Assembly: GCA_019752335.1 (NCBI GenBank)
Contig: JAIEMJ010000030.1
Location: 86,597 to 150,596, forward strand
DNA length: 64,000 nt
Origin: Bryobacteraceae bacterium
GTDB lineage: Bacteria; Acidobacteriota; Terriglobia; Bryobacterales; Bryobacteraceae
Reading direction: 5' to 3'
This document shows, one piece after another, positions 1-64,000 of the stretch. The position numbers were made by a program, and so were the translations under genes. The notes under the pieces were generated by a model, which saw nothing but the letters and a program-made list of their open reading frames with translations, had not been told where the DNA came from and ran no database searches. Within the stretch, counting starts at the first letter, position 1. The number at the start of each line of letters is the position of its first letter.

Positions 1-29
1 GGGCGGCCAGCCGGCAACGCGACTGGGCG

Positions 30-1496
30 GTGCGCGCGGCACTGGGCGCCCGGGGCAGCGACCTGTTTCGCCAAGTGTGGATTGAAGCCGGATTGCTGGT
101 GGCGGCGGGCACAGCGCTGGGAGGGGCACTGGCCTGGGAAGGCCTGTCGTTACTGAGGCGCTTCGCACCGGCGGGATTTCCCCGGCTGGAGGATGTCTCG
201 CTCGACCTGCGGGTAGTCGGCTTTATGTTGTTGCTTGCCGCGTTGGCGGCGGGATTTGCGAGCGGGGTGCCGGTGTGGCGCTTGCGGCGGACGCAGCCGC
301 AGGAGGCTCTGCGCGCGGGCAATGAACGGAACTCGGAGACGAACGGCGAGCGGAGGGCCCGCCGGGCTTTGGTGTGTGCCGAAGTGGGGCTGAGCCTGGT
401 ACTGGCATCGGTGGGCGGATTTCTGCTGGTGAGTTTTGTGAAGGTAATGGGCGTGGATAAGGGCTTTGCCCCGGAGGAGCGCCTGACGTTTGAAGTGGCG
501 TTGTCGGGGGACCAATACAAGAAGGGGCCGCAGCGCAATCAGTTCTACGCGGAGTTTCTGGAGCGGTTGCGTAGTTTGCCAGGAGTGACGGGTGCCGGGC
601 TGACCAGCTATCTGCCTTTACAAGGCGAAATGTGGGTGAGCGGCATTCGGCGGCGGAAAAGCGATGAGTCGCTGCAGGTGAATGTGCGGGCGGTGAGCCC
701 CGGATACATGGCCGCGATGGGGATGAAGTTGCGCGGCGGACGTGAATTCGAAGAGGGGGACCGGCAGGTGATTGTGGTGTCCGAGCAGACGGCGAAGGCG
801 CTTTTCCTGGGCGAGGATCCGCTGGGCCAGGAGATTCCCGCACCCGAGGGCGGCGGCGTGGTGAAGGTGATCGGCGTGGTGAATGAGGTGAAGACGACGG
901 GCCTGGAGGCGGCGGCGCCGTTGACGGCGTATCTGCCGTACTGGGTGCGGTCCTCTCCGCAAGCCGCTTTTGTCGTACGCGGAAGTGGCGGCGAGGCGGC
1001 TCTCACCAGCGGGGTCCGCGCGGCGCTGAGCGCGCAGGACCGGGAGATTCCGCTGCACCGGCCGGCGATGATGGCTACTATCGTCGAGGCAGCGTTGGCG
1101 ACGCGGCGGCTCGAAACCTGGGTGGCGGCGGCGTTTGCGTTGGCTGGACTGGGTCTGGCGTGTTTGGGGGTGTTTGGCGTGGTGAGCTACGGCGTGACGC
1201 AGCGGACGAGCGAGTTCGGGATCCGCATGGCGCTGGGGGCGACGAGCGGCGAAGTGCTGCGGCTGGTGCTGCGGGAGACGGCGGGCTTGCTCGCGGTGGG
1301 CGTGGCCGTGGGAGTGGCGGGCGCGTTGGTGGTGAGCCGTTGGCTGGCGGCGCAACTTTACGGCGTGTCGGCGCGCGATCCGCTGGTGTTGTTGGCCGTG
1401 GTGGCGACGGTATGCGGAGTCGCGTTGGTGGCGAGTTACTGGCCGGCGCGTCGTGCGGCAGACCTTGATCCGATGCGGGCGTTGCGGCAGGAGTAA
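30..1496 (+). CDS. ABC transporter permease, FtsX/MacB-like C-terminal half; probably 5'-partial at the window edge
   Basis: Hydrophobic FtsX-type four-helix C-terminal region with a conserved VSYGVTQRTSEFGIRMALGA segment typical of MacB/FtsX permeases. The ORF opens at the window start. Confidence 0.7.
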   Translation: MRAALGARGSDLFRQVWIEAGLLVAAGTALGGALAWEGLSLLRRFAPAGFPRLEDVSLDLRVVGFMLLLAALAAGFASGVPVWRLRRTQPQEALRAGNERNSETNGERRARRALVCAEVGLSLVLASVGGFLLVSFVKVMGVDKGFAPEERLTFEVALSGDQYKKGPQRNQFYAEFLERLRSLPGVTGAGLTSYLPLQGEMWVSGIRRRKSDESLQVNVRAVSPGYMAAMGMKLRGGREFEEGDRQVIVVSEQTAKALFLGEDPLGQEIPAPEGGGVVKVIGVVNEVKTTGLEAAAPLTAYLPYWVRSSPQAAFVVRGSGGEAALTSGVRAALSAQDREIPLHRPAMMATIVEAALATRRLETWVAAAFALAGLGLACLGVFGVVSYGVTQRTSEFGIRMALGATSGEVLRLVLRETAGLLAVGVAVGVAGALVVSRWLAAQLYGVSARDPLVLLAVVATVCGVALVASYWPARRAADLDPMRALRQE

Positions 1497-1770
1497 GTGC
1501 TCCGGCGGAGTGTTCATGGAAGCGCGGAGACCCCAGCAAAAGAGGAACAATTCGTGAACGTGCCCCATCGCTTCAGGGGCTCAGAAAAAATGCGCAGGCC
1601 GCGCGCCATCTGGAGAGCCCGTCGCGTCAGCGATGGGGCCGCGCACGCGGAATATGCCTGTTTTGCTGGGGTTTTCGCCGTAAATCGTCGAAACGTGCCC
1701 CGTCGCTCACGCGGCGGGCTGTCCAGATTTCGCTTCAGTTCGGAGGCGCGAGACATTTTCCTGCGCTTCT

Positions 1771-3234
1771 TCACGCGATGGGCTCTGGCGGTGGCAATAA
1801 GTGTTTTTGAATTTTTCCCAACGCCGTTCGGGGTAGGCTTTCTACGGAGATGAAGGCGCGAGGAATCTTGAAAGATGCGAGATTGGCGCGGCAGGCAGCT
1901 TCGAGCGCCTGGGCATCGAAGGCGCCTTCAGGGACGATGTAGGCGAGAGGGACTTCGCCGCGGCGGGGATCGGGCGCGGCGGTGACGGCGACTTCGCGGA
2001 CGCCGGGTTGCTCGGCGAGGAACTCTTCAATTTCGCGGGGATAGATCTTGAAGCCGCCGGAAATGATGAGATCGCTGCGTCGGCCTTGGAGGGTGTAGTA
2101 GCCGTCGGGCGAACGGACAGCGAGGTCTCCGGTGCGGAACCAACCGTCGCGGTAGGCGGCTTGGGTGGCTTCGGGACGGCGCCAGTAGCCGGCGAAGAGG
2201 TTGGGGCCTTGAAGGTGCAGTTCGCCGGTTTCGCCGTCGGGGACGGGATCGCCGTCGGGGCTGAGGTTGCGGACACGGACGCCGGGAAGGGGAAGTCCGA
2301 CGGAGCCGGGCCGGCGTTCGCCAGCGTAGGGGTTCGAGAGATTCATGAGGGTCTCACTCATGCCGTAGCGTTCGAGAATGGTGTGGCCATAGAGGCGGCG
2401 GAAGTCTTCGAGAACGGCGACGGGCAAGGGGGCGGAGCCGGAGACGAAGAGACGGGCGCGGGCACCGACTTGGCGAGCCGTCGACTCCGGCCATTCGAGC
2501 AGCCGGTGGTACATGGTGGGGACGCCGAAGAAGACGGTGGGCCGGAAGGCTTGCATCCAACTGGCGGCCTGGTCATGCACAAAGCGTTCCTCCAGACGGA
2601 GGCGGCAGCCGCTGAGGAGCCAGCAATGGATGCCGTTGCCGAGTCCGTGGACGTGGAAGAGGGGAAGCGCGAGGAGTAAGCGGTCCTGCGCAGTAAATTG
2701 CCAGGTAGTTACTAAGTTGATGGCATTGACTACGAAATTGTGCTGGGTGAGGATCGCACCTTTGGCGACTCCGGTGGTGCCGGACGTATAGACGATAGCG
2801 GCGGGGGTATCGGCGTCGATGACTTGGCAGAGGCGGGTGGTTGGCTCGGCGATGGCCTTGGCGGACATTTCTTCCACCAGCCAAACGGGAAGGGTCGTGG
2901 TGAAGTGGGGGAGTAAGTCGCGACAGGTGATGACGGCGGCGGGCTCGGCGTCGCGTAAGATGTGGGCAATTTCACGGTCGCGGTAAAGAACGTTGATGGG
3001 TACGAAGATGATGCCGAGACGGGTGGCGGCGAGGAATAGCTCAATAAAGGCGAGGCTGTTGGGGAGATAGATGCAGAGGCGGTCGCCGGGCTGGAGGCCG
3101 CGGTTGGTGAGTAAGTGTGCCATGCGGTTGGCACCGTGGTCGATTTCCTGGAAGGTGTAGGCGCGGTCCCATTCGAGGGCGATGTCGTTGGGGCGACTGG
3201 TGAAGGTGAGGTCGAAGAGGGTGGTTAGGGTCAC
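1771..3234 (-). CDS. AMP-dependent acyl-CoA synthetase/ligase (long-chain-fatty-acid--CoA ligase-like)
   Basis: AMP-binding motif YTSGTTGVAKGA, GYGMSE-like motif and C-terminal PRTALGKIQK motif. Confidence 0.85.
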   Translation of the reverse strand: MTLTTLFDLTFTSRPNDIALEWDRAYTFQEIDHGANRMAHLLTNRGLQPGDRLCIYLPNSLAFIELFLAATRLGIIFVPINVLYRDREIAHILRDAEPAAVITCRDLLPHFTTTLPVWLVEEMSAKAIAEPTTRLCQVIDADTPAAIVYTSGTTGVAKGAILTQHNFVVNAINLVTTWQFTAQDRLLLALPLFHVHGLGNGIHCWLLSGCRLRLEERFVHDQAASWMQAFRPTVFFGVPTMYHRLLEWPESTARQVGARARLFVSGSAPLPVAVLEDFRRLYGHTILERYGMSETLMNLSNPYAGERRPGSVGLPLPGVRVRNLSPDGDPVPDGETGELHLQGPNLFAGYWRRPEATQAAYRDGWFRTGDLAVRSPDGYYTLQGRRSDLIISGGFKIYPREIEEFLAEQPGVREVAVTAAPDPRRGEVPLAYIVPEGAFDAQALEAACRANLASFKIPRAFISVESLPRTALGKIQKHLLPPPEPIA

Positions 3235-3268
3235 TTGAGTTTTGCAGGGACGGGCCAGGAGGCCCGTC

Positions 3269-4507
3269 CTACCAGTTCGTGTACGAGCCGTCTGGGCGGC
3301 GGATCATGGGAATGGCGGTGTAGCGTTCCTTGTATTCTCCAATTAATTGTAACTTGGTGGTGTCGACTTCGACACCGATGCCGGGACGCTCGTTGGGCCA
3401 GAGTTTTCCGTTGCGTAGGTCATAGCCTTGGTTGAGGTAGGGCCACGGGCGCGTGCCTCCCATGACCATTTCCATGAGGACGGGGCCGGAGAAGGCGGCG
3501 GAGCAGTGAACCATGGCGGCTTCCGAGATGGGTCCGGTGAAGTGGGGAATTAGTCCGGTGTAGTGAGTTTCGCAGAGGCTGGCGATTTTTTGAAATTCGG
3601 TGATACCGCCGACGTTGGGGATGGTGGCGCGGGCGTAATCGATGAGGTGTTCTTCGATGAGGGGATTCCATTCCCACTTGGGCCCGAATTGCTCGCCGAC
3701 GGCGATGGGGACCTTTACTTGATGGCGCAGAGTGCGGTAAATAGCGGGGTTCTCACTGCGGACCAAGTCTTCCACGAAGTAAGGACGTAGCGGCTCGATG
3801 AGGTTAGCGAGCGCGACGGCGTCGGGCATGTCGAGTTCGGTGTGGAAGTCAATGCACCAGGCGCCGTCTTTACCCGCGCCCTCGCGGACTTCCTTGCAGA
3901 GGTTGTAAGTGCGGGTGACGTTTTCAAAACGATCTGAGACCGGGCCGCGTCCGTCAGTGGAGATGCGATAGGCGCGGAAGCCGGCTTCGATGCAGGCTTT
4001 GGCGACTTCTTTAGGAGTGCCAGGGGCGGGATAGCCGGTGGAGTAGCATTCGACGTAATCGCGCGACTGGCCGCCGAGGAGCTGATAGACGGGGACGCCG
4101 AGCGCTTTGCCTTTGAGGTCCCAGAGGGCGACGTCGAGCGCGCCGAGGGCGTGTACTTTCTCGCGGCCTGCAGGATAGAAGTAGCCACGGTACATGGTTT
4201 GCCAGAGGCGGTCCGTGCGGAAGGGGTCCTCGCCGATGAGCATGCCGGCACACTGCTCCATGGTGTCACCCGCACCGCCTTCGCCGACGCCGGTGAGGCC
4301 GATGTCGGTATCGACGAGCACGACGTTGGTGCTTTGGTTGAAGAGCGGCTGCTTCAGGTTGGGGCGTCCGGCGGCGTCGGTAGGGGTTTTGTAGTAACGG
4401 ACGCCGGTGATTTTGGCTTTGGGCAGGCCGAGGGCGTCTGCGCGGTCGGCGAGGGTGGCGACACCTGCGGCGGCGGAGAGATTTCGGAAGAAGGCTCGTC
4501 GATTCAT
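3269..4507 (-). CDS. Enolase-superfamily enzyme (mandelate racemase/muconate lactonizing family, galactonate dehydratase-like) with Tat signal
   Basis: N-terminal MNRRAFFRNLSAAAGVATLA twin-arginine signal. MR/MLE N- and C-domain pattern with KxK and D/E/D metal ligands. Confidence 0.75.
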   Translation of the reverse strand: MNRRAFFRNLSAAAGVATLADRADALGLPKAKITGVRYYKTPTDAAGRPNLKQPLFNQSTNVVLVDTDIGLTGVGEGGAGDTMEQCAGMLIGEDPFRTDRLWQTMYRGYFYPAGREKVHALGALDVALWDLKGKALGVPVYQLLGGQSRDYVECYSTGYPAPGTPKEVAKACIEAGFRAYRISTDGRGPVSDRFENVTRTYNLCKEVREGAGKDGAWCIDFHTELDMPDAVALANLIEPLRPYFVEDLVRSENPAIYRTLRHQVKVPIAVGEQFGPKWEWNPLIEEHLIDYARATIPNVGGITEFQKIASLCETHYTGLIPHFTGPISEAAMVHCSAAFSGPVLMEMVMGGTRPWPYLNQGYDLRNGKLWPNERPGIGVEVDTTKLQLIGEYKERYTAIPMIRRPDGSYTNW

Positions 4508-4588
4508 CGTGTTGCCATGTTATTACAACCTTGCGGCCGCTTCATGTGACTTTTGCGAGAAGCGTGGGGTCTTTGTGAATGAAGAGAA

Positions 4589-5209
4589 ATGTACGTTAGA
4601 TCCTGGAAACCAAATCCCATGCAGAGTCGCGCGATGCGCACGGTCCTGGCCTCGTCGGGCGATTCACCAGAAAGGCCGCCGGAGCCGGCACCAGCATCCC
4701 GGCGAGGCCGCCCAAAGGAGAATGAGGGTGTGCGCCGTCGGCGGATGCAAGAAGACATGACTCCTGGCGCGCCGGTACCGCGATTGCAACGGCTTTCTAT
4801 TCGCGTGCGGGAGAAGCGAAACATAAAGGAGGCCCCGCGGCCTTTCTCCAGCGCGGCGCCGACACTCGCGGACCTCATTTGCATTGCGGCTTTGGAAGCA
4901 AATCTGACTCGGCCGGAGAGGCTAATTCAGGTGTCGTTGAAGGACTTGCCCGCGGTGCGTGTAGCGGAGGCGGGGGCTGCCGCGGTGCAAGCTTGTCTGC
5001 TGTACCTGGCGGATCAAGTGGACGAGAGTACGGTGCAAGTGGAAGCGCGCGGACGCCTGGGCGTGGCAGACCGCGTGCTGACGGAATTCCGGTTGACGAG
5101 TGCGGCATCCGGGCTTCGTGGGAGGCTACAGCTCAATGAAGAATTCGGCTTGGAGGTGACGGAGAGCTCCGCGACGGTGCGGCTACGCGTCGCTACCGGG
5201 CCAGAATAA
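4589..5209 (+). CDS. Hypothetical protein (may be spurious)
   Basis: The only sizeable ORF in a 685-bp gap between two minus-strand genes. The N-terminus is low-complexity and there are no recognisable motifs. Confidence 0.2.
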   Translation: MYVRSWKPNPMQSRAMRTVLASSGDSPERPPEPAPASRRGRPKENEGVRRRRMQEDMTPGAPVPRLQRLSIRVREKRNIKEAPRPFSSAAPTLADLICIAALEANLTRPERLIQVSLKDLPAVRVAEAGAAAVQACLLYLADQVDESTVQVEARGRLGVADRVLTEFRLTSAASGLRGRLQLNEEFGLEVTESSATVRLRVATGPE

Positions 5210-6161
5210 CTTCGAGGCCAGCGAGCGCGTCTTCCGCAGGGACCAGCATCGGCCCCCCGGTCGCCACGGCGATGCGGAATTGCTCAATCACGTCTTCGTG
5301 AATTCTCTTCCCCGCTGGCCGCGAATGGTCTTCACAACCGGTGGCGCGATGCAAGAGTAACTTGCCAGATGAGTCCTTCGAGAACAACGGACTAGACAGA
5401 ATCATTCCCGCAGTGCCCCAGATTTCAATGGCGTTGCTTTGTTCAGGGTCAGGACAGTGGGCGCTCCAATGCGTGGTGACAGTGGCGTGAGCGCCGCTTT
5501 TGAGGCGCAGGAGCATGGTGGCGGTGTCCTCGACATCGGTATGGTACGCGAGCGAGTCAGTGAGGACGGCGGCGGTGTCAATGGGTCCGCAGAGATACAT
5601 GAGCAGGTCGAGGCAGTGGCTGCCGAGATCCATGATGGGTCCTCCCCCGGCGACGGCGCGCGAGTGCCGCCAGGCATCGGGCGTGGGCGGGGAGTAACTT
5701 GAAAAATTCAGGCGCACGGAGACGACGCGGCCGATGACGGCGTCGTTGAGCCATTGGCGTATCTGCTGGTGACGCGTGTTGGCGCGTTGGTAGTGGCAGA
5801 TCATTAGCCGGACGTTGTTTCCCTCACAAACATCGATCATGGCTTGCGCTGCGGCGACGGTGGAAGCGATCGGCTTCTCGCAAAGGACATGCTTGCCGGC
5901 ACGTGCCGCGAGCGCCGTAAGTTCAGCGTGCGATGACGGCGGCGTGCCGATGAAGACAGCGTCGATGGTGGGATCGGCGACGAGGTCCTCCGCGCTCGTG
6001 TAGACACGGTCCACGTTGAAGTCCTTCGCGAAAGCCACGGCTTCCGCGGGGTTCCGGCGCATGATGGCGGCGAGGCGATGGCCGGGCGCGTTCTGCATAG
6101 CGGCCGCGACATGCTTGCGGGCGATATCACCTGCGCCAAGGATTCCCCAGGAAAACGGCAT
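5193..6161 (-). CDS. Gfo/Idh/MocA family NAD(P)-dependent oxidoreductase
   Basis: N-terminal Rossmann GxGxxA (ILGAGDIARKH) and EKP motif (CEKPIA) characteristic of the family. Confidence 0.85.
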   Translation of the reverse strand: MPFSWGILGAGDIARKHVAAAMQNAPGHRLAAIMRRNPAEAVAFAKDFNVDRVYTSAEDLVADPTIDAVFIGTPPSSHAELTALAARAGKHVLCEKPIASTVAAAQAMIDVCEGNNVRLMICHYQRANTRHQQIRQWLNDAVIGRVVSVRLNFSSYSPPTPDAWRHSRAVAGGGPIMDLGSHCLDLLMYLCGPIDTAAVLTDSLAYHTDVEDTATMLLRLKSGAHATVTTHWSAHCPDPEQSNAIEIWGTAGMILSSPLFSKDSSGKLLLHRATGCEDHSRPAGKRIHEDVIEQFRIAVATGGPMLVPAEDALAGLEVILAR

Positions 6162-6166
6162 GTCGT

Positions 6167-7306
6167 TTAGCTCGAGGCGAGCGACTCAGCGTTGGTGACG
6201 GGGACTTGATCCACAATTTCGACGCCAAAGCCCTCCAGCCCGGGCACTTTGCGCGGATGATTCGTGAGCAAACGAATGCGCTTCAGGCCGAGGTCGGCGA
6301 GGATCTGGGCGCCAATGCCCGCTTCGTGTTGGGTTTCGTGATGAGGATCCGAGGGCGTAAAGCGCTGGAAGTCCTCTCCGTGGGTGAGGATGCGTTCGCC
6401 GTCGATACGGAGGCCGAGTCCGGTTTGGTGGAGGTAGACGACGACACCGGCGCCTTCGCGCGCAATGGCGGCCAGGCTTTGGTCGAGCAATTCGCGGCAA
6501 CGGCAACGCTGTCCGCCAAAAACGTCGCCATAGACGCAGTGGGAGTGCATGCGGACGAGGGCGGCGGGGCGCGCGGTGGGGTCGCCGAAAACGAGTGCGA
6601 GGTGGCGTTCCGGGCTCATCGAACTCGAGTAACTCAGCGTGCGGAAGGTACCGTGCGGGGTGTCAATCGAGCCGACCGCTTGGCGCGCGATGAAGCGCTC
6701 ATGCAGCATGCGGTAGCGGATGAGGTCGGCGACGGTGATGAGCTTTAGATCGTGTTTACGGCAGAAGACGGTAAGGTCCGGCAGGCGGGACATGGAGCCA
6801 TCGTCGTTCATGATTTCGCAAATGACGCCGCCGGGAGAGAGCCCGGCGAGGCGCGCGAGATCGACGGCGGCTTCGGTTTGCCCCGCGCGAACGAGGACAC
6901 CGCCTTCGCGGGCACGCAGGGGAAAGACGTGGCCGGGCCGGGCGAGATCCTCGGCGCGGGTGTTGGGGTGCATGCAGAGCTGAATGGTGAGCGCGCGGTC
7001 AGCCGCGGAGATGCCGGTGGATACGCCATGGCGTGCGTCAATGGATTCGGTAAAGGCGGTGCCGAAATTTGACGTGTTCTTCGGCGACATAAGCGGCAGG
7101 CCAAGAGCCTCGCAACGTTCGGGGCTGATGGCGAGACAGATGAGGCCGCGGCCGTGGACGGCCATGAAGTTAATGGCCTCCGGGGTGACGAAGTCGGCGG
7201 CGATGGTGAGGTCGCCTTCGTTCTCGCGGTCTTCGTCGTCGACGACGACGAGCATGCGTCCGCGACGAAAATCTTCAAGGGCGGCGGGGATCGACGCGAA
7301 GGGCAT
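6167..7306 (-). CDS. ribBA: Bifunctional 3,4-dihydroxy-2-butanone-4-phosphate synthase / GTP cyclohydrolase II
   Basis: DHBP synthase N-domain (RENEGDL, HGRG, FTESIDA) followed by a GTP cyclohydrolase II-like domain (CxCRC motif in [19 protein letters not shown]). Confidence 0.9.
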
Positions 7307-7534
7307 AGATACTTCTATTCTAAGATGCGCCGCGCGTGGCGCGAAAGTCTTTCCTTTTCAAACGGTTGCGCGCGGCTCTCGAAAACGTGCCGCACGCAGA
7401 ACGGCCGTTCACGCACAATTGGAAATTTATAAGCTTCTTATTTTCAACGCTTTAGTAAAAGCGGTGGGGTCAGAATTTTCAGCCGAATTGCTATTCTCAA
7501 ATCGGGCGAAGGGAAAACCGCCCAACGGAGCCGG

Positions 7535-8827
7535 ATGAAAGAGGAAACACGATGGCGAGATATTGGTTACAGCCCGCTGCCTTCCCAGGCGCGTTTTCAC
7601 CGGTTGAAGACTCGCTTCAAGGGTTTTTCCGGTCCGGTGGGATCGGGCAAGAGCGCGGCGCTATGCCAAGAGGCGATTCGGTTGGCTTACCGGAATCCGG
7701 GGCGTCTTGGACTGTTGGGCGCCCCAACTTATCCGATGCTGAAAGACGCTACGCAGCACAGTCTCCTGGAGATACTGGAACGGGCGCGAATTCCGTTTGA
7801 CTTGAATAAGTCGAATAACTACGTGATCCTCACGGAGTGTGAGGCGAAGATATTGTTTCGTTCGATGGAAGAGTACGAACGGCTGCGGGGAACGAATCTG
7901 GCATGGTTCGGCCTTGACGAATTGACTTACACGGCAGAGGCGGCCTGGTTGCGGTTAGAGGCCCGGCTGCGCGATCCGAAAGCGAAGTCGCTTTGTGGGT
8001 TTGCGGTGTGGACACCGAACGGGCAGGACTGGGTTTATCAGCGTTTCGTCGAGAAACGAATTCGTGGTTACGGAACCGTTTTGGCCAAGCCGTTTGAGAA
8101 TCGGTACTTACTTGAGGCGGTGCCTGACTATTATGAGCGGCTGAAGCACAGCTACGATACCCGCTTTTATGAGCAAGAAGCATTAGGGGCTTATCACGAA
8201 TCCGGCCGCGACTTAGTTTATCGGGCGTTTCAACGGTCAACGAATGTGCGCGCCGTCCCGGTGGACCCGAAGCAGCCGCTGCTGTGGACATTGGATTTCA
8301 ATGTCGATCCGATGTGCTCGTTGGTGGCGCAGCGTTCTGGCGAGTGTGTCCAAGTGATTGATGAGATTGTGATCCCGCGAGCTTCGACGGAAGAGGCTTG
8401 CGAAGAGTTTGTGCGGCGCTTTCCGCAGCACGCAGCCGGCGTAAGAATTACGGGGGACGCTTCGGGCAACCACCGGCAGACGTCAGGGACGACAGACTAT
8501 GACATGATCCGGCGTTTCTTTTGTCGGGTGGGTATGAAGGCGGTGAGTTATCACGTGCCGGCAGCCAACCCCCGCGTGGCGGATCGGGTTCGGCTCGTGA
8601 ACGCGAAATTGCAGAACGCGGCCGGCGCCGTGGAGCTACTGATCCACGAGAGATGCAAAGAGTTGTTGAAGGATTTCGCGGAGGTCCGGTATCGAGAAGG
8701 CACCGCGCTGATCGATAAGGACTCCGACCCGCGAAGAACACATTTGTCGGATGCGCTCGGGTATCTGATCTGGCAGGAGTTCGGCCCGCGCCCCGTTGTG
8801 GGCGAAAAGAACTTTCCGCTTTTCTGA
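7535..8827 (+). CDS. Phage terminase large subunit
   Basis: Walker A motif GPVGSGKS near the N-terminus, a Walker B-like LDELTY segment and a C-terminal nuclease-like region. First gene of the structural block. Confidence 0.8.
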
Positions 8828-8884
8828 GGCTGCCGCCTGGGGAAGCAGGCGATTTTTCAGAATTACGGCAAGGAGCTACAAATC

Positions 8885-10267
8885 GTGCTTGACATTACTC
8901 GCGAACACCCAGAATACGTGATGCGGCGTGTGACGTTTCAGCAGTACCGCGATCTCTACGCGGGTGGGGCACAGTTCGCGCTGAACTCTTATGCGTATTT
9001 GACGCCGAGGCAGAGGGAGCCACAGCAGGTTTACGCGGAGCGCGCCAGCCACGCCTATTACGAGAACTACATTGGCTCGATTATTGACTGGTATGCGGCC
9101 ACGTTATTTCGCCGCGAGCCAGTGATTACCCTGGACGGTGACAATGTCAGCGGGAAGCGCTTTTTCGGGCAACTCAACGACGACTGCGACCGCAAAGGAA
9201 CCGCGCTGACTGACTTTTTCCGAAGCCTCTTCACGGACACCCTGGTGCAAGGCGCGTCGCATATCCTAGTGGATTTTCCGCGGCCAGGAACGACGCCGCT
9301 GACCCGCGCCGAAGAGGAGGCACAGGGCATATCGCGGGCCTTCCTGGTGCCGTATACCGCGGAGGAATTGATCAACTGGAGCCGGGACCCGGACGGCAAC
9401 TACGAGTGGGTGGTATTGCGCACGTCGCAACTGCGGCAAGAGCGCATCGATGTGGGCGATTGGACGCCGGAGACCCGCTGGCTGTATCTGGATCGCACGC
9501 AGTACCGGCTATGGAGGCAAAGCTCGAAGCCGTCCTCAGGAAATTTGATTGAAATCGAGGACCAGGGTACGCACGCTCTCGCCAAGCTTCACCGGGTGCC
9601 CTTGTTCGACCTACGGGCGACGCAGGGGCTCTGGCTAATGAATAAAGCGGCTTCCTTGCAGCTTGAGCACTTCAATAAGTCGAACGCACTCTCCTGGGCG
9701 TTGACCAATGGCCTGTTCGCGACGCCGGTGGTGTACAGCGACAAAGAACTTACGCAAAATATCGGAGACAGCTACTTTCTCCAGCTAGGCGCGGGAGATC
9801 GCTTTGGCTGGACGGAGCCGCAAGGCAACGTGCATCACATTGCATCGCAGAATTTGGAGCGTCTACAAACGGAGATCTACCGGGTTTCCTACTTGCTGGC
9901 CCAAGCCGGCGGACCTTCGTCGGCCGCCCAATCCGGACTGAGCAAGCTGCGCGACTACGCCATCACGATTGAGATCCTCCGGGGCTACGGCGACATGGTG
10001 AAGGATTGTATGAAGCGGGTGCTGCGTACGATCGAACAGACTCGCGAGGATGGGCTCGCGATTGATGTCTCCGGACTGGACGAGTTCGATATCGCCGACT
10101 TCAGCAACGATCTCGACGAAGCAGAGCGTCTCTTGAAGCTCGGGATCGAGTCGCCCACGATGAAGCGTCAAGTCTTCAAGAAGCTTGCCTTGAAGTATCT
10201 TTGCGATGCGCGCCAGGAGCTAAAGGACCAGATCGCGGCGGAGATCGACGAGTCGCATCGCGGCTGA
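8885..10267 (+). CDS. Putative phage portal protein
   Basis: 460-aa protein immediately after the terminase and before the scaffold and capsid genes. Size and position fit a portal. No definitive motif was recognised. Confidence 0.5.
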   Translation: MLDITREHPEYVMRRVTFQQYRDLYAGGAQFALNSYAYLTPRQREPQQVYAERASHAYYENYIGSIIDWYAATLFRREPVITLDGDNVSGKRFFGQLNDDCDRKGTALTDFFRSLFTDTLVQGASHILVDFPRPGTTPLTRAEEEAQGISRAFLVPYTAEELINWSRDPDGNYEWVVLRTSQLRQERIDVGDWTPETRWLYLDRTQYRLWRQSSKPSSGNLIEIEDQGTHALAKLHRVPLFDLRATQGLWLMNKAASLQLEHFNKSNALSWALTNGLFATPVVYSDKELTQNIGDSYFLQLGAGDRFGWTEPQGNVHHIASQNLERLQTEIYRVSYLLAQAGGPSSAAQSGLSKLRDYAITIEILRGYGDMVKDCMKRVLRTIEQTREDGLAIDVSGLDEFDIADFSNDLDEAERLLKLGIESPTMKRQVFKKLALKYLCDARQELKDQIAAEIDESHRG

Positions 10268-10353
10268 TTGCCAAGCAACTTTTTGTCGACGGCGGGAGTG
10301 TCAAGGGTAATCCCCTGAAGCTGCCGCCGTTTTCTTTTTGAAAGGGGAACTCA

Positions 10354-10929
10354 ATGGAAGAAGAGCAAAGTAAGAGTCAAGCGGATGTGCGCGATGTAAT
10401 CCGCCAGGCGATTAACGACTTTGTCGCCACGGAACAGGCCAAGGCTGAACCGGCCTACAAAGCCGAACTCGCCGAGGAGCGCAAGCGGCGGGAGCAACTG
10501 GAACGCCGAATGAACGAGATGGCCGAGGAGAATCGGAAGAGCCGAGCCATCGCGGAGGAAGCGGAGCGTACGTCGACAATCCGGAGTGAGCTACAGCGCC
10601 TGGGGGTAGTAAAGCTCGATCTGGCTTATCGGGCCGTAAAGGACGACATCCAACGAACGGAGGACGGCCGTTTAGTCGGCCGCCAGGATGGCGAAGACCT
10701 GACCATCCAAAGCTACCTTAAGCAATTCGTGGAAGAGAATCCCGAGTTGTTGCCCGCGCGGATCACGGCCGGCATCGGCACCAGTCCGAATCGCGGTGGC
10801 GCCTCTGGCGCTTCTGCGCCGGCGAATCTCGACTTAGACCGGATTCGCCCGGGCATGAATCCAGAGGAGCTGGAGCGGGTGCGTCAAGAAATTGCGCGGG
10901 TGGCCAACCAGTCACTCCGCAACGGTTAA
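10354..10929 (+). CDS. Putative phage scaffolding protein
   Basis: 191-aa highly charged predicted coiled-coil protein (AEERKRREQLERRMNEMAEENRK) between the portal and capsid genes, preceded by an AAGGGG RBS. Confidence 0.4.
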   Translation: MEEEQSKSQADVRDVIRQAINDFVATEQAKAEPAYKAELAEERKRREQLERRMNEMAEENRKSRAIAEEAERTSTIRSELQRLGVVKLDLAYRAVKDDIQRTEDGRLVGRQDGEDLTIQSYLKQFVEENPELLPARITAGIGTSPNRGGASGASAPANLDLDRIRPGMNPEELERVRQEIARVANQSLRNG

Positions 10930-11014
10930 GTGAGCTATTCCAACCTTGAGCACGGGAACGATACGGTCCTGGGCTTGATTATCAACTAACTAAGTCAACA
11001 AAGGAGACTTTCGA

Positions 11015-11926
11015 ATGCCAACGATTACGTCCGCAAACCTCGCGCAAGCGATCGTGAAACTGGTTGCAGCCGATGCGCTGCCGGCCTTGGTGGGTAACCT
11101 GGTTCTAGGAAACCTCGTGAATCGGGACTTCGAGCCCATTCTTTCACAAGCCGGCAACACGGTGAACGTGCCGATTCCCCCGGTGATGGTGGCCAACAAC
11201 ATTGCCGAAGCCGGCGAAATCCAGACGCAGAATCCGAGTCTGGGCAATGCCCAGATTGTTCTGGATACGCACGCGGAAGCGAGCTTCCAGATTCCGGACG
11301 TCACCAAGGTGGTGGCTGTTCCGGAGTTGCTGAAGCTGTACATGCAGCCGGCGATTACCGCGCTGGCCGAGCGGGTAGAAACTGACCTGATGTCTCTGGC
11401 GCAGCAGTTCACCGCGAACTCCCCGCTGGGCACGGGCGGCTCGCCGCTAACGGAGGCGTTGGTGGACTCGGCAGAAACTGCTTTGTTCAGCGCCAAGGTT
11501 CCTTCGGCGCAGTCGAAGTATCTGGTGGTGGATCCAGCGGCCTATTCGCAACTTCGCCAGATTCCGCGATTCAGCGAATACCGGACGGCGGGTGAAGCCG
11601 GATTGCGCGCCCTAGTGGAAGGCAACGTAGGCCGCATCAAGGACTTCTACGTCTTCCGGTCGCAGTTCGTGGCGAAGTCCGGCAATGCTCCCCAGGTGAG
11701 CCACAACCTGGCTTTCGCTAAGGACGCGATCGGATTGGCCATCCGCCGCTTGCCGCAGCCGATCCCCGGCACCGGCGCCATCGCGGAGTATGCGGAAATG
11801 GGCGGCTTTGGCGTGCGCGTGTTGATGAGCTACCAGCCGAATACGCTGGCGCAGCAATTCACGGTCGATATTTTGTACGGGACGGGCATCCTGCGCAATA
11901 ACTTCGGCGTGCAGGTTCGCACCTAG
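11015..11926 (+). CDS. Putative phage major capsid protein
   Basis: 303-aa protein after the scaffold gene in an SPP1/lambda-like head module (no protease). The call rests on position and size. Confidence 0.5.
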   Translation: MPTITSANLAQAIVKLVAADALPALVGNLVLGNLVNRDFEPILSQAGNTVNVPIPPVMVANNIAEAGEIQTQNPSLGNAQIVLDTHAEASFQIPDVTKVVAVPELLKLYMQPAITALAERVETDLMSLAQQFTANSPLGTGGSPLTEALVDSAETALFSAKVPSAQSKYLVVDPAAYSQLRQIPRFSEYRTAGEAGLRALVEGNVGRIKDFYVFRSQFVAKSGNAPQVSHNLAFAKDAIGLAIRRLPQPIPGTGAIAEYAEMGGFGVRVLMSYQPNTLAQQFTVDILYGTGILRNNFGVQVRT

Positions 11927-12014
11927 TTACCAGCTCACTAACCTCGCGCTCGGGCTACCGCTCCGGCGGTAGCCCCTTCTTCAAGACTTCGAATTCCGAA
12001 TAGGTGAAACAAAG

Positions 12015-12365
12015 ATGAATCTTCGAGACTTTTACAACAAGGTGCGCGCAGTGCTCAACACGATTGACGTGCCTTTTGTCGTTCTGGTGAGTAAGACAAC
12101 TACGGATGGCGGCAAAGAAGGAGTGATGACGCTAGTTAAGCGCGAAACCGCCGCGCGTTTGATCGTGGAAGACCGGGCGCGGCTGGCAAGCGCTGAAGAG
12201 TCCGGTGTCTATTTTGCGGATGAAAGCGCGAAGCGGCAGGCCTCGGAAGCGGAACGCCGGTTTCACGCCACTAAGCTAGCCTTCCGGTCCGGCGAGGTGG
12301 TCGAGCAGTTTTGCGAACTCCAGGAAACCCTAGAGCCCGTGAAGAACTCCAAGCGCGATAGCTAG
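12015..12365 (+). CDS. Phage hypothetical protein (head completion/connector candidate)
   Basis: Small ORF between the capsid and tail genes, co-directional and tightly spaced. Confidence 0.4.
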   Translation: MNLRDFYNKVRAVLNTIDVPFVVLVSKTTTDGGKEGVMTLVKRETAARLIVEDRARLASAEESGVYFADESAKRQASEAERRFHATKLAFRSGEVVEQFCELQETLEPVKNSKRDS

Positions 12366-12392
12366 CTCTGTCGCTGGAAACAGAAAGGGAAT

Positions 12393-13154
12393 GTGATGGC
12401 ACTCTTCAACGATGGGCCGATATCTTCGCTAGAAGATTTGCGGGTGTACGAAACGTCATTGCTCGATACCGCGAGTATCGAAGGCGTCAGCCTGGCGAAC
12501 AAGCTGGATCTCGCCGGACAGGAGCTCGGAGGTGAAATCCTTCGTTTCCTGATTCAACAATTGGAGCCAGCGGAGTCAATCGGCCCCGGCAAGCTGGACC
12601 AAGTAGTGGCTACCGACCCGTTGCGGCGTTGGCACGCGCTGAGAACCCTAGCGATCTTCTTCCGCGATGTGCATCACAATCAGCTCAATGACCGCTACCG
12701 GGCCAAATGGAACGCCTACGAAGCGGAAGCAAAGTCCGCCGCGCGGCTGCTTTGGGAGGTAGGAGTCGGCACGGTGAGGAATCCTCTCCGCCGGCCAATG
12801 CCTCCTGTGCTGGAGATCTTGTCGACGGACGACGAGTATCCCCAGTTGCTCTTCAAAACTACCTGGGTCACCGGCAATGGCGCGGAGAGCGCCGCGAGTG
12901 GCGCAACCCTATTCGCCGGCGGTATCGGCCTGAAGCCGCAGTTGACGGTGAACAATCCTCCCCAGCGTGCGACCGGATGGAACATCTATGCCGGTGTTAC
13001 GGAGGCTACGCTCTCCCGGCAGACACCAAGCCCCCTACCGTTAAACGAAGTGTGGGTAATGCTGGGCAACCAGCCGGTTTCTGGAAGCTCCGTGCCGGAT
13101 GGACAAGCCCCAGATCAGTATGTGCGCCTGCAGCGGCTCTTGTTTCGAGGATAA
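12393..13154 (+). CDS. Phage hypothetical protein (head-tail connector candidate)
   Basis: 253-aa ORF in the head-tail joining position. Confidence 0.4.
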   Translation: MMALFNDGPISSLEDLRVYETSLLDTASIEGVSLANKLDLAGQELGGEILRFLIQQLEPAESIGPGKLDQVVATDPLRRWHALRTLAIFFRDVHHNQLNDRYRAKWNAYEAEAKSAARLLWEVGVGTVRNPLRRPMPPVLEILSTDDEYPQLLFKTTWVTGNGAESAASGATLFAGGIGLKPQLTVNNPPQRATGWNIYAGVTEATLSRQTPSPLPLNEVWVMLGNQPVSGSSVPDGQAPDQYVRLQRLLFRG

Positions 13155-13159
13155 TCACC

Positions 13160-13657
13160 ATGGCGAAAACGGCACGAAACGCACTTCGTAAGCTAGCCAA
13201 TCAAATGGCGGCCGAGACAGGATTGCTCTACACCGTGGGCGCGATAGCGCAGCGGGAGAAAGTTGAACTGGCGCCGATTTCCGGCGCGCACATTGTTTCG
13301 CAACATGTGGCGGCTGAGCTAATCGAAAAGAGCGCGGGCGCCCAGTATCCTCGCGTCCACCTCTACTGCGAGAAGATCACCAACCACTTGAAAGAGAAAT
13401 TCCGGACGTTTTCCGGGACCGTGCGGTTAGTAGCGGAGGTCCGCGCGTCCTTTGATCGCGCCGAGGCTCTGGAGCCGTCTCTGATGCTCTACGTGGATGC
13501 CGTCACTGACGTACTCGATAGTCATCGGGGCGACTGGGGAGACGGCTTCTTCTTTACCGGCGGCTATGAAGTTAGTTTTTCACCGATGAAACACGGCGGG
13601 AAGAACTTCATTCAGTCCGCCAAAATCGTTTTCGAAGTGAATGCCAGCCAGGGTTGA
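13160..13657 (+). CDS. Phage hypothetical protein (tail completion candidate)
   Basis: An ATG at 13160 (MAKTARNALRKL...) lies 5 nt after the stop of the previous gene. The track ORF 12707..13657 is a 5'-extended artefact overlapping the neighbour. Confidence 0.4.
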   Translation: MAKTARNALRKLANQMAAETGLLYTVGAIAQREKVELAPISGAHIVSQHVAAELIEKSAGAQYPRVHLYCEKITNHLKEKFRTFSGTVRLVAEVRASFDRAEALEPSLMLYVDAVTDVLDSHRGDWGDGFFFTGGYEVSFSPMKHGGKNFIQSAKIVFEVNASQG

Positions 13658-13692
13658 GCCCGACGGCTAGATGAAGGAATTAGGAGTTTTCG

Positions 13693-14862
13693 ATGGCCTG
13701 TTACATCTCGTCAAATAACAATCGTTTTTACGTAGCGCTGGAATCGTCGTATGGCGAAGTGGCGGCCGTCGCGAACGCCCGCCGTTTTGCGGGCATCCAA
13801 TTGCGCGCTCGCCAGCAAGCGGTGCAGCTTGACCGCCGGGACAAGACTGGAAGCCGGACGTTCCTCGGCCTGCCGGCGGGCGTGAAGCGGCAAACCTCGT
13901 ATCAGCTTCGTACCTACCTTGCCGGCTGGAGCGACCAAGGCATTGAGCCATCCCAGGGCCCCTTGATTCGGGCGTCCTTAGGTGCTCCGGTTCGCCTCGC
14001 GGGAACTCACACCTTGGCCAGCGCTTCGGGAACCACGCTCAACTTCACGGCGGCTCATGGCTTGGCCGTGGGCGAAGCCGTCACTTTCGGTTCAGAAATC
14101 CGCTTCGTCGCCGCGATTCCGAATGCCCAGAGCGTGGTGTTGAATGTGCCCTTCACGCTGGCAGCGACCGCCGGTTCCGTACTGGGACCTACGGCCTCCT
14201 ATGCGCCGGCCAATAGCCTGGCCAGCTTCAATCTATTCGACTATTGGTCACCGGAGACAGCCGTGCATCGCATCCTGGCCGGAACCGCGGTGGACCGCAT
14301 GGCGGTGAAAATCAATGCCGATTTCCATGAATTCGAATTTCGCGGCCCGGCGCGCGATCTGATCGATAGCGTTAGCTTTGCGCCTGGCGATGGCGCGCTG
14401 GCAAGCTTTCCTGACGAACCCAACATCGCCGACTTCGAGTCGAACATTGTTCCGGGCCATTTGGGACAGGCTTGGTTGGGTGCAAATCCAGAACGCTTCT
14501 ACACGATCACGGAAGCCGAGTTTACCCTCGACAATAACATCGACGTGCGAGACCGCGAGTTTGGCTCGACGCTGCCACGTTGCCTTTCGGCTGGGTTGCG
14601 TGATGTCCGCCTGAACTTTACCTTGCATGAGCAAGACGACGCGGCTACGAAGAGCCTCTATCAAGCAGCGCGGCAGCGTTCGCCGATCAGTGTGATGCTG
14701 CAACTCGGTCAACAGGCCGAGCAGATGTTTGGCATCTACCTGCGCAGCATAGTACCGGAAGTGCCGGAGTTTGACGATGGCGAGACGCGGCTGCAATGGC
14801 GATTCACTGGCTCACGAGCACAGGGATCCGCGAACGACGAAGTGTTCCTTGCTTTCGCCTAA
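13693..14862 (+). CDS. Putative major tail protein
   Basis: 389-aa ORF immediately upstream of the G/G-T chaperone pair and the tape-measure gene, which is the conserved siphovirus position of the tail tube protein. Confidence 0.35.
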   Translation: MACYISSNNNRFYVALESSYGEVAAVANARRFAGIQLRARQQAVQLDRRDKTGSRTFLGLPAGVKRQTSYQLRTYLAGWSDQGIEPSQGPLIRASLGAPVRLAGTHTLASASGTTLNFTAAHGLAVGEAVTFGSEIRFVAAIPNAQSVVLNVPFTLAATAGSVLGPTASYAPANSLASFNLFDYWSPETAVHRILAGTAVDRMAVKINADFHEFEFRGPARDLIDSVSFAPGDGALASFPDEPNIADFESNIVPGHLGQAWLGANPERFYTITEAEFTLDNNIDVRDREFGSTLPRCLSAGLRDVRLNFTLHEQDDAATKSLYQAARQRSPISVMLQLGQQAEQMFGIYLRSIVPEVPEFDDGETRLQWRFTGSRAQGSANDEVFLAFA

Positions 14863-14874
14863 GGATGGCCAAAC

Positions 14875-15240
14875 ATGAACTACGCACCTACGATCGAAGT
14901 AGATTCAACCTGGGCACCAGGGGTTAGCTATCGCATCGCGCGAATGTCCTTCGCGCGGCGTCTCGAGCTTACGCGGCAGGTCCGCGCCCTCTTGGCCAGG
15001 ATGGAGTTTCACGTTGCCGGCGAAAGCCCACTGGACAAGGTAGACGCAGCCACGTTATCCATGGAAATCGACCGGCTTTACTGGGAATGGGGCCTAGTGG
15101 GCATTGAAGGTCTGCTGATCGGAGGCGAGGCCGCGGGCCGGGAGAACCTGCTGGAAAGCGGGCCTGAAGCCTTGGTTCACGAAATCCTCGCCCGCATCAA
15201 GTCCGAATGTGGACTGAGTGAAGAAGAACGAAAAAACTAA
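14875..15240 (+). CDS. Tail assembly chaperone, lambda gpG-like
   Basis: 121-aa acidic ORF between the major tail and tape-measure genes. It ends with the slippery heptamer A_AAA_AAC immediately before its TAA stop. Confidence 0.55.
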   Translation: MNYAPTIEVDSTWAPGVSYRIARMSFARRLELTRQVRALLARMEFHVAGESPLDKVDAATLSMEIDRLYWEWGLVGIEGLLIGGEAAGRENLLESGPEALVHEILARIKSECGLSEEERKN

Positions 15241-15575
15241 TTGTCGCATTTCACTTTCAGCGTTCGGATCCAGCCGCTTGGAAGTGCGACACGTGCCGTC
15301 AGCAGCGGCTGGATCGAACACGCCGTTGCGCATTTCTGCCTGTGGAAGCCATGGGGCCGACGCGAACCGTGTGGGCGCGCGGACGGGCGGCGACCTCGCA
15401 ATGCCCGAAATCCGTAATTTCTGCTGACTCGCTTTCGTTACTGGAGACATTCTCCGCGTGGAGACTTCTCGGGCCGGGCGCGGTTTGGCAGTTACCCGCA
15501 AAAACTGTCGACGCATTATTTGTGTTGCAGAACGAATGGAGGTCATTAGAATCCGATGCCGAATCCACTTATTGA
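14875..15575 (+). CDS. Predicted G-T-like fusion chaperone made by programmed -1 ribosomal frameshift
   Basis: The -1 frame opens after a TGA at 15219-15221 and stays open for about 112 codons to a stop at 15573-15575, overlapping the start of the tape-measure-like gene. The slip site A_AAA_AAC sits at 15231-15237. Confidence 0.5.
15231..15237 (+). other. -1 PRF slippery heptanucleotide A_AAA_AAC
   Basis: X_XXY_YYZ pattern in the zero frame of the gpG-like gene, two codons before its stop. Same class as the dnaX and lambda G-T sites. Confidence 0.5.
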
Positions 15576-16161
15576 TCAATTGCTACGGGCTACTCTGCCG
15601 AGCCAAGTGACGAAGGATGATGGTCTACTTGGGCCTGCCGCGGAGGCGCTCCGTACACTTACCTCCCAAATTGAAAGCCTGCGTGGACTCTACCAGTCTC
15701 AGACCGTGCAGACGGCTGAGAACACGACGGCGGTCCTGCAGAATACGCGCTCCCGCGCTGCGGATGCCGGATCGACGGCGAGTACGATCGTGAAGACCGC
15801 CGGCAGCGCGCTTGGTGGCGGTCTGACTCTATTTCCGTTAGTCTCCGGTCTGGCCAAGCTTTTCGGGTTTGGGGGAAAGAAGGAAGAGGTGCCGGCGCTG
15901 TCGCCATTTGCTCTTCCCTCTGCCGTCGACTTGGATGGTGGCGTCAGCCAGAGTGGCTCGTCCGCGGTTGGGAGCGTCTCTTACGGACAGAATGGCCTGC
16001 CGCGCCGGACACCAACCGCGGCGAGCGGCCCCAATATCAGCGTGAATGTGCAAGCTATGGACGCCCGATCCTTTCTCGACCACAGCGACGACATCGCTCG
16101 TGCCGTGCGGGAAGCGATGTTGAACTCGCATCCGCTGAACGACGTGATCTCGGAGGTATAG
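15556..16161 (+). CDS. Putative short tail tape-measure protein
   Basis: Helical N-terminus plus a Gly-rich hydrophobic segment (GSALGGGLTLFPLVSGLAKLFGFGG) typical of tape-measure proteins. Lies directly after the G/G-T pair. Only 201 aa. Confidence 0.45.
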   Translation: MPNPLIDQLLRATLPSQVTKDDGLLGPAAEALRTLTSQIESLRGLYQSQTVQTAENTTAVLQNTRSRAADAGSTASTIVKTAGSALGGGLTLFPLVSGLAKLFGFGGKKEEVPALSPFALPSAVDLDGGVSQSGSSAVGSVSYGQNGLPRRTPTAASGPNISVNVQAMDARSFLDHSDDIARAVREAMLNSHPLNDVISEV

Positions 16162-16163
16162 AC

Positions 16164-16520
16164 ATGCCAGACTTTCCTCAACTCCGAACCAACGTGGTAA
16201 TGCAATACCCAGCGCAACGCGTCTTGACTTACTCAACGCAGGTGCTGCGGTTCATGGATGGGTCAGAACAGCGATTTCGGACCTGGGCGGGCGCGTTGCG
16301 GGAATGGTCAATCCGGCTGGATCTGCTTAGTGAGGATGAACTGAGTACTTTTCGCGACTTCTTTCGAGATCGGGCCGGACGCGCGCAGAGTTTTCGCTTT
16401 ATTGACCCGTGGGACGGCGCCGAGTATCCGAAGTGCACGCTGGACGAGGACGACTTCGAAGCAGTACTGAGAGGCGAGGGCCGCGGAGATCTAAGTCTAA
16501 CGGTGAGGGAGTCACGATAA
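16164..16520 (+). CDS. Phage minor tail protein, lambda gpM-like
   Basis: 118 aa. Shares the pattern TYSxxL...LSEDEL..F....G...SFxFxDPW with lambda gpM (TYSVTLS...LESFLEEHGGWKSFLWTPP). Confidence 0.5.
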   Translation: MPDFPQLRTNVVMQYPAQRVLTYSTQVLRFMDGSEQRFRTWAGALREWSIRLDLLSEDELSTFRDFFRDRAGRAQSFRFIDPWDGAEYPKCTLDEDDFEAVLRGEGRGDLSLTVRESR

Positions 16521-16523
16521 GTC

Positions 16524-17336
16524 ATGCCGGCAACTAAAGTATTTCCGCAACTTGCTTCTGGTGCGATTACACAGTATCCACTGCGCAGCAAGGAATACCT
16601 GCGCACGTTAGTGAATCAGACCGCGGATGGCCGGCGGATCCGTTATGCGGATGTTGGCGCGTCGATGATGGCGTGGGAGATGACGCAATCGGCGCTGTCG
16701 GACGAGGAATGGACCGCGCTTGAGACACTGTTTCGTGCTTGTGAAGGGCGAAGGCACTCGTTTCTGTTTCTCGACCCATGGTCGAACTTAGTCGCCTCGA
16801 GCGAGGACTTCGGCAACGCCGCGTGGCAAGCTGCACCTGGACTCGGTCTGAGTTCGGGGGTGCAAGATCCGGAAGGGCGTCCGCGAGCGACGCAGGTAAC
16901 TAACTCGGCGGCTGGGTTGCAGTCGCTCAGCCAGAGCCTCAGTGTTCCAGCCAATTTTCAATACTCGTTCAGCGTGTACGCGCGGGCGGCAAGCACCGCG
17001 GACTTACGTCTCATTGTGTCGGCCGACGGAGCTTTCGCGGAACGTCTTTTCGAGTTGTCGGCGAATTGGCAGCGGTACACCCTTTTCAGCGCTCTGTCCT
17101 CCACGGCAGAATCGCTGGAGGTGGCGATGCAACTGCCAGCCGGCGTAACGGTCGAGTTGTTCGGAACGCAGATGGAAGCCCAGCCGGCCCCGTCGCCCTA
17201 TCAACGCACGGGCCTGCGAACCGGGCGGTATCCGGAAACGCGCTTCGCTGGCGATACGTTGACACAAGTCTCTACCAGCCCTGGCGAACACTCGACCGTA
17301 GTTCGAATTCTGAGCCGAGCAAACGGCTCTACTTAG
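16524..17336 (+). CDS. Phage minor tail protein (gpM-like N-domain plus extension; gpL-position)
   Basis: The N-terminal 100 aa are paralogous to the preceding gene (FPQL..QYP...LSxEE...F....GR.HSFLFLDPW). A C-terminal extension of about 170 aa follows. Confidence 0.45.
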   Translation: MPATKVFPQLASGAITQYPLRSKEYLRTLVNQTADGRRIRYADVGASMMAWEMTQSALSDEEWTALETLFRACEGRRHSFLFLDPWSNLVASSEDFGNAAWQAAPGLGLSSGVQDPEGRPRATQVTNSAAGLQSLSQSLSVPANFQYSFSVYARAASTADLRLIVSADGAFAERLFELSANWQRYTLFSALSSTAESLEVAMQLPAGVTVELFGTQMEAQPAPSPYQRTGLRTGRYPETRFAGDTLTQVSTSPGEHSTVVRILSRANGST

Positions 17337-17355
17337 TTCAAGAGAAGGAACGTTT

Positions 17356-20300
17356 ATGCCCACGGCACTCGAATTAAAAGACCAGCAGACTCCAGAGACG
17401 CCGATACTCTTGTTTGATTGCCGCTTGGCCAACGGAAGCACCGAACGGTGGAGCACACATCAACTAACATTCGAAGGCAATGCCTACGCCGCGCGCGTGC
17501 TAGAACACAGTTCCTTTGATATGAAGGCCGAAGACGACGGCATTTCTCGCGTCGGCCTGTTGATGGCCAACGCGGATAGCTATTTTTCACAGCTTGAGCG
17601 AAGCGCGGGGCTGAAAGGCGCAAACCTGGATGTAAGGCTAGTGTTCTGGAACCTCTCAAGTAGTCTCCCTGCTTCTACCCCAGTAATGCTCTTCCGTGGA
17701 CTGGGAAATGCGCCCGAAGAGACAACCGAGTCGACGATGCGACTGAGCTTTGTCAATCGGTTGAGTCCGCAACGAATCCTATTACCGAGCGTACGCATCC
17801 AGAAGCGCTGTCCTTGGCGATTTCCATCCACGCCGTCTGAACGTGGGGAGGCACCGTCCGGTCTCGACGAAGGAAAGTACTCGCCGTTCTTTCGTTGCGG
17901 ATACTCGCCGGATCAGCCAGGAGGCGCCGGTAACCTGGATGCAAACGGCGCTCCATTTACAACTTGCGACTTTACCCGGACGGCTTGCGAACAACGCGGG
18001 ATGTTCTCCAAAGATGCCAGCCACCGGCAAACGCGGCGCTTTGGCGGTATCGAGTTTGTGCCGGCGAGTATTCTGGTGCGCGGCGCGGGAGAGCAGAACT
18101 CCCGCGTCTCGAATCTCTTGGACAACGAGGCGCGCTACAACGACTTCGTTCCGATGATTCACGGTACGGCCTGGTATCAGCCGCCCATGGTGTTCGCGCG
18201 TAACGACGGCAATCTGACGCGCATGGAAATCCTGCTCGGTATGGGCGAGATGCAGGGCGTCATCAAGGTCGTCGTGAACGATATTGAGATTCCTCTGGGC
18301 GTCGACGGACAGAACATGACGGCTACGGGCTGGTACAACGTCGTATCGCTGGGGAATCGTACGGGCGGCTTTAATCTGAACTTTACGGACACCAGCGGAG
18401 GCCCTCTCGGTGATCCCTATGGCAGCATGGCGTTTGCGTCGGTGGTAGTGCCGAATCGCATTGCGGATGGAAAGCGTCTGCCAACCGTGAAGGTGCTGGT
18501 GAATGGGATCAAGGTGTCGCGCTTTGACGAAGAATCCAACTACTTAGACGACGCCTTTACGGCGAACCCCGCATGGATCATGCTAGACCTGCTGCGTCGT
18601 TCTGGGTGGGCGATGCGCGAGCTGGACATTAGCAGTTTTGCGAAAGTGGCGGCTCATTGTGACGCTCCGGTGGCGACCAGTGACTTACACGGTACTAGCG
18701 TAACGGTTCCGCGTTACGAAACGAATCTCGTATTGCGGCGCCGGCGCTCTGCCGCCGAGATCTTACGTGGTTTGCGCAACGCCGCGGCCCTCTACCTGAC
18801 GTTTGGACCAGAAGGAAAGCTGCAACTGAAGCTCGAGAGTAAGATCGCGGTCAGCCAGCCAGCGAAGCCGGCTGGCTCGAATTCCAGCGAACCGTTGTTC
18901 GGTGGTTGGCCTGCCTACGAGTTTTCCGAGAGTTCGATACTACGGCGCGAAAACGGTAGCGCGGCCTTTCGTCTCTCCAGCCGGGCCAACTCGGACTCCC
19001 CAAATCGCTTCACACTGGAGTTTCAGGACGCATTCAACGAATTTCAACAAGATAGCCTGTCGATTGTCGACGTCGATGACGCGGAACGCACGGGCCAGGA
19101 TATGGCTGCGTCGATCAATGCGCTAGGCATTCCCCAATTCGATCAGGCGGCGCGCATTATCCGGCTGAATCTGGATAAGTCACTGCGTGGAAATCTCTAT
19201 GCCGAGTTCGAGACGAGCATCAAGGCGCTGGGTCTGCGGCCGGGCGACCTGATCACCATCACCTATGCCAAAGAAGGCTTTGACCGGCAGCTCTTCCGAG
19301 TGCAGCGGATCCAACCACAGGCGAACTTTACTAAGGCCGTGATCACCGCCCAGCTCCACGATGAGAACTGGTATCTGCAACCCGGCTTTCCGGGCAGCGC
19401 CTCTCGATTCAGCGGCACGGCTGGACTTGGTGTCCCTCGTCCGTTGGTGGGCACAGAACTGGACTCCGATGGATTGCCCCGCTTCGGCGTGACGGAGATC
19501 GTTACGGGTGACGAAGTCGGGTTGCGAGTCAGCTTCCGGCCTCCGGCCAAGCCACAAGACTCTGGAGCGTCTCGCCCGTTACTCGGACTCACTCCGGATA
19601 TTGAGAGCACCGGTGGCACCTTAGCGGGCAGACAGAGTTACTACTATGCGGTGAGCGCGCTGGACGCGGCTGGCGCGGAGAGCCGACTGTCGTTTATTGT
19701 ACGCGCGACCATTGCCGCGTTGACGAACACGAATCGCGTCCGCTTGACGAACCTTAGCTTTTCTCCGGGTAGTTCAGGTTTTGTGGTTTATCGTGGCACT
19801 ACGCCGCAGCAACTGCTGCGCATTGCCAAAGTCACTTCTTTAGCTATTGACTTTGTCGATACCGGATTGACGCCGGAATTGGTTCCACCGCCCGATGAGA
19901 ACTATCAGGAAGCGCGCTTTTACTGGCGGCTCGAACTCTATCCGGAGATTGTGGCCAATCAGTTTACCCCTACTACGATTGGAAACTCGACCATTGCCCT
20001 CACGGCAGATTCGTTTACTGGTTCCGTAGTAAGAATCACGCGAGGACGGGGAGCGGGTCAAGAACGCACGATTCAGGCTAACAGCACCACGGCCTTGGCC
20101 GTTTCGCCGGCCTGGAGCGTGGTACCGGACGCCACGAGTTACTTTGTCGTCGCCGAAGCCGGTTGGAAACTGGGCGCTATCAGCCCGACTAGCCCGGCCG
20201 AGTTTCCGATTCCCAACCGGGGCGGCACGACACTGCAGATCGCCGGCCGGTCGGCAAACGCGAACGGACAGGAGAGTGCTCCTGAGTTGTCTCCGCTAAC

Positions 20301-21252
20301 TCGTTGGCAAATTGGCGGTGGATCTAGTGGCGGCGGTCTGGACGCAGGCTTGCCTCCCGAGCCTTCTTTTGCTTTCCGCCGTGTGCAAGATGGATCGCTA
20401 GAGTTGGCCGCCATAGGGTTTCCAACTTTCACCAACACGCGCACCATCTCTGGTGGAACGCTCACGCTCTATGCCTGGAACGAGCTAAGGTCTCCATCGA
20501 CTCAGTTACTCGCAACCGGAATCGATGCCGTGACCACCTCGGTTACGGTAAGTAACCCAAGGCCAACGGCTGCCGTCGTTGGTGACTTAGTCCAGCTCGG
20601 CGCGGAAATTCTTCGTATTACAGCGATCTCACCCGACGGCCTCACTTACTCGGTTGACCGCGCCGTCTACGACTCCACCGCGGAGACTTATGGCCCCGGA
20701 ACGCCGCTTTACTACCTCGACAAAAATGTCTTCGTGATTCCGTTCGTCAGGGACTTCTTCGGCAGCCCGGCCAGCGGCCGGTATAGCCAGCAGGTTTACT
20801 GGCCGAACGTACGCGCCGCCGCCGCTGATCTTACCGTCACGAACATTTACGGCCCCTCGCCGACGGCATCCATGAACCTGACCAGTACCACGGCGCTTGG
20901 CCTGCGCACGCTATCGGGAGGCCAACTGACACTACAGTACGACGGCCCGCTCGCCATCGGTTCGAGCGTTACGCCGATCTTGCTGGTAGAGCGGCAACAA
21001 GCCATCGGTGAGATTTTCGCGGTGGTGGCTGATGCGCCCACGGGCGGCCCGGTGGTCGTTCGCGTCATGCGCAATGGCCTGGCTTACGCGGAGGTAACCA
21101 TCAATGCCGGCATGACGCAGTCGAACACGGCCAGCGGGTTCGGGTTGCCTCCTCTCGAAGCCGACGAGCGCCTGACGATTGACATCGTCAATGTGCCCTC
21201 TTCCGCGGCCGGAACTCCGGGCCGCGACTTGACGGTGATCCTGACGCGCTAA
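17356..21252 (+). CDS. Phage host-specificity / central tail fibre protein, lambda gpJ-like
   Basis: 1298 aa. Contains NPAWIMLDLLRRSGWAMRELDISSFAKVAAHCDAPV followed by PRYETNLVLRRRRSAAEILRGL, which matches the conserved gpJ/GTA-g15 core (NMAWCLWDMLTHPRYGMG...CDQSVPDG...PRITCNAYL). Confidence 0.75.
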   Translation: MPTALELKDQQTPETPILLFDCRLANGSTERWSTHQLTFEGNAYAARVLEHSSFDMKAEDDGISRVGLLMANADSYFSQLERSAGLKGANLDVRLVFWNLSSSLPASTPVMLFRGLGNAPEETTESTMRLSFVNRLSPQRILLPSVRIQKRCPWRFPSTPSERGEAPSGLDEGKYSPFFRCGYSPDQPGGAGNLDANGAPFTTCDFTRTACEQRGMFSKDASHRQTRRFGGIEFVPASILVRGAGEQNSRVSNLLDNEARYNDFVPMIHGTAWYQPPMVFARNDGNLTRMEILLGMGEMQGVIKVVVNDIEIPLGVDGQNMTATGWYNVVSLGNRTGGFNLNFTDTSGGPLGDPYGSMAFASVVVPNRIADGKRLPTVKVLVNGIKVSRFDEESNYLDDAFTANPAWIMLDLLRRSGWAMRELDISSFAKVAAHCDAPVATSDLHGTSVTVPRYETNLVLRRRRSAAEILRGLRNAAALYLTFGPEGKLQLKLESKIAVSQPAKPAGSNSSEPLFGGWPAYEFSESSILRRENGSAAFRLSSRANSDSPNRFTLEFQDAFNEFQQDSLSIVDVDDAERTGQDMAASINALGIPQFDQAARIIRLNLDKSLRGNLYAEFETSIKALGLRPGDLITITYAKEGFDRQLFRVQRIQPQANFTKAVITAQLHDENWYLQPGFPGSASRFSGTAGLGVPRPLVGTELDSDGLPRFGVTEIVTGDEVGLRVSFRPPAKPQDSGASRPLLGLTPDIESTGGTLAGRQSYYYAVSALDAAGAESRLSFIVRATIAALTNTNRVRLTNLSFSPGSSGFVVYRGTTPQQLLRIAKVTSLAIDFVDTGLTPELVPPPDENYQEARFYWRLELYPEIVANQFTPTTIGNSTIALTADSFTGSVVRITRGRGAGQERTIQANSTTALAVSPAWSVVPDATSYFVVAEAGWKLGAISPTSPAEFPIPNRGGTTLQIAGRSANANGQESAPELSPLTRWQIGGGSSGGGLDAGLPPEPSFAFRRVQDGSLELAAIGFPTFTNTRTISGGTLTLYAWNELRSPSTQLLATGIDAVTTSVTVSNPRPTAAVVGDLVQLGAEILRITAISPDGLTYSVDRAVYDSTAETYGPGTPLYYLDKNVFVIPFVRDFFGSPASGRYSQQVYWPNVRAAAADLTVTNIYGPSPTASMNLTSTTALGLRTLSGGQLTLQYDGPLAIGSSVTPILLVERQQAIGEIFAVVADAPTGGPVVVRVMRNGLAYAEVTINAGMTQSNTASGFGLPPLEADERLTIDIVNVPSSAAGTPGRDLTVILTR

Positions 21253-21287
21253 CAAAGATGCTCTAATTGAGGTGAAAGGAAATCCCG

Positions 21288-21773
21288 ATGGAAGTCGAAA
21301 TGAAAATTCGCACACTGATGATGGATCCCGTCACCCAAATGCCCATCGTGATCCTACGCGATGTAGCCGGTGAGACGATCCTCCCGATTTGGGTGGGCGT
21401 TTACGAGGCCAACGCCATTGCGCTGGAGATTGAAAAAGTCTCCACGCCGCGGCCGATGACCCACGACCTAATCAAAACGATCGTTACTGGCCTAGACGTA
21501 ACGGTACAAAAGGTAGTGGTGAACGAACTGCGCGACGACACCTTCTACGCGCTGATTTGGATGGACAAAGGCGGCCAATCCGTTTCGGTCGACGCCCGGC
21601 CCAGCGACGCGCTGGCCTTAGCTCTCCGGCTCGATTGCCCCATCTTTGTCGACGATCAGGTCCTGAAGACCTCGAAAATGGCGACTACGGCCAGTGACAA
21701 GAATAATAACGAAGAGCTTCGCCGTTGGCTCGAGCAACTGAACGACGAAGACTTCGGCCGCTACAAAATGTAG
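21288..21773 (+). CDS. Bifunctional nuclease (BFN, DUF151) domain protein
   Basis: Family pattern: ...QMPIVILRDVAGETILPIWVGVYEANAIALEI...RPMTHDL...TFYALIWMDKGGQSVSVDARPSDALALALR... The start lies 35 nt after the gpJ-like stop, co-oriented, with an AAAGGA RBS. Confidence 0.7.
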   Translation: MEVEMKIRTLMMDPVTQMPIVILRDVAGETILPIWVGVYEANAIALEIEKVSTPRPMTHDLIKTIVTGLDVTVQKVVVNELRDDTFYALIWMDKGGQSVSVDARPSDALALALRLDCPIFVDDQVLKTSKMATTASDKNNNEELRRWLEQLNDEDFGRYKM

Positions 21774-21780
21774 GCGCGCT

Positions 21781-22053
21781 TTGGAAGAACGTCTCGCCAA
21801 CTTCGGCATCGAAGTCGTTCCCGCCGGCTTGGCCAATCACTTAGTCCTATCGCGCGACGGCTTCGTGTGTCTGCTGGAGCGTTCGGGCCGCCTGGGCTCC
21901 GTCTGCAAGCTCACGGCTACTGGTTTCGCGGTCATCCAATGGGACGGCGACCAGGCCTTTTTCGTCGCCAAAGGCGAGCGCCAAGCCGCCTCGCCCGAAG
22001 AAATCGTCGCCTGCCGGGCTTTCGCTCGTGATCTTCAGCAAGCTTTAGGCTAA
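21781..22053 (+). CDS. Hypothetical small protein
   Basis: 90-aa ORF between the BFN gene and udk with a non-ATG start in the track. No recognised motif. Confidence 0.3.
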   Translation: MEERLANFGIEVVPAGLANHLVLSRDGFVCLLERSGRLGSVCKLTATGFAVIQWDGDQAFFVAKGERQAASPEEIVACRAFARDLQQALG

Positions 22054-22062
22054 GATAGCAAG

Positions 22063-22689
22063 TTGCCGCCTTACCTGATCGCGATTGCCGGACCCTCCGG
22101 CGCGGGCAAAAGCTACCTCGCCCACCACCTCGCCGCAGCCCTACCCGCCGAGGCCGCCGTCCTGTCCCTCGACTCTTACTACCGCGAGTTGACCAGCCTC
22201 AGCTACGACGAACGCTGTCTCTTCAATTTCGACCACCCCAGTTCCCTGGACCAACCCCTGCTGCTGCAACAACTGCGCGACGTCGCCGCCGGCAAGACTA
22301 TTGAGCGCCCCATTTATCAGTTCGAAACTCACTCCCGCGCGCCCCACACCGAGCGATTCGCCCCCCCGCCCTTCGTGATTCTGGAAGGCATCTTCGCGCT
22401 GTATTTCCCCGAAATCCGCGACCTCGCCCAACTCAAAGTCTTCGTCGAAACCCCCGACGGCCTCTGCTTCGACCGCCGGCTCCGCCGCGACACCACGGAG
22501 CGCGAACGCACCGCCGAATCCGTCACCCGCCAATACGACGAGACGGTACGCCCCATGGCCGCCGAGTATGTCTGGCCCACGGCCGCCTTCGCTGACCTCG
22601 TCATTCCAGGCAATCAGCCCATCGCCGAGTCTCTCCGCCAAGTGCTGGCCGCGATGCCCCAAATGGCTACGGCCGCGGGCAAAGATTGA
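22063..22689 (+). CDS. udk: Uridine kinase
   Basis: P-loop IAIAGPSGAGKSYLA at the N-terminus and uridine kinase/PRK family core (FDHPSSLD, VILEGIFALY). Confidence 0.85.
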   Translation: MPPYLIAIAGPSGAGKSYLAHHLAAALPAEAAVLSLDSYYRELTSLSYDERCLFNFDHPSSLDQPLLLQQLRDVAAGKTIERPIYQFETHSRAPHTERFAPPPFVILEGIFALYFPEIRDLAQLKVFVETPDGLCFDRRLRRDTTERERTAESVTRQYDETVRPMAAEYVWPTAAFADLVIPGNQPIAESLRQVLAAMPQMATAAGKD

Positions 22690-24154
22690 TCTGCTGCAGC
22701 CAGCCGTCGCCGAAGCCCTTGATGCCGGTCTGATAAGCGCTGCCACTAATCGCCAACCCCGCCGGGCTCGACGTGAAGCCGCTCACCGTGATCTCGCAAG
22801 CGCTCGTCAGGGTGACGCTGGCCAAGGTATCCTGGCCGGCGCCTCCCAGGTAAGTCGTGTACGACAACGCCGTGCCCACAGGCGCATTCGGCAAGATCCG
22901 TGCGACAAAGCCGTCGAACACGCCGCCGCTGCTCCGCTGGAAGGACTCGCCGCGCAGCGGAAAATCAGTCGACAGCGTATAACCGACCACATAAACCTCG
23001 TTCTGCGCATTCACCGCGACTGATTGCGCCACGTCGCCGCCCGAGCCGCCCAACAACGTCGAATACAGAATCGGCTCCGCCACCGCCGGATCCAGCCGCA
23101 CGCGCATCACAAACGCGTCGCCGCGGCCCGCCGCCGACGCCTGCGCTGACCCCGATGTCGTCGGAAAGTCCGAGGACAAAGAATAGCCCGCCACCACCGC
23201 CGCGCCCGTCGCATCTAGCGCAATCGCCGTCGGCACGTCATTGTCTGACCCGCCCCACAGCGTCGAATAAATCGTGGCGCTCTGCGCCGGATTGATTCTC
23301 ACCAGGAACAAGTCCGAGACGCCGCGAAACGCGCGCTGCGGCGCATTCGGACTCACTGGAAACCCCGCCGACGCCGTGTAGCCCGCCACATAAATCAAGC
23401 CCTGCGCATCCGCCGTCACCGCCGTCGCCGCATCGGCCAATTCGCCGCCCAGGCGCGTCGAGTACACCAGGGTATCGGGCGCGCTGCCCCGGTTCATATC
23501 GAGCACCGCCACCCACGCGTCCCAGTTCCCCACCTGCGCCGCTTGAAAGGCATTGGCCGACGTGGGAAACGTCTCGGAATTCGTATAGCCCGCCGCGTAC
23601 ACCAGGCCATTGCGCACCGTCAGCGAGTTGCAACCGTCGGCCCGGGAGCCGCCGAGGTAAGTGGAATACACCAGCCCCGAGTCGCCGCCCACGCGCGGAT
23701 CCAGCTTCAGCACAAACGCGTCGCGATCCCCGCCGCGCACGCCCTGAAACGCCGCGCCCGCCAGCGGAAAATTCGAAGACGCCGTTACACCGCACACATA
23801 GACGAAGTCGCCATCCACCGCCAACGCCGTCGGTTCATCCGCGCCATCGCCACCGATGTAAGTCGCGTAGGTCAACGCCTCATCGCCCGTCCGTCGCGGA
23901 TCAATGCGCGCCAGAAAGATCTCGCGTCCGCCGCCTGAAGTATTGCGGTACGCATCGCCCGCCACCGGGAAAGTATCCGAACTCGTGTACCCGGTTAACC
24001 AGATATTGCCGCGGCTATCCACGGCCGACGCCACCACCGTGTCAAACAGATCGGTCCCCAGATAGGAGCCGTAACGAACCTGGCTCTGCGCCAGGGCGCA
24101 CGCCGCGCTGGCCACCAAAATCAAAACGTTTTTCAGCATGAGATCTCCCACCAT
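22667..24154 (-). CDS. Secreted SBBP (beta-propeller) repeat protein
   Basis: Signal peptide plus at least six repeats of the ...YSTYLGG...D...A(V/I)A.D..GN.YV.GYT.S.DFP... unit diagnostic of the SBBP repeat common in Acidobacteria. Confidence 0.8.
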   Translation of the reverse strand: MVGDLMLKNVLILVASAACALAQSQVRYGSYLGTDLFDTVVASAVDSRGNIWLTGYTSSDTFPVAGDAYRNTSGGGREIFLARIDPRRTGDEALTYATYIGGDGADEPTALAVDGDFVYVCGVTASSNFPLAGAAFQGVRGGDRDAFVLKLDPRVGGDSGLVYSTYLGGSRADGCNSLTVRNGLVYAAGYTNSETFPTSANAFQAAQVGNWDAWVAVLDMNRGSAPDTLVYSTRLGGELADAATAVTADAQGLIYVAGYTASAGFPVSPNAPQRAFRGVSDLFLVRINPAQSATIYSTLWGGSDNDVPTAIALDATGAAVVAGYSLSSDFPTTSGSAQASAAGRGDAFVMRVRLDPAVAEPILYSTLLGGSGGDVAQSVAVNAQNEVYVVGYTLSTDFPLRGESFQRSSGGVFDGFVARILPNAPVGTALSYTTYLGGAGQDTLASVTLTSACEITVSGFTSSPAGLAISGSAYQTGIKGFGDGWLQQINLCPRP

Positions 24155-24155
24155 T

Positions 24156-25376
24156 CTAGCGGGGCGAGATCATGGAAAGCGAGTCCAGCGGACCGTCCGT
24201 GCGGGGGAAGCGCGTCGCGTAGGCCTCTAAGTACTTGAGCCCAGCGCCCGTGTTGTAAATCACGATCTTTTCAGACGGCTTCAAAAAGCCCGAATTTAAC
24301 AATTGTTGACAAGCCGCGACGCACGCCGCGCCCTCCGGCGCCACGAACATGCCTTCTTGTTTCGCCAGTTCGATGCCCCAATCGAGCGACGCTTCGTCCG
24401 TCACCGCGATCGCCGTCCCCTGGCTCTGCCGTACCGCTTGCAGCACCAAAAAGTCGCCCAGCGGCTTCGGCACGCGCAGCCCGCTCGACACCGTCGACGC
24501 ATTCTCCCAGAACTCGCTGCGCTCCGTGCCCTGCTCAAACGCCCGTACAATCGGCTGGCAACCCGTCGCCTGCACCGCGATCATCTTCGGCCGGCGTGAC
24601 CCGATCCAGCCCATCTGCTCCATCTCATCAAACGCCTTCCACATCCCGATCATGCCCACGCCGCCGCCCGTCGGATAGAAGATCACGTCCGGCAGCGTCC
24701 AGCCCATTTGCTCGGCCAACTCATAGCCCATGGTCTTCTTGCCTTCGATCCGGTAGGGCTCCTTCAGCGTACTAACCTCGAACCAGCCCTCGGCCGCCTT
24801 CCGCTCGGCGACAATGCGACCGCAATCGCTAATCAGCCCGTTCACCAGCGTCACGTGCGCGCCGAAGCTCATGCATTCGATGTAGTTTGCCTGTGGCACA
24901 TCGCGCGGCATGAAGATGTGCGCCTCCATCCCGGCCGCCGCCGCGTAGGCCGCCATCGCGCTCGCGGCGTTGCCCGCCGAAGGAATGGCCACTTTCTTCA
25001 CGCCGAGTTCCTTACACATGGAGATGGCGCAAGAGAGTCCGCGCGCCTTGAAGCTGCCCGTGGGATTCACCCCTTCGTCCTTCACCCACAGGTTCTCGCA
25101 GCCCAGCGTCTGCGCCAGCCGCGGAGTCCGCACCAACGGCGACCAGCCTTCGCCCAACGACACAATATTGGCCGGATTCTTCACCGGCAACACCGGCGCA
25201 TAACGCCACATGCTCCGCGGACCATCCGCAATCCACTCCCGGTTCCAACTCTCCCGCGCCTTCGGCAAGTCATAGCGCACCAGCAGCGGCCAGCCCTCCG
25301 CGCTCAGGTTGTGCAGCTTCCCCGCCTCATAGCGGGTCCCCGTGTAGGAGCAGGCTAAATGGTCAACAATCGTCAT
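24156..25376 (-). CDS. thrC: Threonine synthase-like PLP-dependent enzyme
   Basis: Fold-type II PLP motif GSFKARG and a threonine synthase-like layout. The start is set at ATG 25376 (MTIVDHLACS); the track ORF runs to 25583 with an unlikely Arg/Ala-rich N-terminus. Confidence 0.7.
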   Translation of the reverse strand: MTIVDHLACSYTGTRYEAGKLHNLSAEGWPLLVRYDLPKARESWNREWIADGPRSMWRYAPVLPVKNPANIVSLGEGWSPLVRTPRLAQTLGCENLWVKDEGVNPTGSFKARGLSCAISMCKELGVKKVAIPSAGNAASAMAAYAAAAGMEAHIFMPRDVPQANYIECMSFGAHVTLVNGLISDCGRIVAERKAAEGWFEVSTLKEPYRIEGKKTMGYELAEQMGWTLPDVIFYPTGGGVGMIGMWKAFDEMEQMGWIGSRRPKMIAVQATGCQPIVRAFEQGTERSEFWENASTVSSGLRVPKPLGDFLVLQAVRQSQGTAIAVTDEASLDWGIELAKQEGMFVAPEGAACVAACQQLLNSGFLKPSEKIVIYNTGAGLKYLEAYATRFPRTDGPLDSLSMISPR

Positions 25377-25428
25377 CAGGTCTCCAGAATACACGGTCTC
25401 CGGTATATACTCATTCCCAAACGCCACC

Positions 25429-26610
25429 GTGCCGCATCTCGAATCTACCTGGACCCACAGCCTCACCCGTCGCGACGCCGCCCGCGCCCTCGCCGCCTTC
25501 GCCGCCGGCTCCCCCCTCGCCCTCGCCCAGCAGGACCCCTTCCGCGACCACTCCCGCGTCCCCGCTATCGACGAACTCCTCAACGCCTTCGACTTCGAGG
25601 CCGTCGCCTACGCCAAGCTCCCCCGCCAAGCCTACGACTACACCGCCTACGGCACCGACGGCGAATTCACCATGCGCCGCAACCGCGAAGCCTTCTCCTG
25701 GGTCGACCTGACGCCCTGCGTCCAGTCCATCGCTAAGCCCGACACCGCGCTCACCCTCTTCGGTAAGCCGCACGCCTTCCCCATTCTGCTTTCGCCCACC
25801 GCCGGCCACCTCCAGTTGCATCCCGCCGCCGAAGCCGCCACCCACCAGGGCGCCACCGCCGCCCGCACCACTATGATCGTCAGCAATGTCGCCAGTTTGC
25901 CCATCAACGAAATTGCCGCCGCCGCGCCCGGTCCGCTCTGGTTTCAGTTCTATCCCCGCGAGGACCTCACCGCCGCCCGCGACACCCTCGACCGTGCCCA
26001 AGCCGCCGGCTGCCAGGCCATTGTCGTCACCGTCGATCAGCAAGCGCCTGTCTTTGAACGCGACCTCCACGGCCGCCATCTCGGCCCCATCGCGCGACGC
26101 CTGCCCGCGCGCCAACCCGCCGCGGCGAATCCCTACCGCATCTCGGATCGTCGCCTCTGGTATAGCTGGAAGTACCTTGACCAGATTCGCGAGATGGTGA
26201 AAGTCCCCATGCTCGCCAAAGGCATTCTCACCGCCGAGGATGCCCGCCTCTGCCTGGAGCATGGCCTGGATGGAGTCTACGTCTCGAACCACGGTGGCCG
26301 CTCCCTGGACTACGCGCCCGCCACGCTCGAAGTCCTCCCCGAAATCGTTGACGCCGTGGCCGGCCGTGTCCCCGTCATCTTCGATAGCGGCATCCGCCGC
26401 GGGACGGACGTCCTCAAGGCTCTTGCCCTCGGCGCTACCGCCGTCTGTCTGGGCCGCGTGCCGCGTTGGGGGCTGGGCGCTTATGGCGCCCCCGGCGTGC
26501 AGCGCGTCGTCGAAATCCTCCAAGCTGAATTCGTTCAAGCCATGGCCGCCGCGGGCCGGCCCAACCTGGCGGCGCTTAATCGCACGCTCGTCCGGACGGA
26601 CTTCCCATGA
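25429..26610 (+). CDS. FMN-dependent alpha-hydroxy acid dehydrogenase/oxidase (glycolate oxidase/LldD family) with Tat-like signal
   Basis: N-terminal RRDAARALAAFAAGSPLALA. FMN-dehydrogenase core including SNHGGR and RRGTDVLKALALGA motifs. Confidence 0.8.
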   Translation: MPHLESTWTHSLTRRDAARALAAFAAGSPLALAQQDPFRDHSRVPAIDELLNAFDFEAVAYAKLPRQAYDYTAYGTDGEFTMRRNREAFSWVDLTPCVQSIAKPDTALTLFGKPHAFPILLSPTAGHLQLHPAAEAATHQGATAARTTMIVSNVASLPINEIAAAAPGPLWFQFYPREDLTAARDTLDRAQAAGCQAIVVTVDQQAPVFERDLHGRHLGPIARRLPARQPAAANPYRISDRRLWYSWKYLDQIREMVKVPMLAKGILTAEDARLCLEHGLDGVYVSNHGGRSLDYAPATLEVLPEIVDAVAGRVPVIFDSGIRRGTDVLKALALGATAVCLGRVPRWGLGAYGAPGVQRVVEILQAEFVQAMAAAGRPNLAALNRTLVRTDFP

Positions 26611-27488
26611 GCCAACTCCGGACCAGCGAAGCCCCCGGCCGCATCACCCCCGTCGACGAATACGTCAACACGCTGGAAGTGGAGGCGATGGCCCAGCGGA
26701 AACTCGCGCCGGAGCTCTTCGCCCAAATCGCCGGCAGCCAGCGCGACGCCTTTGAGCGCATCACCTTCCGCCCGCGCATGCTCATCGACACCACCAAGCT
26801 CGACCTCTCGCTCGACCTGCTGGGCCACCGCCATTTCGCTCCCATTCTCATCGGCCCCGTGGCCCAGGCCCAGCGCTTCCACCCCGACGGCGAGCTCGCC
26901 CTCGCCCGCGGCGCGCTCGCCGCCAAAGCCGTTCCGATTCTCACTCAGACGCCTGACCCCATCGCCACGCCCCTCTGGCTCCAAGTCAGCGATCCCGGCA
27001 AGATTCCGCCCGGCGCCCAAGCCCTCTGCCTCGCCGCGCCCTTCACCTGGGAGACCGTCGATCAGATCCGCCAAGCCACCCGCGTTCCGCTCATCCTGAA
27101 AGGCATCACCACGCCGCAGGACGCCCAACTGGCCATCCGGCACGGCGCGAGCGCCATCGTTGTCTCCGCCTACCGGCCCGGCGCGCCCCCAGCCCCCAAC
27201 GTCCTGGGACTCCTGCCGGAAATCGCCAAGCAGGTCGCGGGCCAAGTCCCCATCCTAATCGACGGCAACTTCCGCCGCGGCAGCGACATCATCAAGGCTT
27301 TGGCGCTCGGCGCCCGCGCCGTCCTCATCGCCCGCCCCGCCCTCTGGGGCCTCGCCACGCACGGCGACAAAGGCGTGCAAAAGGTCGTCGAAATGCTGCA
27401 AAGCGAAGTCGCCCGCGACATGGCCATGCTCGGCGTAGCCAACCTCAGCCAGCTTACCCCCGCCTATCTTCGGCTTCACCATCATTGA
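26607..27488 (+). CDS. FMN-dependent alpha-hydroxy acid dehydrogenase paralog (shorter, no signal peptide)
   Basis: Same family motifs as the upstream gene (RRGSDIIKALALGA, GITTPQDAQLAIRHGA). The start overlaps the upstream stop as ATGA. 293 aa versus 393 aa. Confidence 0.7.
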   Translation: MSQLRTSEAPGRITPVDEYVNTLEVEAMAQRKLAPELFAQIAGSQRDAFERITFRPRMLIDTTKLDLSLDLLGHRHFAPILIGPVAQAQRFHPDGELALARGALAAKAVPILTQTPDPIATPLWLQVSDPGKIPPGAQALCLAAPFTWETVDQIRQATRVPLILKGITTPQDAQLAIRHGASAIVVSAYRPGAPPAPNVLGLLPEIAKQVAGQVPILIDGNFRRGSDIIKALALGARAVLIARPALWGLATHGDKGVQKVVEMLQSEVARDMAMLGVANLSQLTPAYLRLHHH

Positions 27489-27543
27489 AGCCGCTAACCC
27501 CTTTCCAGAGCCAGCTCCCAAGTGTCTCGCGGCCTTTCCGGGG

Positions 27544-28425
27544 TCAGTTAGCGTGCGCGGTCCACTGGGCCAGGTAGCGCTTCGCGCCTTGGATCCCCTC
27601 GAACTCAGTCAGCCGGTTGCCTTCGTACTCGATGCCGACGTAGCCGCGATAGCCGGCCGCCTCGACGATGCCCATCATTTTGTCCATGTCGATGGTGGTC
27701 TCGCGGCCGGCGGCGTCGAAGTCGAAGCACTTGAAGCTGACGCCCTTGGCGTGGGGCATGAGTTGCTTTACGGCGTCGTAACGGTCGATTTCCTTGGGGA
27801 AATTGCCGAAATCGGGCAGGGTGCCGAAGTTGGGCGCGTTCACCTTCTTCATCAGGCTCACCACCACCTCGGGCTGCGACGACACGCCGCCGTGGTTTTC
27901 AATGATGACGTTGAGGTTGGCCTTGCGGGCGTAGGCGCAGAGGTCAGTAAAGCTTTCGGCGCAACGGTCAACGAAAGCCGCCACTTCGGCGGCGCCCTCC
28001 GGCTGTTTGGGGCCGGGGTACATGTTGGTGCGGATGGAGTGGCCGCCGAGTTCGGCGGTGATGTCCACCCACTTATAGTGGTTCACGGCGGCAGCCAGGC
28101 GCACGGGCTTCTCGGGATGGCCCATGAAGCCCTCGCCGTCGCACATGATCAGCACGCACTTGGTACCGGTGGAGACCTGCGACGCCTTCAGGCGGCGCAC
28201 ATAGTCCGAGGTGGGCGCTTGCCAGAGCTGGTTGACGTATTCCAGTCCTTCAATGCCGAACTGCTCGCGGGCGATGCGCGGGAAGTCCAGATTCGTGATC
28301 AGGCGCGACTGGATGGCCTTGTGCAACGACCATTGGGCCAGCGAGAGCTTGAACTTTTTCTCGGGACCTTGGGCGAATAAGAGACCGGGCAAGGCCAACA
28401 GGGAGCGTCTTTCCATAGACGCCAT
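27544..28425 (-). CDS. Sugar phosphate isomerase/epimerase (xylose isomerase-like TIM barrel) with Tat signal
   Basis: N-terminal MERRSLLALPGLLFAQG. AP-endonuclease-2/xylose-isomerase-like TIM barrel pattern with conserved E/D/H/E ligand spacing. Confidence 0.7.
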   Translation of the reverse strand: MASMERRSLLALPGLLFAQGPEKKFKLSLAQWSLHKAIQSRLITNLDFPRIAREQFGIEGLEYVNQLWQAPTSDYVRRLKASQVSTGTKCVLIMCDGEGFMGHPEKPVRLAAAVNHYKWVDITAELGGHSIRTNMYPGPKQPEGAAEVAAFVDRCAESFTDLCAYARKANLNVIIENHGGVSSQPEVVVSLMKKVNAPNFGTLPDFGNFPKEIDRYDAVKQLMPHAKGVSFKCFDFDAAGRETTIDMDKMMGIVEAAGYRGYVGIEYEGNRLTEFEGIQGAKRYLAQWTAHAN

Positions 28426-29020
28426 TGTAGGCGATTCCGCCCGGTTTGGGCATACGTATCAGCCTGAGTCCGAGTCGCTCCTTCAAAACTGCTCCTGGGC
28501 CAGACCGTTGATACACTGAGGCTTACTAATGCGAAATAGGTTCAATCGGATGCGGAAGGCCCCCCGATTCGGCTTGGGGAGCAATTTTCTAGCAAGATGG
28601 CTATCGTCAGAAGGGTGGAACGGGCGAAGTGCTCTCAGCAGTGAGTTCCCAAGCTGGGAAAGCGTTTTCCCGCACGCCGGATTGCGTTCTTGCCTATCAG
28701 TTGCTAGTCGGCCGTTAACTCGCACGGCGGTTGCATGCGGTTCTTCTTAGCGTGATCCTTTTTGCCCAACAGGCCGCACACCAATCTGCGGACACCTGTG
28801 CCGTTGATCGGGTGCAATTGGCTTAAACGACCTGAGAAATAGTTTTTGCTTAAGTGGTTTGGGCGTTATTCCGCCAAGTTGTTCGAAACGTCCCAATTCG
28901 CCGTTCTAGCTCTTCGGGTGGTCCTTCGGGGCGCCCGAAGCCAGGCCATTCTGCGATTGGCTGGTCATCCAATCCCAGCATCCGGCTCGGTGCCCAGGAG
29001 ACCGACATGCACGTCTTACA

Positions 29021-30590
29021 TCAAAGGCAGAGTTTGTTGGCAAACTTCTCGAGAAGTTCCGCACGCTCATCCGCGAACCGCGCGAAGTCATCCGTGAACA
29101 AGCTGGTTGGGCAGAACGCGTGTGACAGAATCTCATCAACACCGCTGGGCATTTTTGACCTGTACTCGCTTGGCGCGACGCCGCCCAAGTCACGGTTCTC
29201 GGCCCTTGAAAGGAACGCAAAATTTGCGAGGCAATTCGGTGCTGGCGTCGTTTGGCCGGAGGAGGCGAGGAATGCCTTCGGTAGTAGATGATGGAACTCT
29301 GCCCGATTGCCGCGACTTAGCTTCTCAGAGAGCTTTGCAGGGGTTCCCGATATGAAGCTCAATGGGCTGTTCTGCGCTAGTAGCAGAATAAAGGTCGCAG
29401 TGTTCGTTGTGCCGATCGTGAAGCGGTTATCGAGAAAAAAGCTCTTGCTTACGCTTACGGGGAAGCCTCCGAGAGCGGACGGTTTTCCCTCCTTTAGCTT
29501 CTCAATCTCCGCAATATCGAAGTTTAGGTTTCTAAGCACACCGCCCGCATACCGCTTCACAAAAGCTGTTCGCCAGAACCAGCGGAGTAACGTAGAACGC
29601 TGTTCGTGTGTGTGTTTGTTTTCGGTGGCACCTGGCGCCGCGAAAAATACTGACAATGGGACAAGCATTGTAGCCATTGGCAGCAAATCTAGAGCGTGAA
29701 CTTGACAGTTCGCCTGCAAGAAGTCGACGGCCCCCTTGACGCCATTCAGTACCTCCGAAAACCGTTCGCGGACCTCGGCTCCATTAAGGTTCATAAGCGC
29801 GTCAGGAGAAGCGTCGTTCCTTAACACGGCGCTGCAGCATCGCAGCAATAGATTTGAGTCGCTTCCAAGCTCCTTGAATCCGAAGGGCTCTAGCTGCTCA
29901 GCCAGGTCCGCAAACTGCGCTTGAAGCTGGAAGTCCTCGCTCCATGTCCACGCGGAGAGCAGTTGAAGAGTATCGAGCGGAACGCCTTGCCGGTTGACCC
30001 GCTCGAAAATGATGGCCACCGTCGCCTTATCCTCTGTCTTAAAGAGTTGTACCGGCACCCGAACTTCCTTGAAGATGGCCTGCATGTCATCAATTCTCTT
30101 GGCTAAAGCATCGTCAAAACCGGCCGTCGCCTTCCGGTAGGCCGCCGTATCAAAAAGAGTCTTCAATGGGAAATGCCTCTGAGGACTTACCTCGGGCGGG
30201 GCAAGTGCTAGAAACTGGGTATCCTGCGCATTCGGGTCCGCTGTGAAATCGTAATAGATCTCGCGCCACAACTCGGGACGCGCAACTGGTAGATCCGTCT
30301 GAAACGCTCCGAAGATCGAGGTTATTCTCTGCTGGCCATCGAGTACGTAATCGACTGGGTAATTCATCCGCCACTTTTGGCAAGTCAAACGGTCCAAGTG
30401 CCCGTTCGCTTTTCAGTTGTTCTTTGGTGCGCCAAAAGAGCAAAGACCCAAAGGGATAGCCTTTGAAGATGCTGTCCATTAAATAGGCAACTCGATCAGG
30501 CTCCCAAACGAAACCACGTTGGAAAGCCGGTATGCGGAGTTGCCCCCGCAGGACCGTATCGAGGATTTCGCGGATTGTCAAAGCTTCCAA
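29021..30590 (-). pseudogene. GmrSD-like type IV restriction endonuclease (DUF262 + DUF1524/His-Me finger), apparently frameshifted
   Basis: The upstream ORF (30150..30590) carries the DUF262 IPAFQRGFVW motif. The overlapping ORF in another frame (29021..30397) carries DGQQRITS and a C-terminal EFHHLLPKAF His-Me-like motif. The frames switch near 30340-30400. Lies in a low-GC region. Confidence 0.5.
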
Positions 30591-30820
30591 TGTGATCTCC
30601 CTGTTATTTGCTGCGGTACGGCTGCTCGCGGTATGTGGACGCTATTCTATCATTCGGCCCTGCGATGGGGTAGCGAACGCAAACAGTCCGTAATGAAGCA
30701 ATGGGCGTACGCGGAGTACGGGCTCCTATCGTCAATCTGCGCTAGTGGCTGACACGATGGCACTACTGCCCTCCGTGATGTCCGGAAGACGAAACGTGTA
30801 CCAGCGGATCTCTCCCCGCC

Positions 30821-31027
30821 TCAAGCCACGGTCTCCCAGCCTTCGCTATCCCATGCGAGGGGATCTTCGTCGGCGGAAAACTCTTCAGGACCGGGTGGAA
30901 TGGCCTCATAAACGGACGAGTCACCATTCCGCGGCTGGGTAATCAAGCGGAGCAGGCGAGCCCGCTCCAGCGGCGAAAGCGCCTCGACAAGCGGAACAAT
31001 CTCCTCCACGGTGGTGGGGCCAAGCAT
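30821..31027 (-). CDS. Small putative addiction-module/antitoxin-like protein
   Basis: 68 aa. ...EEIVPLVEALSPLERARLLRLI...W resembles the TIGR02574 'putative addiction module component' pattern. Weak call. Confidence 0.25.
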   Translation of the reverse strand: MLGPTTVEEIVPLVEALSPLERARLLRLITQPRNGDSSVYEAIPPGPEEFSADEDPLAWDSEGWETVA

Positions 31028-31102
31028 CGCTTGAATTCTACCACCGGCGGCGGAGAGGAATCACCGTGCAACGGGGGGCTGAACCCCAGCCCCCCTCACC
31101 GG

Positions 31103-32932
31103 TCACTCCGGCTTCTTCACGACGTCCCGCAGCAGCACGGCCAGCAAGCCGTCCGTCGCCGAGGCCGACTTCTCGCCGCCCGACACCAGCACGTCCGGCG
31201 TCAGGCGGATGCCCTTGTCGGCCAGCACCGTGAAGATCTGCAGCATCGAGTAGTTCTCGCCCATGGCCTCGACGCCCAGCTTGTAGGCGTCGGCCTTGGC
31301 CTGTCCGATGGCGCGGATCGCTTCGGCCTCGTTGCGGCCGCGGATGGCGACCACTTCGGCTTCCGCTTCGCCGACTCGTTTCTTCGCGAGCGCCTCGCCC
31401 TCGGCGCGGCGGGACATGACGAGCGAGTCGCCGAGCGCGCCTTCCACGGCGGCCTTGGCGCGCATCTCCGACACGCGGACGTCCTGCTCGGCGTTCAGCA
31501 ACTCCTTCTGCTTGTCGGCGAGCGCCTTCTGACGTTCCAGTTCCTGGCGCGTGCGCTGGGCCTGCTCCTCAATCTGGAAGGTCTTGCGTTGCTCGTCGGC
31601 GATCTTGCGCGCGGTGAGCGTGTGCATCAATTCGGGCGGCGGCGTAATGTCGCCGATCAGCGTATCGACGCTTTGCACGTCGTACTCGCGGATGGCTTCA
31701 TTGATGTGCTGGCGCGCTTCCTGCTGGCGGCCGGCGCGGTTCGACAGAAAGTCGAGCACCGTGTAGTTCTGGGCGCTGTTGCGGAAATAGTTGCCGACGA
31801 TCGGCTCCAGCACCTGGTTCACCAGATTGCGGACGCTGCCCACGCGCGAGATCACCCAGGGAGCCTTGGTGGCGCCGATGTTGATGATCTGCGAAACGTC
31901 CAGCGTGAAGTTGAAGCCGTCTTGCGAGCGCACGGTGATCGTGGAAAGCTTCTCGTCGAGCTTATGCGCCTCGCTACGGGCGGTGGCCCAGTTGAGCACG
32001 ATGTTCGTTGTCGGCACGGGCTCCACCTTCATGATGCGCGAGTTGAGCGGATGCTTGCCCGGGTAGAGTGGCTCGTCCCACACGCCCTTGCCGCCCTTGC
32101 GGACGATGTTGCCGTGGGTGAATTGCTCGCCGGAGATGTCCTTCATGTCGTCGCCGACGAAGCTCACGACGACACCCACGTAACCGATGGGGACTTCGTA
32201 GAGGTCCGCCTGTTCAATCTCAGCGAACCAGGGGTTGATATTGTAATTGCCGGCCAGGATGATCTGCTCCTGCAAGCCGCGGCAGCCGCCGTTCTGGATA
32301 AAGGCGTCGGGATTCTGGAAGTCCTCATGGCCTTCCGTACGTTTGGCGGCCATCTGCCCGGTGGGCATGGGCGCGCCGTCCAGCACGGTGACGATGCCCA
32401 CCTTGTCCGAGCCGATCTTGGTCATCGGCACGCTGGGCACCACGCGGAAAAGCACGGGGTTGATGCGGTAAAAGCCGGCCGTCAGAATTCCGGATTGACG
32501 GCCCTTCTGGCCGCCGCCGCGGAGGAACTTCTCGGCGGACTGGAAGTCGTCACAGACGACGGGTCCGCAGAGGACGCGGTCCACCGGCATCGGGGCTCCG
32601 TCATTGGCGATGATGAGGCCAATCGTGCCCGGCTCGATCATGGTGATGGGGAACTTCTCCACCTTATATTGGAACGGCCAATAGAAGGGGTGGATACCGG
32701 GCGCCAGGGTGGTGGCCTGATAACCGGCCTCGCCTTCCAGCGCCACCACGCGGCCATCGGGCAACTTGCGGCCGCCCAGGGTGAAGCGCTTTACCACGAC
32801 GCCCACCTGATTCTCGCGAATCAGCACCAAGCCGAGGACAAACCAAACCAGGAACAGCAACAGGAATACGCCCGCGCCGAAAACGAACAACGGTGACATA
32901 AAAACTACCTTTCTGGGTACACGCTCAGACAA
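31103..32932 (-). CDS. SPFH/band-7 (flotillin/YqiK-like) membrane protein
   Basis: N-terminal TM helix, an SPFH core, and a long C-terminal Ala/Glu-rich coiled coil (QRTRQELERQKALADKQKELLNAEQ...). Confidence 0.8.
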   Translation of the reverse strand: MSERVPRKVVFMSPLFVFGAGVFLLLFLVWFVLGLVLIRENQVGVVVKRFTLGGRKLPDGRVVALEGEAGYQATTLAPGIHPFYWPFQYKVEKFPITMIEPGTIGLIIANDGAPMPVDRVLCGPVVCDDFQSAEKFLRGGGQKGRQSGILTAGFYRINPVLFRVVPSVPMTKIGSDKVGIVTVLDGAPMPTGQMAAKRTEGHEDFQNPDAFIQNGGCRGLQEQIILAGNYNINPWFAEIEQADLYEVPIGYVGVVVSFVGDDMKDISGEQFTHGNIVRKGGKGVWDEPLYPGKHPLNSRIMKVEPVPTTNIVLNWATARSEAHKLDEKLSTITVRSQDGFNFTLDVSQIINIGATKAPWVISRVGSVRNLVNQVLEPIVGNYFRNSAQNYTVLDFLSNRAGRQQEARQHINEAIREYDVQSVDTLIGDITPPPELMHTLTARKIADEQRKTFQIEEQAQRTRQELERQKALADKQKELLNAEQDVRVSEMRAKAAVEGALGDSLVMSRRAEGEALAKKRVGEAEAEVVAIRGRNEAEAIRAIGQAKADAYKLGVEAMGENYSMLQIFTVLADKGIRLTPDVLVSGGEKSASATDGLLAVLLRDVVKKPE

Positions 32933-33071
32933 TCACGAGTGCGCGAAAGGTCTACGGCTGGGGTCATGGCAGTACCAGTCTCTCTTCGCGCGGAAGGATA
33001 TTATCCTAACAGCCTGCGAGATGGAGATTCTGGCGCACCAAACTCAATTACGCGAATGGCCCCGGAAAAGT

Positions 33072-33800
33072 TCAAGGCAGTTTGCTTTCGATGAAGTCGA
33101 GCATCCGGCGTTGGCCCTCCAGATTCCCGAGCCGAGCTTCGATATTCACGTAGCGGACGCCGAGGACGGTACACAGCCGGGAGAGCGAGCCGTCGTCATC
33201 CGGGGGCGCCTTATCCTGCAGGACGACGTTGAAGGGCGAGGTCTTGAGGATGTCGAAGTCAGCCCGGTTGACGGCCAGCATGAATTCGCGCGGGTTGTCC
33301 GGGTCGGCGAGCGAGACTTCGTCCGAGATGGGAATCTCGGTATGGACGGAGTAACCGGGGCCGTTGTTGTGCAACGCGATCAGCAGGCCGCCCTCGGGCG
33401 GCAGAATGGCTTTGACGAACTTCTCGCGTTCGCGGTCCAGATACACCAGCGCGTTCTGCAGGGAGGCCTCGGAGAGGCCAGGGTTCACGCGGCGCAGGTT
33501 CCGGTGCGCGCCGATCCGGGAGAACATGCGATTCGGGTCAATCTCCAGGCCGGCCAGCGGCACTTGCCGTTCCAGGCTTTGCACGGTGAAGCCAGTGCCT
33601 TTGTGCTTCTTCATGTGCTCGCGTAGCAACTCGCGCGCCGTGATCTCGTTGCCGTGGACGTGGAAATAGCGGTGGGGGCTGCGCCCATGGCGGATGATGT
33701 CGAACCGTATGCCCGCAATCTTCTGGTGGCGGGGACGGAAGGGCCAGAAAGGGAGAAATGCCGTGGTCAGCCAGTCTCGGCGATGGAGGAATTCAGACAT
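33072..33800 (-). CDS. M14-like zinc hydrolase of the succinylglutamate desuccinylase/aspartoacylase (AstE/AspA) family, Tat-like N-terminus
   Basis: HVHGNE zinc-binding motif. ATG at 33800 (MSEFLHRRDWLTTA). The track ORF extends to 34034, but that extension overlaps the divergent gdh gene. Confidence 0.55.
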   Translation of the reverse strand: MSEFLHRRDWLTTAFLPFWPFRPRHQKIAGIRFDIIRHGRSPHRYFHVHGNEITARELLREHMKKHKGTGFTVQSLERQVPLAGLEIDPNRMFSRIGAHRNLRRVNPGLSEASLQNALVYLDREREKFVKAILPPEGGLLIALHNNGPGYSVHTEIPISDEVSLADPDNPREFMLAVNRADFDILKTSPFNVVLQDKAPPDDDGSLSRLCTVLGVRYVNIEARLGNLEGQRRMLDFIESKLP

Positions 33801-33821
33801 AATTGTGGATGAGGTATTCTC

Positions 33822-35099
33822 ATGATCGCAGAAGCTACAAGCGCCGTTCCCGCCAATGAACTGAACCCCTGGATCTCGGCGGAGACGCGCTTCAACCAGG
33901 CGGCCCAGCGGCTGAACCTGGAAGAGGGCATGCGCAAGATGCTGGCGACGCCAACGCGCGAAGTCACCGTAGCGATTCCCATCATGCTGGACGATGGCCG
34001 CTTGGAAGTCTTCACGGGCTATCGCGTGCAGCACTCCATCGCGCGCGGCCCGGCGAAGGGTGGCATTCGCTTCGCGCCGGACGTAAGCCTGGATGAAGTC
34101 CGCGCGCTGTCAAGCTGGATGACCTGGAAGTGCGCCGTGGTGAATATCCCTTACGGCGGCGCCAAGGGCGGGGTGATCTGCGATCCCTCGATCATGTCGG
34201 AGGGCGAACTGGAACGCCTGACGCGGCGCTATACGTCGGCCATCATCGAAATGATCGGGCCCGAAATCGATATCCCGGCGCCGGACTTGGGCACGAACGA
34301 ACGCATGATGGCCTGGATCATGGACACTTACTCCATGCATAAGCGCCAAGCGACCACGGCCGTGGTGACCGGCAAACCGCTGATCCTCGGCGGCAGCCGC
34401 GGACGCGCCGAGGCCACGGGCCGCGGCTGTATGATCGTCTGCCAGCAGGCCCTGGCCCGCTTGAAGAAGCAGCCCACGGAGACCGAGGTGATCATCCAGG
34501 GCTTCGGCAACGTTGGCGGAATGAGCGCGCGCCTGATGTCGAAGGCCGGCTTCAAGATCGCCGGCATCGTGGAGTGGGATGGCGCCGTCTACAATTCCCA
34601 CGGCCTCGATATTGAAAAGCTGATGCAGCATCGCAAGGAGACGGGCTCCATTGTCGACTTCGCTGGGGCCGACAACGTCGACAAGGACGAAGCGCTCACC
34701 ATGGAGTGCGATATCCTGCTGCCCGCCGCCAAGGAGAATGTGATCACGTCGCGCAACGCGGCCCGCATTCGCGCGAAGGTAATATGCGAAGGCGCCAATG
34801 GGCCCACCACGCCGGGCGCCGATCCGATTCTGCGCGAGAACAACGTCTTCATCATTCCCGACATTCTCGCCAACGCCGGTGGCGTTTCGGTCTCCTACTT
34901 CGAATGGGTGCAGGATCGCATGGGCTACTTCTGGAACGAAGAGCTGGTGATTCAGCGCCTGGAAGAGATCATGGTGACGAGCTTCCAGGATGTAGTGGAA
35001 TACGCCGAGAAGAACAACATCGACAATCGCCTGGCCGCGAACATGCTGGCGCTGGACCGCGTCATCGCCGCCATCAAGCTGCGAGGTATTTACGCTTAG
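33822..35099 (+). CDS. gdhA: Glutamate dehydrogenase (Glu/Leu/Phe/Val dehydrogenase family)
   Basis: GYRVQHSIARGPAKGGIRF active-site region (catalytic Lys box), NIPYGGAKGG, and a Rossmann GFGNVG. Confidence 0.85.
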   Translation: MIAEATSAVPANELNPWISAETRFNQAAQRLNLEEGMRKMLATPTREVTVAIPIMLDDGRLEVFTGYRVQHSIARGPAKGGIRFAPDVSLDEVRALSSWMTWKCAVVNIPYGGAKGGVICDPSIMSEGELERLTRRYTSAIIEMIGPEIDIPAPDLGTNERMMAWIMDTYSMHKRQATTAVVTGKPLILGGSRGRAEATGRGCMIVCQQALARLKKQPTETEVIIQGFGNVGGMSARLMSKAGFKIAGIVEWDGAVYNSHGLDIEKLMQHRKETGSIVDFAGADNVDKDEALTMECDILLPAAKENVITSRNAARIRAKVICEGANGPTTPGADPILRENNVFIIPDILANAGGVSVSYFEWVQDRMGYFWNEELVIQRLEEIMVTSFQDVVEYAEKNNIDNRLAANMLALDRVIAAIKLRGIYA

Positions 35100-35154
35100 C
35101 CGTCGCCATCTGCTGGCTGCGCCCTCTCTGCTGGCGGCGGCGCCAACTACGGAC

Positions 35155-36489
35155 GTGCGCATCGTCAGCATTGAGCCGCAATTCGAAGAGTTCTTCTATC
35201 GCACGCCCTATATGTTCGGCGGGCGACAAGTGGATCGCGTGACGATGCTCAACGTCGCTTGCGAAGTGGAGGATCGCCGCGGGCGCCGCGCGCAGGGCTT
35301 CGCCGCCATGAGCCTGGGCAACCAGTGGAGTTTCCCGTCGGCGAAGATGAATTACGACCAGACGCTGGCCGCGATGACGCGTCTGGCCAAGCGCATCGCC
35401 GACCTCACGCGCGCGCATCGCGACTACGGCCACCCCGTCGACTTGAACTACGCGCTGGAGCCGCAATGGCTCGCCGCGGCGGCCGAGGTTAGCCGGACAG
35501 ACGCCGAGCCGATTCCGAAGCTGTGTACACTCGTCACCGGTAGCCCCTTCGACGCCGCCATCAGCGACGCTTACGGCAAGTTACACCGTCGCAGCAGTTA
35601 CGCGATTTATGACCGCGACTTACTCCCGCGTGACTTATCGCACTACTTAGGCGCGAAGTTTCAGGGCGAGCATTTGCAACGCTACATTGGCCGGAAGCCC
35701 AGGCCTTTTGTCTATCTCTTCCACAGTGTCGGCGCGGCGGATCCGCTTACCGCGGCCGAAGTAAAAGCGCCAAAGAACGACGGCTTACCCGATGCCTTCG
35801 AACAGTGGATCTCTTTCTCGGGTCTCGAAAGAGTGAAGATCAAGCTCAACGGCGGCGACTTACAGAACGACTTAAACCGCATTCTCGCGATTGACCGCAT
35901 TACGACGCAGGTGCAAGCCCAACGCGGCCTGCGCGAGTGGTTCTATTGCCTCGACTTCAATGAGCGCTGCCCCAACGTGCAGTATCTGATCGAGATACTC
36001 CGAAAATTGAAGGAAGCTACGCCGGCCGGCTTCGCGCGCATTCAGTATATTGAGCAACCCACGCAGCGCAACCTGAAGGCGGATCGGGAGAACGTGATGC
36101 ACGAAGCCGCGAAGCTGCGGCCCGTGGTGATCGACGAGTCGCTGACGGATTTGGAGACATTGCTCTTAGCGCGCGAAATGGGCTACACCGGCATCGCCTT
36201 GAAGGCTTGCAAGGGTCAGACGCAAGCCATGATGATGGCCGCCGCCGGGCAGAAGTTTGGCATGTTTCTCTGCGTCCAGGATTTGACTTGCCCCGGCGCC
36301 GCGCTGATTCATTCGGTGGGCATCGCTGGTCACGTGCCGGGCGTCGCGGGGGTGGAGGCGAATGCGCGCCAGTACGTGCCCGCGGCGAACCAAAGCTGGG
36401 AAGCGCGGTATCCAGGTCTTTTTCAAGTCCGCAACGGACGGTTGAACAGCGGACAACTCACCGGCCCCGGACTCAGCATTCGCCGCTAG
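35155..36489 (+). CDS. Enolase-superfamily protein (mandelate racemase/muconate lactonizing enzyme-like)
   Basis: KIKLNG (KxK), DFNE and IDES metal-ligand motifs. GTG start. The in-frame upstream sequence RRHLLAAPSLLAAAPTTD looks like a signal peptide, so the true start may be further upstream. Confidence 0.65.
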   Translation: MRIVSIEPQFEEFFYRTPYMFGGRQVDRVTMLNVACEVEDRRGRRAQGFAAMSLGNQWSFPSAKMNYDQTLAAMTRLAKRIADLTRAHRDYGHPVDLNYALEPQWLAAAAEVSRTDAEPIPKLCTLVTGSPFDAAISDAYGKLHRRSSYAIYDRDLLPRDLSHYLGAKFQGEHLQRYIGRKPRPFVYLFHSVGAADPLTAAEVKAPKNDGLPDAFEQWISFSGLERVKIKLNGGDLQNDLNRILAIDRITTQVQAQRGLREWFYCLDFNERCPNVQYLIEILRKLKEATPAGFARIQYIEQPTQRNLKADRENVMHEAAKLRPVVIDESLTDLETLLLAREMGYTGIALKACKGQTQAMMMAAAGQKFGMFLCVQDLTCPGAALIHSVGIAGHVPGVAGVEANARQYVPAANQSWEARYPGLFQVRNGRLNSGQLTGPGLSIRR

Positions 36490-36517
36490 GCTCAGGTCAG
36501 CCTCAGTACTCGGCAGA

Positions 36518-36644
36518 GGGGCCCACAACGAACCCCGACCGTAAGGGAGGGGAGCGCTTCGCAAGCCCTCGACGGCCAGAAAGCCCAATAAAGCCGGCTG
36601 CCTCCGCGGGCCAAGCATCCCCTCCCTTATGGTCGGGGTTCGTT
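36518..36644. repeat. Long imperfect inverted repeat: about 26-bp arms around a roughly 64-nt loop
   Basis: aacgaaccccgaccgtaagggagggga ... tcccctcccttatggtcggggttcgtt, with one G-U-type mismatch. Located between the convergent ends of the genes at 35155-36489 and 36702-38801. Confidence 0.6.
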
Positions 36645-36701
36645 AGGGGGGGCACAAACCGCATGGAAACCGACTTTTTCGGAATCTCAGCAGAATATCG
36701 A

Positions 36702-38801
36702 TCAGGGAGCCGGTTCCACGTAAACAATTTCGGCGGACTGCTGATCCGGCAACGGCACCACGACGCCCACATTCATTAACTGCGCTCCCGTGAGGATAAA
36801 CCGCGCTGGAGAGGTTTCGAATCGGACGAGATAACTGCGCGTCGGCGTCAAGTCACGGAAGCGTAGCGTGTAGCTATTCGAACGGGCTTCCTCGCGCGTA
36901 ACCACGGCGAGCGCCGTATCGCCGCTGGCCGTGTAACTCTGCAGCGCGTCCACTTGCCCCAGCGCCGGACGCGCCGTCAGGTGGCTCACTCGGCCGTCCC
37001 GGACGTTGGTCCGGATGGACTTATAGATCCCGATCTCGCGCAAAGCGAGAGCGAGATCCGCGGGGGTAAGTTCCGGAAGCCGGTTCATGAAGATCCAAGG
37101 GCCGCCAAACATGAAGCTGCGCGTCGTGTAGACGTTCAAGTCCTGATCCGGCATGTACCGGTCAGAGAAGCGGGGCGGGAACGGAAACGTCGCTCCGTAG
37201 GCGCCTTGCCGTGAACCCAGCGAGCCGGAGGCGTCGTTGGTGATGGACGTGACGTAGTTGCGCGCCATCTTATAGGTCATCATGCTGCCGCCGTTGGCGC
37301 AGTTCTCCCAGAGCACTCCCGTGCGCCGCCGGATCTCGCTCACAATCACGTCCAGGCCCTGCTCGGAATTGGCCCAGTTACTGTTTTCCGGATGATGCGT
37401 GTGGGTGGTCTTGGTGCACTGCTTCACCAGCGTTTGGCCGTCTTGCAGAATCCAATCGACGCGGTAGTTCCGCACCAGGTTGACGCCTTGCTCGATGATC
37501 CAGTCACGGCAAGGCTGATGGCCCAGGCAAAGGCTGAGCCCGCCGTGGAAGTTGTAGGTTTCGCTGGAGGTCCAGTCAGGGTTGCTTTGTAAGACGGGTG
37601 AATCGGGATCGGCTTCGCTGAAGGCGAAATGCAGACCGAACTTCATGCCCAGGTCGTGGACGAAGTCGGAGAGCGCGCGGAAACCGTTGGGGAACTTATC
37701 CGGATCGGGCGTCCAATCGCCCAGGGCGTTGGCCCAGCCGAGATCGACGATGAAGAGTTCCATGCCGAGGTTGGCGGCGATACGGGCATTACGCCGGAGC
37801 ACGTCCTCGTTGATTTCTTCGAGGTAACCCCAGGAATCCCAGGCGACGTACGGGAAGTTGTTGTCCGGCACCACCGCGGCCACGGCCGCCTCCACGTAGC
37901 GCTGCGTACGGTAGCCGGCTTCGTCCCAGTCGCCGCGGAACAGTCCGATCATGGCGGCCGGCAGGACCATCGCTTCACCCGGCCTCAACGGATGGTAGAG
38001 CGACTTCACCTCGGCCCCCAGGGTAATCCGGCCATTGGCTTGGCGGACCGAGAAGTCGGCGCGGCCATTGAATTCAAGGCCCGCGAACAGGCCCCGCTGC
38101 TGACTGTCGCGGACGGCAAGCCACGCGCAGTAAGCGCCACCCGACCCCGTCGTGACACTCCAGGCCGGCGCCCCCGCCACCAGCGGCGTCTCCACCGGAT
38201 CGAAGTTGGCCTCACGCGGCACCAGCACCCACTGATGCACGGCGTAGGCGGTGAACTTCTGCCCTTCGTCGGCAAACTGCCAGGCCAGAAAATTCGCCTT
38301 CCGCACATTCACCGTCACTCCGAGGCGGTTCGTGATCGTCACCTGGTGCCTCAGCACTGGCTGTCCCGGAAAGATCTGGAACTCGACCGTCAACTTCAGT
38401 GGACTGCCCTCTTCGGACAACTCCAGCGTCAGTGCGCGGCCATTGCGGTCGATAGCGGTGGTCGACTGGCCAGTGAGGAGAAAGCGGCTTTCGACGGAGA
38501 GGCGCGTACCGTCGTCCAGTTCGACGTCGATCGGAAATGAGCCCGCCAGGGAGGGCAGACGCCAAAAGTCGTTGTTCGACAAGTCCCGCAGCTCTTCCAA
38601 CTGCAGTTGGCCGGTCGACTGGTTGAGGCGCAGGACGGCGCGGAAGACGTCGTTCTGGAGGGTCCAGCTTTGAAAGGCCGGATCAAAGTCGACATTCGCC
38701 GTTCCGCTTGCGGCACGGGCGACTGCAACCATCCCCCCCATGCCGATCAACTTGGTGGCACCCCAGCCGGTGGCGGAGAGCAAGAACTGCCTCCGTTCCA
38801 T
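36702..38801 (-). CDS. Glycoside hydrolase, alpha-galactosidase-like (GH36/GH27-like), Tat signal
   Basis: MERRQFLLSATGWGATKLIG Tat-type N-terminus with ATG at 38801. IVDLGW and ENCANGGSMM segments resemble the catalytic region of GH36 melibiases. Confidence 0.55.
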   Translation of the reverse strand: MERRQFLLSATGWGATKLIGMGGMVAVARAASGTANVDFDPAFQSWTLQNDVFRAVLRLNQSTGQLQLEELRDLSNNDFWRLPSLAGSFPIDVELDDGTRLSVESRFLLTGQSTTAIDRNGRALTLELSEEGSPLKLTVEFQIFPGQPVLRHQVTITNRLGVTVNVRKANFLAWQFADEGQKFTAYAVHQWVLVPREANFDPVETPLVAGAPAWSVTTGSGGAYCAWLAVRDSQQRGLFAGLEFNGRADFSVRQANGRITLGAEVKSLYHPLRPGEAMVLPAAMIGLFRGDWDEAGYRTQRYVEAAVAAVVPDNNFPYVAWDSWGYLEEINEDVLRRNARIAANLGMELFIVDLGWANALGDWTPDPDKFPNGFRALSDFVHDLGMKFGLHFAFSEADPDSPVLQSNPDWTSSETYNFHGGLSLCLGHQPCRDWIIEQGVNLVRNYRVDWILQDGQTLVKQCTKTTHTHHPENSNWANSEQGLDVIVSEIRRRTGVLWENCANGGSMMTYKMARNYVTSITNDASGSLGSRQGAYGATFPFPPRFSDRYMPDQDLNVYTTRSFMFGGPWIFMNRLPELTPADLALALREIGIYKSIRTNVRDGRVSHLTARPALGQVDALQSYTASGDTALAVVTREEARSNSYTLRFRDLTPTRSYLVRFETSPARFILTGAQLMNVGVVVPLPDQQSAEIVYVEPAP

Positions 38802-39109
38802 TTCGACGTGGACGGCCCCGGGTCGAGAGGAATGCGTTAAATTATTACGATTGTGTGACATGCGTCAGGGCCGGGTACGGCTGGGCCAAGCTGGCGAGGA
38901 CTTCGACCAAGAAATCCTAATCCTATTGAAGCACGACTTGGTAAGCGAAGTTGCGGGCAGAAAAAGGACATCTACGAGTACCGCCCAGAGTCCTGATGCA
39001 GCCTGGACTAGGACTAAGGCCTTTCGGACCCGAAACCGCCACGCTTTTCCTGCCTAATCTGCCCGGAGGGGAAGGCCGATAGCTGAGCTGGAGAGCATTT
39101 TCAGCCAGC

Positions 39110-39853
39110 ATGGTTCTTGATTCCCTGATCGACATTTCCCCCGCCTCATCCGCCCCTATAACGGCGAGGGTGGGTGTATACGCCTGTGAATCCCAGCCGG
39201 TGGTGCTGGAAGGGCTAACGCGGATCTTCGCGGCGACGCCGGATTTGACGCTGGCCGGCTCCTCGCCGGACTCCCGCGTGGCGCTCGGGGCGCTCGAAAA
39301 TGGGGGCGCGCGCGTGGCACTGCTGGACGCGACGGGCGGCCTGCGCGCCGCCTTTGCGACTTTGGGCGAACTGCGCGAACGCGCGCCGCAAGTGGCGCCG
39401 GTCTTATGGGCCCAGGAACTGGCCGAGATCGAGTCCTTTCGGGCCCTGCAACTGGGAGCGCGTGGCATTTTGCGGCGGACATTGCCGGTAGAGTCTCTGC
39501 TGGACTGTCTGCGCGCCGTGGCGCAAGGATCGGTGTGGATTGAGAATGCCATTTCCAACCACGTTGCGGGGTTTCTCGAAAGGCGCTCGCTGGTGCGTCT
39601 GACGCCGCGTGAGCGCGAAATCATTGAGCAAATCATGTGTGGCGCGAAGAACAAGGACGTCGCCACGGCCTTGGGCATCACGGCCGGTACGGTGAAGGTG
39701 CATCTGATGCACATCTTCGAAAAAACGGGGGTGAAGGATCGGCTGGAATTGGCGATGCAGGGTCCACGGCTGCTGGGCTTGAGCTCGGCGGAACTGGTAA
39801 CGGGACCCGTACCGCCGCCGTTCGCGGCCGGGGAATACCGGGTGAGCGCGTGA
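39110..39853 (+). CDS. LuxR-family transcriptional regulator with atypical receiver-like N-domain
   Basis: C-terminal GerE/LuxR HTH (LTPREREIIEQIMCGAKNKDVATALGITAGTVKVHLMHIFEKTGV). Confidence 0.75.
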   Translation: MVLDSLIDISPASSAPITARVGVYACESQPVVLEGLTRIFAATPDLTLAGSSPDSRVALGALENGGARVALLDATGGLRAAFATLGELRERAPQVAPVLWAQELAEIESFRALQLGARGILRRTLPVESLLDCLRAVAQGSVWIENAISNHVAGFLERRSLVRLTPREREIIEQIMCGAKNKDVATALGITAGTVKVHLMHIFEKTGVKDRLELAMQGPRLLGLSSAELVTGPVPPPFAAGEYRVSA

Positions 39854-41469
39854 CGCAGACCTTTCCCGCCGCGAGCCTGGCGCTGCCATCTCGGGCCGCC
39901 CGCTGGCTGACGCCGACCCTCACCGACATCTTCTTTGTGGCGCTCTTGCTGTGGATCTTCGCCAGCGGCCCCATGGGTTGGACGGCGCTGCTGGCCGATG
40001 GCGACACCGGTTGGCACATTCGCACGGGCGAGTTCATTCTGGACCACGGCTACGTGCCGGACCATGACCTGTTTTCGTACTCCAAGCCCGGCCAGACCTG
40101 GTACGCGTGGGAATGGGGCGCGGACGTGATCTTCGCCCTGTTGCACCGCGCCTGGGGGTTGAAGGCGATTGTATTGCTGGCCGGAATCCTGATCATCGGT
40201 TCGATCTCGGTGCTGCAATCGCACATGATCTGGCGCGGCGCGAATTTCTTTGTCGCGCTGCCCTTGGCCCTCATCGCCGTAGGTGTCTCTTCGTTACATT
40301 ACCTGGCGCGTCCCCATGCCTTCACTCTGTTCCTCTTGCCCGTATGCTTGTGGATTCTGGACCGGGACCGCCAAGCGCCCTGGAAGCCCGTTTGGCTGCT
40401 GATCCCGTTGGCCGCGCTGTGGACAAATCTGCACGGCGGCTACATGGCGCTCATCGCCTGTTTGGGGTTGCTGGTGTTGGCCACCGCGCTTGAGTGCGTG
40501 CCGGATTGGCTCGCGCGGAGAACACCGGCTGCTTGGCCTGCGCTCCGGCGGTACGCGCTATTGACGGCCGGCTGCGTCGCGGCGACTTTCGTCAATCCCT
40601 TCGGCTACCGGTTGCACCTGCACATCGCGAACTACTTGCAGTCGGAGTTCATTCACGAAGTAGTGCAGGAGTTCCAGTCGCCGAGTTTCCGGGGCGAGAA
40701 CATGCGGCAGTTGGAGTTCCTGCTGTTCCTCGGGGTCTTCACGGTGGGCGCGGCGTTGTTGCGGCCCGTGGGCACGCGAGTCCGGGATTTTGCCGGCATG
40801 TTGTGGGTGGTGTATTGGGCGCACCAGTCGCTGACGTCGGTGCGGCACGCGACGATTTTCGTCCTGGTAGCTTCGCCTTTTATCGCGACGGTGGGGAGCG
40901 ACTGGCTGAGGGTATGGGTGGCGCGGCAGCCACGCAAATCCGCGATGGCTATCCTGTCGAAGTTAGGCCAGGACTTGGCGCCTCGCTTCCGCACCATCAG
41001 CGTGTGGGCGTTGGTTTTTCTCGCCGTTTTGCCCTGGATCGACGGTGAGCGGATGAAGTGGCCCACGGACTTCCCCCAGGAAAAATTTCCGTTGTCGCTC
41101 ATGCACCAGCACCGGGAACTTCTCATCGCGCGGCGGGTGCTGACGACGGATCAATGGGGCGATTACTTGATTTACCAGTCCTATCCGAGGCAGCGGGTGT
41201 TTATCGATGGCCGCAGCGATTTCTATGGCGCCGACCTGGGACGTGAGTATATGCGGCTGATGAGTGGCGATCTCGAATGGGAATCCATCCTGCAGCGGCA
41301 TCGTTTTGACGTCGTGCTGGCGCCGCGCGCGTGGCCATTGGTCGCGCTGCTCAAGCAGCATCCGGACTGGGAGTTGCGGGGCGAGGACCGCCGGATCAAG
41401 GAGAACCAGTCGTTTCTCTTTGTGCGGAAAGCGCCCTACCAGGTAGCCGATGCGGGCCGGGGGGACTGA
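39850..41469 (+). CDS. Polytopic membrane protein, possible GT-C-type glycosyltransferase
   Basis: At least ten predicted TM helices. The GTG start overlaps the LuxR stop (gtga). The track ORF beginning at 39637 is an overlap artefact. Confidence 0.5.
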   Translation: MTQTFPAASLALPSRAARWLTPTLTDIFFVALLLWIFASGPMGWTALLADGDTGWHIRTGEFILDHGYVPDHDLFSYSKPGQTWYAWEWGADVIFALLHRAWGLKAIVLLAGILIIGSISVLQSHMIWRGANFFVALPLALIAVGVSSLHYLARPHAFTLFLLPVCLWILDRDRQAPWKPVWLLIPLAALWTNLHGGYMALIACLGLLVLATALECVPDWLARRTPAAWPALRRYALLTAGCVAATFVNPFGYRLHLHIANYLQSEFIHEVVQEFQSPSFRGENMRQLEFLLFLGVFTVGAALLRPVGTRVRDFAGMLWVVYWAHQSLTSVRHATIFVLVASPFIATVGSDWLRVWVARQPRKSAMAILSKLGQDLAPRFRTISVWALVFLAVLPWIDGERMKWPTDFPQEKFPLSLMHQHRELLIARRVLTTDQWGDYLIYQSYPRQRVFIDGRSDFYGADLGREYMRLMSGDLEWESILQRHRFDVVLAPRAWPLVALLKQHPDWELRGEDRRIKENQSFLFVRKAPYQVADAGRGD

Positions 41470-41556
41470 TTTTGGCCACGCTCCTAATGAAAGGTTTCCT
41501 TACTGCCGAAGGATTAGAGGAACGAGGCCCGGCTTGGCGCCGGCTCTGGAGATCAT

Positions 41557-42015
41557 ATGACAGCAAACCCTCAAGTCTTGCTTTGCCTGGGGCTGGGCGT
41601 CGCGGCAACGGCCGAGGACCTCTGGCGCCGTCAGATCTCGAATTGGATCCCAGCCGTGGCCTTGCTCGGGGGCATCGCTCTGCATTGGGCGGAACGCGGT
41701 TGGTGGGGCGGATTGCTGGCCCTGGGCGGCGCGGTGGGCGGCTTTGTGGTGTTTCTCGCCTTCTACCTCTTGGGCGGCATGGGTGGCGCCGACGTGAAGC
41801 TAATGGCTGGATTCGGGGCCATTCTGGGTCCGTCCTTGTTGCTGTGGGCCGCCTTCTGGACGGCGGCGGCCGGGGGCGTTTTTGGCCTGGGGGCTTTGGT
41901 TTTTTACCGGTTGCGGCGCTGGTGGCTGCGCCGTCCGGCCGTCGCGGCCGAGAATTCGATACCTTATGCGCCGGCCATCACGGTGGGCGCCTGGCTGGCT
42001 TTGTTGTCTCGATAG
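41557..42015 (+). CDS. cpaA: Prepilin peptidase, A24 family (Flp-pilus CpaA/TadV)
   Basis: Small polytopic protein with the conserved GGADVKL motif and a second catalytic Asp context. Confidence 0.8.
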   Translation: MTANPQVLLCLGLGVAATAEDLWRRQISNWIPAVALLGGIALHWAERGWWGGLLALGGAVGGFVVFLAFYLLGGMGGADVKLMAGFGAILGPSLLLWAAFWTAAAGGVFGLGALVFYRLRRWWLRRPAVAAENSIPYAPAITVGAWLALLSR

Positions 42016-42029
42016 TGTTGCTTATGCGG

Positions 42030-42071
42030 AAAAGCCCCGAAGTTGTGCGGGAAAGCCCCGAAGTTGTGCGG
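42030..42071. repeat. Perfect tandem direct repeat, 2 x 21 bp (gaaagccccgaagttgtgcgg), plus a truncated third unit
   Basis: Read directly from the sequence: ...ggaaaagccccgaagttgtgcggGAAAGCCCCGAAGTTGTGCGGgaaagggag... It ends at the cpaB RBS. Confidence 0.85.
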
Positions 42072-42087
42072 GAAAGGGAGTTACGTT

Positions 42088-43074
42088 ATGGATCGTAGAT
42101 TTATGACCGTTCTGGGAGTCAGCTTGCTGTTCGCCCTGGTGGTTTCCACTGTCTTTTACACGATCACCAACCGGGGGTCGGCCCCGGCCTCGAAGCAGGC
42201 GCAAGCCAGCGATACGAAAGACCTGGTGGTGACGACGAAGCCCCTGCCCGTCGGCACCACCATCAAACCTGGTGACGTGAAGACGATCCGTGTGCCCGTG
42301 GACCAGTTTCCGAAGGGTGCCTACGCGAAGGTGGAAGAGGTGCTGGACCGTCCGATCATCAGCAACATTCTCCAGGATGAGCCGGTGATGGAAGGCCGCC
42401 TGGCCGCCCGCAACAGCGGCGCGGGCCTGGCGCCGATCATTCCGGTAGGCATGCGCGCCGTAACCGTCCGGGTGACCGACGTGAGCGCCGTGGCCGGCTT
42501 CGTGATGCCCGGCATGCGTGTTGACGTCCTGGTTACGGGACGGCCGCCGACCGCCAGCGACACGATCACCACCACCGCCCTCCAGAACATGATGGTGCTC
42601 TCGGCGGGTACGACGATCCAGCCCGACGCCCGGGGCCAGGCGATGAACGCTCCGAACGTGACTTTGCTGGCGACCCCGGAACAGGCCGAGATCCTGACGC
42701 TCGCCGGCAATGAAGGCCGTATTCAGTTAGTGCTGCGCAACGGCAATGATCAGGATCAGAAGGCGACGAGCGGCAAGACGATCAGCCAACTCTACGGGTA
42801 CGCCCGGTTGCCCAACGGTGGTGGCCCCCCGCGCAATCCGGAAGCGCCAGAGGACCGGCCGAAGCGTGTCTGGCGTCCGGCGCCGGTGGTGGTGGCGGCG
42901 CCCACGCCGCGCGCTCCCGCCCCTCCGCCTCCGCCTGAGCAAATCGTCGTCATTCGTGGTAACACACGCACGGTGGAAACGATCAAGAGCGGCGGCGCCG
43001 CCGCTGACCCAAATAACACTTCGCCGTCCAGTCCCCCGCCGTCTACCGTGCCGAATCCCGGCCCGGGCCTCTAA
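42088..43074 (+). CDS. cpaB: Flp pilus assembly protein CpaB/RcpC
   Basis: N-terminal TM anchor (RRFMTVLGVSLLFALVVSTVFY) and a SAF/CpaB domain. ATG at 42088 with a GGGAG RBS. The track start at 42043 falls inside the tandem repeat. Confidence 0.8.
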   Translation: MDRRFMTVLGVSLLFALVVSTVFYTITNRGSAPASKQAQASDTKDLVVTTKPLPVGTTIKPGDVKTIRVPVDQFPKGAYAKVEEVLDRPIISNILQDEPVMEGRLAARNSGAGLAPIIPVGMRAVTVRVTDVSAVAGFVMPGMRVDVLVTGRPPTASDTITTTALQNMMVLSAGTTIQPDARGQAMNAPNVTLLATPEQAEILTLAGNEGRIQLVLRNGNDQDQKATSGKTISQLYGYARLPNGGGPPRNPEAPEDRPKRVWRPAPVVVAAPTPRAPAPPPPPEQIVVIRGNTRTVETIKSGGAAADPNNTSPSSPPPSTVPNPGPGL

Positions 43075-43131
43075 AAGGTCACTGCGGCTTCGTACAGAGA
43101 ACAAGAAAAAGATTCCAGAGAGGTTCATGTC

Positions 43132-45243
43132 ATGAGGGTTCGAGAACTGTTGGCATTCATTATGGTGCTACTGATGGCCATGCCGGTGACGGCGCAAGAT
43201 CCGGTGGTGCTGGCGGCCAACACCGCCGGCGGCATGCAGGTGGAAGATCTTCGCGTTACCGTGGGCAAAAGCCTCGTCATCGATTATCCGGCGGATATCA
43301 GCCGGATTTCAACGTCCAATCCGGACGTGGTCGATGCCGTGCCGGCCACCTCACGCGAGTTCCTGCTCCACGGCAAAGGCCATGGGGCGGCGACGGTGGT
43401 GGTTTGGGCCAAGACTGGCCTGCGCACCATGTACAACGTTACCGTCGAGCACAACCTCGACCCCATCAAGCGCCTGCTCAAGGACACCTTTCCGAACGAG
43501 AACATCGGCTTGGTCGCGGGCCGCGACTCTGTCACGCTGATTGGGACCGTGAGCCACAAAGATGTGATCGACCGCGCCGTCGCGATCGTGACCCCGCTGG
43601 CCAAGACCGTGGTGAGCAATCTCTCCCTGCCCGTGGCGCCGGTTTCGAAACAGATCGTGCTGAAGGTGCGCTTCGCCGAACTCGACCGCACCGCCGCGCA
43701 GCAGTTCGGCGTGAATCTCATATCGACCGGCGCGGGCAATACGCCTGGGACGATTTCGACCCAGCAATTCGGGTCTCCTCAGGTCAATCCGGAAAGCGGT
43801 CGCGTCAGCATTGGCGATGCACTCAATATCTTTGCCTTCCGCAAGGACCTCAATCTGGGGGCGCTGGTGAAGGCACTGCAGGCGCAAGGCGTCCTGCAGA
43901 TTTTGGCCGAGCCGAACCTGGTCACGACCAACGGCCGCGAAGCCAGTTTCCTGGTGGGTGGTGAATTCCCCGTGCCGGTGCTGCAGGGCGGCTCGAACGC
44001 GGGCGCGGTGACGATTCAATTCCGCGAGTTCGGTATCCGGTTGCTGTTTAACCCGCTGATCACGGAGAACGGCACGATCAAGCTTTATGTGAAGCCGGAA
44101 GTCTCGACGATTGACCTCGCCAACGCGGTGACTTTCAGCGGCTTTACCATTCCCGCCTTGGCGACGCGCCGGATGGAGACCAACATCGAACTGGGCTTCG
44201 GACAGAGTTTTGTCATCGCCGGCCTGATCGACGACCGCGTGACGGAGCAATTCAACAAACTGCCCGGCCTCGCGAATATCCCCATCTTGGGCACGCTCTT
44301 CCGGTCGCGCACGGAGAACCGTTCGAAGTCCGAGTTGGTCATCATTGTGACTCCCGAGGTGGCTACGCCGATCAACAGCAGCGATCCGAAGCCCGAACCG
44401 GCCTGGCTTCGCGACTTCATGCCGCAGAAGCGGCCGGGCGACAAGGTGGGCACGGACTTGGTTCCGGGTACGAATGGCGCTACCGTGCCGCCGCTGGTGC
44501 CGGGCCGGACGCAGATCGACCACGAGTCCATTGGCAATGGCGCCAAAACGCATCCGGTCCTCCAGTATCAGGGCATGCCCAAGTCGAAAGCCACGGGAAA
44601 ACCGATGTCGGAAAACAAGGCCCAGGACAGCGGGAAGACGGAAGCCGCTGAGGGTAAGCGCTCGGGCCTCAAACTTTTCGGCCGCGGCAAGGGGTCGAAG
44701 GCCGAACCCAAAGCGGAGAGCTTGAAGATCCGGCCTGTCGGCGACCGTCCGCTCGCTCCGCCGGTCGAATCCTCGCGCGGCGTTGCGCCAACGCCGGCCG
44801 CCGAGGCGAAGCCGGCCATAGTACCGTCGGCACCCGTCGAAGCGAAACCGGTCGAAGCGATACCAGAAGCCAGAACCGTGCCAGCTGTGCTTCCTGAAGC
44901 AGCGCCGGCCAATCCGGCGCCGGCCCAGCCAGGGCCAGCCGAACTGGCGCCGCAGGCCACAAATTCACCGGTGGAAACGAAACCGGCGGAGGCCAAGCCC
45001 AGCGAAGTTAAGCCTACCGAGGAAAAGCAGACCGAGGAGAAGCCTGGAGAAGTTAGGCCCACCGAAGTGAAGCCGACAGAAGCAAGGCCCGTGGAAGCCA
45101 AGCCGGACGCTGTCGCCTCCCTGCCCGTCCGCCGCGGCGGCGCTGCCGGGATCACCTCGCTTCCCCTGCAGGTGCTAGGCCAGAGTCCGGTAGCCAAGCC
45201 CGGTTCCGCCAGCGGAACCCCCTCCTCGGGAGAGCAGCAGTAG
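43132..45243 (+). CDS. cpaC: Flp pilus secretin CpaC/RcpA with a long low-complexity C-terminal extension
   Basis: Signal peptide, BON-like N-domain and a secretin domain (LQILAEPNLVTTNGREASFLVGGEFPVPV...). The C-terminal roughly 230 aa are Pro/Ala/Lys/Glu-rich repeats. Confidence 0.85.
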   Translation: MRVRELLAFIMVLLMAMPVTAQDPVVLAANTAGGMQVEDLRVTVGKSLVIDYPADISRISTSNPDVVDAVPATSREFLLHGKGHGAATVVVWAKTGLRTMYNVTVEHNLDPIKRLLKDTFPNENIGLVAGRDSVTLIGTVSHKDVIDRAVAIVTPLAKTVVSNLSLPVAPVSKQIVLKVRFAELDRTAAQQFGVNLISTGAGNTPGTISTQQFGSPQVNPESGRVSIGDALNIFAFRKDLNLGALVKALQAQGVLQILAEPNLVTTNGREASFLVGGEFPVPVLQGGSNAGAVTIQFREFGIRLLFNPLITENGTIKLYVKPEVSTIDLANAVTFSGFTIPALATRRMETNIELGFGQSFVIAGLIDDRVTEQFNKLPGLANIPILGTLFRSRTENRSKSELVIIVTPEVATPINSSDPKPEPAWLRDFMPQKRPGDKVGTDLVPGTNGATVPPLVPGRTQIDHESIGNGAKTHPVLQYQGMPKSKATGKPMSENKAQDSGKTEAAEGKRSGLKLFGRGKGSKAEPKAESLKIRPVGDRPLAPPVESSRGVAPTPAAEAKPAIVPSAPVEAKPVEAIPEARTVPAVLPEAAPANPAPAQPGPAELAPQATNSPVETKPAEAKPSEVKPTEEKQTEEKPGEVRPTEVKPTEARPVEAKPDAVASLPVRRGGAAGITSLPLQVLGQSPVAKPGSASGTPSSGEQQ

Positions 45244-45274
45244 AGATAGAAGACGGGATAGAGGAAGCCAACCC

Positions 45275-46459
45275 ATGCGGGATGCACCACTCACAGCTCT
45301 GATCATCAGCCCCCACCGGGAACTTGCGCAAGAGATTGCCTCGAGCCAGGGCCAGGCGCGCGCCTTTCAAATTCTGGGTGACCTCAAGAGCTATCCCACG
45401 CAGCAGACTCTCGAACTGCGGCTGCGCCAACTGAAGCCCGAGGTCGTGATCATCGACCTCGCCACGGACCTCGACCAGGCGACTCAACTGATCAGCCTGA
45501 TGGCCCGGCCCGAGATCCACATCATTGGCCTGCACGAAAGTAACGAACCGCATGCGTTGATTCAATCCTTGCGCGCCGGCGCCTGCGAGTTTCTTTACCG
45601 GCCGCTCGACGCCGCGCAACAACGCGAAGCCATGGGCCGCATCCGCCGCTTACGGGCACCGAACGAAACCGCCGAACCCGAGCTAGGACGCATCGCGGCC
45701 TTCTCGAGCGCCAAGCCAGGCTCGGGCGCTTCGACCCTCGCCACGCAGACCGCTTTCGCCCTGAAGAAGATCAGCGGCCGGCGCGTGCTCCTGATCGATT
45801 GCGACCTGATGGGCGGCACCATCGGCTTTTATCTCAAGCTGAATCATCCGTATTCACTGGTGGATGCGCTGAATCAGGCGCACGAACTCACCGCCGCCAG
45901 TTGGAGCAACCTGACGGTGAGCGCCGGTGGTCTCGATATTCTTCCCGCGCCCGAGGCGCCGTTTGCGGGGGCGCTCAACCTGGCCGCCTTGCACGACGTG
46001 TTGCAGTATGCGCGGATGCAGTACGACTGGGTGATTCTCGATCTGCCCGCCGTCTTCCAGAAGTTCAGCCTGCTGGCGGTGGCCGAAAGCGACTCCTCCT
46101 ATCTGGTGTCGACCTCCGAGTTGCCCAGCCTGCACCTGGCGCGCAAGGCCGTCGCGCTGCTCACGCAGTTGGGCCTCACCAAGGACCGCTATCAGGTGGT
46201 GATCAACCGCGTCAACAAACGCGACAACATCAACCGCTCCGATATGGAGAAGATTTTTAATTGCTCGGTGATGGCCACCTTCCCCAATGACTACTTCTCG
46301 CTCCATCGCGTGGTGACCTTGGGCCAGCCCCTGGGCGGCGATTCCGAGTTGGGCAAGTCGATTGAGAGCCTGGCGGGCAAGCTGGCTGGCCCCGCGGCGG
46401 CGGAGAAACGGCGTTCGGGCGGCTTGCTCGAACCCAAAACGGCCTATTCGCAGGCCTGA
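45275..46459 (+). CDS. cpaE: Flp pilus assembly protein CpaE/TadZ (receiver-like domain + ParA/MinD-type ATPase)
   Basis: N-terminal receiver-like domain, then a deviant Walker A in AFSSAKPGSGASTLA and a ParA/MinD-like fold. Confidence 0.8.
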   Translation: MRDAPLTALIISPHRELAQEIASSQGQARAFQILGDLKSYPTQQTLELRLRQLKPEVVIIDLATDLDQATQLISLMARPEIHIIGLHESNEPHALIQSLRAGACEFLYRPLDAAQQREAMGRIRRLRAPNETAEPELGRIAAFSSAKPGSGASTLATQTAFALKKISGRRVLLIDCDLMGGTIGFYLKLNHPYSLVDALNQAHELTAASWSNLTVSAGGLDILPAPEAPFAGALNLAALHDVLQYARMQYDWVILDLPAVFQKFSLLAVAESDSSYLVSTSELPSLHLARKAVALLTQLGLTKDRYQVVINRVNKRDNINRSDMEKIFNCSVMATFPNDYFSLHRVVTLGQPLGGDSELGKSIESLAGKLAGPAAAEKRRSGGLLEPKTAYSQA

Positions 46460-46494
46460 GTTGACGGACGAATTCAAGGAGACACGTAAGCGCG

Positions 46495-47856
46495 ATGGTA
46501 CCGATTGCTGAAGCAGGAAACAAGCAACAACTAAGCTGGGAGCAGCGGCTCCTCAAGAACGCGGGCAAGCCGAAGGCGATGCTCAAGCCGGAGTATCAGG
46601 AACTGAAGTTCACGCTCCACCGCAAGTTGCTCGACAAGATCAACCTGGAGGCGCTCGCCACCATCGACAACCAGCGGGTACGCAGCGAGGTGCGCCAGGC
46701 GCTGATCACCCTGATCGACTCCGAACCGACGCTGCTCTCGTCGCTCGAAAAGCAACAGATCTCCGAGGAAGTGCTGGACGAGGTCTTTGGCCTGGGCCCG
46801 CTCGAGACGCTGCTTTCTGACTCCACCATCTCCGACATCCTCGTCAACGGCCATAAGCAGGTCTACGTCGAACGCAAGGGTCAACTTGAGATCACCTCGG
46901 TCACCTTCCGCGACGACGCCCACCTCTTGCGCATCATCGATAAGATTGTGAGCCAGGTAGGCCGCCGGATCGACGAATCGACCCCCATGTGCGACGCCCG
47001 CCTGCTGGACGGCTCGCGCGTGAACGCGATCATCCCGCCGCTGGCGCTCGACGGGCCGCTGCTCTCGATTCGCCGCTTCTCGCAGGACAAACTGATGCCG
47101 GGCGACCTGGTCGAAAAGAAAGCGCTGACCAAGGGAATGATGGAGTTGCTGGAGGGCTGCGTCAAGGCGCACTTGAATATCATCATCATTGGTGGCACGG
47201 GCGCCGGTAAGACGACGCTGCTCAACGCCCTGTCCTTCTTTATCTCGCCCAAAGAACGCATCGTCACCATTGAGGACGCGGCCGAATTGCAGTTGAAACA
47301 GCCGCACGTGGCGCGCCTCGAAACGCGCCCGGCGAACCTCGAAGGCAACGGCGCGGTGCGCCAGCGCGAACTGCTGGTCAATAGCCTGCGTATGCGGCCG
47401 GACCGCATCGTGGTGGGCGAAGTCCGCGGCGAGGAAGCCCTCGACATGTTGCAGGCCATGAATACGGGCCACGACGGCAGCTTGACCACCATCCACGCCA
47501 ATAGCCCGCGCGACGGGGTTTCGCGCCTGGAAGTGATGGTGTCGATCGCGAACTCGAACATGCAGATCAACTCCGTGCGCCAGCAAATCGCCAGCGCCGT
47601 GCACGTGTTGGTGCAGGCGTCGCGCTTGAGCGATGGCTCGCGCCGGGTGATCAACATTACCGAGGTCACGGGCATGGAAGGCGACATGATCACGCTGCAG
47701 GACATCTTCGTCTTTGAGAAGCGCGGTCTGACGCCGGAAGGCAAAGTGATCGGCCGTTTCGCGGCCACCGGCATCCGCCCCAAGTTCTACGAGAAGCTCC
47801 TGTCGGCGGGCATCAAACTCAGCCCGAGCATGTTTGACGAGGTGGTGGAAGTATGA
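46495..47856 (+). CDS. cpaF: Flp pilus assembly ATPase CpaF/TadA (type II/IV secretion NTPase)
   Basis: Walker [18 protein letters not shown], Asp box, Walker B and His box of VirB11/TadA-family ATPases. Confidence 0.9.
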
Positions 47857-48824
47857 GCTTTGTTCTCATCGCGCTGGTCATCTGGGGTGTTTCGGTCGGC
47901 GTCTGGTTTCTCGTCACGCAGGCCTTCAAGAACTCTGACCTCAAGCAGATTCGCAGCCGCTTGAGCGGCAAGGATCGCGCGGGTAAGCAGAAGTCGGCTA
48001 AGGCCGGCCCGGCCCTCTTTTCGGTGGAGGATCCCACCCAGGGGCGCTTTGCCAAGCAACTGCTGCAGCGCTACGACTGGACAGCGAAGCTGGACGAGAT
48101 GATCGAGCAGGCCGGCGTGAAGTGGAAGCCCGCCCGCCTGGTGCATACCGCGCTTGGCCTCGGATTGGTGGCGTTCTTCGTGGCCTGGAACTTCCTGGGC
48201 GCTTACCGGTCGGCGGCGCCGCTCTTGGCGCTGGTGGCGGCGTCCCTGCCATTTCTGCATTTACGCCGGAAACGCGCGGCGCGTTTGAAGCGCTTTGAGG
48301 AGCTCTTCCCGGACAGCCTCGAATTCGTGGCGCGTTCCATGCGCGCGGGCCATGCCTTCTCGGTGTCGCTCGAGATGATCCACCGCGAATTCCAGGAACC
48401 GTTGGCCAGCGAGTTCCGGCGCACGTTTGAGGAGCACAACCTTGGCCTGCCGCTCGATGTGGCGCTGCAGAAGCTAGGCAAGCGCATCCCCTCGCTCGAC
48501 GTCCACTTCTTTGTCTCGGCCGTGATGCTGCAAAAGCGCACGGGCGGCAACTTGGCCGAGATCCTGGACAAGCTGGCCGTGGTGATCCGCGAGCGCTTCA
48601 AGTTGCGCGGCAAGATCCGCGCCATTTCGGCGCATGGCAAGATGACCGGCACCGCGCTGACCTGCATTCCGCTGGGCGTGGCCGTCATGATGTTCATCAC
48701 CAATCCGGACTACATCAAGTTTTTCTTTATTGACGAAGTAGGCAACTACATGATGGGTGGCGCGGTGCTGCTGCAACTCATCGGGTACGGAGCCATTCGC
48801 AAGATCGTCGACATCGAGGTTTAA
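47853..48824 (+). CDS. tadB: Flp pilus assembly membrane protein TadB (T2SS-F family)
   Basis: GspF/TadB-type polytopic protein. The start overlaps the cpaF stop (ATGA). Confidence 0.8.
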
Positions 48825-48840
48825 GAACTTTGCGCGCGAG

Positions 48841-49767
48841 GCCCAGCTTATGATGTTGCTCATTACATTTGTCGTTTTCGCCGTGGTTGCCGTGGCCATC
48901 TCCCTCATTGGGATGAAGCTGTGGGTGCAGCCCAAGGAGGCGATTGAGCGCGTCACCGGGAGCGGCTACGCGCAGGAAGAAACGCCCCTCCACCCGAGCC
49001 TGGTCTTCCGGGACCTGATGACCCGGCTGAGCGACGTGATGCCCGCGTCGCCCAAGGACGTGACGGCGATGCAGAAGCGCCTGATTCGGTCGGGCTTCCG
49101 CGGGCCGAACGCGCTCAAGATGCTGTACGGGGCGAAGGTAGCCTTTGGAGTCCTGCTGCCGGTGATCGCGGCCGTCACCGTGGCGAGCGCGAACACCGAC
49201 GGCACGATGAAGATCATCTTCATTGTGGCCGCGGCGGCGATGGGCTTTTTCGGTCCCAACGAATACGTCAAGATCGCGGGACAAAAGCGCCAGAAAGAGA
49301 TTCAACGCGGCTTGGCCAATGCGCTCGATTTGATGGTGGTTTGCGTCGAGTCCGGGTTGGGCCTCGATCAGGCAATCGTGCAGGTGGCCAAGGAACTCGA
49401 GCATGCCCACAAGGAGATCACCGAGGAGTTTGCCACGGTGAACTACGAGTTGAAGGCCGGGAAGCGCCGCATTGAGGCCTTGCGCAATCTGGCCGACCGC
49501 ACCACGGTCGAGGACTTGAAGAAACTGGTGGCGGTGCTGATTCAAGCCGACCGCTTCGGCACGGGCGTCGCGCAAAGCTTGCGCGCCCACGCGGACTATA
49601 TGCGCGTGCAGGCTCGGCAGATTGCCGAAGAAAAAGCCGCCAAACTGGGCGTCAAGCTCATCTTTCCGATCTTTTTCTGCATTCTGCCTTCGTTGTTCGT
49701 CGTCACCGTCGGTCCGGTGGTGATGAAGATCATCCGGGAACTGATCCCGATGATGAACAACATGTAG
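48841..49767 (+). CDS. tadC: Flp pilus assembly membrane protein TadC (T2SS-F family)
   Basis: Paralogous GspF-like domain. ATG at 48841 just after the tadB stop. The track start at 48757 overlaps tadB. Confidence 0.75.
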   Translation, partial: AQLMMLLITFVVFAVVAVAISLIGMKLWVQPKEAIERVTGSGYAQEETPLHPSLVFRDLMTRLSDVMPASPKDVTAMQKRLIRSGFRGPNALKMLYGAKVAFGVLLPVIAAVTVASANTDGTMKIIFIVAAAAMGFFGPNEYVKIAGQKRQKEIQRGLANALDLMVVCVESGLGLDQAIVQVAKELEHAHKEITEEFATVNYELKAGKRRIEALRNLADRTTVEDLKKLVAVLIQADRFGTGVAQSLRAHADYMRVQARQIAEEKAAKLGVKLIFPIFFCILPSLFVVTVGPVVMKIIRELIPMMNNM

Positions 49768-49853
49768 TTCCGGCGGGGAACCGCCGATAGATCAGTATCC
49801 GTCTGGCTGGGCAAGAATCCCGGCCAGGCGCCAAAAGGTAAGGAGACTTTCAC

Positions 49854-49949
49854 ATGGATTCATCGATGGTTCGTATTGTTTGCGCCGTCCTGGCGATTGC
49901 GTTTTTGGGGGTGATCGTCCTCCGCCGCAAGGGCAGCGCCGAAGACTAA
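49854..49949 (+). CDS. Small single-TM peptide (31 aa) with strong RBS, immediately downstream of tadC
   Basis: AAGGAG lies 8 nt upstream of the ATG. The sequence MDSSMVRIVCAVLAIAFLGVIVLRRKGSAED has a hydrophobic core followed by an RRK stop-transfer. It is too short for the ORF track. Confidence 0.4.
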   Translation: MDSSMVRIVCAVLAIAFLGVIVLRRKGSAED

Positions 49950-50172
49950 CGCCGGAGATCAACCGGCACGAGCGGCGTCGACGCTGGGAGCGTCCTCGCC
50001 GCGCTTGGCCCTTCGCGGCCAAAAGGCGAACCGTGGTCCGGTCGCGGCCAGCCAGCGCTCGTGGAGAACGCCTGGCGGAGCCGGCCCGGAGAGTTGATTC
50101 AGTCAAGAAGAAGACCCGCCGCGCTAGCGGAACGGGAAATAGCTGGGATCCGAAGAGAACGAGAGAAGAACG

Positions 50173-53100
50173 ATGATTGCGGAGCGACGTTACATGCTGA
50201 CGACTAGAGTATTTCTGTTTGCGTGCTGGCTCATGCTCGTGGAGGGCTTGTGGGCGGCGCCTTTTGGCCGGGTGATCCCGATTGGGGGGCAAGCCTCCGA
50301 TCTGGCGCTCGACGAAGCCAGGGGTGTCCTCTACATCGCCAACTTCACGGCGAACCGGATTGAAGTGATGTCCCTGGCCGATGGGTCGATTCAAACGTCG
50401 ATCAACGTAGCGGCGCAACCGGGCTCGATTGCGTTGTCGCCCGATGGCCGTTGGCTCTTGATCGCCCACTACGGCGCGACGGCCACGGGCACCGCGCCAC
50501 GCAACTCGCTCACGCTGATCGAACTGGCCAGCAATAGCCGGCAGAGCTTCGTTCTCGGCTCCCCGCCGCTCGGCGTGGCTTTCGGACTGGACAACCAGGC
50601 GCTGGTCGTCACGTCGAGCGAGTTCCTGCTTTTCGATCCCGTGCTCGGCACCACCCGGCTGCTGGACACAGTGCAAGGCGTGACCTCGAAGACGATTCCG
50701 CAACCCACGGGCTCTTTCCCCACCCAGATCACGACGGCTTCCGTGAACGTTTCGGGCGATGGCTTGTGGATTTATGGCCTTACCGATACGATTCGGTTCC
50801 GCTACGACGTGAATAACCGCGGTGTTTCGTCGCAAGGCTACACCTCATCACCCGCGCAGGCTCCGCGCGTGGTGAGCGTGAATCGCGATGGCTCGCGCGT
50901 CGCCATGGGTTGGGCGTTGCATGACCGGCGGGGCGTCTTGATTGCGCAGCATGGAAACGCGCTCGGCGCGCTGAACATTGGCGGCCACGTCATCGACAGC
51001 GCTCGCGGCGTCATCTACTCGCAGGTGCCGCCAGCTTCCCTGGTCACCGCACCTACCACGCCAACTACCCCCACCACGCCGACGACTCCGACCACCCCGC
51101 CCACCACGCCGGCACCCGGAGGCGGCACGGTCGGCACTCCGGCTGGGCCTGCCGTGGAACAAATCCTGCAGGTCGTCGACATCGACAACCTCGCCGTACG
51201 GGAACGAATCCAGATTCAAGAGAACCTGGCGGGCAAAGGCGTCCTCACCTCTGATAACAATACGGCCTACATGATCTCCGACAGCGGCATCACCATCTTC
51301 CCCGTTGGCCAATTGGGCCAAGCGCAGAAGCTGAACGCCTCGGTGTCGGACATCATGTTCCTCGGCAACTTCTGCGACCGCCGCATCGCGACGCAGGAAA
51401 TCACGTTAACTGACCCGAGCGGTGGCGCGACGGACTTCGCGATCACCTCCTCGCTGCCGGGAGTGGTCGTCAGCCCGTCCTCGGGCACCACGCCGGCCGT
51501 CGTGCGCGTTTCGATCGATCCCAATGCCTACGCTAACGCCCGGGGCACGATCACGGGCCGGTTGCTCTTCCGCTCCAACAGCGCCATCAACGTTCCGCCG
51601 GCCGTGCGCGTACTCATCAACAATCGCGAGCCCGACCAGCGCGGCGCAGCCATCAACATTAGCGGCAATCTGGTCGACCTGATCGCCGATCCCTCGCGCG
51701 ACCGTTTCTTCGTGCTGCGCCAGAATACGAACGAAGTGCTCGTCTTCGACGGCAATACTTACCAGCAGATCGCGACTCTGAAGACTGGCAACACGCCTAC
51801 GCAAATGGCCATCAGCTTTGACCGGCGCTGGCTGGTGATCGGCGCCGACAACTCGCAGATCGCTCATGTGTATGACCTCGAGACCTTGCAGCCTTCGACG
51901 CCGATCGTGATGCCCGGCGGCCACTACCCGCGTTCGATTGCCGCTTCGGGCCGCGCCATGCTCATTGCCTCGCGCGTCGCGGGCGCCGTCCACACGATCG
52001 ACCGTGTCGACTTCGCCGCCCGCGTGGCGACCGAACTGCCGACGCTCGGCGTGTGGGAGAACAATGTCGACATCAGCACGACGCTGGTGGCCTCGAGCAA
52101 CGGCAGCCGCATTCTCGCCGCCCAGGCGTCGGGCGCCATGATGCTCTACGACGGCAATGCCGACACCTTCACCGTTTCGCGTAAGGACTTTACGTCGCTC
52201 GGCGGAGCCTACGCCGCTTCGAGCTTTGACCAGTTCGTGGTGGGCAACATCATGTTCAACTCGTCGCTGGTGGCCACGCGCCGCTTCGACGCCGGCGCTG
52301 GCCTGACGTCCGGCTTCGCCTTCATTGACCAGGCGGCCCTACGTACCACGGCGGCCGCGGTCGACGCGCCCGGCATCATCCAGCGCGTGAACCTCGCCGC
52401 GGCCACGGACTCCCGCGCCACTCGCTTAATTGAATCTCCCGTACTCTCCACCACGCTACTGCCCTTTACCCGCAGCATCGCCGTCCTGCCCAGCCGCACC
52501 AACCTGATCGCGCTTACCGTCTCCGGCTTCACCGTGTTGCCTTGGAACTACGACACCGCCGTGGCCCCGCCGCGCATTGAGCGCGTCGTCAACTCGGCCG
52601 ACGGACAGCGTCCCGTGGCCCCTGGCGGCTTGATCTCGATCACGGGCCAGAACATGAGCCCGGTGAACGTGGCCACGCGCCAGATTCCGCTGCCCACCGC
52701 GTTAGGCGAAAGCTGCCTCACCGTGAACGGCGTGCCGATGCCCCTGATCTTCGTCAGCGACCGGCAGGTGAACGCGCAGTTGCCCTTCAATATCGATGGC
52801 AACGTTACGATGATCCTGCGCACCCCCGGCGGCGTCAGTGACAACTTTAACTTCCAGGTGCTGCCCACCGCGCCAGGCGTCTTCCGCCAGGCCGTCGACG
52901 GCTTGGGTGACGTCCCTTCCATCATCAACATTCGCAACGGTGGCCTGGTTACCGGCTCGAACCCGGTGAAGCGTGAAGACCGCATCACCATCTTCCTGAC
53001 GGGCCTGGGCCGCACGAATCCACAAATCGTGGAAGGCCTGCCCTCGCCTGACGCGCCACTGGCGGCCGCGCTGGTCGCTCCGCGCGTCCTGCTGGGCGGC

Positions 53101-53262
53101 CAGGAACTACCCATCGAATTTGCCGGCTTGACTCCTGGTCAGGTGGGCGTCTACCAAATCAATGCCCGCGTGCCGGTGAACGTACCGACCGGGCTCGAAA
53201 TTCCGCTCACCATTCAGCAAGGTAGCATCACTACCTCCGTAACGGTGCGCGTCATCAACTAG
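50173..53262 (+). CDS. Large secreted beta-propeller repeat protein with Thr/Pro linker and Solibacter-type C-terminal domain
   Basis: Signal peptide, YVTN-like beta-propeller repeats, a (TTP)n linker, and the C-terminal motif ...GVYQINARVPVNVPTGLEIPLTIQQGSITTSVTVRVIN resembling the TIGR03437 family. Confidence 0.7.
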   Translation: MIAERRYMLTTRVFLFACWLMLVEGLWAAPFGRVIPIGGQASDLALDEARGVLYIANFTANRIEVMSLADGSIQTSINVAAQPGSIALSPDGRWLLIAHYGATATGTAPRNSLTLIELASNSRQSFVLGSPPLGVAFGLDNQALVVTSSEFLLFDPVLGTTRLLDTVQGVTSKTIPQPTGSFPTQITTASVNVSGDGLWIYGLTDTIRFRYDVNNRGVSSQGYTSSPAQAPRVVSVNRDGSRVAMGWALHDRRGVLIAQHGNALGALNIGGHVIDSARGVIYSQVPPASLVTAPTTPTTPTTPTTPTTPPTTPAPGGGTVGTPAGPAVEQILQVVDIDNLAVRERIQIQENLAGKGVLTSDNNTAYMISDSGITIFPVGQLGQAQKLNASVSDIMFLGNFCDRRIATQEITLTDPSGGATDFAITSSLPGVVVSPSSGTTPAVVRVSIDPNAYANARGTITGRLLFRSNSAINVPPAVRVLINNREPDQRGAAINISGNLVDLIADPSRDRFFVLRQNTNEVLVFDGNTYQQIATLKTGNTPTQMAISFDRRWLVIGADNSQIAHVYDLETLQPSTPIVMPGGHYPRSIAASGRAMLIASRVAGAVHTIDRVDFAARVATELPTLGVWENNVDISTTLVASSNGSRILAAQASGAMMLYDGNADTFTVSRKDFTSLGGAYAASSFDQFVVGNIMFNSSLVATRRFDAGAGLTSGFAFIDQAALRTTAAAVDAPGIIQRVNLAAATDSRATRLIESPVLSTTLLPFTRSIAVLPSRTNLIALTVSGFTVLPWNYDTAVAPPRIERVVNSADGQRPVAPGGLISITGQNMSPVNVATRQIPLPTALGESCLTVNGVPMPLIFVSDRQVNAQLPFNIDGNVTMILRTPGGVSDNFNFQVLPTAPGVFRQAVDGLGDVPSIINIRNGGLVTGSNPVKREDRITIFLTGLGRTNPQIVEGLPSPDAPLAAALVAPRVLLGGQELPIEFAGLTPGQVGVYQINARVPVNVPTGLEIPLTIQQGSITTSVTVRVIN

Positions 53263-53311
53263 CCGCATGCACTTTGGTGTGCAGCGGCTAGCGGGGAAGG
53301 AAATCGTAAAA

Positions 53312-53965
53312 GTGAAGAGTTTGCTCCAATTGGGTGCAGCCGTTGCGCTGCTGCCGCTCGCGTCAAGTTCACTGGCGTATGCGCAGAAGTGGGAAATCGG
53401 TGGCGGGGCCGGGGGTAGTTTCTACACCAGCCAGACGGTGAGCCGCGCGAGTTTGAGCGCGAACGCCAAATTCGACTCTGGCTGGGGCGCGACGGGTTAC
53501 ATCGGCCACAACATGTACAGCCGCGTGGGGGGCGAAGTTCGTTATTCGTTTCTCAAGAACGACGCTAAGCTCTCCTCCGGGTCTGACCAGGCTACCTTCG
53601 GCGCCAACGCCCATGCGATCCACTACGACGTCCTGATCCACGCCACCAAAGTGGGCTCACCCATCCGGCCCTTTGTCGCCATCGGCGGCGGTATCAAGAT
53701 GTTCCGCGGCACCGGCAAGGAAGTCGTCGCCCAACGCCTCGGCAATCTCGCCTTCCTCACCCGGACCAACGAAGTGAAGCCGGTCATCACCTTCGGCGCC
53801 GGCGTGAAGCTGAACGTCTCCAAACGCGTCGGTTTCCGCGTCGAGGTGAAGGACTACTTCAGCCAGTTCCCCACGGACGTGATCGCCCCGGCCAGCGGTT
53901 CGAAGCTGAGTGGGAACTGGATTCACAACTTCGTCGCCATGGCGAGCCTCTCGCTACTCCTGTAA
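53312..53965 (+). CDS. Outer-membrane beta-barrel protein (OmpA-like/OmpW-like barrel domain)
   Basis: GTG start with an AAGGAAA RBS. Signal peptide ending AYA-QK, alternating amphipathic beta strands, and a C-terminal aromatic residue context. The track start at 53267 is in frame upstream. Confidence 0.65.
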   Translation: MKSLLQLGAAVALLPLASSSLAYAQKWEIGGGAGGSFYTSQTVSRASLSANAKFDSGWGATGYIGHNMYSRVGGEVRYSFLKNDAKLSSGSDQATFGANAHAIHYDVLIHATKVGSPIRPFVAIGGGIKMFRGTGKEVVAQRLGNLAFLTRTNEVKPVITFGAGVKLNVSKRVGFRVEVKDYFSQFPTDVIAPASGSKLSGNWIHNFVAMASLSLLL

Positions 53966-54940
53966 ACGTTTGCCGAAAACCGTACGGGGGTCGTAGAGCA
54001 GGAAATTCCTGGGGCCCGAGTTCATCGCGATGAACAGGCCGGACGGAAATTCTTGACCCAGCGGCGTGGAAGTCACTTCGATTCCATCCGTCGTGTCAGC
54101 GCCGCCCCGAAAAACGAACAACTCTGGATTGCCGCCCTGGCGATCAAAAACGTGATACTCGCTGTTTCCCGGCAACTGATCCGTCGAAATCAGAAACCCC
54201 GTTCCGTTCGGCCGCGAGTAAATTGCGAGCCCTTCCCGGTCTCCGCGAAAGCCGGACTTCGCGAATAAGGATAACTCCCGCGCGGCTTGCGGATGATCTG
54301 GATCCGCGTGGTACTTCCGAATGCCCGCGCCTTCATCTGAGTAGTAGACGACGCCCATCGCGTCGTCTACCACCACGGCCTCAATCTCCTTCGTCCCGCT
54401 AAAATTCCCAAAACGCCGCACCAGCTTACCAGTGACGCGATCGCCCTCGCGCTGTAACCGGTACTGATACAGATAGTCCCGCCGCGGACTTGTCGCACGG
54501 CCCTTCGGCGATACGATGGCAAAAATGGCGCCGTCGCGTGGACGCTTGTAGAGCCCAATCCCCATCGGCTCCGGGCAGCAGTCAATGGCGCCCGCGTCGC
54601 GCAAGCCGCTCGCATTCACAGCAAAAACACGCAAACGATTCGTGAGCCGCTCCGTGGCGACGGCGATGTCGAGGCCCGCCAAACCGTACTCGACGTCGAT
54701 ATTGTTCGGGCGGTCCACGCCGCTGATCCGCTGCTTCACCTGCCCGTCGAGCCCGAAGACATAGACCGCGCCGTTCGGCGCCTTTACCTTGTTCGTGCCC
54801 AGGATCAGGCTACGGGCCGGGTTCTGGACGTTTACCCAAATAGCCGGGTCGTCCGGGTCATCACTGACGGCCGCCGTCTGGCGGACCGGCTTCAAATCGA
54901 GGATTGCCGCGAGCGGCAAAAGCAGCAGGAGCCGAAACAT
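53954..54940 (-). CDS. Beta-propeller phytase (3-phytase, BPP family)
   Basis: Signal peptide, the DDPAIW motif and a BPP-like repeat architecture. Confidence 0.7.
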   Translation of the reverse strand: MFRLLLLLPLAAILDLKPVRQTAAVSDDPDDPAIWVNVQNPARSLILGTNKVKAPNGAVYVFGLDGQVKQRISGVDRPNNIDVEYGLAGLDIAVATERLTNRLRVFAVNASGLRDAGAIDCCPEPMGIGLYKRPRDGAIFAIVSPKGRATSPRRDYLYQYRLQREGDRVTGKLVRRFGNFSGTKEIEAVVVDDAMGVVYYSDEGAGIRKYHADPDHPQAARELSLFAKSGFRGDREGLAIYSRPNGTGFLISTDQLPGNSEYHVFDRQGGNPELFVFRGGADTTDGIEVTSTPLGQEFPSGLFIAMNSGPRNFLLYDPRTVFGKRLQE

Positions 54941-55059
54941 ATCGTCCTAGCGTAGCGAGCGCGCCGCTTCCGCGCAGTCATCGAACTGTGACACGCGTCC
55001 CCTAAACTTTTGTAAACCCTGCTGCAGGGCGGCAAAATGCGATTAGTCTGGTTAACAGA

Positions 55060-55746
55060 GTGCCTGAACGACTGCTGTTAATCGACGACGACGCCGACCT
55101 CGGTCCGCTGATGGCCGAGTTCTTCACCGAACGCGGCCTCACCCTGGACTGCGCCCTCAACGGACGAGCCGGGCTCGACTGCATCGCCGCCAACCCTTAC
55201 GACCTCGTGATCCTGGACGTCATGATGCCCGGCATGGACGGCTTCGAGGTGCTCCGTCAGTTGCGCGAAAAGTACAAAGTGCCCGTACTCATGCTCACCG
55301 CGCGCACCGAACAGGCCAGCCGCATTCGCGGTCTCGAAACCGGTGCCGACGATTACCTCCCCAAGCCGTTTGACCCGCTGGAACTCTTGGCCCGCGTCCG
55401 CGCCATTCTCCGCCGTGTGAACCCGTCCGTGGCGCCGAGCAAGGTACTCGAAGCCAGTGGCGTCCGCCTCGATCCAGGCGCGCGTTCCGTCACGCAGAAC
55501 GGTCAGCCCGTCACCGTCACTTCCATCGAATACGACATTCTCGAAGTGTTGATCCGCGCGGCCGGAACGGTAGTTTCGCGCGACGACCTGATGAATCGCC
55601 TTTACCAACGCGAAGCGACTCCGTTTGACCGCTCCATCGACGTTCATGTCAGCCACTTGCGCAAAAAACTCACGGACAGCGACGCCCTGATTCGCACCGT
55701 GCGCGGCATCGGCTATCAGTTCTGCGCGCCAGAGGCTACGCCATGA
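55060..55746 (+). CDS. OmpR-family response regulator
   Basis: Receiver domain (LLIDDD...DLVILDVMMPGMDG...K) and a winged-helix trans_reg_C domain. Confidence 0.9.
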   Translation: MPERLLLIDDDADLGPLMAEFFTERGLTLDCALNGRAGLDCIAANPYDLVILDVMMPGMDGFEVLRQLREKYKVPVLMLTARTEQASRIRGLETGADDYLPKPFDPLELLARVRAILRRVNPSVAPSKVLEASGVRLDPGARSVTQNGQPVTVTSIEYDILEVLIRAAGTVVSRDDLMNRLYQREATPFDRSIDVHVSHLRKKLTDSDALIRTVRGIGYQFCAPEATP

Positions 55747-57071
55747 AGGGCATTTTCCGTAAGATCCTGCTGTGGTTCGGTGGCCTGTTGGTCTTCAGCC
55801 TTTTTGCGTTTTTGGCTACCACGTGGTACTTCAACTTCCGGCCCAGCATCTTTGGCAACCTCAGGAAACTTCAGTTGGATGACGCGGTGATGGCGCTGAA
55901 ACTCGGCGGCAAGCCGGCGTTAGCGGATTACATGGCCCGTCTGAACGGCCAGTTCACGGCGACGCACTATTTGGTGGACGGCCAGGCGCGGGACGTCTTG
56001 ACCAGCGAAGACCGGCGTGAACTTTGGCAACGCGCCGTGACTCCCTCCAGTCCCCAAACCCGTCCGCGTCTACCTTGGTTCGGCCCGCCCGGCCGCGGCC
56101 CGGATCATCCGATGCGCGAAACGCTGCCCGATGGCAGCTATTCGCTCTTGTTGGTCCTGCCCGAGCCGGACTTCCGCAGTTCGATTTGGGGCAACCTGCC
56201 GAACTACCTCTGGATCGTTCTGGTCATTGTCCTGCTTTGCTACGCTCTCGCCGTCACGCTCGCCCGTCCGTTGCGCGACCTGCGCGAAACCATGGTCAAA
56301 TTCGGCTCCGGCGACCTCGATGTCCGCTCGCACCTCAAGCGCAAGGACGAAATCGGTGACCTCGCCAAGGCCTTCAACGACATGGCCGGCCGCATGAAGA
56401 CGCTGCTCACCGCCGAGCGCCGTCTCCTGCAGGATATCTCGCACGAATTGCGCTCGCCGCTCAACCGGCTGGGCTTTGCCATTGAATTGGCGCGGTCGAG
56501 CCCGGACCGCAACGGCGCCCTCGACCGAATTAAGCACGAAAGCAACCGCCTCACCAGTCTGGTGGGTGAGTTGATCCAGATGACCCGCGCCGAAGGCGAC
56601 CCCGACGAGCGCATCAACGAGCCGCTCGAACTGGCCGAACAGGTGGAGCACGTCGTGCGCGACGCCGAGATTGAGGCCGAGGTCCGGCAGGTAAAGCTCC
56701 TGCGACGCTGGTCAGGGAATTTTCGCGTCATGGGCGACCCCGTCCTGCTGGCTCGCGCGCTCGACAACGTCCTGCGCAATGCCATCCGCCACACCGCTAC
56801 GGGAACGGCGGTCGAAATCGGGATAGATGGCCAACCGGGCGAAGCCGTGGTCTCGGTGCGCGATCAAGGGCCTGGAGTGCCGGAAGAGATGCTGGCGTCG
56901 ATCTTCAAGCCGTTTTTCCGGGTGGAGAGTGATCGGGGCCGCGATTCGGGTGGAATTGGGCTCGGCCTGGCCATCGCGCAGCGCGCTGTGGTATTACACC
57001 ACGGGGAAATTTCAGCACATAACGCCAAACCAGGCTTGGTAGTGGAGGTCCGGCTGCCTTTGGCTGGATAA
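55743..57071 (+). CDS. Sensor histidine kinase (periplasmic loop, HAMP, HisKA, HATPase_c); CusS/CpxA-like
   Basis: Two TM helices, a HAMP domain, the H-box ISHELRSPLN, and N/G1/G2 boxes. Translationally coupled to the regulator (ATGA). Confidence 0.85.
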   Translation: MKGIFRKILLWFGGLLVFSLFAFLATTWYFNFRPSIFGNLRKLQLDDAVMALKLGGKPALADYMARLNGQFTATHYLVDGQARDVLTSEDRRELWQRAVTPSSPQTRPRLPWFGPPGRGPDHPMRETLPDGSYSLLLVLPEPDFRSSIWGNLPNYLWIVLVIVLLCYALAVTLARPLRDLRETMVKFGSGDLDVRSHLKRKDEIGDLAKAFNDMAGRMKTLLTAERRLLQDISHELRSPLNRLGFAIELARSSPDRNGALDRIKHESNRLTSLVGELIQMTRAEGDPDERINEPLELAEQVEHVVRDAEIEAEVRQVKLLRRWSGNFRVMGDPVLLARALDNVLRNAIRHTATGTAVEIGIDGQPGEAVVSVRDQGPGVPEEMLASIFKPFFRVESDRGRDSGGIGLGLAIAQRAVVLHHGEISAHNAKPGLVVEVRLPLAG

Positions 57072-57074
57072 AAG

Positions 57075-58364
57075 ATGACTTCTTTCACATTTCTTAACCC
57101 ACCTTACGGGTCTTTCGGCGTCTTATCTGTTGTGAGAACTCTGGGAATCTTGTTTTTTGCCTTCGCCTTGGCCGCCTTCGGGCAGCCCACGAGCGTGATT
57201 GGAACGATTACGTCGATTGACGCTGTCAAAGGCGAAATGACGGTGAAAAGGGATTCCGGCGAGAGTGTCGAGGTGAAGGTCGCTGTTGATCTTCCCGTCA
57301 AGCAAGTTCAACCTGGTGAAAAAGACCTGACCAAAGCCCAAGTCGTGGCCTTGGCCGGGCTCGCCAATGGCGACCGGGTGCTGGTTCGCGGGGCGCTCAC
57401 CGAGAAGACGGTTACGGCGAATAGCCTGATCGTCATCTCGGCCCGCGATATTAAGAAGCGCGATGACCAAGAGCGTCAGGAATGGACCCGGCGCGGCATG
57501 GTCGGTGTCGTCGACGCCGTCGATGCGGCTAAGGGCGAAGTGACGATTAAGACGCAGTCGATGGCCGGTCCGAAGCCGGTTACCGTCGTGCTCGGCGACA
57601 AGACCGTCTATAAGCGCTATGCGCCGGACTCGATCAAGTTCGCCGACGCTAAGGACGCCACCATGAAGGATCTGAAGAAGGGCGACCAGTTGCGCGTCCT
57701 TGGCGACAAAAACGAAGACGCGACGCGCATCACCGCCGAGCGCGCTGTCTTCGGTTCGTTTCGTACAGTGGCCGGCACCGTTACAGCCGTCGATCCCGCC
57801 GCGGGCGAAGTGAAGATTAAGGATTTGGCCTCCGGCAAGGCGATGCTCGTGCGCATCAAGCCGGATTCGCAGGTAAAAAAGATGCCCAACTTCGCGGGCA
57901 TGATGGGTGGCATGGGTGGTGGCCCCGGCGGCCCCGGCGGCGGCCCCGGTGGTGGAATGGGCATGGCCGGTGGACGTCCTCCCGGCGCTGGTGGTCCTCC
58001 CCCCGCGGCGGCAAGTGGCCGTCCCGCGGGCGCCCCGGGCGCCGGCGGCCCTCCCGGTGGCCCGCCGAGTGGCATGATGGGCGGCGGACGCCCCGGCGGC
58101 GGCGACATGATGGCCATGCTGGACCGCATGCCGCCCGCCAAGATTGAAGATATTAAGGTCGGCGAATCGATTGTGGTTTCGAGCACCGTTGGCGCGAAAT
58201 CCGACGAGATTACGGCGATTACGCTGTTAGCCAACGCGGACATGATCATCGCAATGGCGCAACGGCAATCGGGCGGAGCCGGTGGCGCGCCCGGCGGCTT
58301 AGGCGGACTCAGCCTGGGCGGCGGTGGGATGGAAATGGGTATGGGAATGATTCCCATGCAATAA
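57075..58364 (+). CDS. Secreted repeat protein with Met/Gly/Pro-rich low-complexity region (candidate periplasmic metal-binding protein)
   Basis: Signal peptide, three units of about 100 aa (...AVDAAKGEVTIK...), then GMMGGMGGGPGGPGGGPGGGMGMAGG..., MMGGGRPGGGDMMAML and GGMEMGMGMIPMQ. Confidence 0.6.
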   Translation: MTSFTFLNPPYGSFGVLSVVRTLGILFFAFALAAFGQPTSVIGTITSIDAVKGEMTVKRDSGESVEVKVAVDLPVKQVQPGEKDLTKAQVVALAGLANGDRVLVRGALTEKTVTANSLIVISARDIKKRDDQERQEWTRRGMVGVVDAVDAAKGEVTIKTQSMAGPKPVTVVLGDKTVYKRYAPDSIKFADAKDATMKDLKKGDQLRVLGDKNEDATRITAERAVFGSFRTVAGTVTAVDPAAGEVKIKDLASGKAMLVRIKPDSQVKKMPNFAGMMGGMGGGPGGPGGGPGGGMGMAGGRPPGAGGPPPAAASGRPAGAPGAGGPPGGPPSGMMGGGRPGGGDMMAMLDRMPPAKIEDIKVGESIVVSSTVGAKSDEITAITLLANADMIIAMAQRQSGGAGGAPGGLGGLSLGGGGMEMGMGMIPMQ

Positions 58365-58434
58365 GTAAAAGCCGATTGACCCACGTCGGACAATCCCAAC
58401 CAAACAAATAGTAATTAGTCGAAGGAAACTTTTC

Positions 58435-61425
58435 ATGCAAGGCCTATACTCGCGGTGTGTCTATTTTTGTCTTTACCTGGCGCTCGCCACTCTTACCTGG
58501 GCACAGGCCCCCGCATTGCGCGGCAAAGTGACGGATCCGTCCGGTTCATTCGTTCCCGGCGCCGAAGTCCGCGCGCGCCTCAATGGCGGCCGCGAAGTCC
58601 GCACCCAGACCAATGAAAACGGCGACTTCCAACTGCTCAATTTGACGCCCGGAAGTTACTCCGTGCGCGTCTTGAGCAAGGGCTTCGCGATCTTCGAAGT
58701 GCAGAACGTCAACGTCTCCGCGCCGATGAAGTTGGACGCCCAGTTGGTGCTCGCCACCGAAGCGCAGATTCTGCAAGTAGAAGAGGAAATCAATAAGGTC
58801 TCCACCGACGCGCAGAACAACGTGGGCGCGCTCGTGCTGAAGGGTGAAGACTTACAAGTCCTCTCCGACGACCCTGACCAATTGGCCAATGAGTTACAGG
58901 CCCTCGCCGGACCCGGCGCCGGACCTAACGGTGGCCAGATCTTCATCGACGGCTTTACGGGCGGCCGCCTGCCCCCCAAGAGCGCCATCCGCGAAATTCG
59001 CGTCAACCAGAATCCCTATTCCGCCGAGTTTGACCGTATCGGCTTTGGCCGCATCGAAATTCTCACCAAACCCGGCGCGGATAAATTCCGCGGCGATATT
59101 GGCTTCAATTTTGGCGACGGCATCTTTAACTCCCGCAACCCTTTTGCCGCCAACAAAGCCCCCTTCCAGTCACGCAATTTCAACGGCCGTATCAGCGGTC
59201 CGGTGAATAAGAAAGCTTCTTTCTCCTTCGACGTGGAACGCCGCGATGTGGACGAGAACGCCGTCATCAACGCCACCACGCTGAGCGCCGCCCTCGTCCC
59301 GACGCCGTTGCAATTATCCGTCGTGACGCCGAACAAGCGCACCGGTATTAACCCGCGTTTTGACCTCGCCCTGAACGACCGCAACACCCTCGTCACTCGC
59401 TACAGCCTCTCCGACATCAGCAACGAAAATCAGGGCATCGGCCAGTTTTCCCTGCAATCCCGCGCCTTCAACTCCACCGATCGCGAGCACTCCTTACAGA
59501 TGACTGAGACCGCGATTTTGAGCGCCCGCGCCATCAACGAGACCCGCTTCCAGTTTCAACGCAACCGGATCCGTCAATTCGGCGACAACGGCTTACCCGC
59601 GATCGACGTGCAGGACAGCTTCAACGGTGGCGGCGCCCAGATCGGCACCGCGAACAACACCACCAACGGCATCGAGCTTTCGAATTTCACCAGCCTGACG
59701 CTGGGGGCGCACGCCGTCAAGGTGGGTGGGCGTGTCCGCTACAATGCGCTCACCGACATCAACAAGAATAATTTCGGTGGTACATTTACCTTTACCGGCG
59801 GCGCCGGCCCGGTGCTCGACGCCAATAACGCGCCCACCGGCGCCACCGCGTTTTTGACTTCGCTTGAAAAGTACCGCCGTACCCTCCTCTTCCAGGCCCA
59901 AGGCTTGAACGGCGCGCAGATCCGCGCACTCGGCGGCGGCGCCGGCCAGTTCTCGTTGGTAGGTGGCGTGCCGGAGGCGGACATCTCGCAGACCGATATT
60001 GGCATCTTCATCACGGATGATTGGCGTGTCCGTCCCAACCTGACCGTCGGCCTCGGACTACGCTACGAAAATCAGACGAACGTTTCGAGCAACAACAACA
60101 TAGCGCCGCGCATCAGTGTGGCTTGGGGCGTGGACGGCGGCAAGAATAAAGCCGCAAAGACCGTCCTGCGCATCGGCACCGGCCTCTTCTATGACCGTGT
60201 CGCGCAGAATTTGTCACTTCAGCAGCTTCGCTTCAACGGATCGAACCAGTTACAGTACTTGGTGCCGAATCCGAATTTCTTCCCCACCATTCCCTCGCTC
60301 AGTTCGCTAGGTGGGAACCTAACCACGCAGACGGTGCGCCGCTTAGCCAGCGACATCCGGACTCCCTACCTGATGCAGACTTCGGTCGGGATTGACCGTC
60401 AATTGCCGAAGAACACGGCCGTCGCCATTAACTATGTCTTCTCGCGCGGCGTACACAACCTGCGCGCACGTAACATCAATGCGCCCCTGCCCAACGGCAC
60501 CCAACCCTTTGGCAACATCGGCAACCTGTATCAATTCGAGTCCACCGGCTTCAGCCGCCAAAATCAGTTGATCGCGAATTTCAATACTCGCTTTAGCCCG
60601 AAGGTGTTTCTCTTCGGTGTTTATATCCTGGGCTACAACCGCGGCGACACGGATGGCACGGGCAGCTTCCCCGCCTTCACTTACGACGTCCGCAACGAGT
60701 ATGGACGCAGCGGCTTCGATCAACGCCAGCGCGTCATCCTCGGCGGCTCCATCACGGCCAAGTACGCGATCAGCCTGTCGCCGTTCATCATCGCCAGCGC
60801 CGGCGGACCCTTCAACATCACCACGGGCCGCGATAACAATGGCGACTCGCTCTTCACGGATCGACCCTCCTTCGCCGCTCCCGGCGCCACGGGTACCAAT
60901 ATTCGCACCACGCCCTGGGGAACCTTCAACTTGAACCCCCAGCCCGGAGAAACCATCATCCCGCGTAACTTTGGGCAGGCTCCCGGCGCCTTCACTATCA
61001 ATCTTCGCGTCGGCAAGACGATTGGCTTCGGCAGCAAGGGCGAAGCGGCGTCGAACCCCGGAGGGGCGATGGCTGGCGCCATGCGCGGCGGCGGTGGCAT
61101 GATGATGGGTGGTGGACCTCCCGGAGGCGGCGGTGGCCGCGGCGGTGGTCCTGGTGGCCCCGGTGGAATGTTTGGCGGTGCAAGTTCCGGAAAGCGGTAT
61201 ACTCTGAATATCTCGTTACAAGCTCGGAATTTACTCAATTGGGTAAATTACGGCCCGCCCGTGGGTAATTTGGCTTCGCCTCTCTTCGGCCAGTCGACTA
61301 CGCTCGGCGGCGGATTCGGTGGCCGTCCCGGTGGCGGTGGACCTGGCGGCGGCGGGCCCGGTGGTGGTGGCGGTGGCGCCGGCAATAACCGGCAGCTCGA
61401 GTTATCGCTCAGATTTTCGTTCTAG
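58435..61425 (+). CDS. TonB-dependent-receptor-like outer membrane protein with N-terminal carboxypeptidase-regulatory-like domain and Gly/Pro/Met-rich insertions
   Basis: Signal peptide, CarbopepD_reg-like N-domain (LRGKVTDPSGSFVPGAEVRARL), a plug/barrel-like body and a C-terminal ...LSLRFSF barrel terminus. Low-complexity GGGMMMGGGPPGGGGGRGGGPGGPGG segments. Confidence 0.7.
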   Translation: MQGLYSRCVYFCLYLALATLTWAQAPALRGKVTDPSGSFVPGAEVRARLNGGREVRTQTNENGDFQLLNLTPGSYSVRVLSKGFAIFEVQNVNVSAPMKLDAQLVLATEAQILQVEEEINKVSTDAQNNVGALVLKGEDLQVLSDDPDQLANELQALAGPGAGPNGGQIFIDGFTGGRLPPKSAIREIRVNQNPYSAEFDRIGFGRIEILTKPGADKFRGDIGFNFGDGIFNSRNPFAANKAPFQSRNFNGRISGPVNKKASFSFDVERRDVDENAVINATTLSAALVPTPLQLSVVTPNKRTGINPRFDLALNDRNTLVTRYSLSDISNENQGIGQFSLQSRAFNSTDREHSLQMTETAILSARAINETRFQFQRNRIRQFGDNGLPAIDVQDSFNGGGAQIGTANNTTNGIELSNFTSLTLGAHAVKVGGRVRYNALTDINKNNFGGTFTFTGGAGPVLDANNAPTGATAFLTSLEKYRRTLLFQAQGLNGAQIRALGGGAGQFSLVGGVPEADISQTDIGIFITDDWRVRPNLTVGLGLRYENQTNVSSNNNIAPRISVAWGVDGGKNKAAKTVLRIGTGLFYDRVAQNLSLQQLRFNGSNQLQYLVPNPNFFPTIPSLSSLGGNLTTQTVRRLASDIRTPYLMQTSVGIDRQLPKNTAVAINYVFSRGVHNLRARNINAPLPNGTQPFGNIGNLYQFESTGFSRQNQLIANFNTRFSPKVFLFGVYILGYNRGDTDGTGSFPAFTYDVRNEYGRSGFDQRQRVILGGSITAKYAISLSPFIIASAGGPFNITTGRDNNGDSLFTDRPSFAAPGATGTNIRTTPWGTFNLNPQPGETIIPRNFGQAPGAFTINLRVGKTIGFGSKGEAASNPGGAMAGAMRGGGGMMMGGGPPGGGGGRGGGPGGPGGMFGGASSGKRYTLNISLQARNLLNWVNYGPPVGNLASPLFGQSTTLGGGFGGRPGGGGPGGGGPGGGGGGAGNNRQLELSLRFSF

Positions 61426-61539
61426 GTTTTGCGAACCTCCTGTTCGCCACAAGTTCTCCGCGAAGCGTTATCCCCGTAGCACTTCGTGGAGCCGCAGGCG
61501 GCTCTGGCATCCCCACCCCAGCCAGGGCCGCCCCCCCCC

Positions 61540-62052
61540 TTACTTACTCAATTTGATCCACACCTGCTGATTCGCGCCGACCTTGATTTGCTCCACATGC
61601 GGACTGCTGCTTCCGCCGGCCGGTACGATCTTGAGTTCATAGTCGCCAGGCGCCAAGCGTACGCGCTGCGCGAAATTGTCGAACTCGTCCACATGGCCAG
61701 CGAATTTCCCGTTAAGAAACACCCCCGCGAACTTATCCCCGCCCGTAATTCGTAGCTCCCCAAACGGACCCGCCAACGCGGCCGCCTTCTGCATCGTCCA
61801 ACTTACCTCCGTTACCTTGCCCGCTTCTACCTTGATTTTCTGGGTAAAGTCCTCATAGCGCGGGTCCGACAGCCGGAGCTCGTGTTCCCCCGCGGCGACT
61901 TTGTATGTCCGCGTGACGGCGAAGTTGGCGGCTGGCCCCAAGTACTGGCCATTCACAAAAACGCCGGCTCGACCGGGCTTGGCTTTCACGCGCAGAGTGC
62001 CTTCCTGCCCCAGTAGGGTGCAGGCCGTAAGGGCGAAGAGGAGGAAACGCAT
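61540..62052 (-). CDS. PEGA domain lipoprotein/secreted protein
   Basis: Two PEGA-like units (VFVNGQYLG...GEHELRL and VFLNGKFAG...GDYELKI) after a signal peptide. Confidence 0.7.
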   Translation of the reverse strand: MRFLLFALTACTLLGQEGTLRVKAKPGRAGVFVNGQYLGPAANFAVTRTYKVAAGEHELRLSDPRYEDFTQKIKVEAGKVTEVSWTMQKAAALAGPFGELRITGGDKFAGVFLNGKFAGHVDEFDNFAQRVRLAPGDYELKIVPAGGSSSPHVEQIKVGANQQVWIKLSK

Positions 62053-62074
62053 GCACTCCGAGACGGGGCGGTCC

Positions 62075-62410
62075 CTAATTCGGTTGCACCAACTGGTCGA
62101 TTTTGGTCACAAAGCTGGATCGGGCCAGCACCTGATCCGCACCGGCCTCTTCCGCCGCGCGCCGCAGATCCACCTGCACATGGGCCACATAGGCGATCAC
62201 CGGCACCCCCGCCGCCTTCAGCCGGCGGACCAGGTCCACCGTGTCCACCTGGCGCAAGTTCAGGTCAAGAATCACCCGCGTGCCGGCCATAGCCGCCTTG
62301 GCGAGGACGGCCTCCGGCCGGGCAGCAAAGTCGATCATTTGCCCGGCCCGCCGCGCGGCTTCCCGCAGCTTCACGCCGAAGATCAGGTCGTCCATTACCG
62401 CGAGAATCAT
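62075..62410 (-). CDS. Stand-alone receiver-like (CheY-like) domain protein
   Basis: Alpha/beta pattern of about 110 aa with a DD acidic pocket and a central Asp (VILDLNL). GGAGG RBS upstream. Confidence 0.5.
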   Translation of the reverse strand: MILAVMDDLIFGVKLREAARRAGQMIDFAARPEAVLAKAAMAGTRVILDLNLRQVDTVDLVRRLKAAGVPVIAYVAHVQVDLRRAAEEAGADQVLARSSFVTKIDQLVQPN

Positions 62411-62457
62411 GCTCCTCCAGCATAGCCGGAAAACGCAAACTTGAATTAGCGGCCGAT

Positions 62458-63468
62458 TTGCGGGACACTAATCAGTTCTCTGCCGAATTCACTTTTATGC
62501 GCTATAGAGTCCTCTATCACGACCACTGTTTCGACGGCGCGGCCTCGGCGGCGTTCTTCAGCCGCTTCATCGCGGACCACATCCACCCCGGCGCGGAGTT
62601 CGCCTATACCGGTATGTCGCACGTCGCGGCGCAGAGCTTCGAGGACGCGCTCTTCGACGGCGACGAGAACGCCATCGTCGACTTTAAGTACGCTACCCAC
62701 GAAAAACTCACCTGGTGGTTCGACCATCATCAGAGCGCCTTCCTCAGCCCCAGTGACGCCGAACACTTTCGTGCCTTGAAGGCCAACGGCGATCCGCGTG
62801 GCGCCCGCCTGTTCTTTGACCCGGCTTATCGCTCCTGCACCCAGTACATCGCCGACGTAACGCACCGCGAATTCGGCTACGCCCCAGCTGACCTGGCGAA
62901 CCTGGTCCACTGGGCCGACATCGTCGATAGCGCCCGCTATGCCAGTGCCGAGGAAGCCGTGGCCCTGGGGTCGCCCGCCCTCAAAATCGTGCTGATTATC
63001 GAAGCGGCCAAGGGGCACGATACCGTCCAGCGCCTCATTCGCATGATGCAGCGGATGAGCCTGGAAGAGATCGTCGCCGACCCTGGCATGCAGGAGCTCT
63101 ATCTGCCCTTGCGTGATCGTCATCAACGCAATATGGATTTGATTCGCCGCCACGCGGTCTGCGAACAAGGCGTAGTTACTTTTGACTTAGTCGGCGAAGA
63201 CGTCGAAGGCTACAATAAGTTTATTCCGTACTATTTGTTTCCAGAGGCCGTTTACACCGTCTCCGTAAGTGAACAGAGCTTCCGTACTAAGGTAAGTGTG
63301 GGGTCCAATCCGTGGGTGAAGCAGCCGCTCGCGCACAATCTGGCCTCGATTTGCGAGCGCTACGGCGGCGGGGGACATCCTAAGGTGGGCGCGATCAGCT
63401 TTCCTACCGGCGCATTTGAAGCCGCGCGTACCGCGGCCCGCGAAATTCAAGCCGAACTGCGGGGCTAA
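62458..63468 (+). CDS. DHH-family phosphoesterase (NrnA-like)
   Basis: DHH motifs (YHDHCFDG, FDHHQS) and a DHHA1 GGGGH motif near the C-terminus. Confidence 0.7.
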   Translation: MRDTNQFSAEFTFMRYRVLYHDHCFDGAASAAFFSRFIADHIHPGAEFAYTGMSHVAAQSFEDALFDGDENAIVDFKYATHEKLTWWFDHHQSAFLSPSDAEHFRALKANGDPRGARLFFDPAYRSCTQYIADVTHREFGYAPADLANLVHWADIVDSARYASAEEAVALGSPALKIVLIIEAAKGHDTVQRLIRMMQRMSLEEIVADPGMQELYLPLRDRHQRNMDLIRRHAVCEQGVVTFDLVGEDVEGYNKFIPYYLFPEAVYTVSVSEQSFRTKVSVGSNPWVKQPLAHNLASICERYGGGGHPKVGAISFPTGAFEAARTAAREIQAELRG

Positions 63469-63848
63469 AGCGCCTGCACGATTTGCTGGGCCGCATTCCG
63501 CGCCGCTAACTGCACCAGCGCCGAATTCATGTGCGCCGGACCCAGCACCGCCAACACGGCCTTCGGGCCCGCCGCGTAGAGGTGCATTTGCCCGTCACTG
63601 CCGAGGACACTCACTTCCTGGCAACTTCCTGAATCGAGAGACTCGGTCACCCGCCGGCCGAGGCTGGTAACTGCGGCCGCCAGCGCCGCGATCTGACCTG
63701 GGTCACCTGCTTCGTCAATGGAATGCACCAGCGGCATGCCTTCGTTTGTCGCCAGCAGGACGCCCTGCAAATCCGGTACGGCCATCCGTAGTTGATCTAT
63801 GCCTTGTTGAATGCGGTCTCGACGGCTCATACTTTGTTGCGGCTCCAA
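63465..63848 (-). CDS. Roadblock/LC7 (MglB-like) domain protein
   Basis: About 120 aa with the family pattern ...GVLLATNEGMPLV... and a conserved alpha-beta-alpha layout. Confidence 0.6.
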   Translation of the reverse strand: MEPQQSMSRRDRIQQGIDQLRMAVPDLQGVLLATNEGMPLVHSIDEAGDPGQIAALAAAVTSLGRRVTESLDSGSCQEVSVLGSDGQMHLYAAGPKAVLAVLGPAHMNSALVQLAARNAAQQIVQAL

Positions 63849-64000
63849 GGGAGTAATCGGCCAGAGAAAGCGAAACTGTAGAGACGCATGGCCCGGGTAG
63901 GGTACTAAGTGAAATCCCCGTCCGTCATGGGCCTGAGTTCCCTAAGGTTGCTAGGTGTTTTCAACTATGGAATTCACCCGAGACGAAGCCTACGATGGAC

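Follow-up and report, generated by a model that had tools for sequence, protein, structure and literature searches.

The window analyzed here is a 64-kb stretch of DNA from the MAG of a soil acidobacterium of the Bryobacteraceae (Acidobacteriota; Terriglobia; Bryobacterales), in which its proteins have 100% identical counterparts (locus tags K2X03_20580 and K2X03_20600). It carries a co-linear cluster of 13 phage-particle genes (Table 1), with intergenic gaps of 2–88 nt and one exception, a 315-nt stretch containing a frameshift extension. Using Pfam, PHROG and a structure model, it was possible to find all of the packaging, head and tail gene classes which an earlier note on this DNA had claimed, tightly packed on the + strand. 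Two of its boundaries had to be corrected. The note extended the block to 21773, whereas the cluster stops at the end of the tip gene and is followed by a BFN nuclease, which is 97% identical in close relatives, has no copy downstream of the cluster in other lineages and is therefore regarded as a host gene. It also listed a 316-aa ORF, homologs of which align only to residues ~151–316; the real gene is 165 aa long, begins at the ATG at 13160 and is called as 165 aa in loci L161–L168. The GC content of the cluster is 0.585 in this window vs. 0.622 for the remainder, which counts against long-standing vertical descent, but across 49 loci it is close to that of the flanks (median difference -0.005), which counts in its favor.

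Table 1. Coordinates of the cluster, its genes and its neighbors in the 64-kb window.
Feature	Size	Coordinates	Strand	Basis
ribBA, left flank		6167-7306	-	Pfam
Conserved non-coding block directly 5' of the TerL start codon		7487..7534	+	
Phage-particle gene cluster	13.7 kb, 13 genes	7535-21252	+	co-linear
Large terminase (TerL)	430 aa	7535..8827	+	Pfam Terminase_6N E 3e-6; phrog_2 E 8e-34
Portal	460 aa	8885..10267	+	phrog_145 E 2e-49; weak DUF4055 match
Scaffolding-protein candidate	191 aa	10354..10929	+	position and composition only
Major capsid (P22-coat / Phage_capsid_4)	303 aa	11015..11926	+	PF11651 (P22_CoatProtein) E 6e-18; phrog_283 E 4e-39
Head-tail connector candidate	116 aa	12015..12365	+	position
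Head-closure-like protein	253 aa	12393..13154	+	phrog_8040 'head closure Hc3' in 4/27 family members
Neck or tail-terminator candidate	165 aa	13160..13657	+	C-terminal half of the 316-aa mechanical ORF
Major tail tube, tandem double-domain (T5 pb6 / P74-26 type)	389 aa	13693..14862	+	phrog_290 in 26/27 members
Tail assembly chaperone G	121 aa	14875..15240	+	between tube and tape-measure genes
Slip site A_AAA_AAC (15231-15237) and -1-frame T extension, G-T fusion		15231..15575	+	
Short tape measure-like protein	201 aa	15556..16161	+	weak match to phrog_3779 C-terminus, E 0.002
Dit-like protein 1	118 aa	16164..16520	+	PF09343 DUF2460 (N-terminal domain) E 5e-16
DUF2460-domain protein 2	270 aa	16524..17336	+	PF09343 E 3e-8
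gpJ-like central tail fiber/tip	1298 aa	17356..21252	+	PF13550 Phage-tail_3 E 1e-10; phrog_31 'central tail fiber J' E 4e-22
BFN_dom nuclease, host gene		21288-21773		Pfam BFN_dom
udk, right flank		22063-22689	+	Pfam

Packaging, head and tail genes

The Walker A (G.GKS), Walker B (WFG.DEL) and C-terminal-half motifs of TerL were invariant among 62 aligned sequences. Their roles, including that of the C-terminal half as the nuclease, are presumed from general knowledge of terminases. TerL has a median identity of 60% to its counterparts in 43 genome loci. It is retained beside the cluster in 43 of the 49 full loci compared and is missing from the other six, in which the packaging genes are either dispersed elsewhere or packaging is dispensable; in L168 it is frameshifted, possibly through an assembly error. 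A small basic ORF lies 5' of TerL in 38 of 49 loci and is a small-terminase candidate by position only. The window has no such ORF, and no sequence-specific small terminase was recognizable. The missing ORF and the loss of TerL in six loci both weigh against a gene transfer agent. Directly upstream of TerL, ~50 nt are nearly invariant in the window and in L001, L081, L082 and L166, despite saturation of synonymous sites among these loci. A small hairpin with one compensatory pair is predicted over the TerL start codon, and an Rfam search with the upstream block returned no family match; the block is possibly a promoter-proximal or leader element.

The genes for portal, scaffold and capsid, each present in all 49 full loci, rank with the best conserved of the cluster. 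The portal matches PDB portal chains (e.g., 8ts6, E 2e-8, PDB sequence search). The scaffold candidate, encoded between the portal and capsid genes, is strongly charged and coiled-coil-like, has no HMM match in Pfam or PHROG and shows a median identity of 56%. The capsid profile matches PDB capsid chains 8zdh and 9jwb, its homologs bear a precomputed PF25209 match, and it is 73–78% identical across the loci with a length nearly always of 301–303 aa. Downstream, the connector candidate has no HMM match, with same-position homologs in 42 of 49 loci (called as 112–115 aa in L161–L166), and the head-closure-like gene occurs in 49 of 49 with a median identity of 35%.

Some homologs of the tail tube protein carry a precomputed PF18906 match and one bears the source name "phage tail tube protein." An AlphaFold2 model of it (pLDDT 82, pTM 0.83) was compared with the PDB using Foldseek and matched the P74-26 tube (8ed0, E 3e-14) and T5 pb6 entries (7qg9_A, 9iny, 5ngj). 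Chaperone G, which has counterparts in 47 of 49 loci, ends 6 nt past the slippery heptamer. In 109 of 118 loci the identical heptamer occurs at this same spacing from the stop codon. Its -1 frame begins shortly 5' of the heptamer and overlaps the tape-measure start, and a homologous T extension of ~107–130 aa follows the heptamer in the loci listed. The tape measure-like protein has a hydrophobic, Gly-rich center, and in 123 of 125 loci the whole stretch separating the chaperone G stop from the first DUF2460 gene measured 374–1500 nt.

The first Dit-like protein is present in 48 of 49 loci, and the 270-aa DUF2460 protein is its paralog. Residues 81–205 of the profile of the latter match the head-spike fiber Rcc01080 of the Rhodobacter-type gene transfer agent RcGTA (6tb9_F3, E 3e-4) and xylanase chains 3jxs and 1k42, with a weak match of the profile to distal tail protein 8gtc_G; from these matches, the middle domain may be carbohydrate-binding-module-like. 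The gpJ-like protein has a median identity of 49%, and in nearly all of the 49 loci the alignment spans it from end to end.

Chromosomal setting, inheritance and selection

Pfam analysis of the flanking ORFs confirmed that the cluster sits between the housekeeping genes ribBA and udk, as the earlier note had it, and the claimed absence of integrase, repressor, replication, lysis and tRNA genes was borne out within the 64-kb window. None of these protein families was found by Pfam in its 37 flanking and distal ORFs (nine without any match, a few small ORFs lying outside the scan), no tRNA occurs in the window, and no flanking or att-like repeats were found at the cluster. That no lysis genes were found counts against a gene transfer agent (GTA). 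In the relatives, Pfam on 149 neighboring ORFs returned families such as ribBA, ilvB/ilvN, proline dehydrogenase and SurA. The 25 commonest of the 122 Pfam families returned included no integrase and no phage family, and an IS110-type transposase family matched two of the 149. Other loci are flanked by the trp operon, a che-like kinase or a nitrite reductase with Ada, and host genes occur on both sides in the window and in L161, L163, L164, L166 and L168. In gene content the cluster and the related loci are GTA-like, comprising a chromosomal head and tail set without replication, lysogeny or regulatory modules.

At least 559 species-representative genomes contain a relative of the capsid. They are labeled Bryobacterales/Acidobacteriota or less specifically, with a few discordant labels, and some cluster-bearing contigs or chromosomes reach 6.9 Mb. 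The 80 loci kept are each from a different MAG or isolate. The earlier note had reasoned that a GTA would be conserved vertically at one locus with a low dN/dS. Across related acidobacterial genomes gene order did prove constant in hundreds of species, with one and the same TerL-to-gpJ order in all 49 full loci and a median cluster length of 13,578 bp (range 12,859–14,400, n = 64). The position is conserved within genus- or family-level groups but not across the order, and past mobility is therefore possible. The window and L166 share two-sided synteny (ribBA, cluster, BFN, udk, SBBP, PALP), and adjacency to ribBA is common to Bryobacter MAGs, though ribBA identity is just 62%. In syntenic groups the identity of flank genes correlates with that of portal and capsid (pooled Spearman 0.50, p = 4e-5, from non-independent pairs).

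Even the closest relatives have a dS >1.5 or saturated, with a dN of 0.04–0.3 and every ORF intact. Capsid omega was 0.013–0.057 in one group of related loci and up to 0.14 for more distant pairs. The TerL-less clusters are likewise intact (capsid omega 0.013–0.05, dN similar to TerL-bearing relatives). The expectation of a low dN/dS was thus upheld, with values far below 1, and purifying selection is strong. The cluster is best read as vertically inherited in the Bryobacterales; such descent under purifying selection is GTA-like as well, with a locus that varies across the order.

Relatives among phages and gene transfer agents

In IMG/VR, at least 553 relatives of the cluster were identified, and many of these contigs are essentially the cluster alone, as would be expected when virus prediction meets a structural block inside host DNA. 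Four phage-like contigs of 26–54 kb differ from this pattern (L171–L173 and L151; IMGVR_UViG_3300031576_001304, IMGVR_UViG_3300045921_000619, IMGVR_UViG_3300048591_001280 and IMGVR_UViG_3300024978_000020). Their packaging and head gene order is the same as that of the cluster, with capsids 67–74% and TerL ~49% identical to it, whereas portal (31–34%) and tube (29%) are more distant. They have tape measures of 913–989 aa vs. the 201 aa of the cluster, carry extra structural genes beyond those of the cluster and possess phage-type Dam-like/GNAT, ParB-methylase and DUF1492 genes upstream. By their content these contigs appear to be true (pro)phages, kin to the ancestor of the cluster. A capsid ~70% identical in such contigs means that high capsid conservation alone is no evidence of domestication. 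The capsid family is continuous down to ~31% identity in a 50%-clustered library. Cultured phages are all distant, their closest capsid having 27% identity and none of them matching the tube.

The tubes of T5 (pb6), P74-26 and DT57C share the fold of the cluster tube (Foldseek E 3e-14 to 1e-9, TM-score 0.45–0.64) at a sequence identity of only 12–14%. These phages also share the order of the G/G-T chaperone pair, tape measure, Dit-like protein and large tip. They are, however, complete lytic phages with large genomes, and the ~200-aa tape measure of the cluster is a further difference.

The earlier note had likened the block to RcGTA-type elements, and part of this comparison holds. Both are ~14-kb head and tail clusters among host genes, with structural genes only, conserved order-wide under purifying selection, and the tail-tip families DUF2460 and Phage-tail_3 match: RcGTA g12 is of the former family and g15 of the latter. 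The RcGTA tape measure is short too, and its head-spike fiber resembles one domain of the 270-aa protein. Capsid, portal and tube, on the other hand, come from other families. In RcGTA the capsid is of the HK97 type and a prohead protease goes with it; here the capsid is of the P22-coat / Phage_capsid_4 type, a scaffold-like protein goes with it, and no prohead protease family was detected in the cluster by Pfam. The cluster tube is of the double-domain T5/P74-26 type, and the RcGTA tube chain 6tba_50 was reached by Foldseek at E 0.05 only. The RcGTA entries 6tb9, 6tba and 6toa are present in the PDB library searched, and sequence searches of it with capsid, tube, portal and gpJ returned no RcGTA chains. 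No g13-like or g14-like hub/peptidase family was detected by Pfam, and the hosts differ (Alphaproteobacteria vs. Acidobacteriota). Given these differences, the origin of the cluster is probably independent of RcGTA.

Domestication of this kind has occurred several times, as with Bartonella BaGTA, Brachyspira VSH-1, Desulfovibrio Dd1 and Methanococcus VTA (Lang et al., 2012, as cited in PMC12142844). By class, with no relationship in sequence to be expected, the cluster is grouped with such GTAs and with the PBSX-like defective prophages of Bacillus, all of them phage-derived particles encoded on host chromosomes and without self-propagation. In PBSX, regulatory and lysis genes adjoin the structural genes; the cluster differs in having neither beside it. 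Other kinds of element were tried and rejected. An intact temperate prophage was rejected on the modules missing from the 64-kb window (integrase, att repeats, tRNA target, repressor, replication and lysis), none of which is frequent among the 149 ORFs beside related loci either, and a tailocin on the presence of TerL, portal, scaffold-like protein and capsid. Capsid-forming islands (cf-PICIs) have integrase, regulatory and replication genes with their own capsid and packaging genes and no tail genes; a cf-PICI was rejected here, as the cluster has its complete tail module and integrase and replication genes were not found.

Possible function and implications

Taken together, the block is probably a particle cluster which the Bryobacterales domesticated long ago and pass on vertically, rather than a prophage, and it is a candidate, somewhat more likely than not, for a GTA independent of RcGTA. 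The GTA reading of the earlier note is retained insofar as the block is conserved, host-flanked, repeat-free and under purifying selection; descent from RcGTA and a fixed position across the order are not, and packaging and transfer are what we infer. Under such a reading, expression of the cluster by the host would yield small tailed particles, in which a P22-type capsid built on the scaffold and a portal would be joined to a non-contractile T5/P74-26-type tube. The tail would be ~30 nm long, as set by the 201-aa tape measure, and would end in a gpJ-like tip with a carbohydrate-binding-like module. TerL would package host DNA by a headful mechanism with little sequence specificity, and the particles would be released from the cell and deliver this DNA to related cells. 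Headful packaging of host DNA is the most likely activity because TerL keeps its ATPase and C-terminal-half motifs. Together with the lack of a recognizable sequence-specific small terminase, these motifs bear indirectly on whether random host DNA would be packaged. The balance is about even for a fuller version, namely an order-wide Bryobacterales GTA family independent of all described GTAs, which arose from a siphophage with P22-type capsid and T5/P74-26-type tube, was streamlined to ~13.6 kb with a five-fold shortening of the tape measure and had its packaging genes relocated in some lineages.

A domesticated particle could also serve another role, as a PBSX-like killer or bacteriocin, a decoy or defense against related phages or a delivery device, with packaging incidental or absent. 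Conservation and selection fit any function of benefit to the host equally, and the six intact clusters lacking TerL would fit one which is free of packaging. The carbohydrate-binding-like module and the large gpJ-like tip are also in keeping with such a role, suggesting that cell-surface binding has been preserved. Against this, TerL is present in the great majority of loci with its motifs invariant, which together with the highly conserved portal, scaffold and capsid argues that DNA-filled heads matter, and neither a toxin nor a lysis cassette accompanies the cluster. A role of this sort seems unlikely, though it deserves serious attention.

A still-mobile element with the cluster as its structural module is quite improbable; it could be a widespread temperate phage family or a satellite-like element, with lysogeny and replication genes located elsewhere or supplied by a helper. 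The differing genomic positions among lineages, the phage-like contigs with closely related capsids, the continuum of the capsid family and the viral label given by IMG/VR to hundreds of copies would all agree with mobility. The cluster in the window and in five other loci is nevertheless bordered by host genes on both sides, integrase is not among the frequent families of the 149 neighboring ORFs, and the window has neither flanking repeats nor a tRNA. Moreover, two-sided synteny persists between genomes with saturated synonymous sites, divergence tracks that of neighboring genes, and the loci kept each come from a separate genome. As for a functionless remnant decaying neutrally, the alternative offered by the earlier note, the missing lysogeny, replication and lysis genes, the want of a small ORF upstream of TerL in the window the loss of TerL in some lineages and its frameshift in L168 would suit it, but it is scarcely credible and is ruled out by the conserved order, host flanks, lack of att-like repeats and purifying selection, with 13 genes intact and co-linear in hundreds of species, a uniform cluster length and a conserved frameshift signal and catalytic motifs.

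To our knowledge, GTAs have arisen independently only about five times, never in Acidobacteriota, and no published description of this Bryobacterales element was found in the full-text literature. The domesticated cluster would thus represent a new phage domestication event and possibly a new kind of GTA in this phylum. The IMG/VR entries, at least 553 in number, are probably host loci and not viruses, so that host-linkage and "prophage" counts for Acidobacteria may be inflated; an order-wide GTA family, if real, would be a systematic source of false "viruses" in soil viromes and in IMG/VR. The comparison of the cluster with its phage-like relatives, which have long tape measures and bear methylases, offers a before-and-after view of phage domestication. 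If such a family is real, a soil phylum that ranks among the most abundant would have a major unrecognized route of gene exchange. Conservation of the cluster in hundreds of soil and freshwater Bryobacterales species would make gene exchange testable in these slow-growing and hard-to-culture bacteria, for which the cultured genera Bryobacter, Paludibaculum and Candidatus Solibacter could be used if their isolates carry the cluster.

Gene content and limits of the cluster

HMM searches of the block between ribBA and udk, which the earlier note had described as consisting of structural genes only, identified terminase, portal, capsid and tail-tip proteins among 13 genes on the plus strand (see the table). 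These are separated by intergenic distances of 2–88 nt, with the sole exception of a 315-nt interval holding a frameshift extension. The 191-aa ORF between the portal and capsid genes had no family match in the HMM searches, and its sequence is strongly charged and coiled-coil-like, features typical of scaffolding proteins. A mechanically called ORF of 316 aa was rejected in favor of a 165-aa gene starting at 13160, as homologs align to its second half only and 165 aa is the length called in six related contigs.

The tail tube was identified as the protein of 389 aa. Members of its family are matched by phrog_290 (26 of 27), PF18906 is found on some homologs, and the name "phage tail tube protein" is used in one source. 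Its AlphaFold2 model was confident (pLDDT 82, pTM 0.83) and resembled the tube proteins of Thermus phage P74-26 and T5 (pb6), which have tandem domains (Foldseek E 3e-14 to 1e-9). The model obtained for the capsid was too low in confidence for use (pLDDT 48). The proposed G/G-T chaperone pair with a −1 frameshift site was also recovered: a slippery heptamer lies 6 bases 5' of the stop codon of the 121-aa chaperone gene, and from there the −1 frame stays open as far as 15575, past the point at which the 201-aa tape-measure-like gene begins. In 109 of 118 loci the heptamer occurs at the equivalent place, and a homologous extension follows in the −1 frame.

Features of the window
Feature	Position	Strand	Identification or remark
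ribBA	6167–7306	−	left flank
Conserved block of ~50 nt	7487–7534	+	5' of TerL ATG
Head-and-tail cluster	7535–21252	+	13 genes, TerL to gpJ-like
Large terminase (TerL)		+	HMM: Terminase_6N; phrog_2, E 8e-34
Portal		+	HMM: phrog_145, E 2e-49
Capsid, P22-coat-type, 303 aa		+	HMM: PF11651, E 6e-18; phrog_283, E 4e-39
Slippery heptamer A_AAA_AAC	15231–15237	+	chaperone gene
Two DUF2460 proteins		+	HMM search
gpJ-like protein, 1298 aa		+	HMM: Phage-tail_3 / phrog_31 "central tail fiber J"
BFN_dom bifunctional-nuclease gene	21288–21773	+	right flank
udk	22063–22689	+	right flank, after BFN gene
Low-GC3 region	29021–33626		GmrSD_N (DUF262) restriction-like gene (−); 621- and 201-aa ORFs, no Pfam match
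Tad/Flp-type pilus genes	42043–48824	+	RcpC/CpaB, secretin, ParA-like ATPase, T2SSE ATPase, T2SSF protein

The right end of the cluster had been placed at 21773 and is corrected here to 21252, the remainder being the BFN nuclease gene, which starts 35 nt past the co-directional gpJ-like gene. It probably belongs to the host. In two related loci, L166 and L167, its identity is 97%, against 79% for the adjoining gpJ-like gene, and it is not found downstream of the cluster in lineages other than that of the window, which places it outside the element. Within that lineage it is far more conserved than its neighbors and co-oriented with the cluster.

Of the remaining ORFs in the window, 37 were run against Pfam; they gave host functions and one GmrSD-like restriction gene only, and no family of integrases, repressors, replication or lysis proteins (9 of the 37 were without any match, and a few small ORFs fell outside the scan). 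There is no tRNA in the 64-kb window and no direct repeat of at least 11 nt common to both cluster borders. With the gene set present and phage modules, repeats and tRNA absent, the earlier observation was confirmed. The low-GC3 region (0.62–0.66, compared to ~0.8 elsewhere) looks like a small defence island with no relation to the cluster.

Distribution, descent and selection

The capsid and tube of the window are 100% identical to K2X03_20580 and K2X03_20600 of a Bryobacteraceae MAG. This MAG emerged from the homolog search, an exact-sequence lookup with the capsid having matched no record. More than 5,000 capsid relatives were found in databases; the best 120 of these are all 303 aa in length and at least 75% identical, many being on contigs of 0.1–4.9 Mb. 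At least 559 genomes of a one-genome-per-species collection carry a relative, with labels of Bryobacterales, Bryobacteraceae, Solibacteraceae, Paludibaculum, Bryobacter or less specific names, and carriers include closed chromosomes of 6.6–6.9 Mb. This distribution, and the lack of border repeats, speaks against an element restricted to a single strain and flanked by att repeats. IMG/VR holds at least 553 relatives, many on contigs comprising little beyond the cluster itself. Some cluster contigs (among L013, L022, L026 and L055) are titled Bordetella, Arcobacter or Rhodospirillales and some close TerL homologs carry an Acidobacteriaceae label, all of which are probably binning or naming errors.

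Eighty loci were kept, each from a separate MAG or isolate. Using tblastn with every window protein, the TerL-to-gpJ-like order was found to be identical in all 49 loci long enough to judge, and the cluster, measured from the first base of TerL to the last of gpJ, has a median length of 13,578 bp (range 12,859–14,400, n = 64). One genome (L168) has an extra 933-aa gene after the gpJ-like gene (17524–20325, +) with a weak TIM-barrel_NCTSP match, which may be an added tail-spike-like protein; its TerL is split over two frames, perhaps through an error in long-read assembly.

The conserved synteny suggested in the earlier note held for gene order and for position within lineages, but neighbors differ across the order, where almost no genes are shared outside the cluster. 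ribBA adjoins it only in the lineage of the window and in Bryobacter MAGs; elsewhere the neighbors include acetolactate synthase, proline dehydrogenase, SurA-like isomerases, a trp operon, a chemotaxis-like kinase, and nitrite reductase with Ada. Among 149 neighboring ORFs, the 25 commonest of 122 Pfam families included no integrase or phage family, and an IS110-type transposase family was represented by two ORFs. L166 has the same arrangement as the window (ribBA, cluster, BFN, small ORF, udk, SBBP, PALP), and L167 keeps the downstream half of it. The position of the cluster is stable within lineages.

Compared to its closest relatives (capsid 94% identical), the cluster has Nei–Gojobori dS values above 1.5 or not computable, and dN/dS is given only as a bound for all of these comparisons since synonymous sites are saturated. 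The values of dN are 0.04 for the capsid, ~0.1 for TerL, portal, tube and gpJ-like protein and 0.2–0.3 for the small tail proteins, in line with the low dN/dS anticipated for a vertically inherited element. The adjacent ribBA gave 0.06–0.11 in the same comparisons, so the divergence of the cluster is about that of a housekeeping neighbor. In loci sharing a flanking gene, flank identity correlates with portal/capsid identity (pooled Spearman 0.50, p = 4e-5, reaching 0.81 within one group; pairs are not independent). The median difference in GC between cluster and flank is −0.005 over 49 loci, the cluster of the window having 0.585 against 0.622 for the rest of it. The Walker A, Walker B and C-terminal (nuclease) half motifs of TerL are invariant in 62 sequences. 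Taken together, these results make an actively hopping element unlikely and exclude a decaying remnant; the eroded prophage offered as an alternative in the earlier note is rejected, as all cluster ORFs are intact in the closest relatives, dN is low and dS saturated.

The variable 5' end

In 38 of the 49 loci (e.g., L006, L009, L013), a small conserved ORF of ~90–105 aa ends at or overlaps the TerL start. Its N-terminal half is basic and its C-terminal motif resembles GDFIRLLQLEKEL...PKEIKVTWVEP. It had no PHROG match and no relative in a PDB profile search, and "small terminase" is therefore a positional guess for what is a candidate small terminase or cluster regulator. As had been stated for the small terminase, this ORF is absent from the whole window (tblastn and family HMM, six frames). 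A 184-aa ORF at 6984–7538 is not a gene, being an antisense overlap with ribBA whose only matches (L023, L061, L166) are also ribBA-antisense.

Five of the 49 loci resemble the window in having TerL without the small ORF, and six (L016, L023, L044, L046, L048, L061) have neither. Two of these six are Bryobacter MAGs in which ribBA abuts the portal gene, as it does in L063, a further MAG whose flanks are Bryobacter-like and whose locus was not long enough to enter the set of 49. No TerL was found within the six loci by HMM, and three close TerL homologs on long contigs each adjoin a normal cluster. The TerL-less clusters come from several separate lineages and are otherwise fully intact, with low dN and a capsid omega of 0.013–0.05, the same as in their TerL-bearing sisters L043 and L064. 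Either the packaging genes of these genomes have moved elsewhere, or the particle serves some purpose for which they are dispensable.

The block of ~50 nt 5' of TerL is nearly invariant in the window and four related loci (L001, L081, L082, L166), all from genomes saturated for synonymous substitutions. It is predicted to form a small hairpin that runs into the TerL start codon. It was not found in more distant loci, and no upstream motif is common to the 49 loci, any 9-mer occurring in at most seven. An FMN riboswitch in the ribBA–TerL spacer was discounted, there being no Rfam match at gathering score or E ≤ 1.

Phage-like relatives and probable role

No close cultured phage was identified among 50,697 phage records, the best capsid match being 27% identical (actinophages) and the tail tube having no match. 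The capsid family forms a continuum from 72% down to ~31% identity in a library clustered at 50% identity. Four phage-like IMG/VR contigs of 26–54 kb (L171–L173 and L151; L171/L192 and L173/L194 are paired names) have capsids 67–74% identical to that of the window. The capsid evolves slowly throughout this family, so its conservation alone is no proof of domestication.

These contigs differ from the window in the rest of the module, with TerL ~49%, portal 31–34% and tube 29% identical, and they carry additional genes between capsid and tube and phage-type genes 5' of TerL (a Dam-like + GNAT fusion, ParB-methylase fusions, DUF1492). Their tape-measure ORFs are 913–989 aa in length compared to 201 aa in the window. 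In 123 of 125 conserved-type loci, 374–1500 nt separate the chaperone from the first DUF2460 gene, leaving room for a tape measure of only ~150–330 aa. One locus with the gene order of the window (L169) has 4.8 kb at this place. Tail length is ~0.15 nm per tape-measure residue, which predicts a tail of ~30 nm for the window and 135–150 nm for the phage-like relatives.

The cluster has a GTA-like signature of structural genes only, host flanks, lineage-wide conservation, purifying selection and a shortened tape measure. Domestication and vertical inheritance are strongly supported and we regard them as very probable. Judged from these sequences, GTA function would be the best-supported mechanism and is favored with fair confidence; a PBSX-like killer particle or another non-GTA role would be the competing reading of the same genes. 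The presence of heads excludes a tailocin, tails and the lack of an integrase exclude a capsid-forming PICI, and the cluster is not an intact prophage.

The match to RcGTA-type elements proposed in the earlier note stands for the structural-only signature and two tip domains, but not for capsid and tube, and the cluster falls outside the RcGTA family. It pairs a capsid of P22-coat/Phage_capsid_4 type with a scaffold-like protein, no family of proteases was detected, and its tube is of the double-domain T5/P74-26 type, matching the RcGTA tube chain only at E 0.05. No RcGTA chain was returned when the PDB was searched by sequence with the portal, the gpJ-like protein and the profiles of capsid and tube. 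Likeness is limited to the DUF2460 and Phage-tail_3 tip domains, which we take to be the families of RcGTA g12 and g15, and to a middle domain in the DUF2460 protein of 270 aa; this domain resembles the RcGTA head-spike fiber (6tb9_F3, E 3e-4) and may be read as carbohydrate-binding-like.

Full-text searches pairing gene transfer agents with Acidobacteria, Acidobacteriota, Bryobacter or Solibacter turned up no account of the cluster. One predicted prophage each was counted in Bryobacter aggregatus and Candidatus Solibacter usitatus, with nothing more said of them (Eichorst et al., 2018; PMC5900883). Peat vOTUs have been tied to Candidatus Solibacter in a study naming GTAs only as a possible origin of non-viral reads (Trubl et al., 2018; PMC6172770). 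The cluster probably represents an independent origin, in a new phylum and from a different phage lineage, and it is of high interest in being widespread, open to experiment and of consequence for the reading of soil viromes.

What the first reader, a model, noticed from the sequence alone, without database searches (positions are those of the whole stretch)
15219..15575. Programmed -1 frameshift site (A_AAA_AAC) joining the gpG-like chaperone to a 112-codon -1 frame extension
The 121-aa ORF ends ...cga aaa aac taa. The heptamer A AAA AAC at 15231-15237 is a canonical slippery site. The -1 frame opens after a TGA at 15219-15221 and then runs without stops to 15575, overlapping the start of the tape-measure-like gene. 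This is the G/G-T architecture conserved in lambda, most Siphoviridae and GTAs. Its presence argues the tail module is functional rather than decayed.
Basis: seen in the sequence. Interest (0 to 1): 0.7.

Follow-up and report, generated by a model that had tools for sequence, protein, structure and literature searches.

The report
Conserved tail-chaperone -1 frameshift site
A small phage-tail assembly gene in an acidobacterial genome ends in a slippery A_AAA_AAC site, and a fraction of ribosomes probably slip back one base there to add a conserved 112-residue, four-cysteine domain; this is the well-known phage G/GT trick, in a gene family that databases have not annotated.

Summary

- **Sequence.** The 121-aa ORF (14875-15240) ends CGA AAA AAC TAA, with A_AAA_AAC (15231-15237) in the right register. 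The -1 frame is open from 15222 to 15572.
- **Chance.** In this window alone the open frame is weak evidence. Open runs of at least 112 codons are common here, and codon usage in that frame is poor.
- **Comparative evidence.** 107 related loci from Acidobacteriota MAGs and IMG/VR were examined, with G 41-73% identical. All keep the heptamer in register, and one has AAAAAAT. All loci that extend far enough keep a 106-130-codon -1 frame.
- **The -1 peptide.** It is conserved from the first codon after the slip (LIVAFHF). It has four invariant cysteines, varies most at third codon positions, and has no conserved start codon. Its predicted structure is confident (pLDDT 94).
- **RNA structure.** An 11-bp hairpin starts 5 nt after the heptamer. 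It is 98% paired in 77 sequences, shows compensatory changes and suppressed synonymous variation, and may extend to a pseudoknot.
- **Family membership.** G and T match no Pfam, PHROG, NCBIfam, PDB or phage-genome entry, so "gpG-like" rests on position and mechanism.
- **Context.** The host cluster is head-tail genes only and looks GTA-like.

Verdict: a new member of a known kind.

The parts
13693..14862 (+). 389-aa tail protein gene immediately upstream of G; the candidate major tail or tube protein and the presumed partner of the T domain
   Evidence: It matches PHROG phrog_290, category tail, at E 2.7e-8. It is conserved at 44-82% identity and 388-453 aa in the related loci. It has no Pfam, NCBIfam or PDB sequence match. 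Its role as the tube protein is inferred from position only.
14875..15240 (+). G: 121-aa upstream (0-frame) ORF, the putative tail assembly chaperone
   Evidence: The translation is given. There are 137 homologues in the protein database, all named hypothetical, and the window copy is P0011 from a Bryobacteraceae MAG. The AlphaFold model has pLDDT 89.8. Fold resemblance to named tail or tape-measure chaperones is weak, at Foldseek E 0.3-1.2.
15231..15237 (+). Slippery heptamer A_AAA_AAC in X_XXY_YYZ register (P-site AAA, A-site AAC)
   Evidence: Read directly. It is present in register in 107/107 related loci, as AAAAAAC in 106 and AAAAAAT in L009. Alignment A1 columns 16-21 are invariant.
15238..15242 (+). 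0-frame stop TAA (15238-15240) directly after the heptamer, within the 5-nt spacer (TAATT) before the hairpin
   Evidence: Read. The stop follows the heptamer directly in 99 of 107 loci and one codon later in 8. The spacer is A1 columns 23-27.
15243..15290 (+). Conserved hairpin S1. The 5' arm is 15243-15253 and the 3' arm is 15279-15290. In the window the best register is 10 continuous bp, 15243-15252 with 15281-15290.
   Evidence: 98.2% of cells are paired over 77 distinct sequences. Three pairs show compensatory changes. Slid controls pair at 32-52%. RNAalifold predicts the same stem independently. Val-3 is GTC in 73/73 sequences and Cys-17 is TGC in 77/77, although family codon usage is mixed. 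The isolated hairpin has -13.1 kcal/mol.
15267..15315 (+). Possible second stem S2, which would make an H-type pseudoknot. The 5' arm is 15267-15278, inside the S1 loop. The 3' arm is 15304-15315.
   Evidence: In the window it is 12 perfect bp at -22.2 kcal/mol. Across the family 78% of cells pair in the commonest register, with GC/CG covariation at pair 65-92. Against a synonymous-codon null the window has z = -2.56 but the family mean is only z = -0.86. Ala-13 (GCC, 73/75) and Leu-25 (CTG, 69/76) are synonymously constrained. Support is partial.
15237..15575 (+). T: the -1 frame extension, 112 codons plus stop TGA 15573-15575. The four invariant Cys codons are at 15285-15287, 15294-15296, 15327-15329 and 15402-15404.
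   Evidence: The translation is given. In the 77-sequence alignment conservation starts at LIVAFHF, and the motif is W.CD.CR..GLE..RRC...VWAR...CP.S. Pairwise differences by codon position are 30/28/42%. The AlphaFold model has pLDDT 94.4. There is no Pfam, PHROG, NCBIfam, PDB or BFVD match.
15556..16161 (+). 201-aa tape-measure-like gene; its start overlaps the end of T by 20 nt
   Evidence: The C-terminal motif matches phrog_3779, tail length tape measure protein. The window copy scores E 0.002, and 21 of 32 family members match with a best E of 1.6e-4. It has a Gly-rich hydrophobic centre. The T stop overlaps the start of this gene in most loci.

Best explanation
This is a programmed -1 ribosomal frameshift of the phage tail-assembly-chaperone (lambda G/GT) type.

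Most ribosomes translating G read CGA AAA AAC, meet the TAA stop at 15238 and release the 121-aa G protein.

A minority have tRNA-Lys on AAA and tRNA-Asn on AAC, slip back one base onto AAA AAA, and resume at CTA (15237). They make a 233-aa G-T fusion, ...EERKN-LIVAFHF..., which carries a 112-residue domain with four cysteines that probably bind a metal.

A conserved 10-11-bp hairpin begins 5 nt after the heptamer. It may extend to an H-type pseudoknot through a second stem. It would sit at the mRNA entrance of the ribosome when the heptamer occupies the P and A sites, and it probably acts as the stimulator.

By analogy with lambda, the G portion would coat the short tape-measure protein. The rare T domain would recruit the 389-aa tail protein so that the tube polymerises. 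Neither chaperone would end up in the particle.

Shown here:
- the sequence anatomy;
- conservation of the heptamer and the -1 frame;
- coding constraint on T and the lack of an independent start;
- conservation of the hairpin.

Inferred, not shown:
- that slippage occurs, and its efficiency;
- the stimulatory role of the RNA structure;
- metal binding by T;
- the binding partners of G and T.
For: - **Anatomy.** Read directly in the sequence.
- **Heptamer and -1 frame.** 107/107 related loci (G 41-73% identical) keep A_AAA_AAC or AAT in register 0-1 codons before the G stop. They keep a -1 frame of 106-130 codons, whereas the +1 frame varies from 9 to 167 codons.
- **Other frames.** None of the other five frames over the T region is conserved open.
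- **T protein conservation.** Conservation starts at the first codon after the slip and includes four invariant Cys. Third-codon positions carry 42% of pairwise differences.
- **No independent start.** 28 of 83 unique loci have no ATG, GTG or TTG upstream in the -1 ORF. The window has TGA 15219 only four codons upstream of the heptamer. The first downstream start usually lies 33-44 codons in, after the CxxC.
- **Annotation.** Gene callers almost never call T: 10 full-length calls among 5.8 billion proteins, and mostly truncated fragments among 382 representatives. They leave a gap of about 310 nt between G and the next gene.
- **T folds.** The model has pLDDT 94.4.
- **Hairpin.** 98.2% of cells are paired, with compensatory GC to AU, GC to CG and UA to CG changes, and RNAalifold predicts it independently. 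Synonymous variation is suppressed in the arm codons: Hobs/Hexp is 0.66 for T codons 1-32 and 0.92 for the rest.
- **Spacer.** 5 nt falls within the 5-9-nt range described for 3' stimulators (PMC5009743).
- **Precedent.** The same review describes the lambda G/GT model and the use of A_AAA_AAC for g-t in the haloarchaeal virus HCTV-2 (PMC5009743).
- **Gene order.** Tail gene, G, T, tape-measure-like gene, distal tail protein, J-like protein.
Against: - There is no experimental evidence of a fusion product.
- The identities of the flanking tail-tube and tape-measure genes are weakly supported.
- Codon usage and GC3 in the window's T frame look non-coding.
- Minimum free energy of the region is no better than synonymous-codon nulls (mean z = -0.88). 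Much of the hairpin is fixed by conserved amino acids, so RNA-level selection rests on a few synonymous sites and a few compensatory events.
- S2, and hence the pseudoknot, is not universal in the family.
- A_AAA_AAC is reported as much less shift-prone than A_AAA_AAG in E. coli (PMC5009743).
Confidence: 0.85

Rival explanations
1. Transcriptional slippage. RNA polymerase drops one A, or adds two, in the A6 run. A minority of mRNAs then carry G and T in one frame, and the ribosome does not slip.
For: The site is a homopolymeric A6 run that is invariant in all loci. The protein outcome would be almost the same. Some database proteins read ...EERKK-LLVAFHF, as if the run were A7, for example P0223.
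Against: - Slippage-prone runs are usually longer than six; this rests on my own general knowledge.
- The commonest slippage product, one added A, would enter the +1 frame, which is not conserved.
- The heptamer register and its terminal C or T are invariant, and a hairpin is conserved exactly 5 nt downstream. That fits a ribosomal mechanism.
- The A7-like database proteins come from sequences with several other frame errors.
Confidence: 0.07
2. T is a separate gene translated by its own initiation, or by termination-reinitiation coupling at the G stop. It is not fused to G.
For: A few loci have an ATG or GTG about 8 codons upstream of the heptamer in the -1 frame, and gene callers used it. 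The window has GTG 15342 and ATG 15351 inside T.
Against: - 28 of 83 loci have no start codon upstream. In the window, TGA 15219 closes the frame after the only upstream ATG.
- Internal starts would remove LIVAFHF and three of the four invariant Cys, and their positions are not conserved.
- Conservation begins exactly at the slip codon.
- CTA, ATT and GTC, the first codons after the stop, are not standard start codons.
Confidence: 0.04
3. Nothing is functional here. Either the open -1 frame is a chance by-product of GC-rich sequence, or a once-continuous gene was broken by a frameshift mutation and is now a pseudogene.
For: Long open frames are common in this window. The heptamer is not enriched. 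Codon usage of the T frame is poor.
Against: The split arrangement, the heptamer and the frame length are conserved in 107 loci spanning 41-73% G identity. T shows protein-level constraint and gives a confident fold.
Confidence: 0.02

Closest known systems
Bacteriophage lambda gpG / gpGT tail assembly chaperones, and the conserved G/GT frameshift of long-tailed dsDNA phages (Levin 1993; Xu, Hendrix and Duda 2004, 2013, 2014, as summarised in PMC5009743)
   Same: - Two overlapping ORFs lie upstream of the tape-measure gene.
- A -1 slip occurs on a heptamer at the very end of the first ORF.
- The fusion carries all of G plus a C-terminal domain of comparable size.
- The second ORF has no start of its own.
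- The arrangement is conserved although the sequences diverge.
   Different: - No detectable sequence or clear fold homology to named chaperones.
- The heptamer is A_AAA_AAC rather than lambda's G_GGA_AAG; the lambda heptamer is from my own knowledge.
- A conserved hairpin, possibly a pseudoknot, lies 5 nt downstream.
- The T domain has four invariant cysteines and no match among predicted viral structures.
- The tape measure is very short, about 200 aa.
g-t frameshift of haloarchaeal siphovirus HCTV-2
   Same: It uses the same A_AAA_AAC heptamer for tail-chaperone g-t expression (PMC5009743).
   Different: It has an archaeal host and unrelated proteins. Nothing was compared here beyond the heptamer.
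E. coli dnaX (gamma/tau) -1 frameshift cassette
   Same: It has an A-rich Lys heptamer followed after a short spacer by a stem-loop stimulator. In some bacteria the 0-frame stop lies directly after the shift site (PMC5009743).
   Different: - dnaX uses A_AAA_AAG and an upstream Shine-Dalgarno stimulator and reaches about 50% efficiency.
- The window has GAAG, not GAGG or GGAG, at the corresponding upstream position. A G-rich tetramer is common but not universal in the family.
- The products are unrelated.
RcGTA-type gene transfer agent head-tail cluster (Rhodobacter capsulatus)
   Same: - Cluster of about 14 kb with head and tail genes only, flanked by housekeeping genes.
- Very short tape measure.
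- DUF2460 / Rcc01695-family distal tail protein, a GTA_spike_fiber domain and a Phage-tail_3 / J-like giant protein.
   Different: - Different phylum (Acidobacteriota).
- P22-like coat rather than an HK97-type RcGTA capsid family hit.
- The NCBIfam Rcc01695 hit is far below its cut-off, 36 bits against 137.
- No evidence of DNA packaging or transfer.
- Whether RcGTA's own chaperone genes use the same slip site was not checked here.

Membership tests
Phage tail assembly chaperone G/GT programmed frameshift (lambda-type) | [quoted passage not shown] | tested here: met
   A_AAA_AAC at 15231-15237 is in register. It is conserved in 107/107 loci.
Phage tail assembly chaperone G/GT programmed frameshift (lambda-type) | Overlapping downstream ORF in the -1 frame, of comparable size, with no start codon or ribosome-binding site of its own | tested here: met
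   The -1 frame is open for 112 codons after the slip. TGA 15219 lies four codons upstream of the heptamer. 28/83 loci have no upstream start and the internal starts are not conserved.
Phage tail assembly chaperone G/GT programmed frameshift (lambda-type) | The arrangement (site plus open frame) is conserved among homologous clusters, and the extension is under protein-coding constraint | tested here: met
   together with the T model at pLDDT 94.4.
Phage tail assembly chaperone G/GT programmed frameshift (lambda-type) | The gene pair lies immediately upstream of the tape-measure gene | tested here: met
   The next gene, 15556-16161, matches the C-terminus of the tape-measure PHROG phrog_3779 in 21/32 family members. 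The scores are weak, with a best E of 1.6e-4. The genes after it are the distal tail protein and a J-like protein.
Phage tail assembly chaperone G/GT programmed frameshift (lambda-type) | The gene pair lies immediately downstream of the major tail (tube) protein gene | tested here: inconclusive
   The 389-aa upstream gene matches only a PHROG named minor tail protein, at E 2.7e-8. It has no Pfam, NCBIfam or PDB match, even with a profile.
Phage tail assembly chaperone G/GT programmed frameshift (lambda-type) | G is homologous to, or shares the fold of, known tail assembly chaperones | tested here: inconclusive
Phage tail assembly chaperone G/GT programmed frameshift (lambda-type) | A G-T fusion protein is made at a low, fixed ratio to G; G binds the tape measure, T binds the tube protein, and neither is in the virion | not testable with these tools
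   This needs proteomics, reporter assays and binding experiments.
-1 frameshift cassette with a 3' RNA stimulator (dnaX / IS-element type) | A stable stem-loop or pseudoknot starts 5-9 nt after the heptamer | tested here: met
   S1 is 10-11 bp and starts after a 5-nt spacer. It is 98.2% paired, shows compensatory changes and is recovered by RNAalifold. S2, the pseudoknot stem, is only partly supported. Its function as a stimulator was not tested.
-1 frameshift cassette with a 3' RNA stimulator (dnaX / IS-element type) | An upstream Shine-Dalgarno-like stimulator | tested here: not met
   The window has GTGAAGAAGAACG upstream, with no GGAG or GAGG. GAGG or GGGG, ending 7 nt upstream of the heptamer, is common in relatives but coincides with Glu and Gly codons.
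Gene transfer agent (RcGTA-like domesticated head-tail cluster) | The cluster holds head and tail genes only, with no integrase, replication, repressor or lysis genes, and is embedded among host genes | tested here: met
   The window cluster spans about 6984-21252, between ribBA and a BFN nuclease / uridine kinase. Six further genomes show the same content.
Gene transfer agent (RcGTA-like domesticated head-tail cluster) | Vertical inheritance within a host clade | tested here: inconclusive
   The element is present in 45 species-level Acidobacteriota genomes. Flanks are shared within subgroups: window and L114, L112 and L116, L111 and L115. They differ between subgroups. No phylogenetic congruence test was run.
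Gene transfer agent (RcGTA-like domesticated head-tail cluster) | Particles package random host DNA and transfer it | not testable with these tools
   This needs particle purification and sequencing.

The most novel reading that the evidence does not exclude
The frameshift belongs to a previously undescribed GTA-like or otherwise domesticated head-tail element. The element would be inherited within Bryobacterales (Acidobacteriota). Its chaperone pair would be a new family in which the frameshift-only T domain is a metal-binding (Cys4) module of a fold not seen in known phage proteins. Its expression would be set by a conserved hairpin or pseudoknot. If so, the site would give a direct handle, as a reporter or through proteomics, on whether these abundant soil bacteria make transducing particles.
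Probability: 0.3. Interest if true: 0.7.

Novelty: new member of a known kind. Interest (0 to 1): 0.35.

Why it matters
The mechanism itself is textbook. The value lies in three points.

1. **A missing gene product.** A conserved 112-residue protein domain is absent from essentially all annotations of these genomes. It was called about 10 times in full among 5.8 billion database proteins. It can now be annotated as a frameshift product in more than 100 loci.

2. **Evidence of function.** Strict conservation of the site, the frame and an RNA hairpin across 41-73% protein divergence is strong evidence that the tail module is under selection and functional. This bears on whether the head-tail-only cluster in Bryobacteraceae and Solibacteraceae genomes is an active GTA-like particle producer. 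These bacteria are major soil organisms with almost no known phages.

3. **An unusual T domain.** A four-cysteine T domain with no structural relatives among predicted viral proteins suggests a different way of engaging the tail tube protein.

Tried and rejected
- **Codon usage and GC3 of the T frame.** Both look non-coding. I set them aside because comparative and structural evidence shows that T is coding. Its Cys/Trp/Arg-rich composition and the RNA-structure constraints probably distort the usage.
- **Minimum free energy against synonymous-codon nulls.** Not significant for the S1 region (mean z = -0.88). The dinucleotide-shuffle z for the window is -2.0. MFE is not a discriminating statistic here, so I used specific pair counts and synonymous-site analysis instead.
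- **S2 in the window's own register across the family.** Only 50% paired. The family mostly uses a register shifted by one.
- **Family searches for G, T and the G-T fusion.** Pfam, PHROG and NCBIfam give nothing even at E <= 1.
- **Sequence and profile searches against PDB.** Nothing meaningful for G, T, the 389-aa protein or the 201-aa protein.
- **tblastn of the fusion against 50,697 phage genomes.** No match.
- **Rfam on 15100-15700.** No match.
- **Upstream Shine-Dalgarno stimulator.** Not present in the window.
- **Antisense ORF 15094-15579 (161 aa) and the +1 frame.** Neither is conserved open.
- **Long database proteins that contain T after a G-like N-terminus.** I judged these error-ridden chimeras, not natural in-frame fusions.
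- **Literature searches.** I found nothing on zinc or cysteine T domains or on GTAs in Acidobacteria in the held library.
Full report
**1. The observation**

The sequence is exactly as described.
- An ATG-initiated ORF runs from 14875 to 15240 and encodes 121 aa ending ...ECGLSEEERKN.
- The last two sense codons, AAA (15232-15234) and AAC (15235-15237), together with the preceding A (15231), form A_AAA_AAC in the X_XXY_YYZ register. TAA follows at 15238-15240.
- In the -1 frame a TGA lies at 15219-15221. The frame is then open to a TGA at 15573-15575.
- After a slip the ribosome would read CTA (15237) and a further 111 codons, LIVAFHFQRSDPAAWKCDTCRQQRLD...ESTY.
- The next gene starts with ATG at 15556, a 20-nt overlap.

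Taken alone, this is only suggestive.
- AAAAAAC occurs 5 times in the window against 6.5 expected.
- 18-24% of positions in this 61% G+C window have at least 112 open codons ahead.
- The codon-usage score of the -1 frame is -0.10, against 0.29 +/- 0.10 for in-frame windows of neighbouring genes. GC by codon position is flat.

**2. Comparative test**

The G protein retrieved two sets of related loci.
- 45 loci came from species-representative genomes. Nearly all are Bryobacteraceae or Solibacteraceae MAGs of the Acidobacteriota.
- 64 loci came from IMG/VR contigs.
- G identity to the window ranges from 41 to 73%.

In two loci G runs off the contig. The other 107 all end in AAAAAAC, or AAAAAAT in L009, in the same register.
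- In 99 loci the stop follows the heptamer directly. In 8 it comes one codon later.
- Every locus with enough sequence has a -1 frame of 106-130 codons.
- The +1 frame varies from 9 to 167 codons.
- None of the other five frames over the T region is conserved open.

The -1 translations (77 distinct) align almost without gaps from the first codon.
- LIVAFHF is nearly invariant.
- The motif W.CD.CR..GLE..RRC, VWAR and CP.S contains four invariant cysteines.
- Pairwise nucleotide differences fall 30/28/42% on codon positions 1/2/3 of this frame.

There is no conserved way to start T independently.
- 28 of 83 unique loci have no ATG, GTG or TTG upstream within the -1 ORF.
- In the window the only upstream ATG is closed off by TGA 15219.
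- The first downstream start is usually 33-44 codons in, after the CxxC.

Annotation databases reflect this.
- G has 137 or more database homologues, all named hypothetical. The window's own copy is P0011, from a Bryobacteraceae MAG contig of 361,561 bp.
- T is called full-length only about 10 times among 5.8 billion proteins, each time from a fortuitous start about 8 codons upstream of the heptamer.
- A T profile finds 382 representatives. Most are 60-100-aa fragments from internal starts.
- The few long proteins that contain T after a G-like N-terminus carry several frame errors. I regard them as assembly artefacts.
- In six other genomes the gene caller leaves a gap of about 310 nt, or a 64-67-aa fragment, between G and the next gene.

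**3. The proteins**

G (65-sequence alignment) models at pLDDT 89.8. It has a small beta element followed by a long helical hairpin and short helices.

T (62-sequence alignment) models at pLDDT 94.4, so it is a real folded domain.

Neither protein matches any described family.
- No Pfam, PHROG or NCBIfam family is matched by G or T, nor (Pfam, PHROG) by the fusion.
- No PDB sequence or profile match was found.
- tblastn of the fusion against 50,697 phage genomes finds nothing.
- Foldseek of G against BFVD finds an unnamed Caudovirales homologue at E 5.5e-9. Named tail-assembly or tape-measure chaperones appear only at E 0.3-1.2.
- T has no BFVD match; the best E is 1.7.

So "gpG-like" is justified by position, size and mechanism, not by demonstrated homology. 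Four invariant cysteines in a cytoplasmic domain suggest metal binding. That is inference; I could not inspect the model coordinates.

**4. Gene neighbourhood**

The order on the + strand is as follows.
- A small ORF, then the large terminase at 7535-8827.
- Portal at 8885-10267.
- A 191-aa protein.
- P22-like coat at 11015-11926.
- Three small proteins.
- A 389-aa protein at 13693-14862, matching phrog_290 (category tail) at E 2.7e-8.
- G and T.
- A 201-aa protein at 15556-16161.
- A DUF2460 / Rcc01695-family distal tail protein at 16164-16520.
- A 270-aa protein with a GTA_spike_fiber domain.
- A 1298-aa Phage-tail_3 / J-like protein at 17356-21252.

The 201-aa protein has a Gly-rich hydrophobic centre. 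Its C-terminal motif matches the tape-measure PHROG phrog_3779 in 21 of 32 family members, though weakly, with a best E of 1.6e-4. This is the canonical siphovirus and GTA tail-module order, with the chaperone pair just upstream of the tape measure.

**5. RNA structure**

Nucleotide conservation just after the heptamer exceeds what the amino acids require.

A stem (S1) pairs alignment columns 28-38 with 67-78. In the window this is 15243-15253 with 15279-15290.
- 98.2% of 847 sequence-by-pair cells are paired over 77 distinct sequences.
- Three pairs show compensatory changes: GC to AU, GC to CG, UA to CG, and CG to GU or AU.
- Slid controls pair at 32-52%.
- RNAalifold predicts exactly this stem on its own.

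Synonymous sites in the arms are frozen.
- Val-3 is GTC in 73/73 sequences, while another conserved Val uses GTG, GTT, GTC and GTA in 49, 11, 10 and 4.
- Cys-17 is TGC in 77/77, while Cys-56 is TGC in 42 and TGT in 35.
- Ala-4 is GCC in 61/77, while other conserved Ala codons are mostly GCG.
- Relative synonymous entropy is 0.66 for T codons 1-32 and 0.92 for the rest.

The stem starts 5 nt after the heptamer. That is within the 5-9-nt spacing described for 3' stimulators of -1 frameshifting (PMC5009743).

In the window S1 is 10 continuous bp (-13.1 kcal/mol). A second perfect 12-bp stem, S2 (15267-15278 with 15304-15315, -22.2 kcal/mol), has its 5' arm in the S1 loop. The two can coexist only as an H-type pseudoknot with loops of 14, 2 and 13 nt.

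Support for S2 across the family is partial.
- 78% of cells pair in the commonest register, with GC/CG covariation at one pair.
- Ala-13 (GCC) and Leu-25 (CTG) are synonymously constrained.
- Against synonymous-codon nulls the mean z is only -0.86, and 23% of sequences fall below -2. The window scores -2.56.

Other checks gave nothing.
- Overall MFE is not better than the synonymous null.
- No Rfam family matches.
- An upstream Shine-Dalgarno-like element is not present in the window.

**6. Mechanism**

The best-supported reading is a programmed -1 ribosomal frameshift of the lambda G/GT type. It yields abundant G (121 aa) and a rare G-T fusion (233 aa, junction ...EERKN-LIVAF...).

The hairpin or pseudoknot is the probable stimulator. 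The 0-frame stop directly after the site ensures that G and G-T share the whole of G.

The functional model comes from the lambda literature as reviewed in PMC5009743. In it, G coats the tape measure, T recruits the tube protein, and the two products have a fixed molar ratio of about 30:1. That model is carried over here by inference. The same review records A_AAA_AAC as the g-t shift site of the haloarchaeal virus HCTV-2. It also records A_AAA_AAC as less shift-prone than A_AAA_AAG in E. coli, which fits a low-level shift that might need a stimulator.

Rivals:
- **Transcriptional slippage on the A6 run.** It is disfavoured by the short run, the unconserved +1 frame, the fixed register and the precisely spaced hairpin.
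- **Independent initiation of T.** It is disfavoured by the lack of conserved starts and by conservation from codon 1.
- **Chance or pseudogene.** It is excluded by the conservation.

**7. Novelty**

This is a new member of a well-known kind. It is unannotated and belongs to no described chaperone family. It has an unusual cysteine-rich T domain and an unusually well-supported RNA stimulator.

The more interesting point lies outside the finding. The cluster (about 6984-21252) contains only head and tail genes.
- It is flanked directly by ribBA and by a BFN nuclease and uridine kinase.
- It has no integrase, lysis, repressor or replication genes.
- It keeps the same content in six other genomes.
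- Flanks are shared within subgroups and differ between them.

That pattern resembles a domesticated, GTA-like element in Bryobacterales. I found no description of such an element in the held literature, but I did not test vertical inheritance or particle production.

Noticed in passing
window 6984-21252; L111-L116: The phage-like cluster has head and tail genes only (about 14 kb). It is flanked directly by housekeeping genes: ribBA upstream, BFN nuclease and uridine kinase downstream. No integrase, lysis, repressor or replication genes were seen. Six other Bryobacteraceae or Solibacteraceae genomes have the same gene order. Flanks are shared within subgroups (window and L114; L112 and L116; L111 and L115) and differ between them. 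It looks like a domesticated GTA-like element in Acidobacteriota. Cluster GC is 0.584, against 0.62-0.64 in the flanks.
   Followed up: partly
window 15237-15572 (-1 frame): The T domain has four invariant cysteines (C17, C20, C31, C56 of T; C-x2-C-x10-C-x24-C-P). Its model is confident (pLDDT 94.4). It has no match in Pfam, PHROG, NCBIfam, PDB sequences or BFVD structures. It may be a new metal-binding fold used as a tail-chaperone T domain.
   Followed up: partly
window 16164-16520 and 16524-17336: Two consecutive genes both match DUF2460, the RcGTA distal-tail family. The second also carries an NCBIfam GTA_spike_fiber domain (E 2.9e-16). This links the tail tip to RcGTA-type particles.
   Followed up: no
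L111, L112, L113, L115, L116 (about 16.4-19.3 kb in locus coordinates) against window 21253 onward: Most relatives carry an extra gene of about 900 aa (TIM-barrel_NCTSP) after the J-like gene. The window and its close relative L114 lack it and go straight to the BFN nuclease gene.
   Followed up: no
window 6984-7538 (+) and 6167-7306 (-): The 184-aa ORF upstream of the terminase overlaps the 5' end of ribBA on the opposite strand by about 320 nt. In relatives the gene before the terminase is only 83-108 aa. The real small gene here is probably shorter than the listed ORF.
   Followed up: no
P0171, P0185, P0188, P0210, P0223, P0231: Some database proteins join a garbled G-like N-terminus to T in one frame. 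P0223, for example, reads ...EERKK-LLVAFHF, as if the A-run were A7. They carry several frame errors and look like homopolymer or assembly artefacts. A real A7 polymorphism was not excluded.
   Followed up: partly
L009 6339-6460; L023, L032, L042-L044, L096, L108, L109: Variants of the site exist. L009 has A_AAA_AAT. Eight loci have one extra sense codon (TCA, TCC or TCT) between the heptamer and the G stop, so an immediately adjacent stop is common but not obligatory.
   Followed up: yes
window 15094-15579 (- strand): A 161-aa antisense ORF spans the whole frameshift region. The corresponding antisense frame is open in only 30 of 81 related loci, so it is most likely a by-product of G+C-rich coding sequence.
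   Followed up: yes
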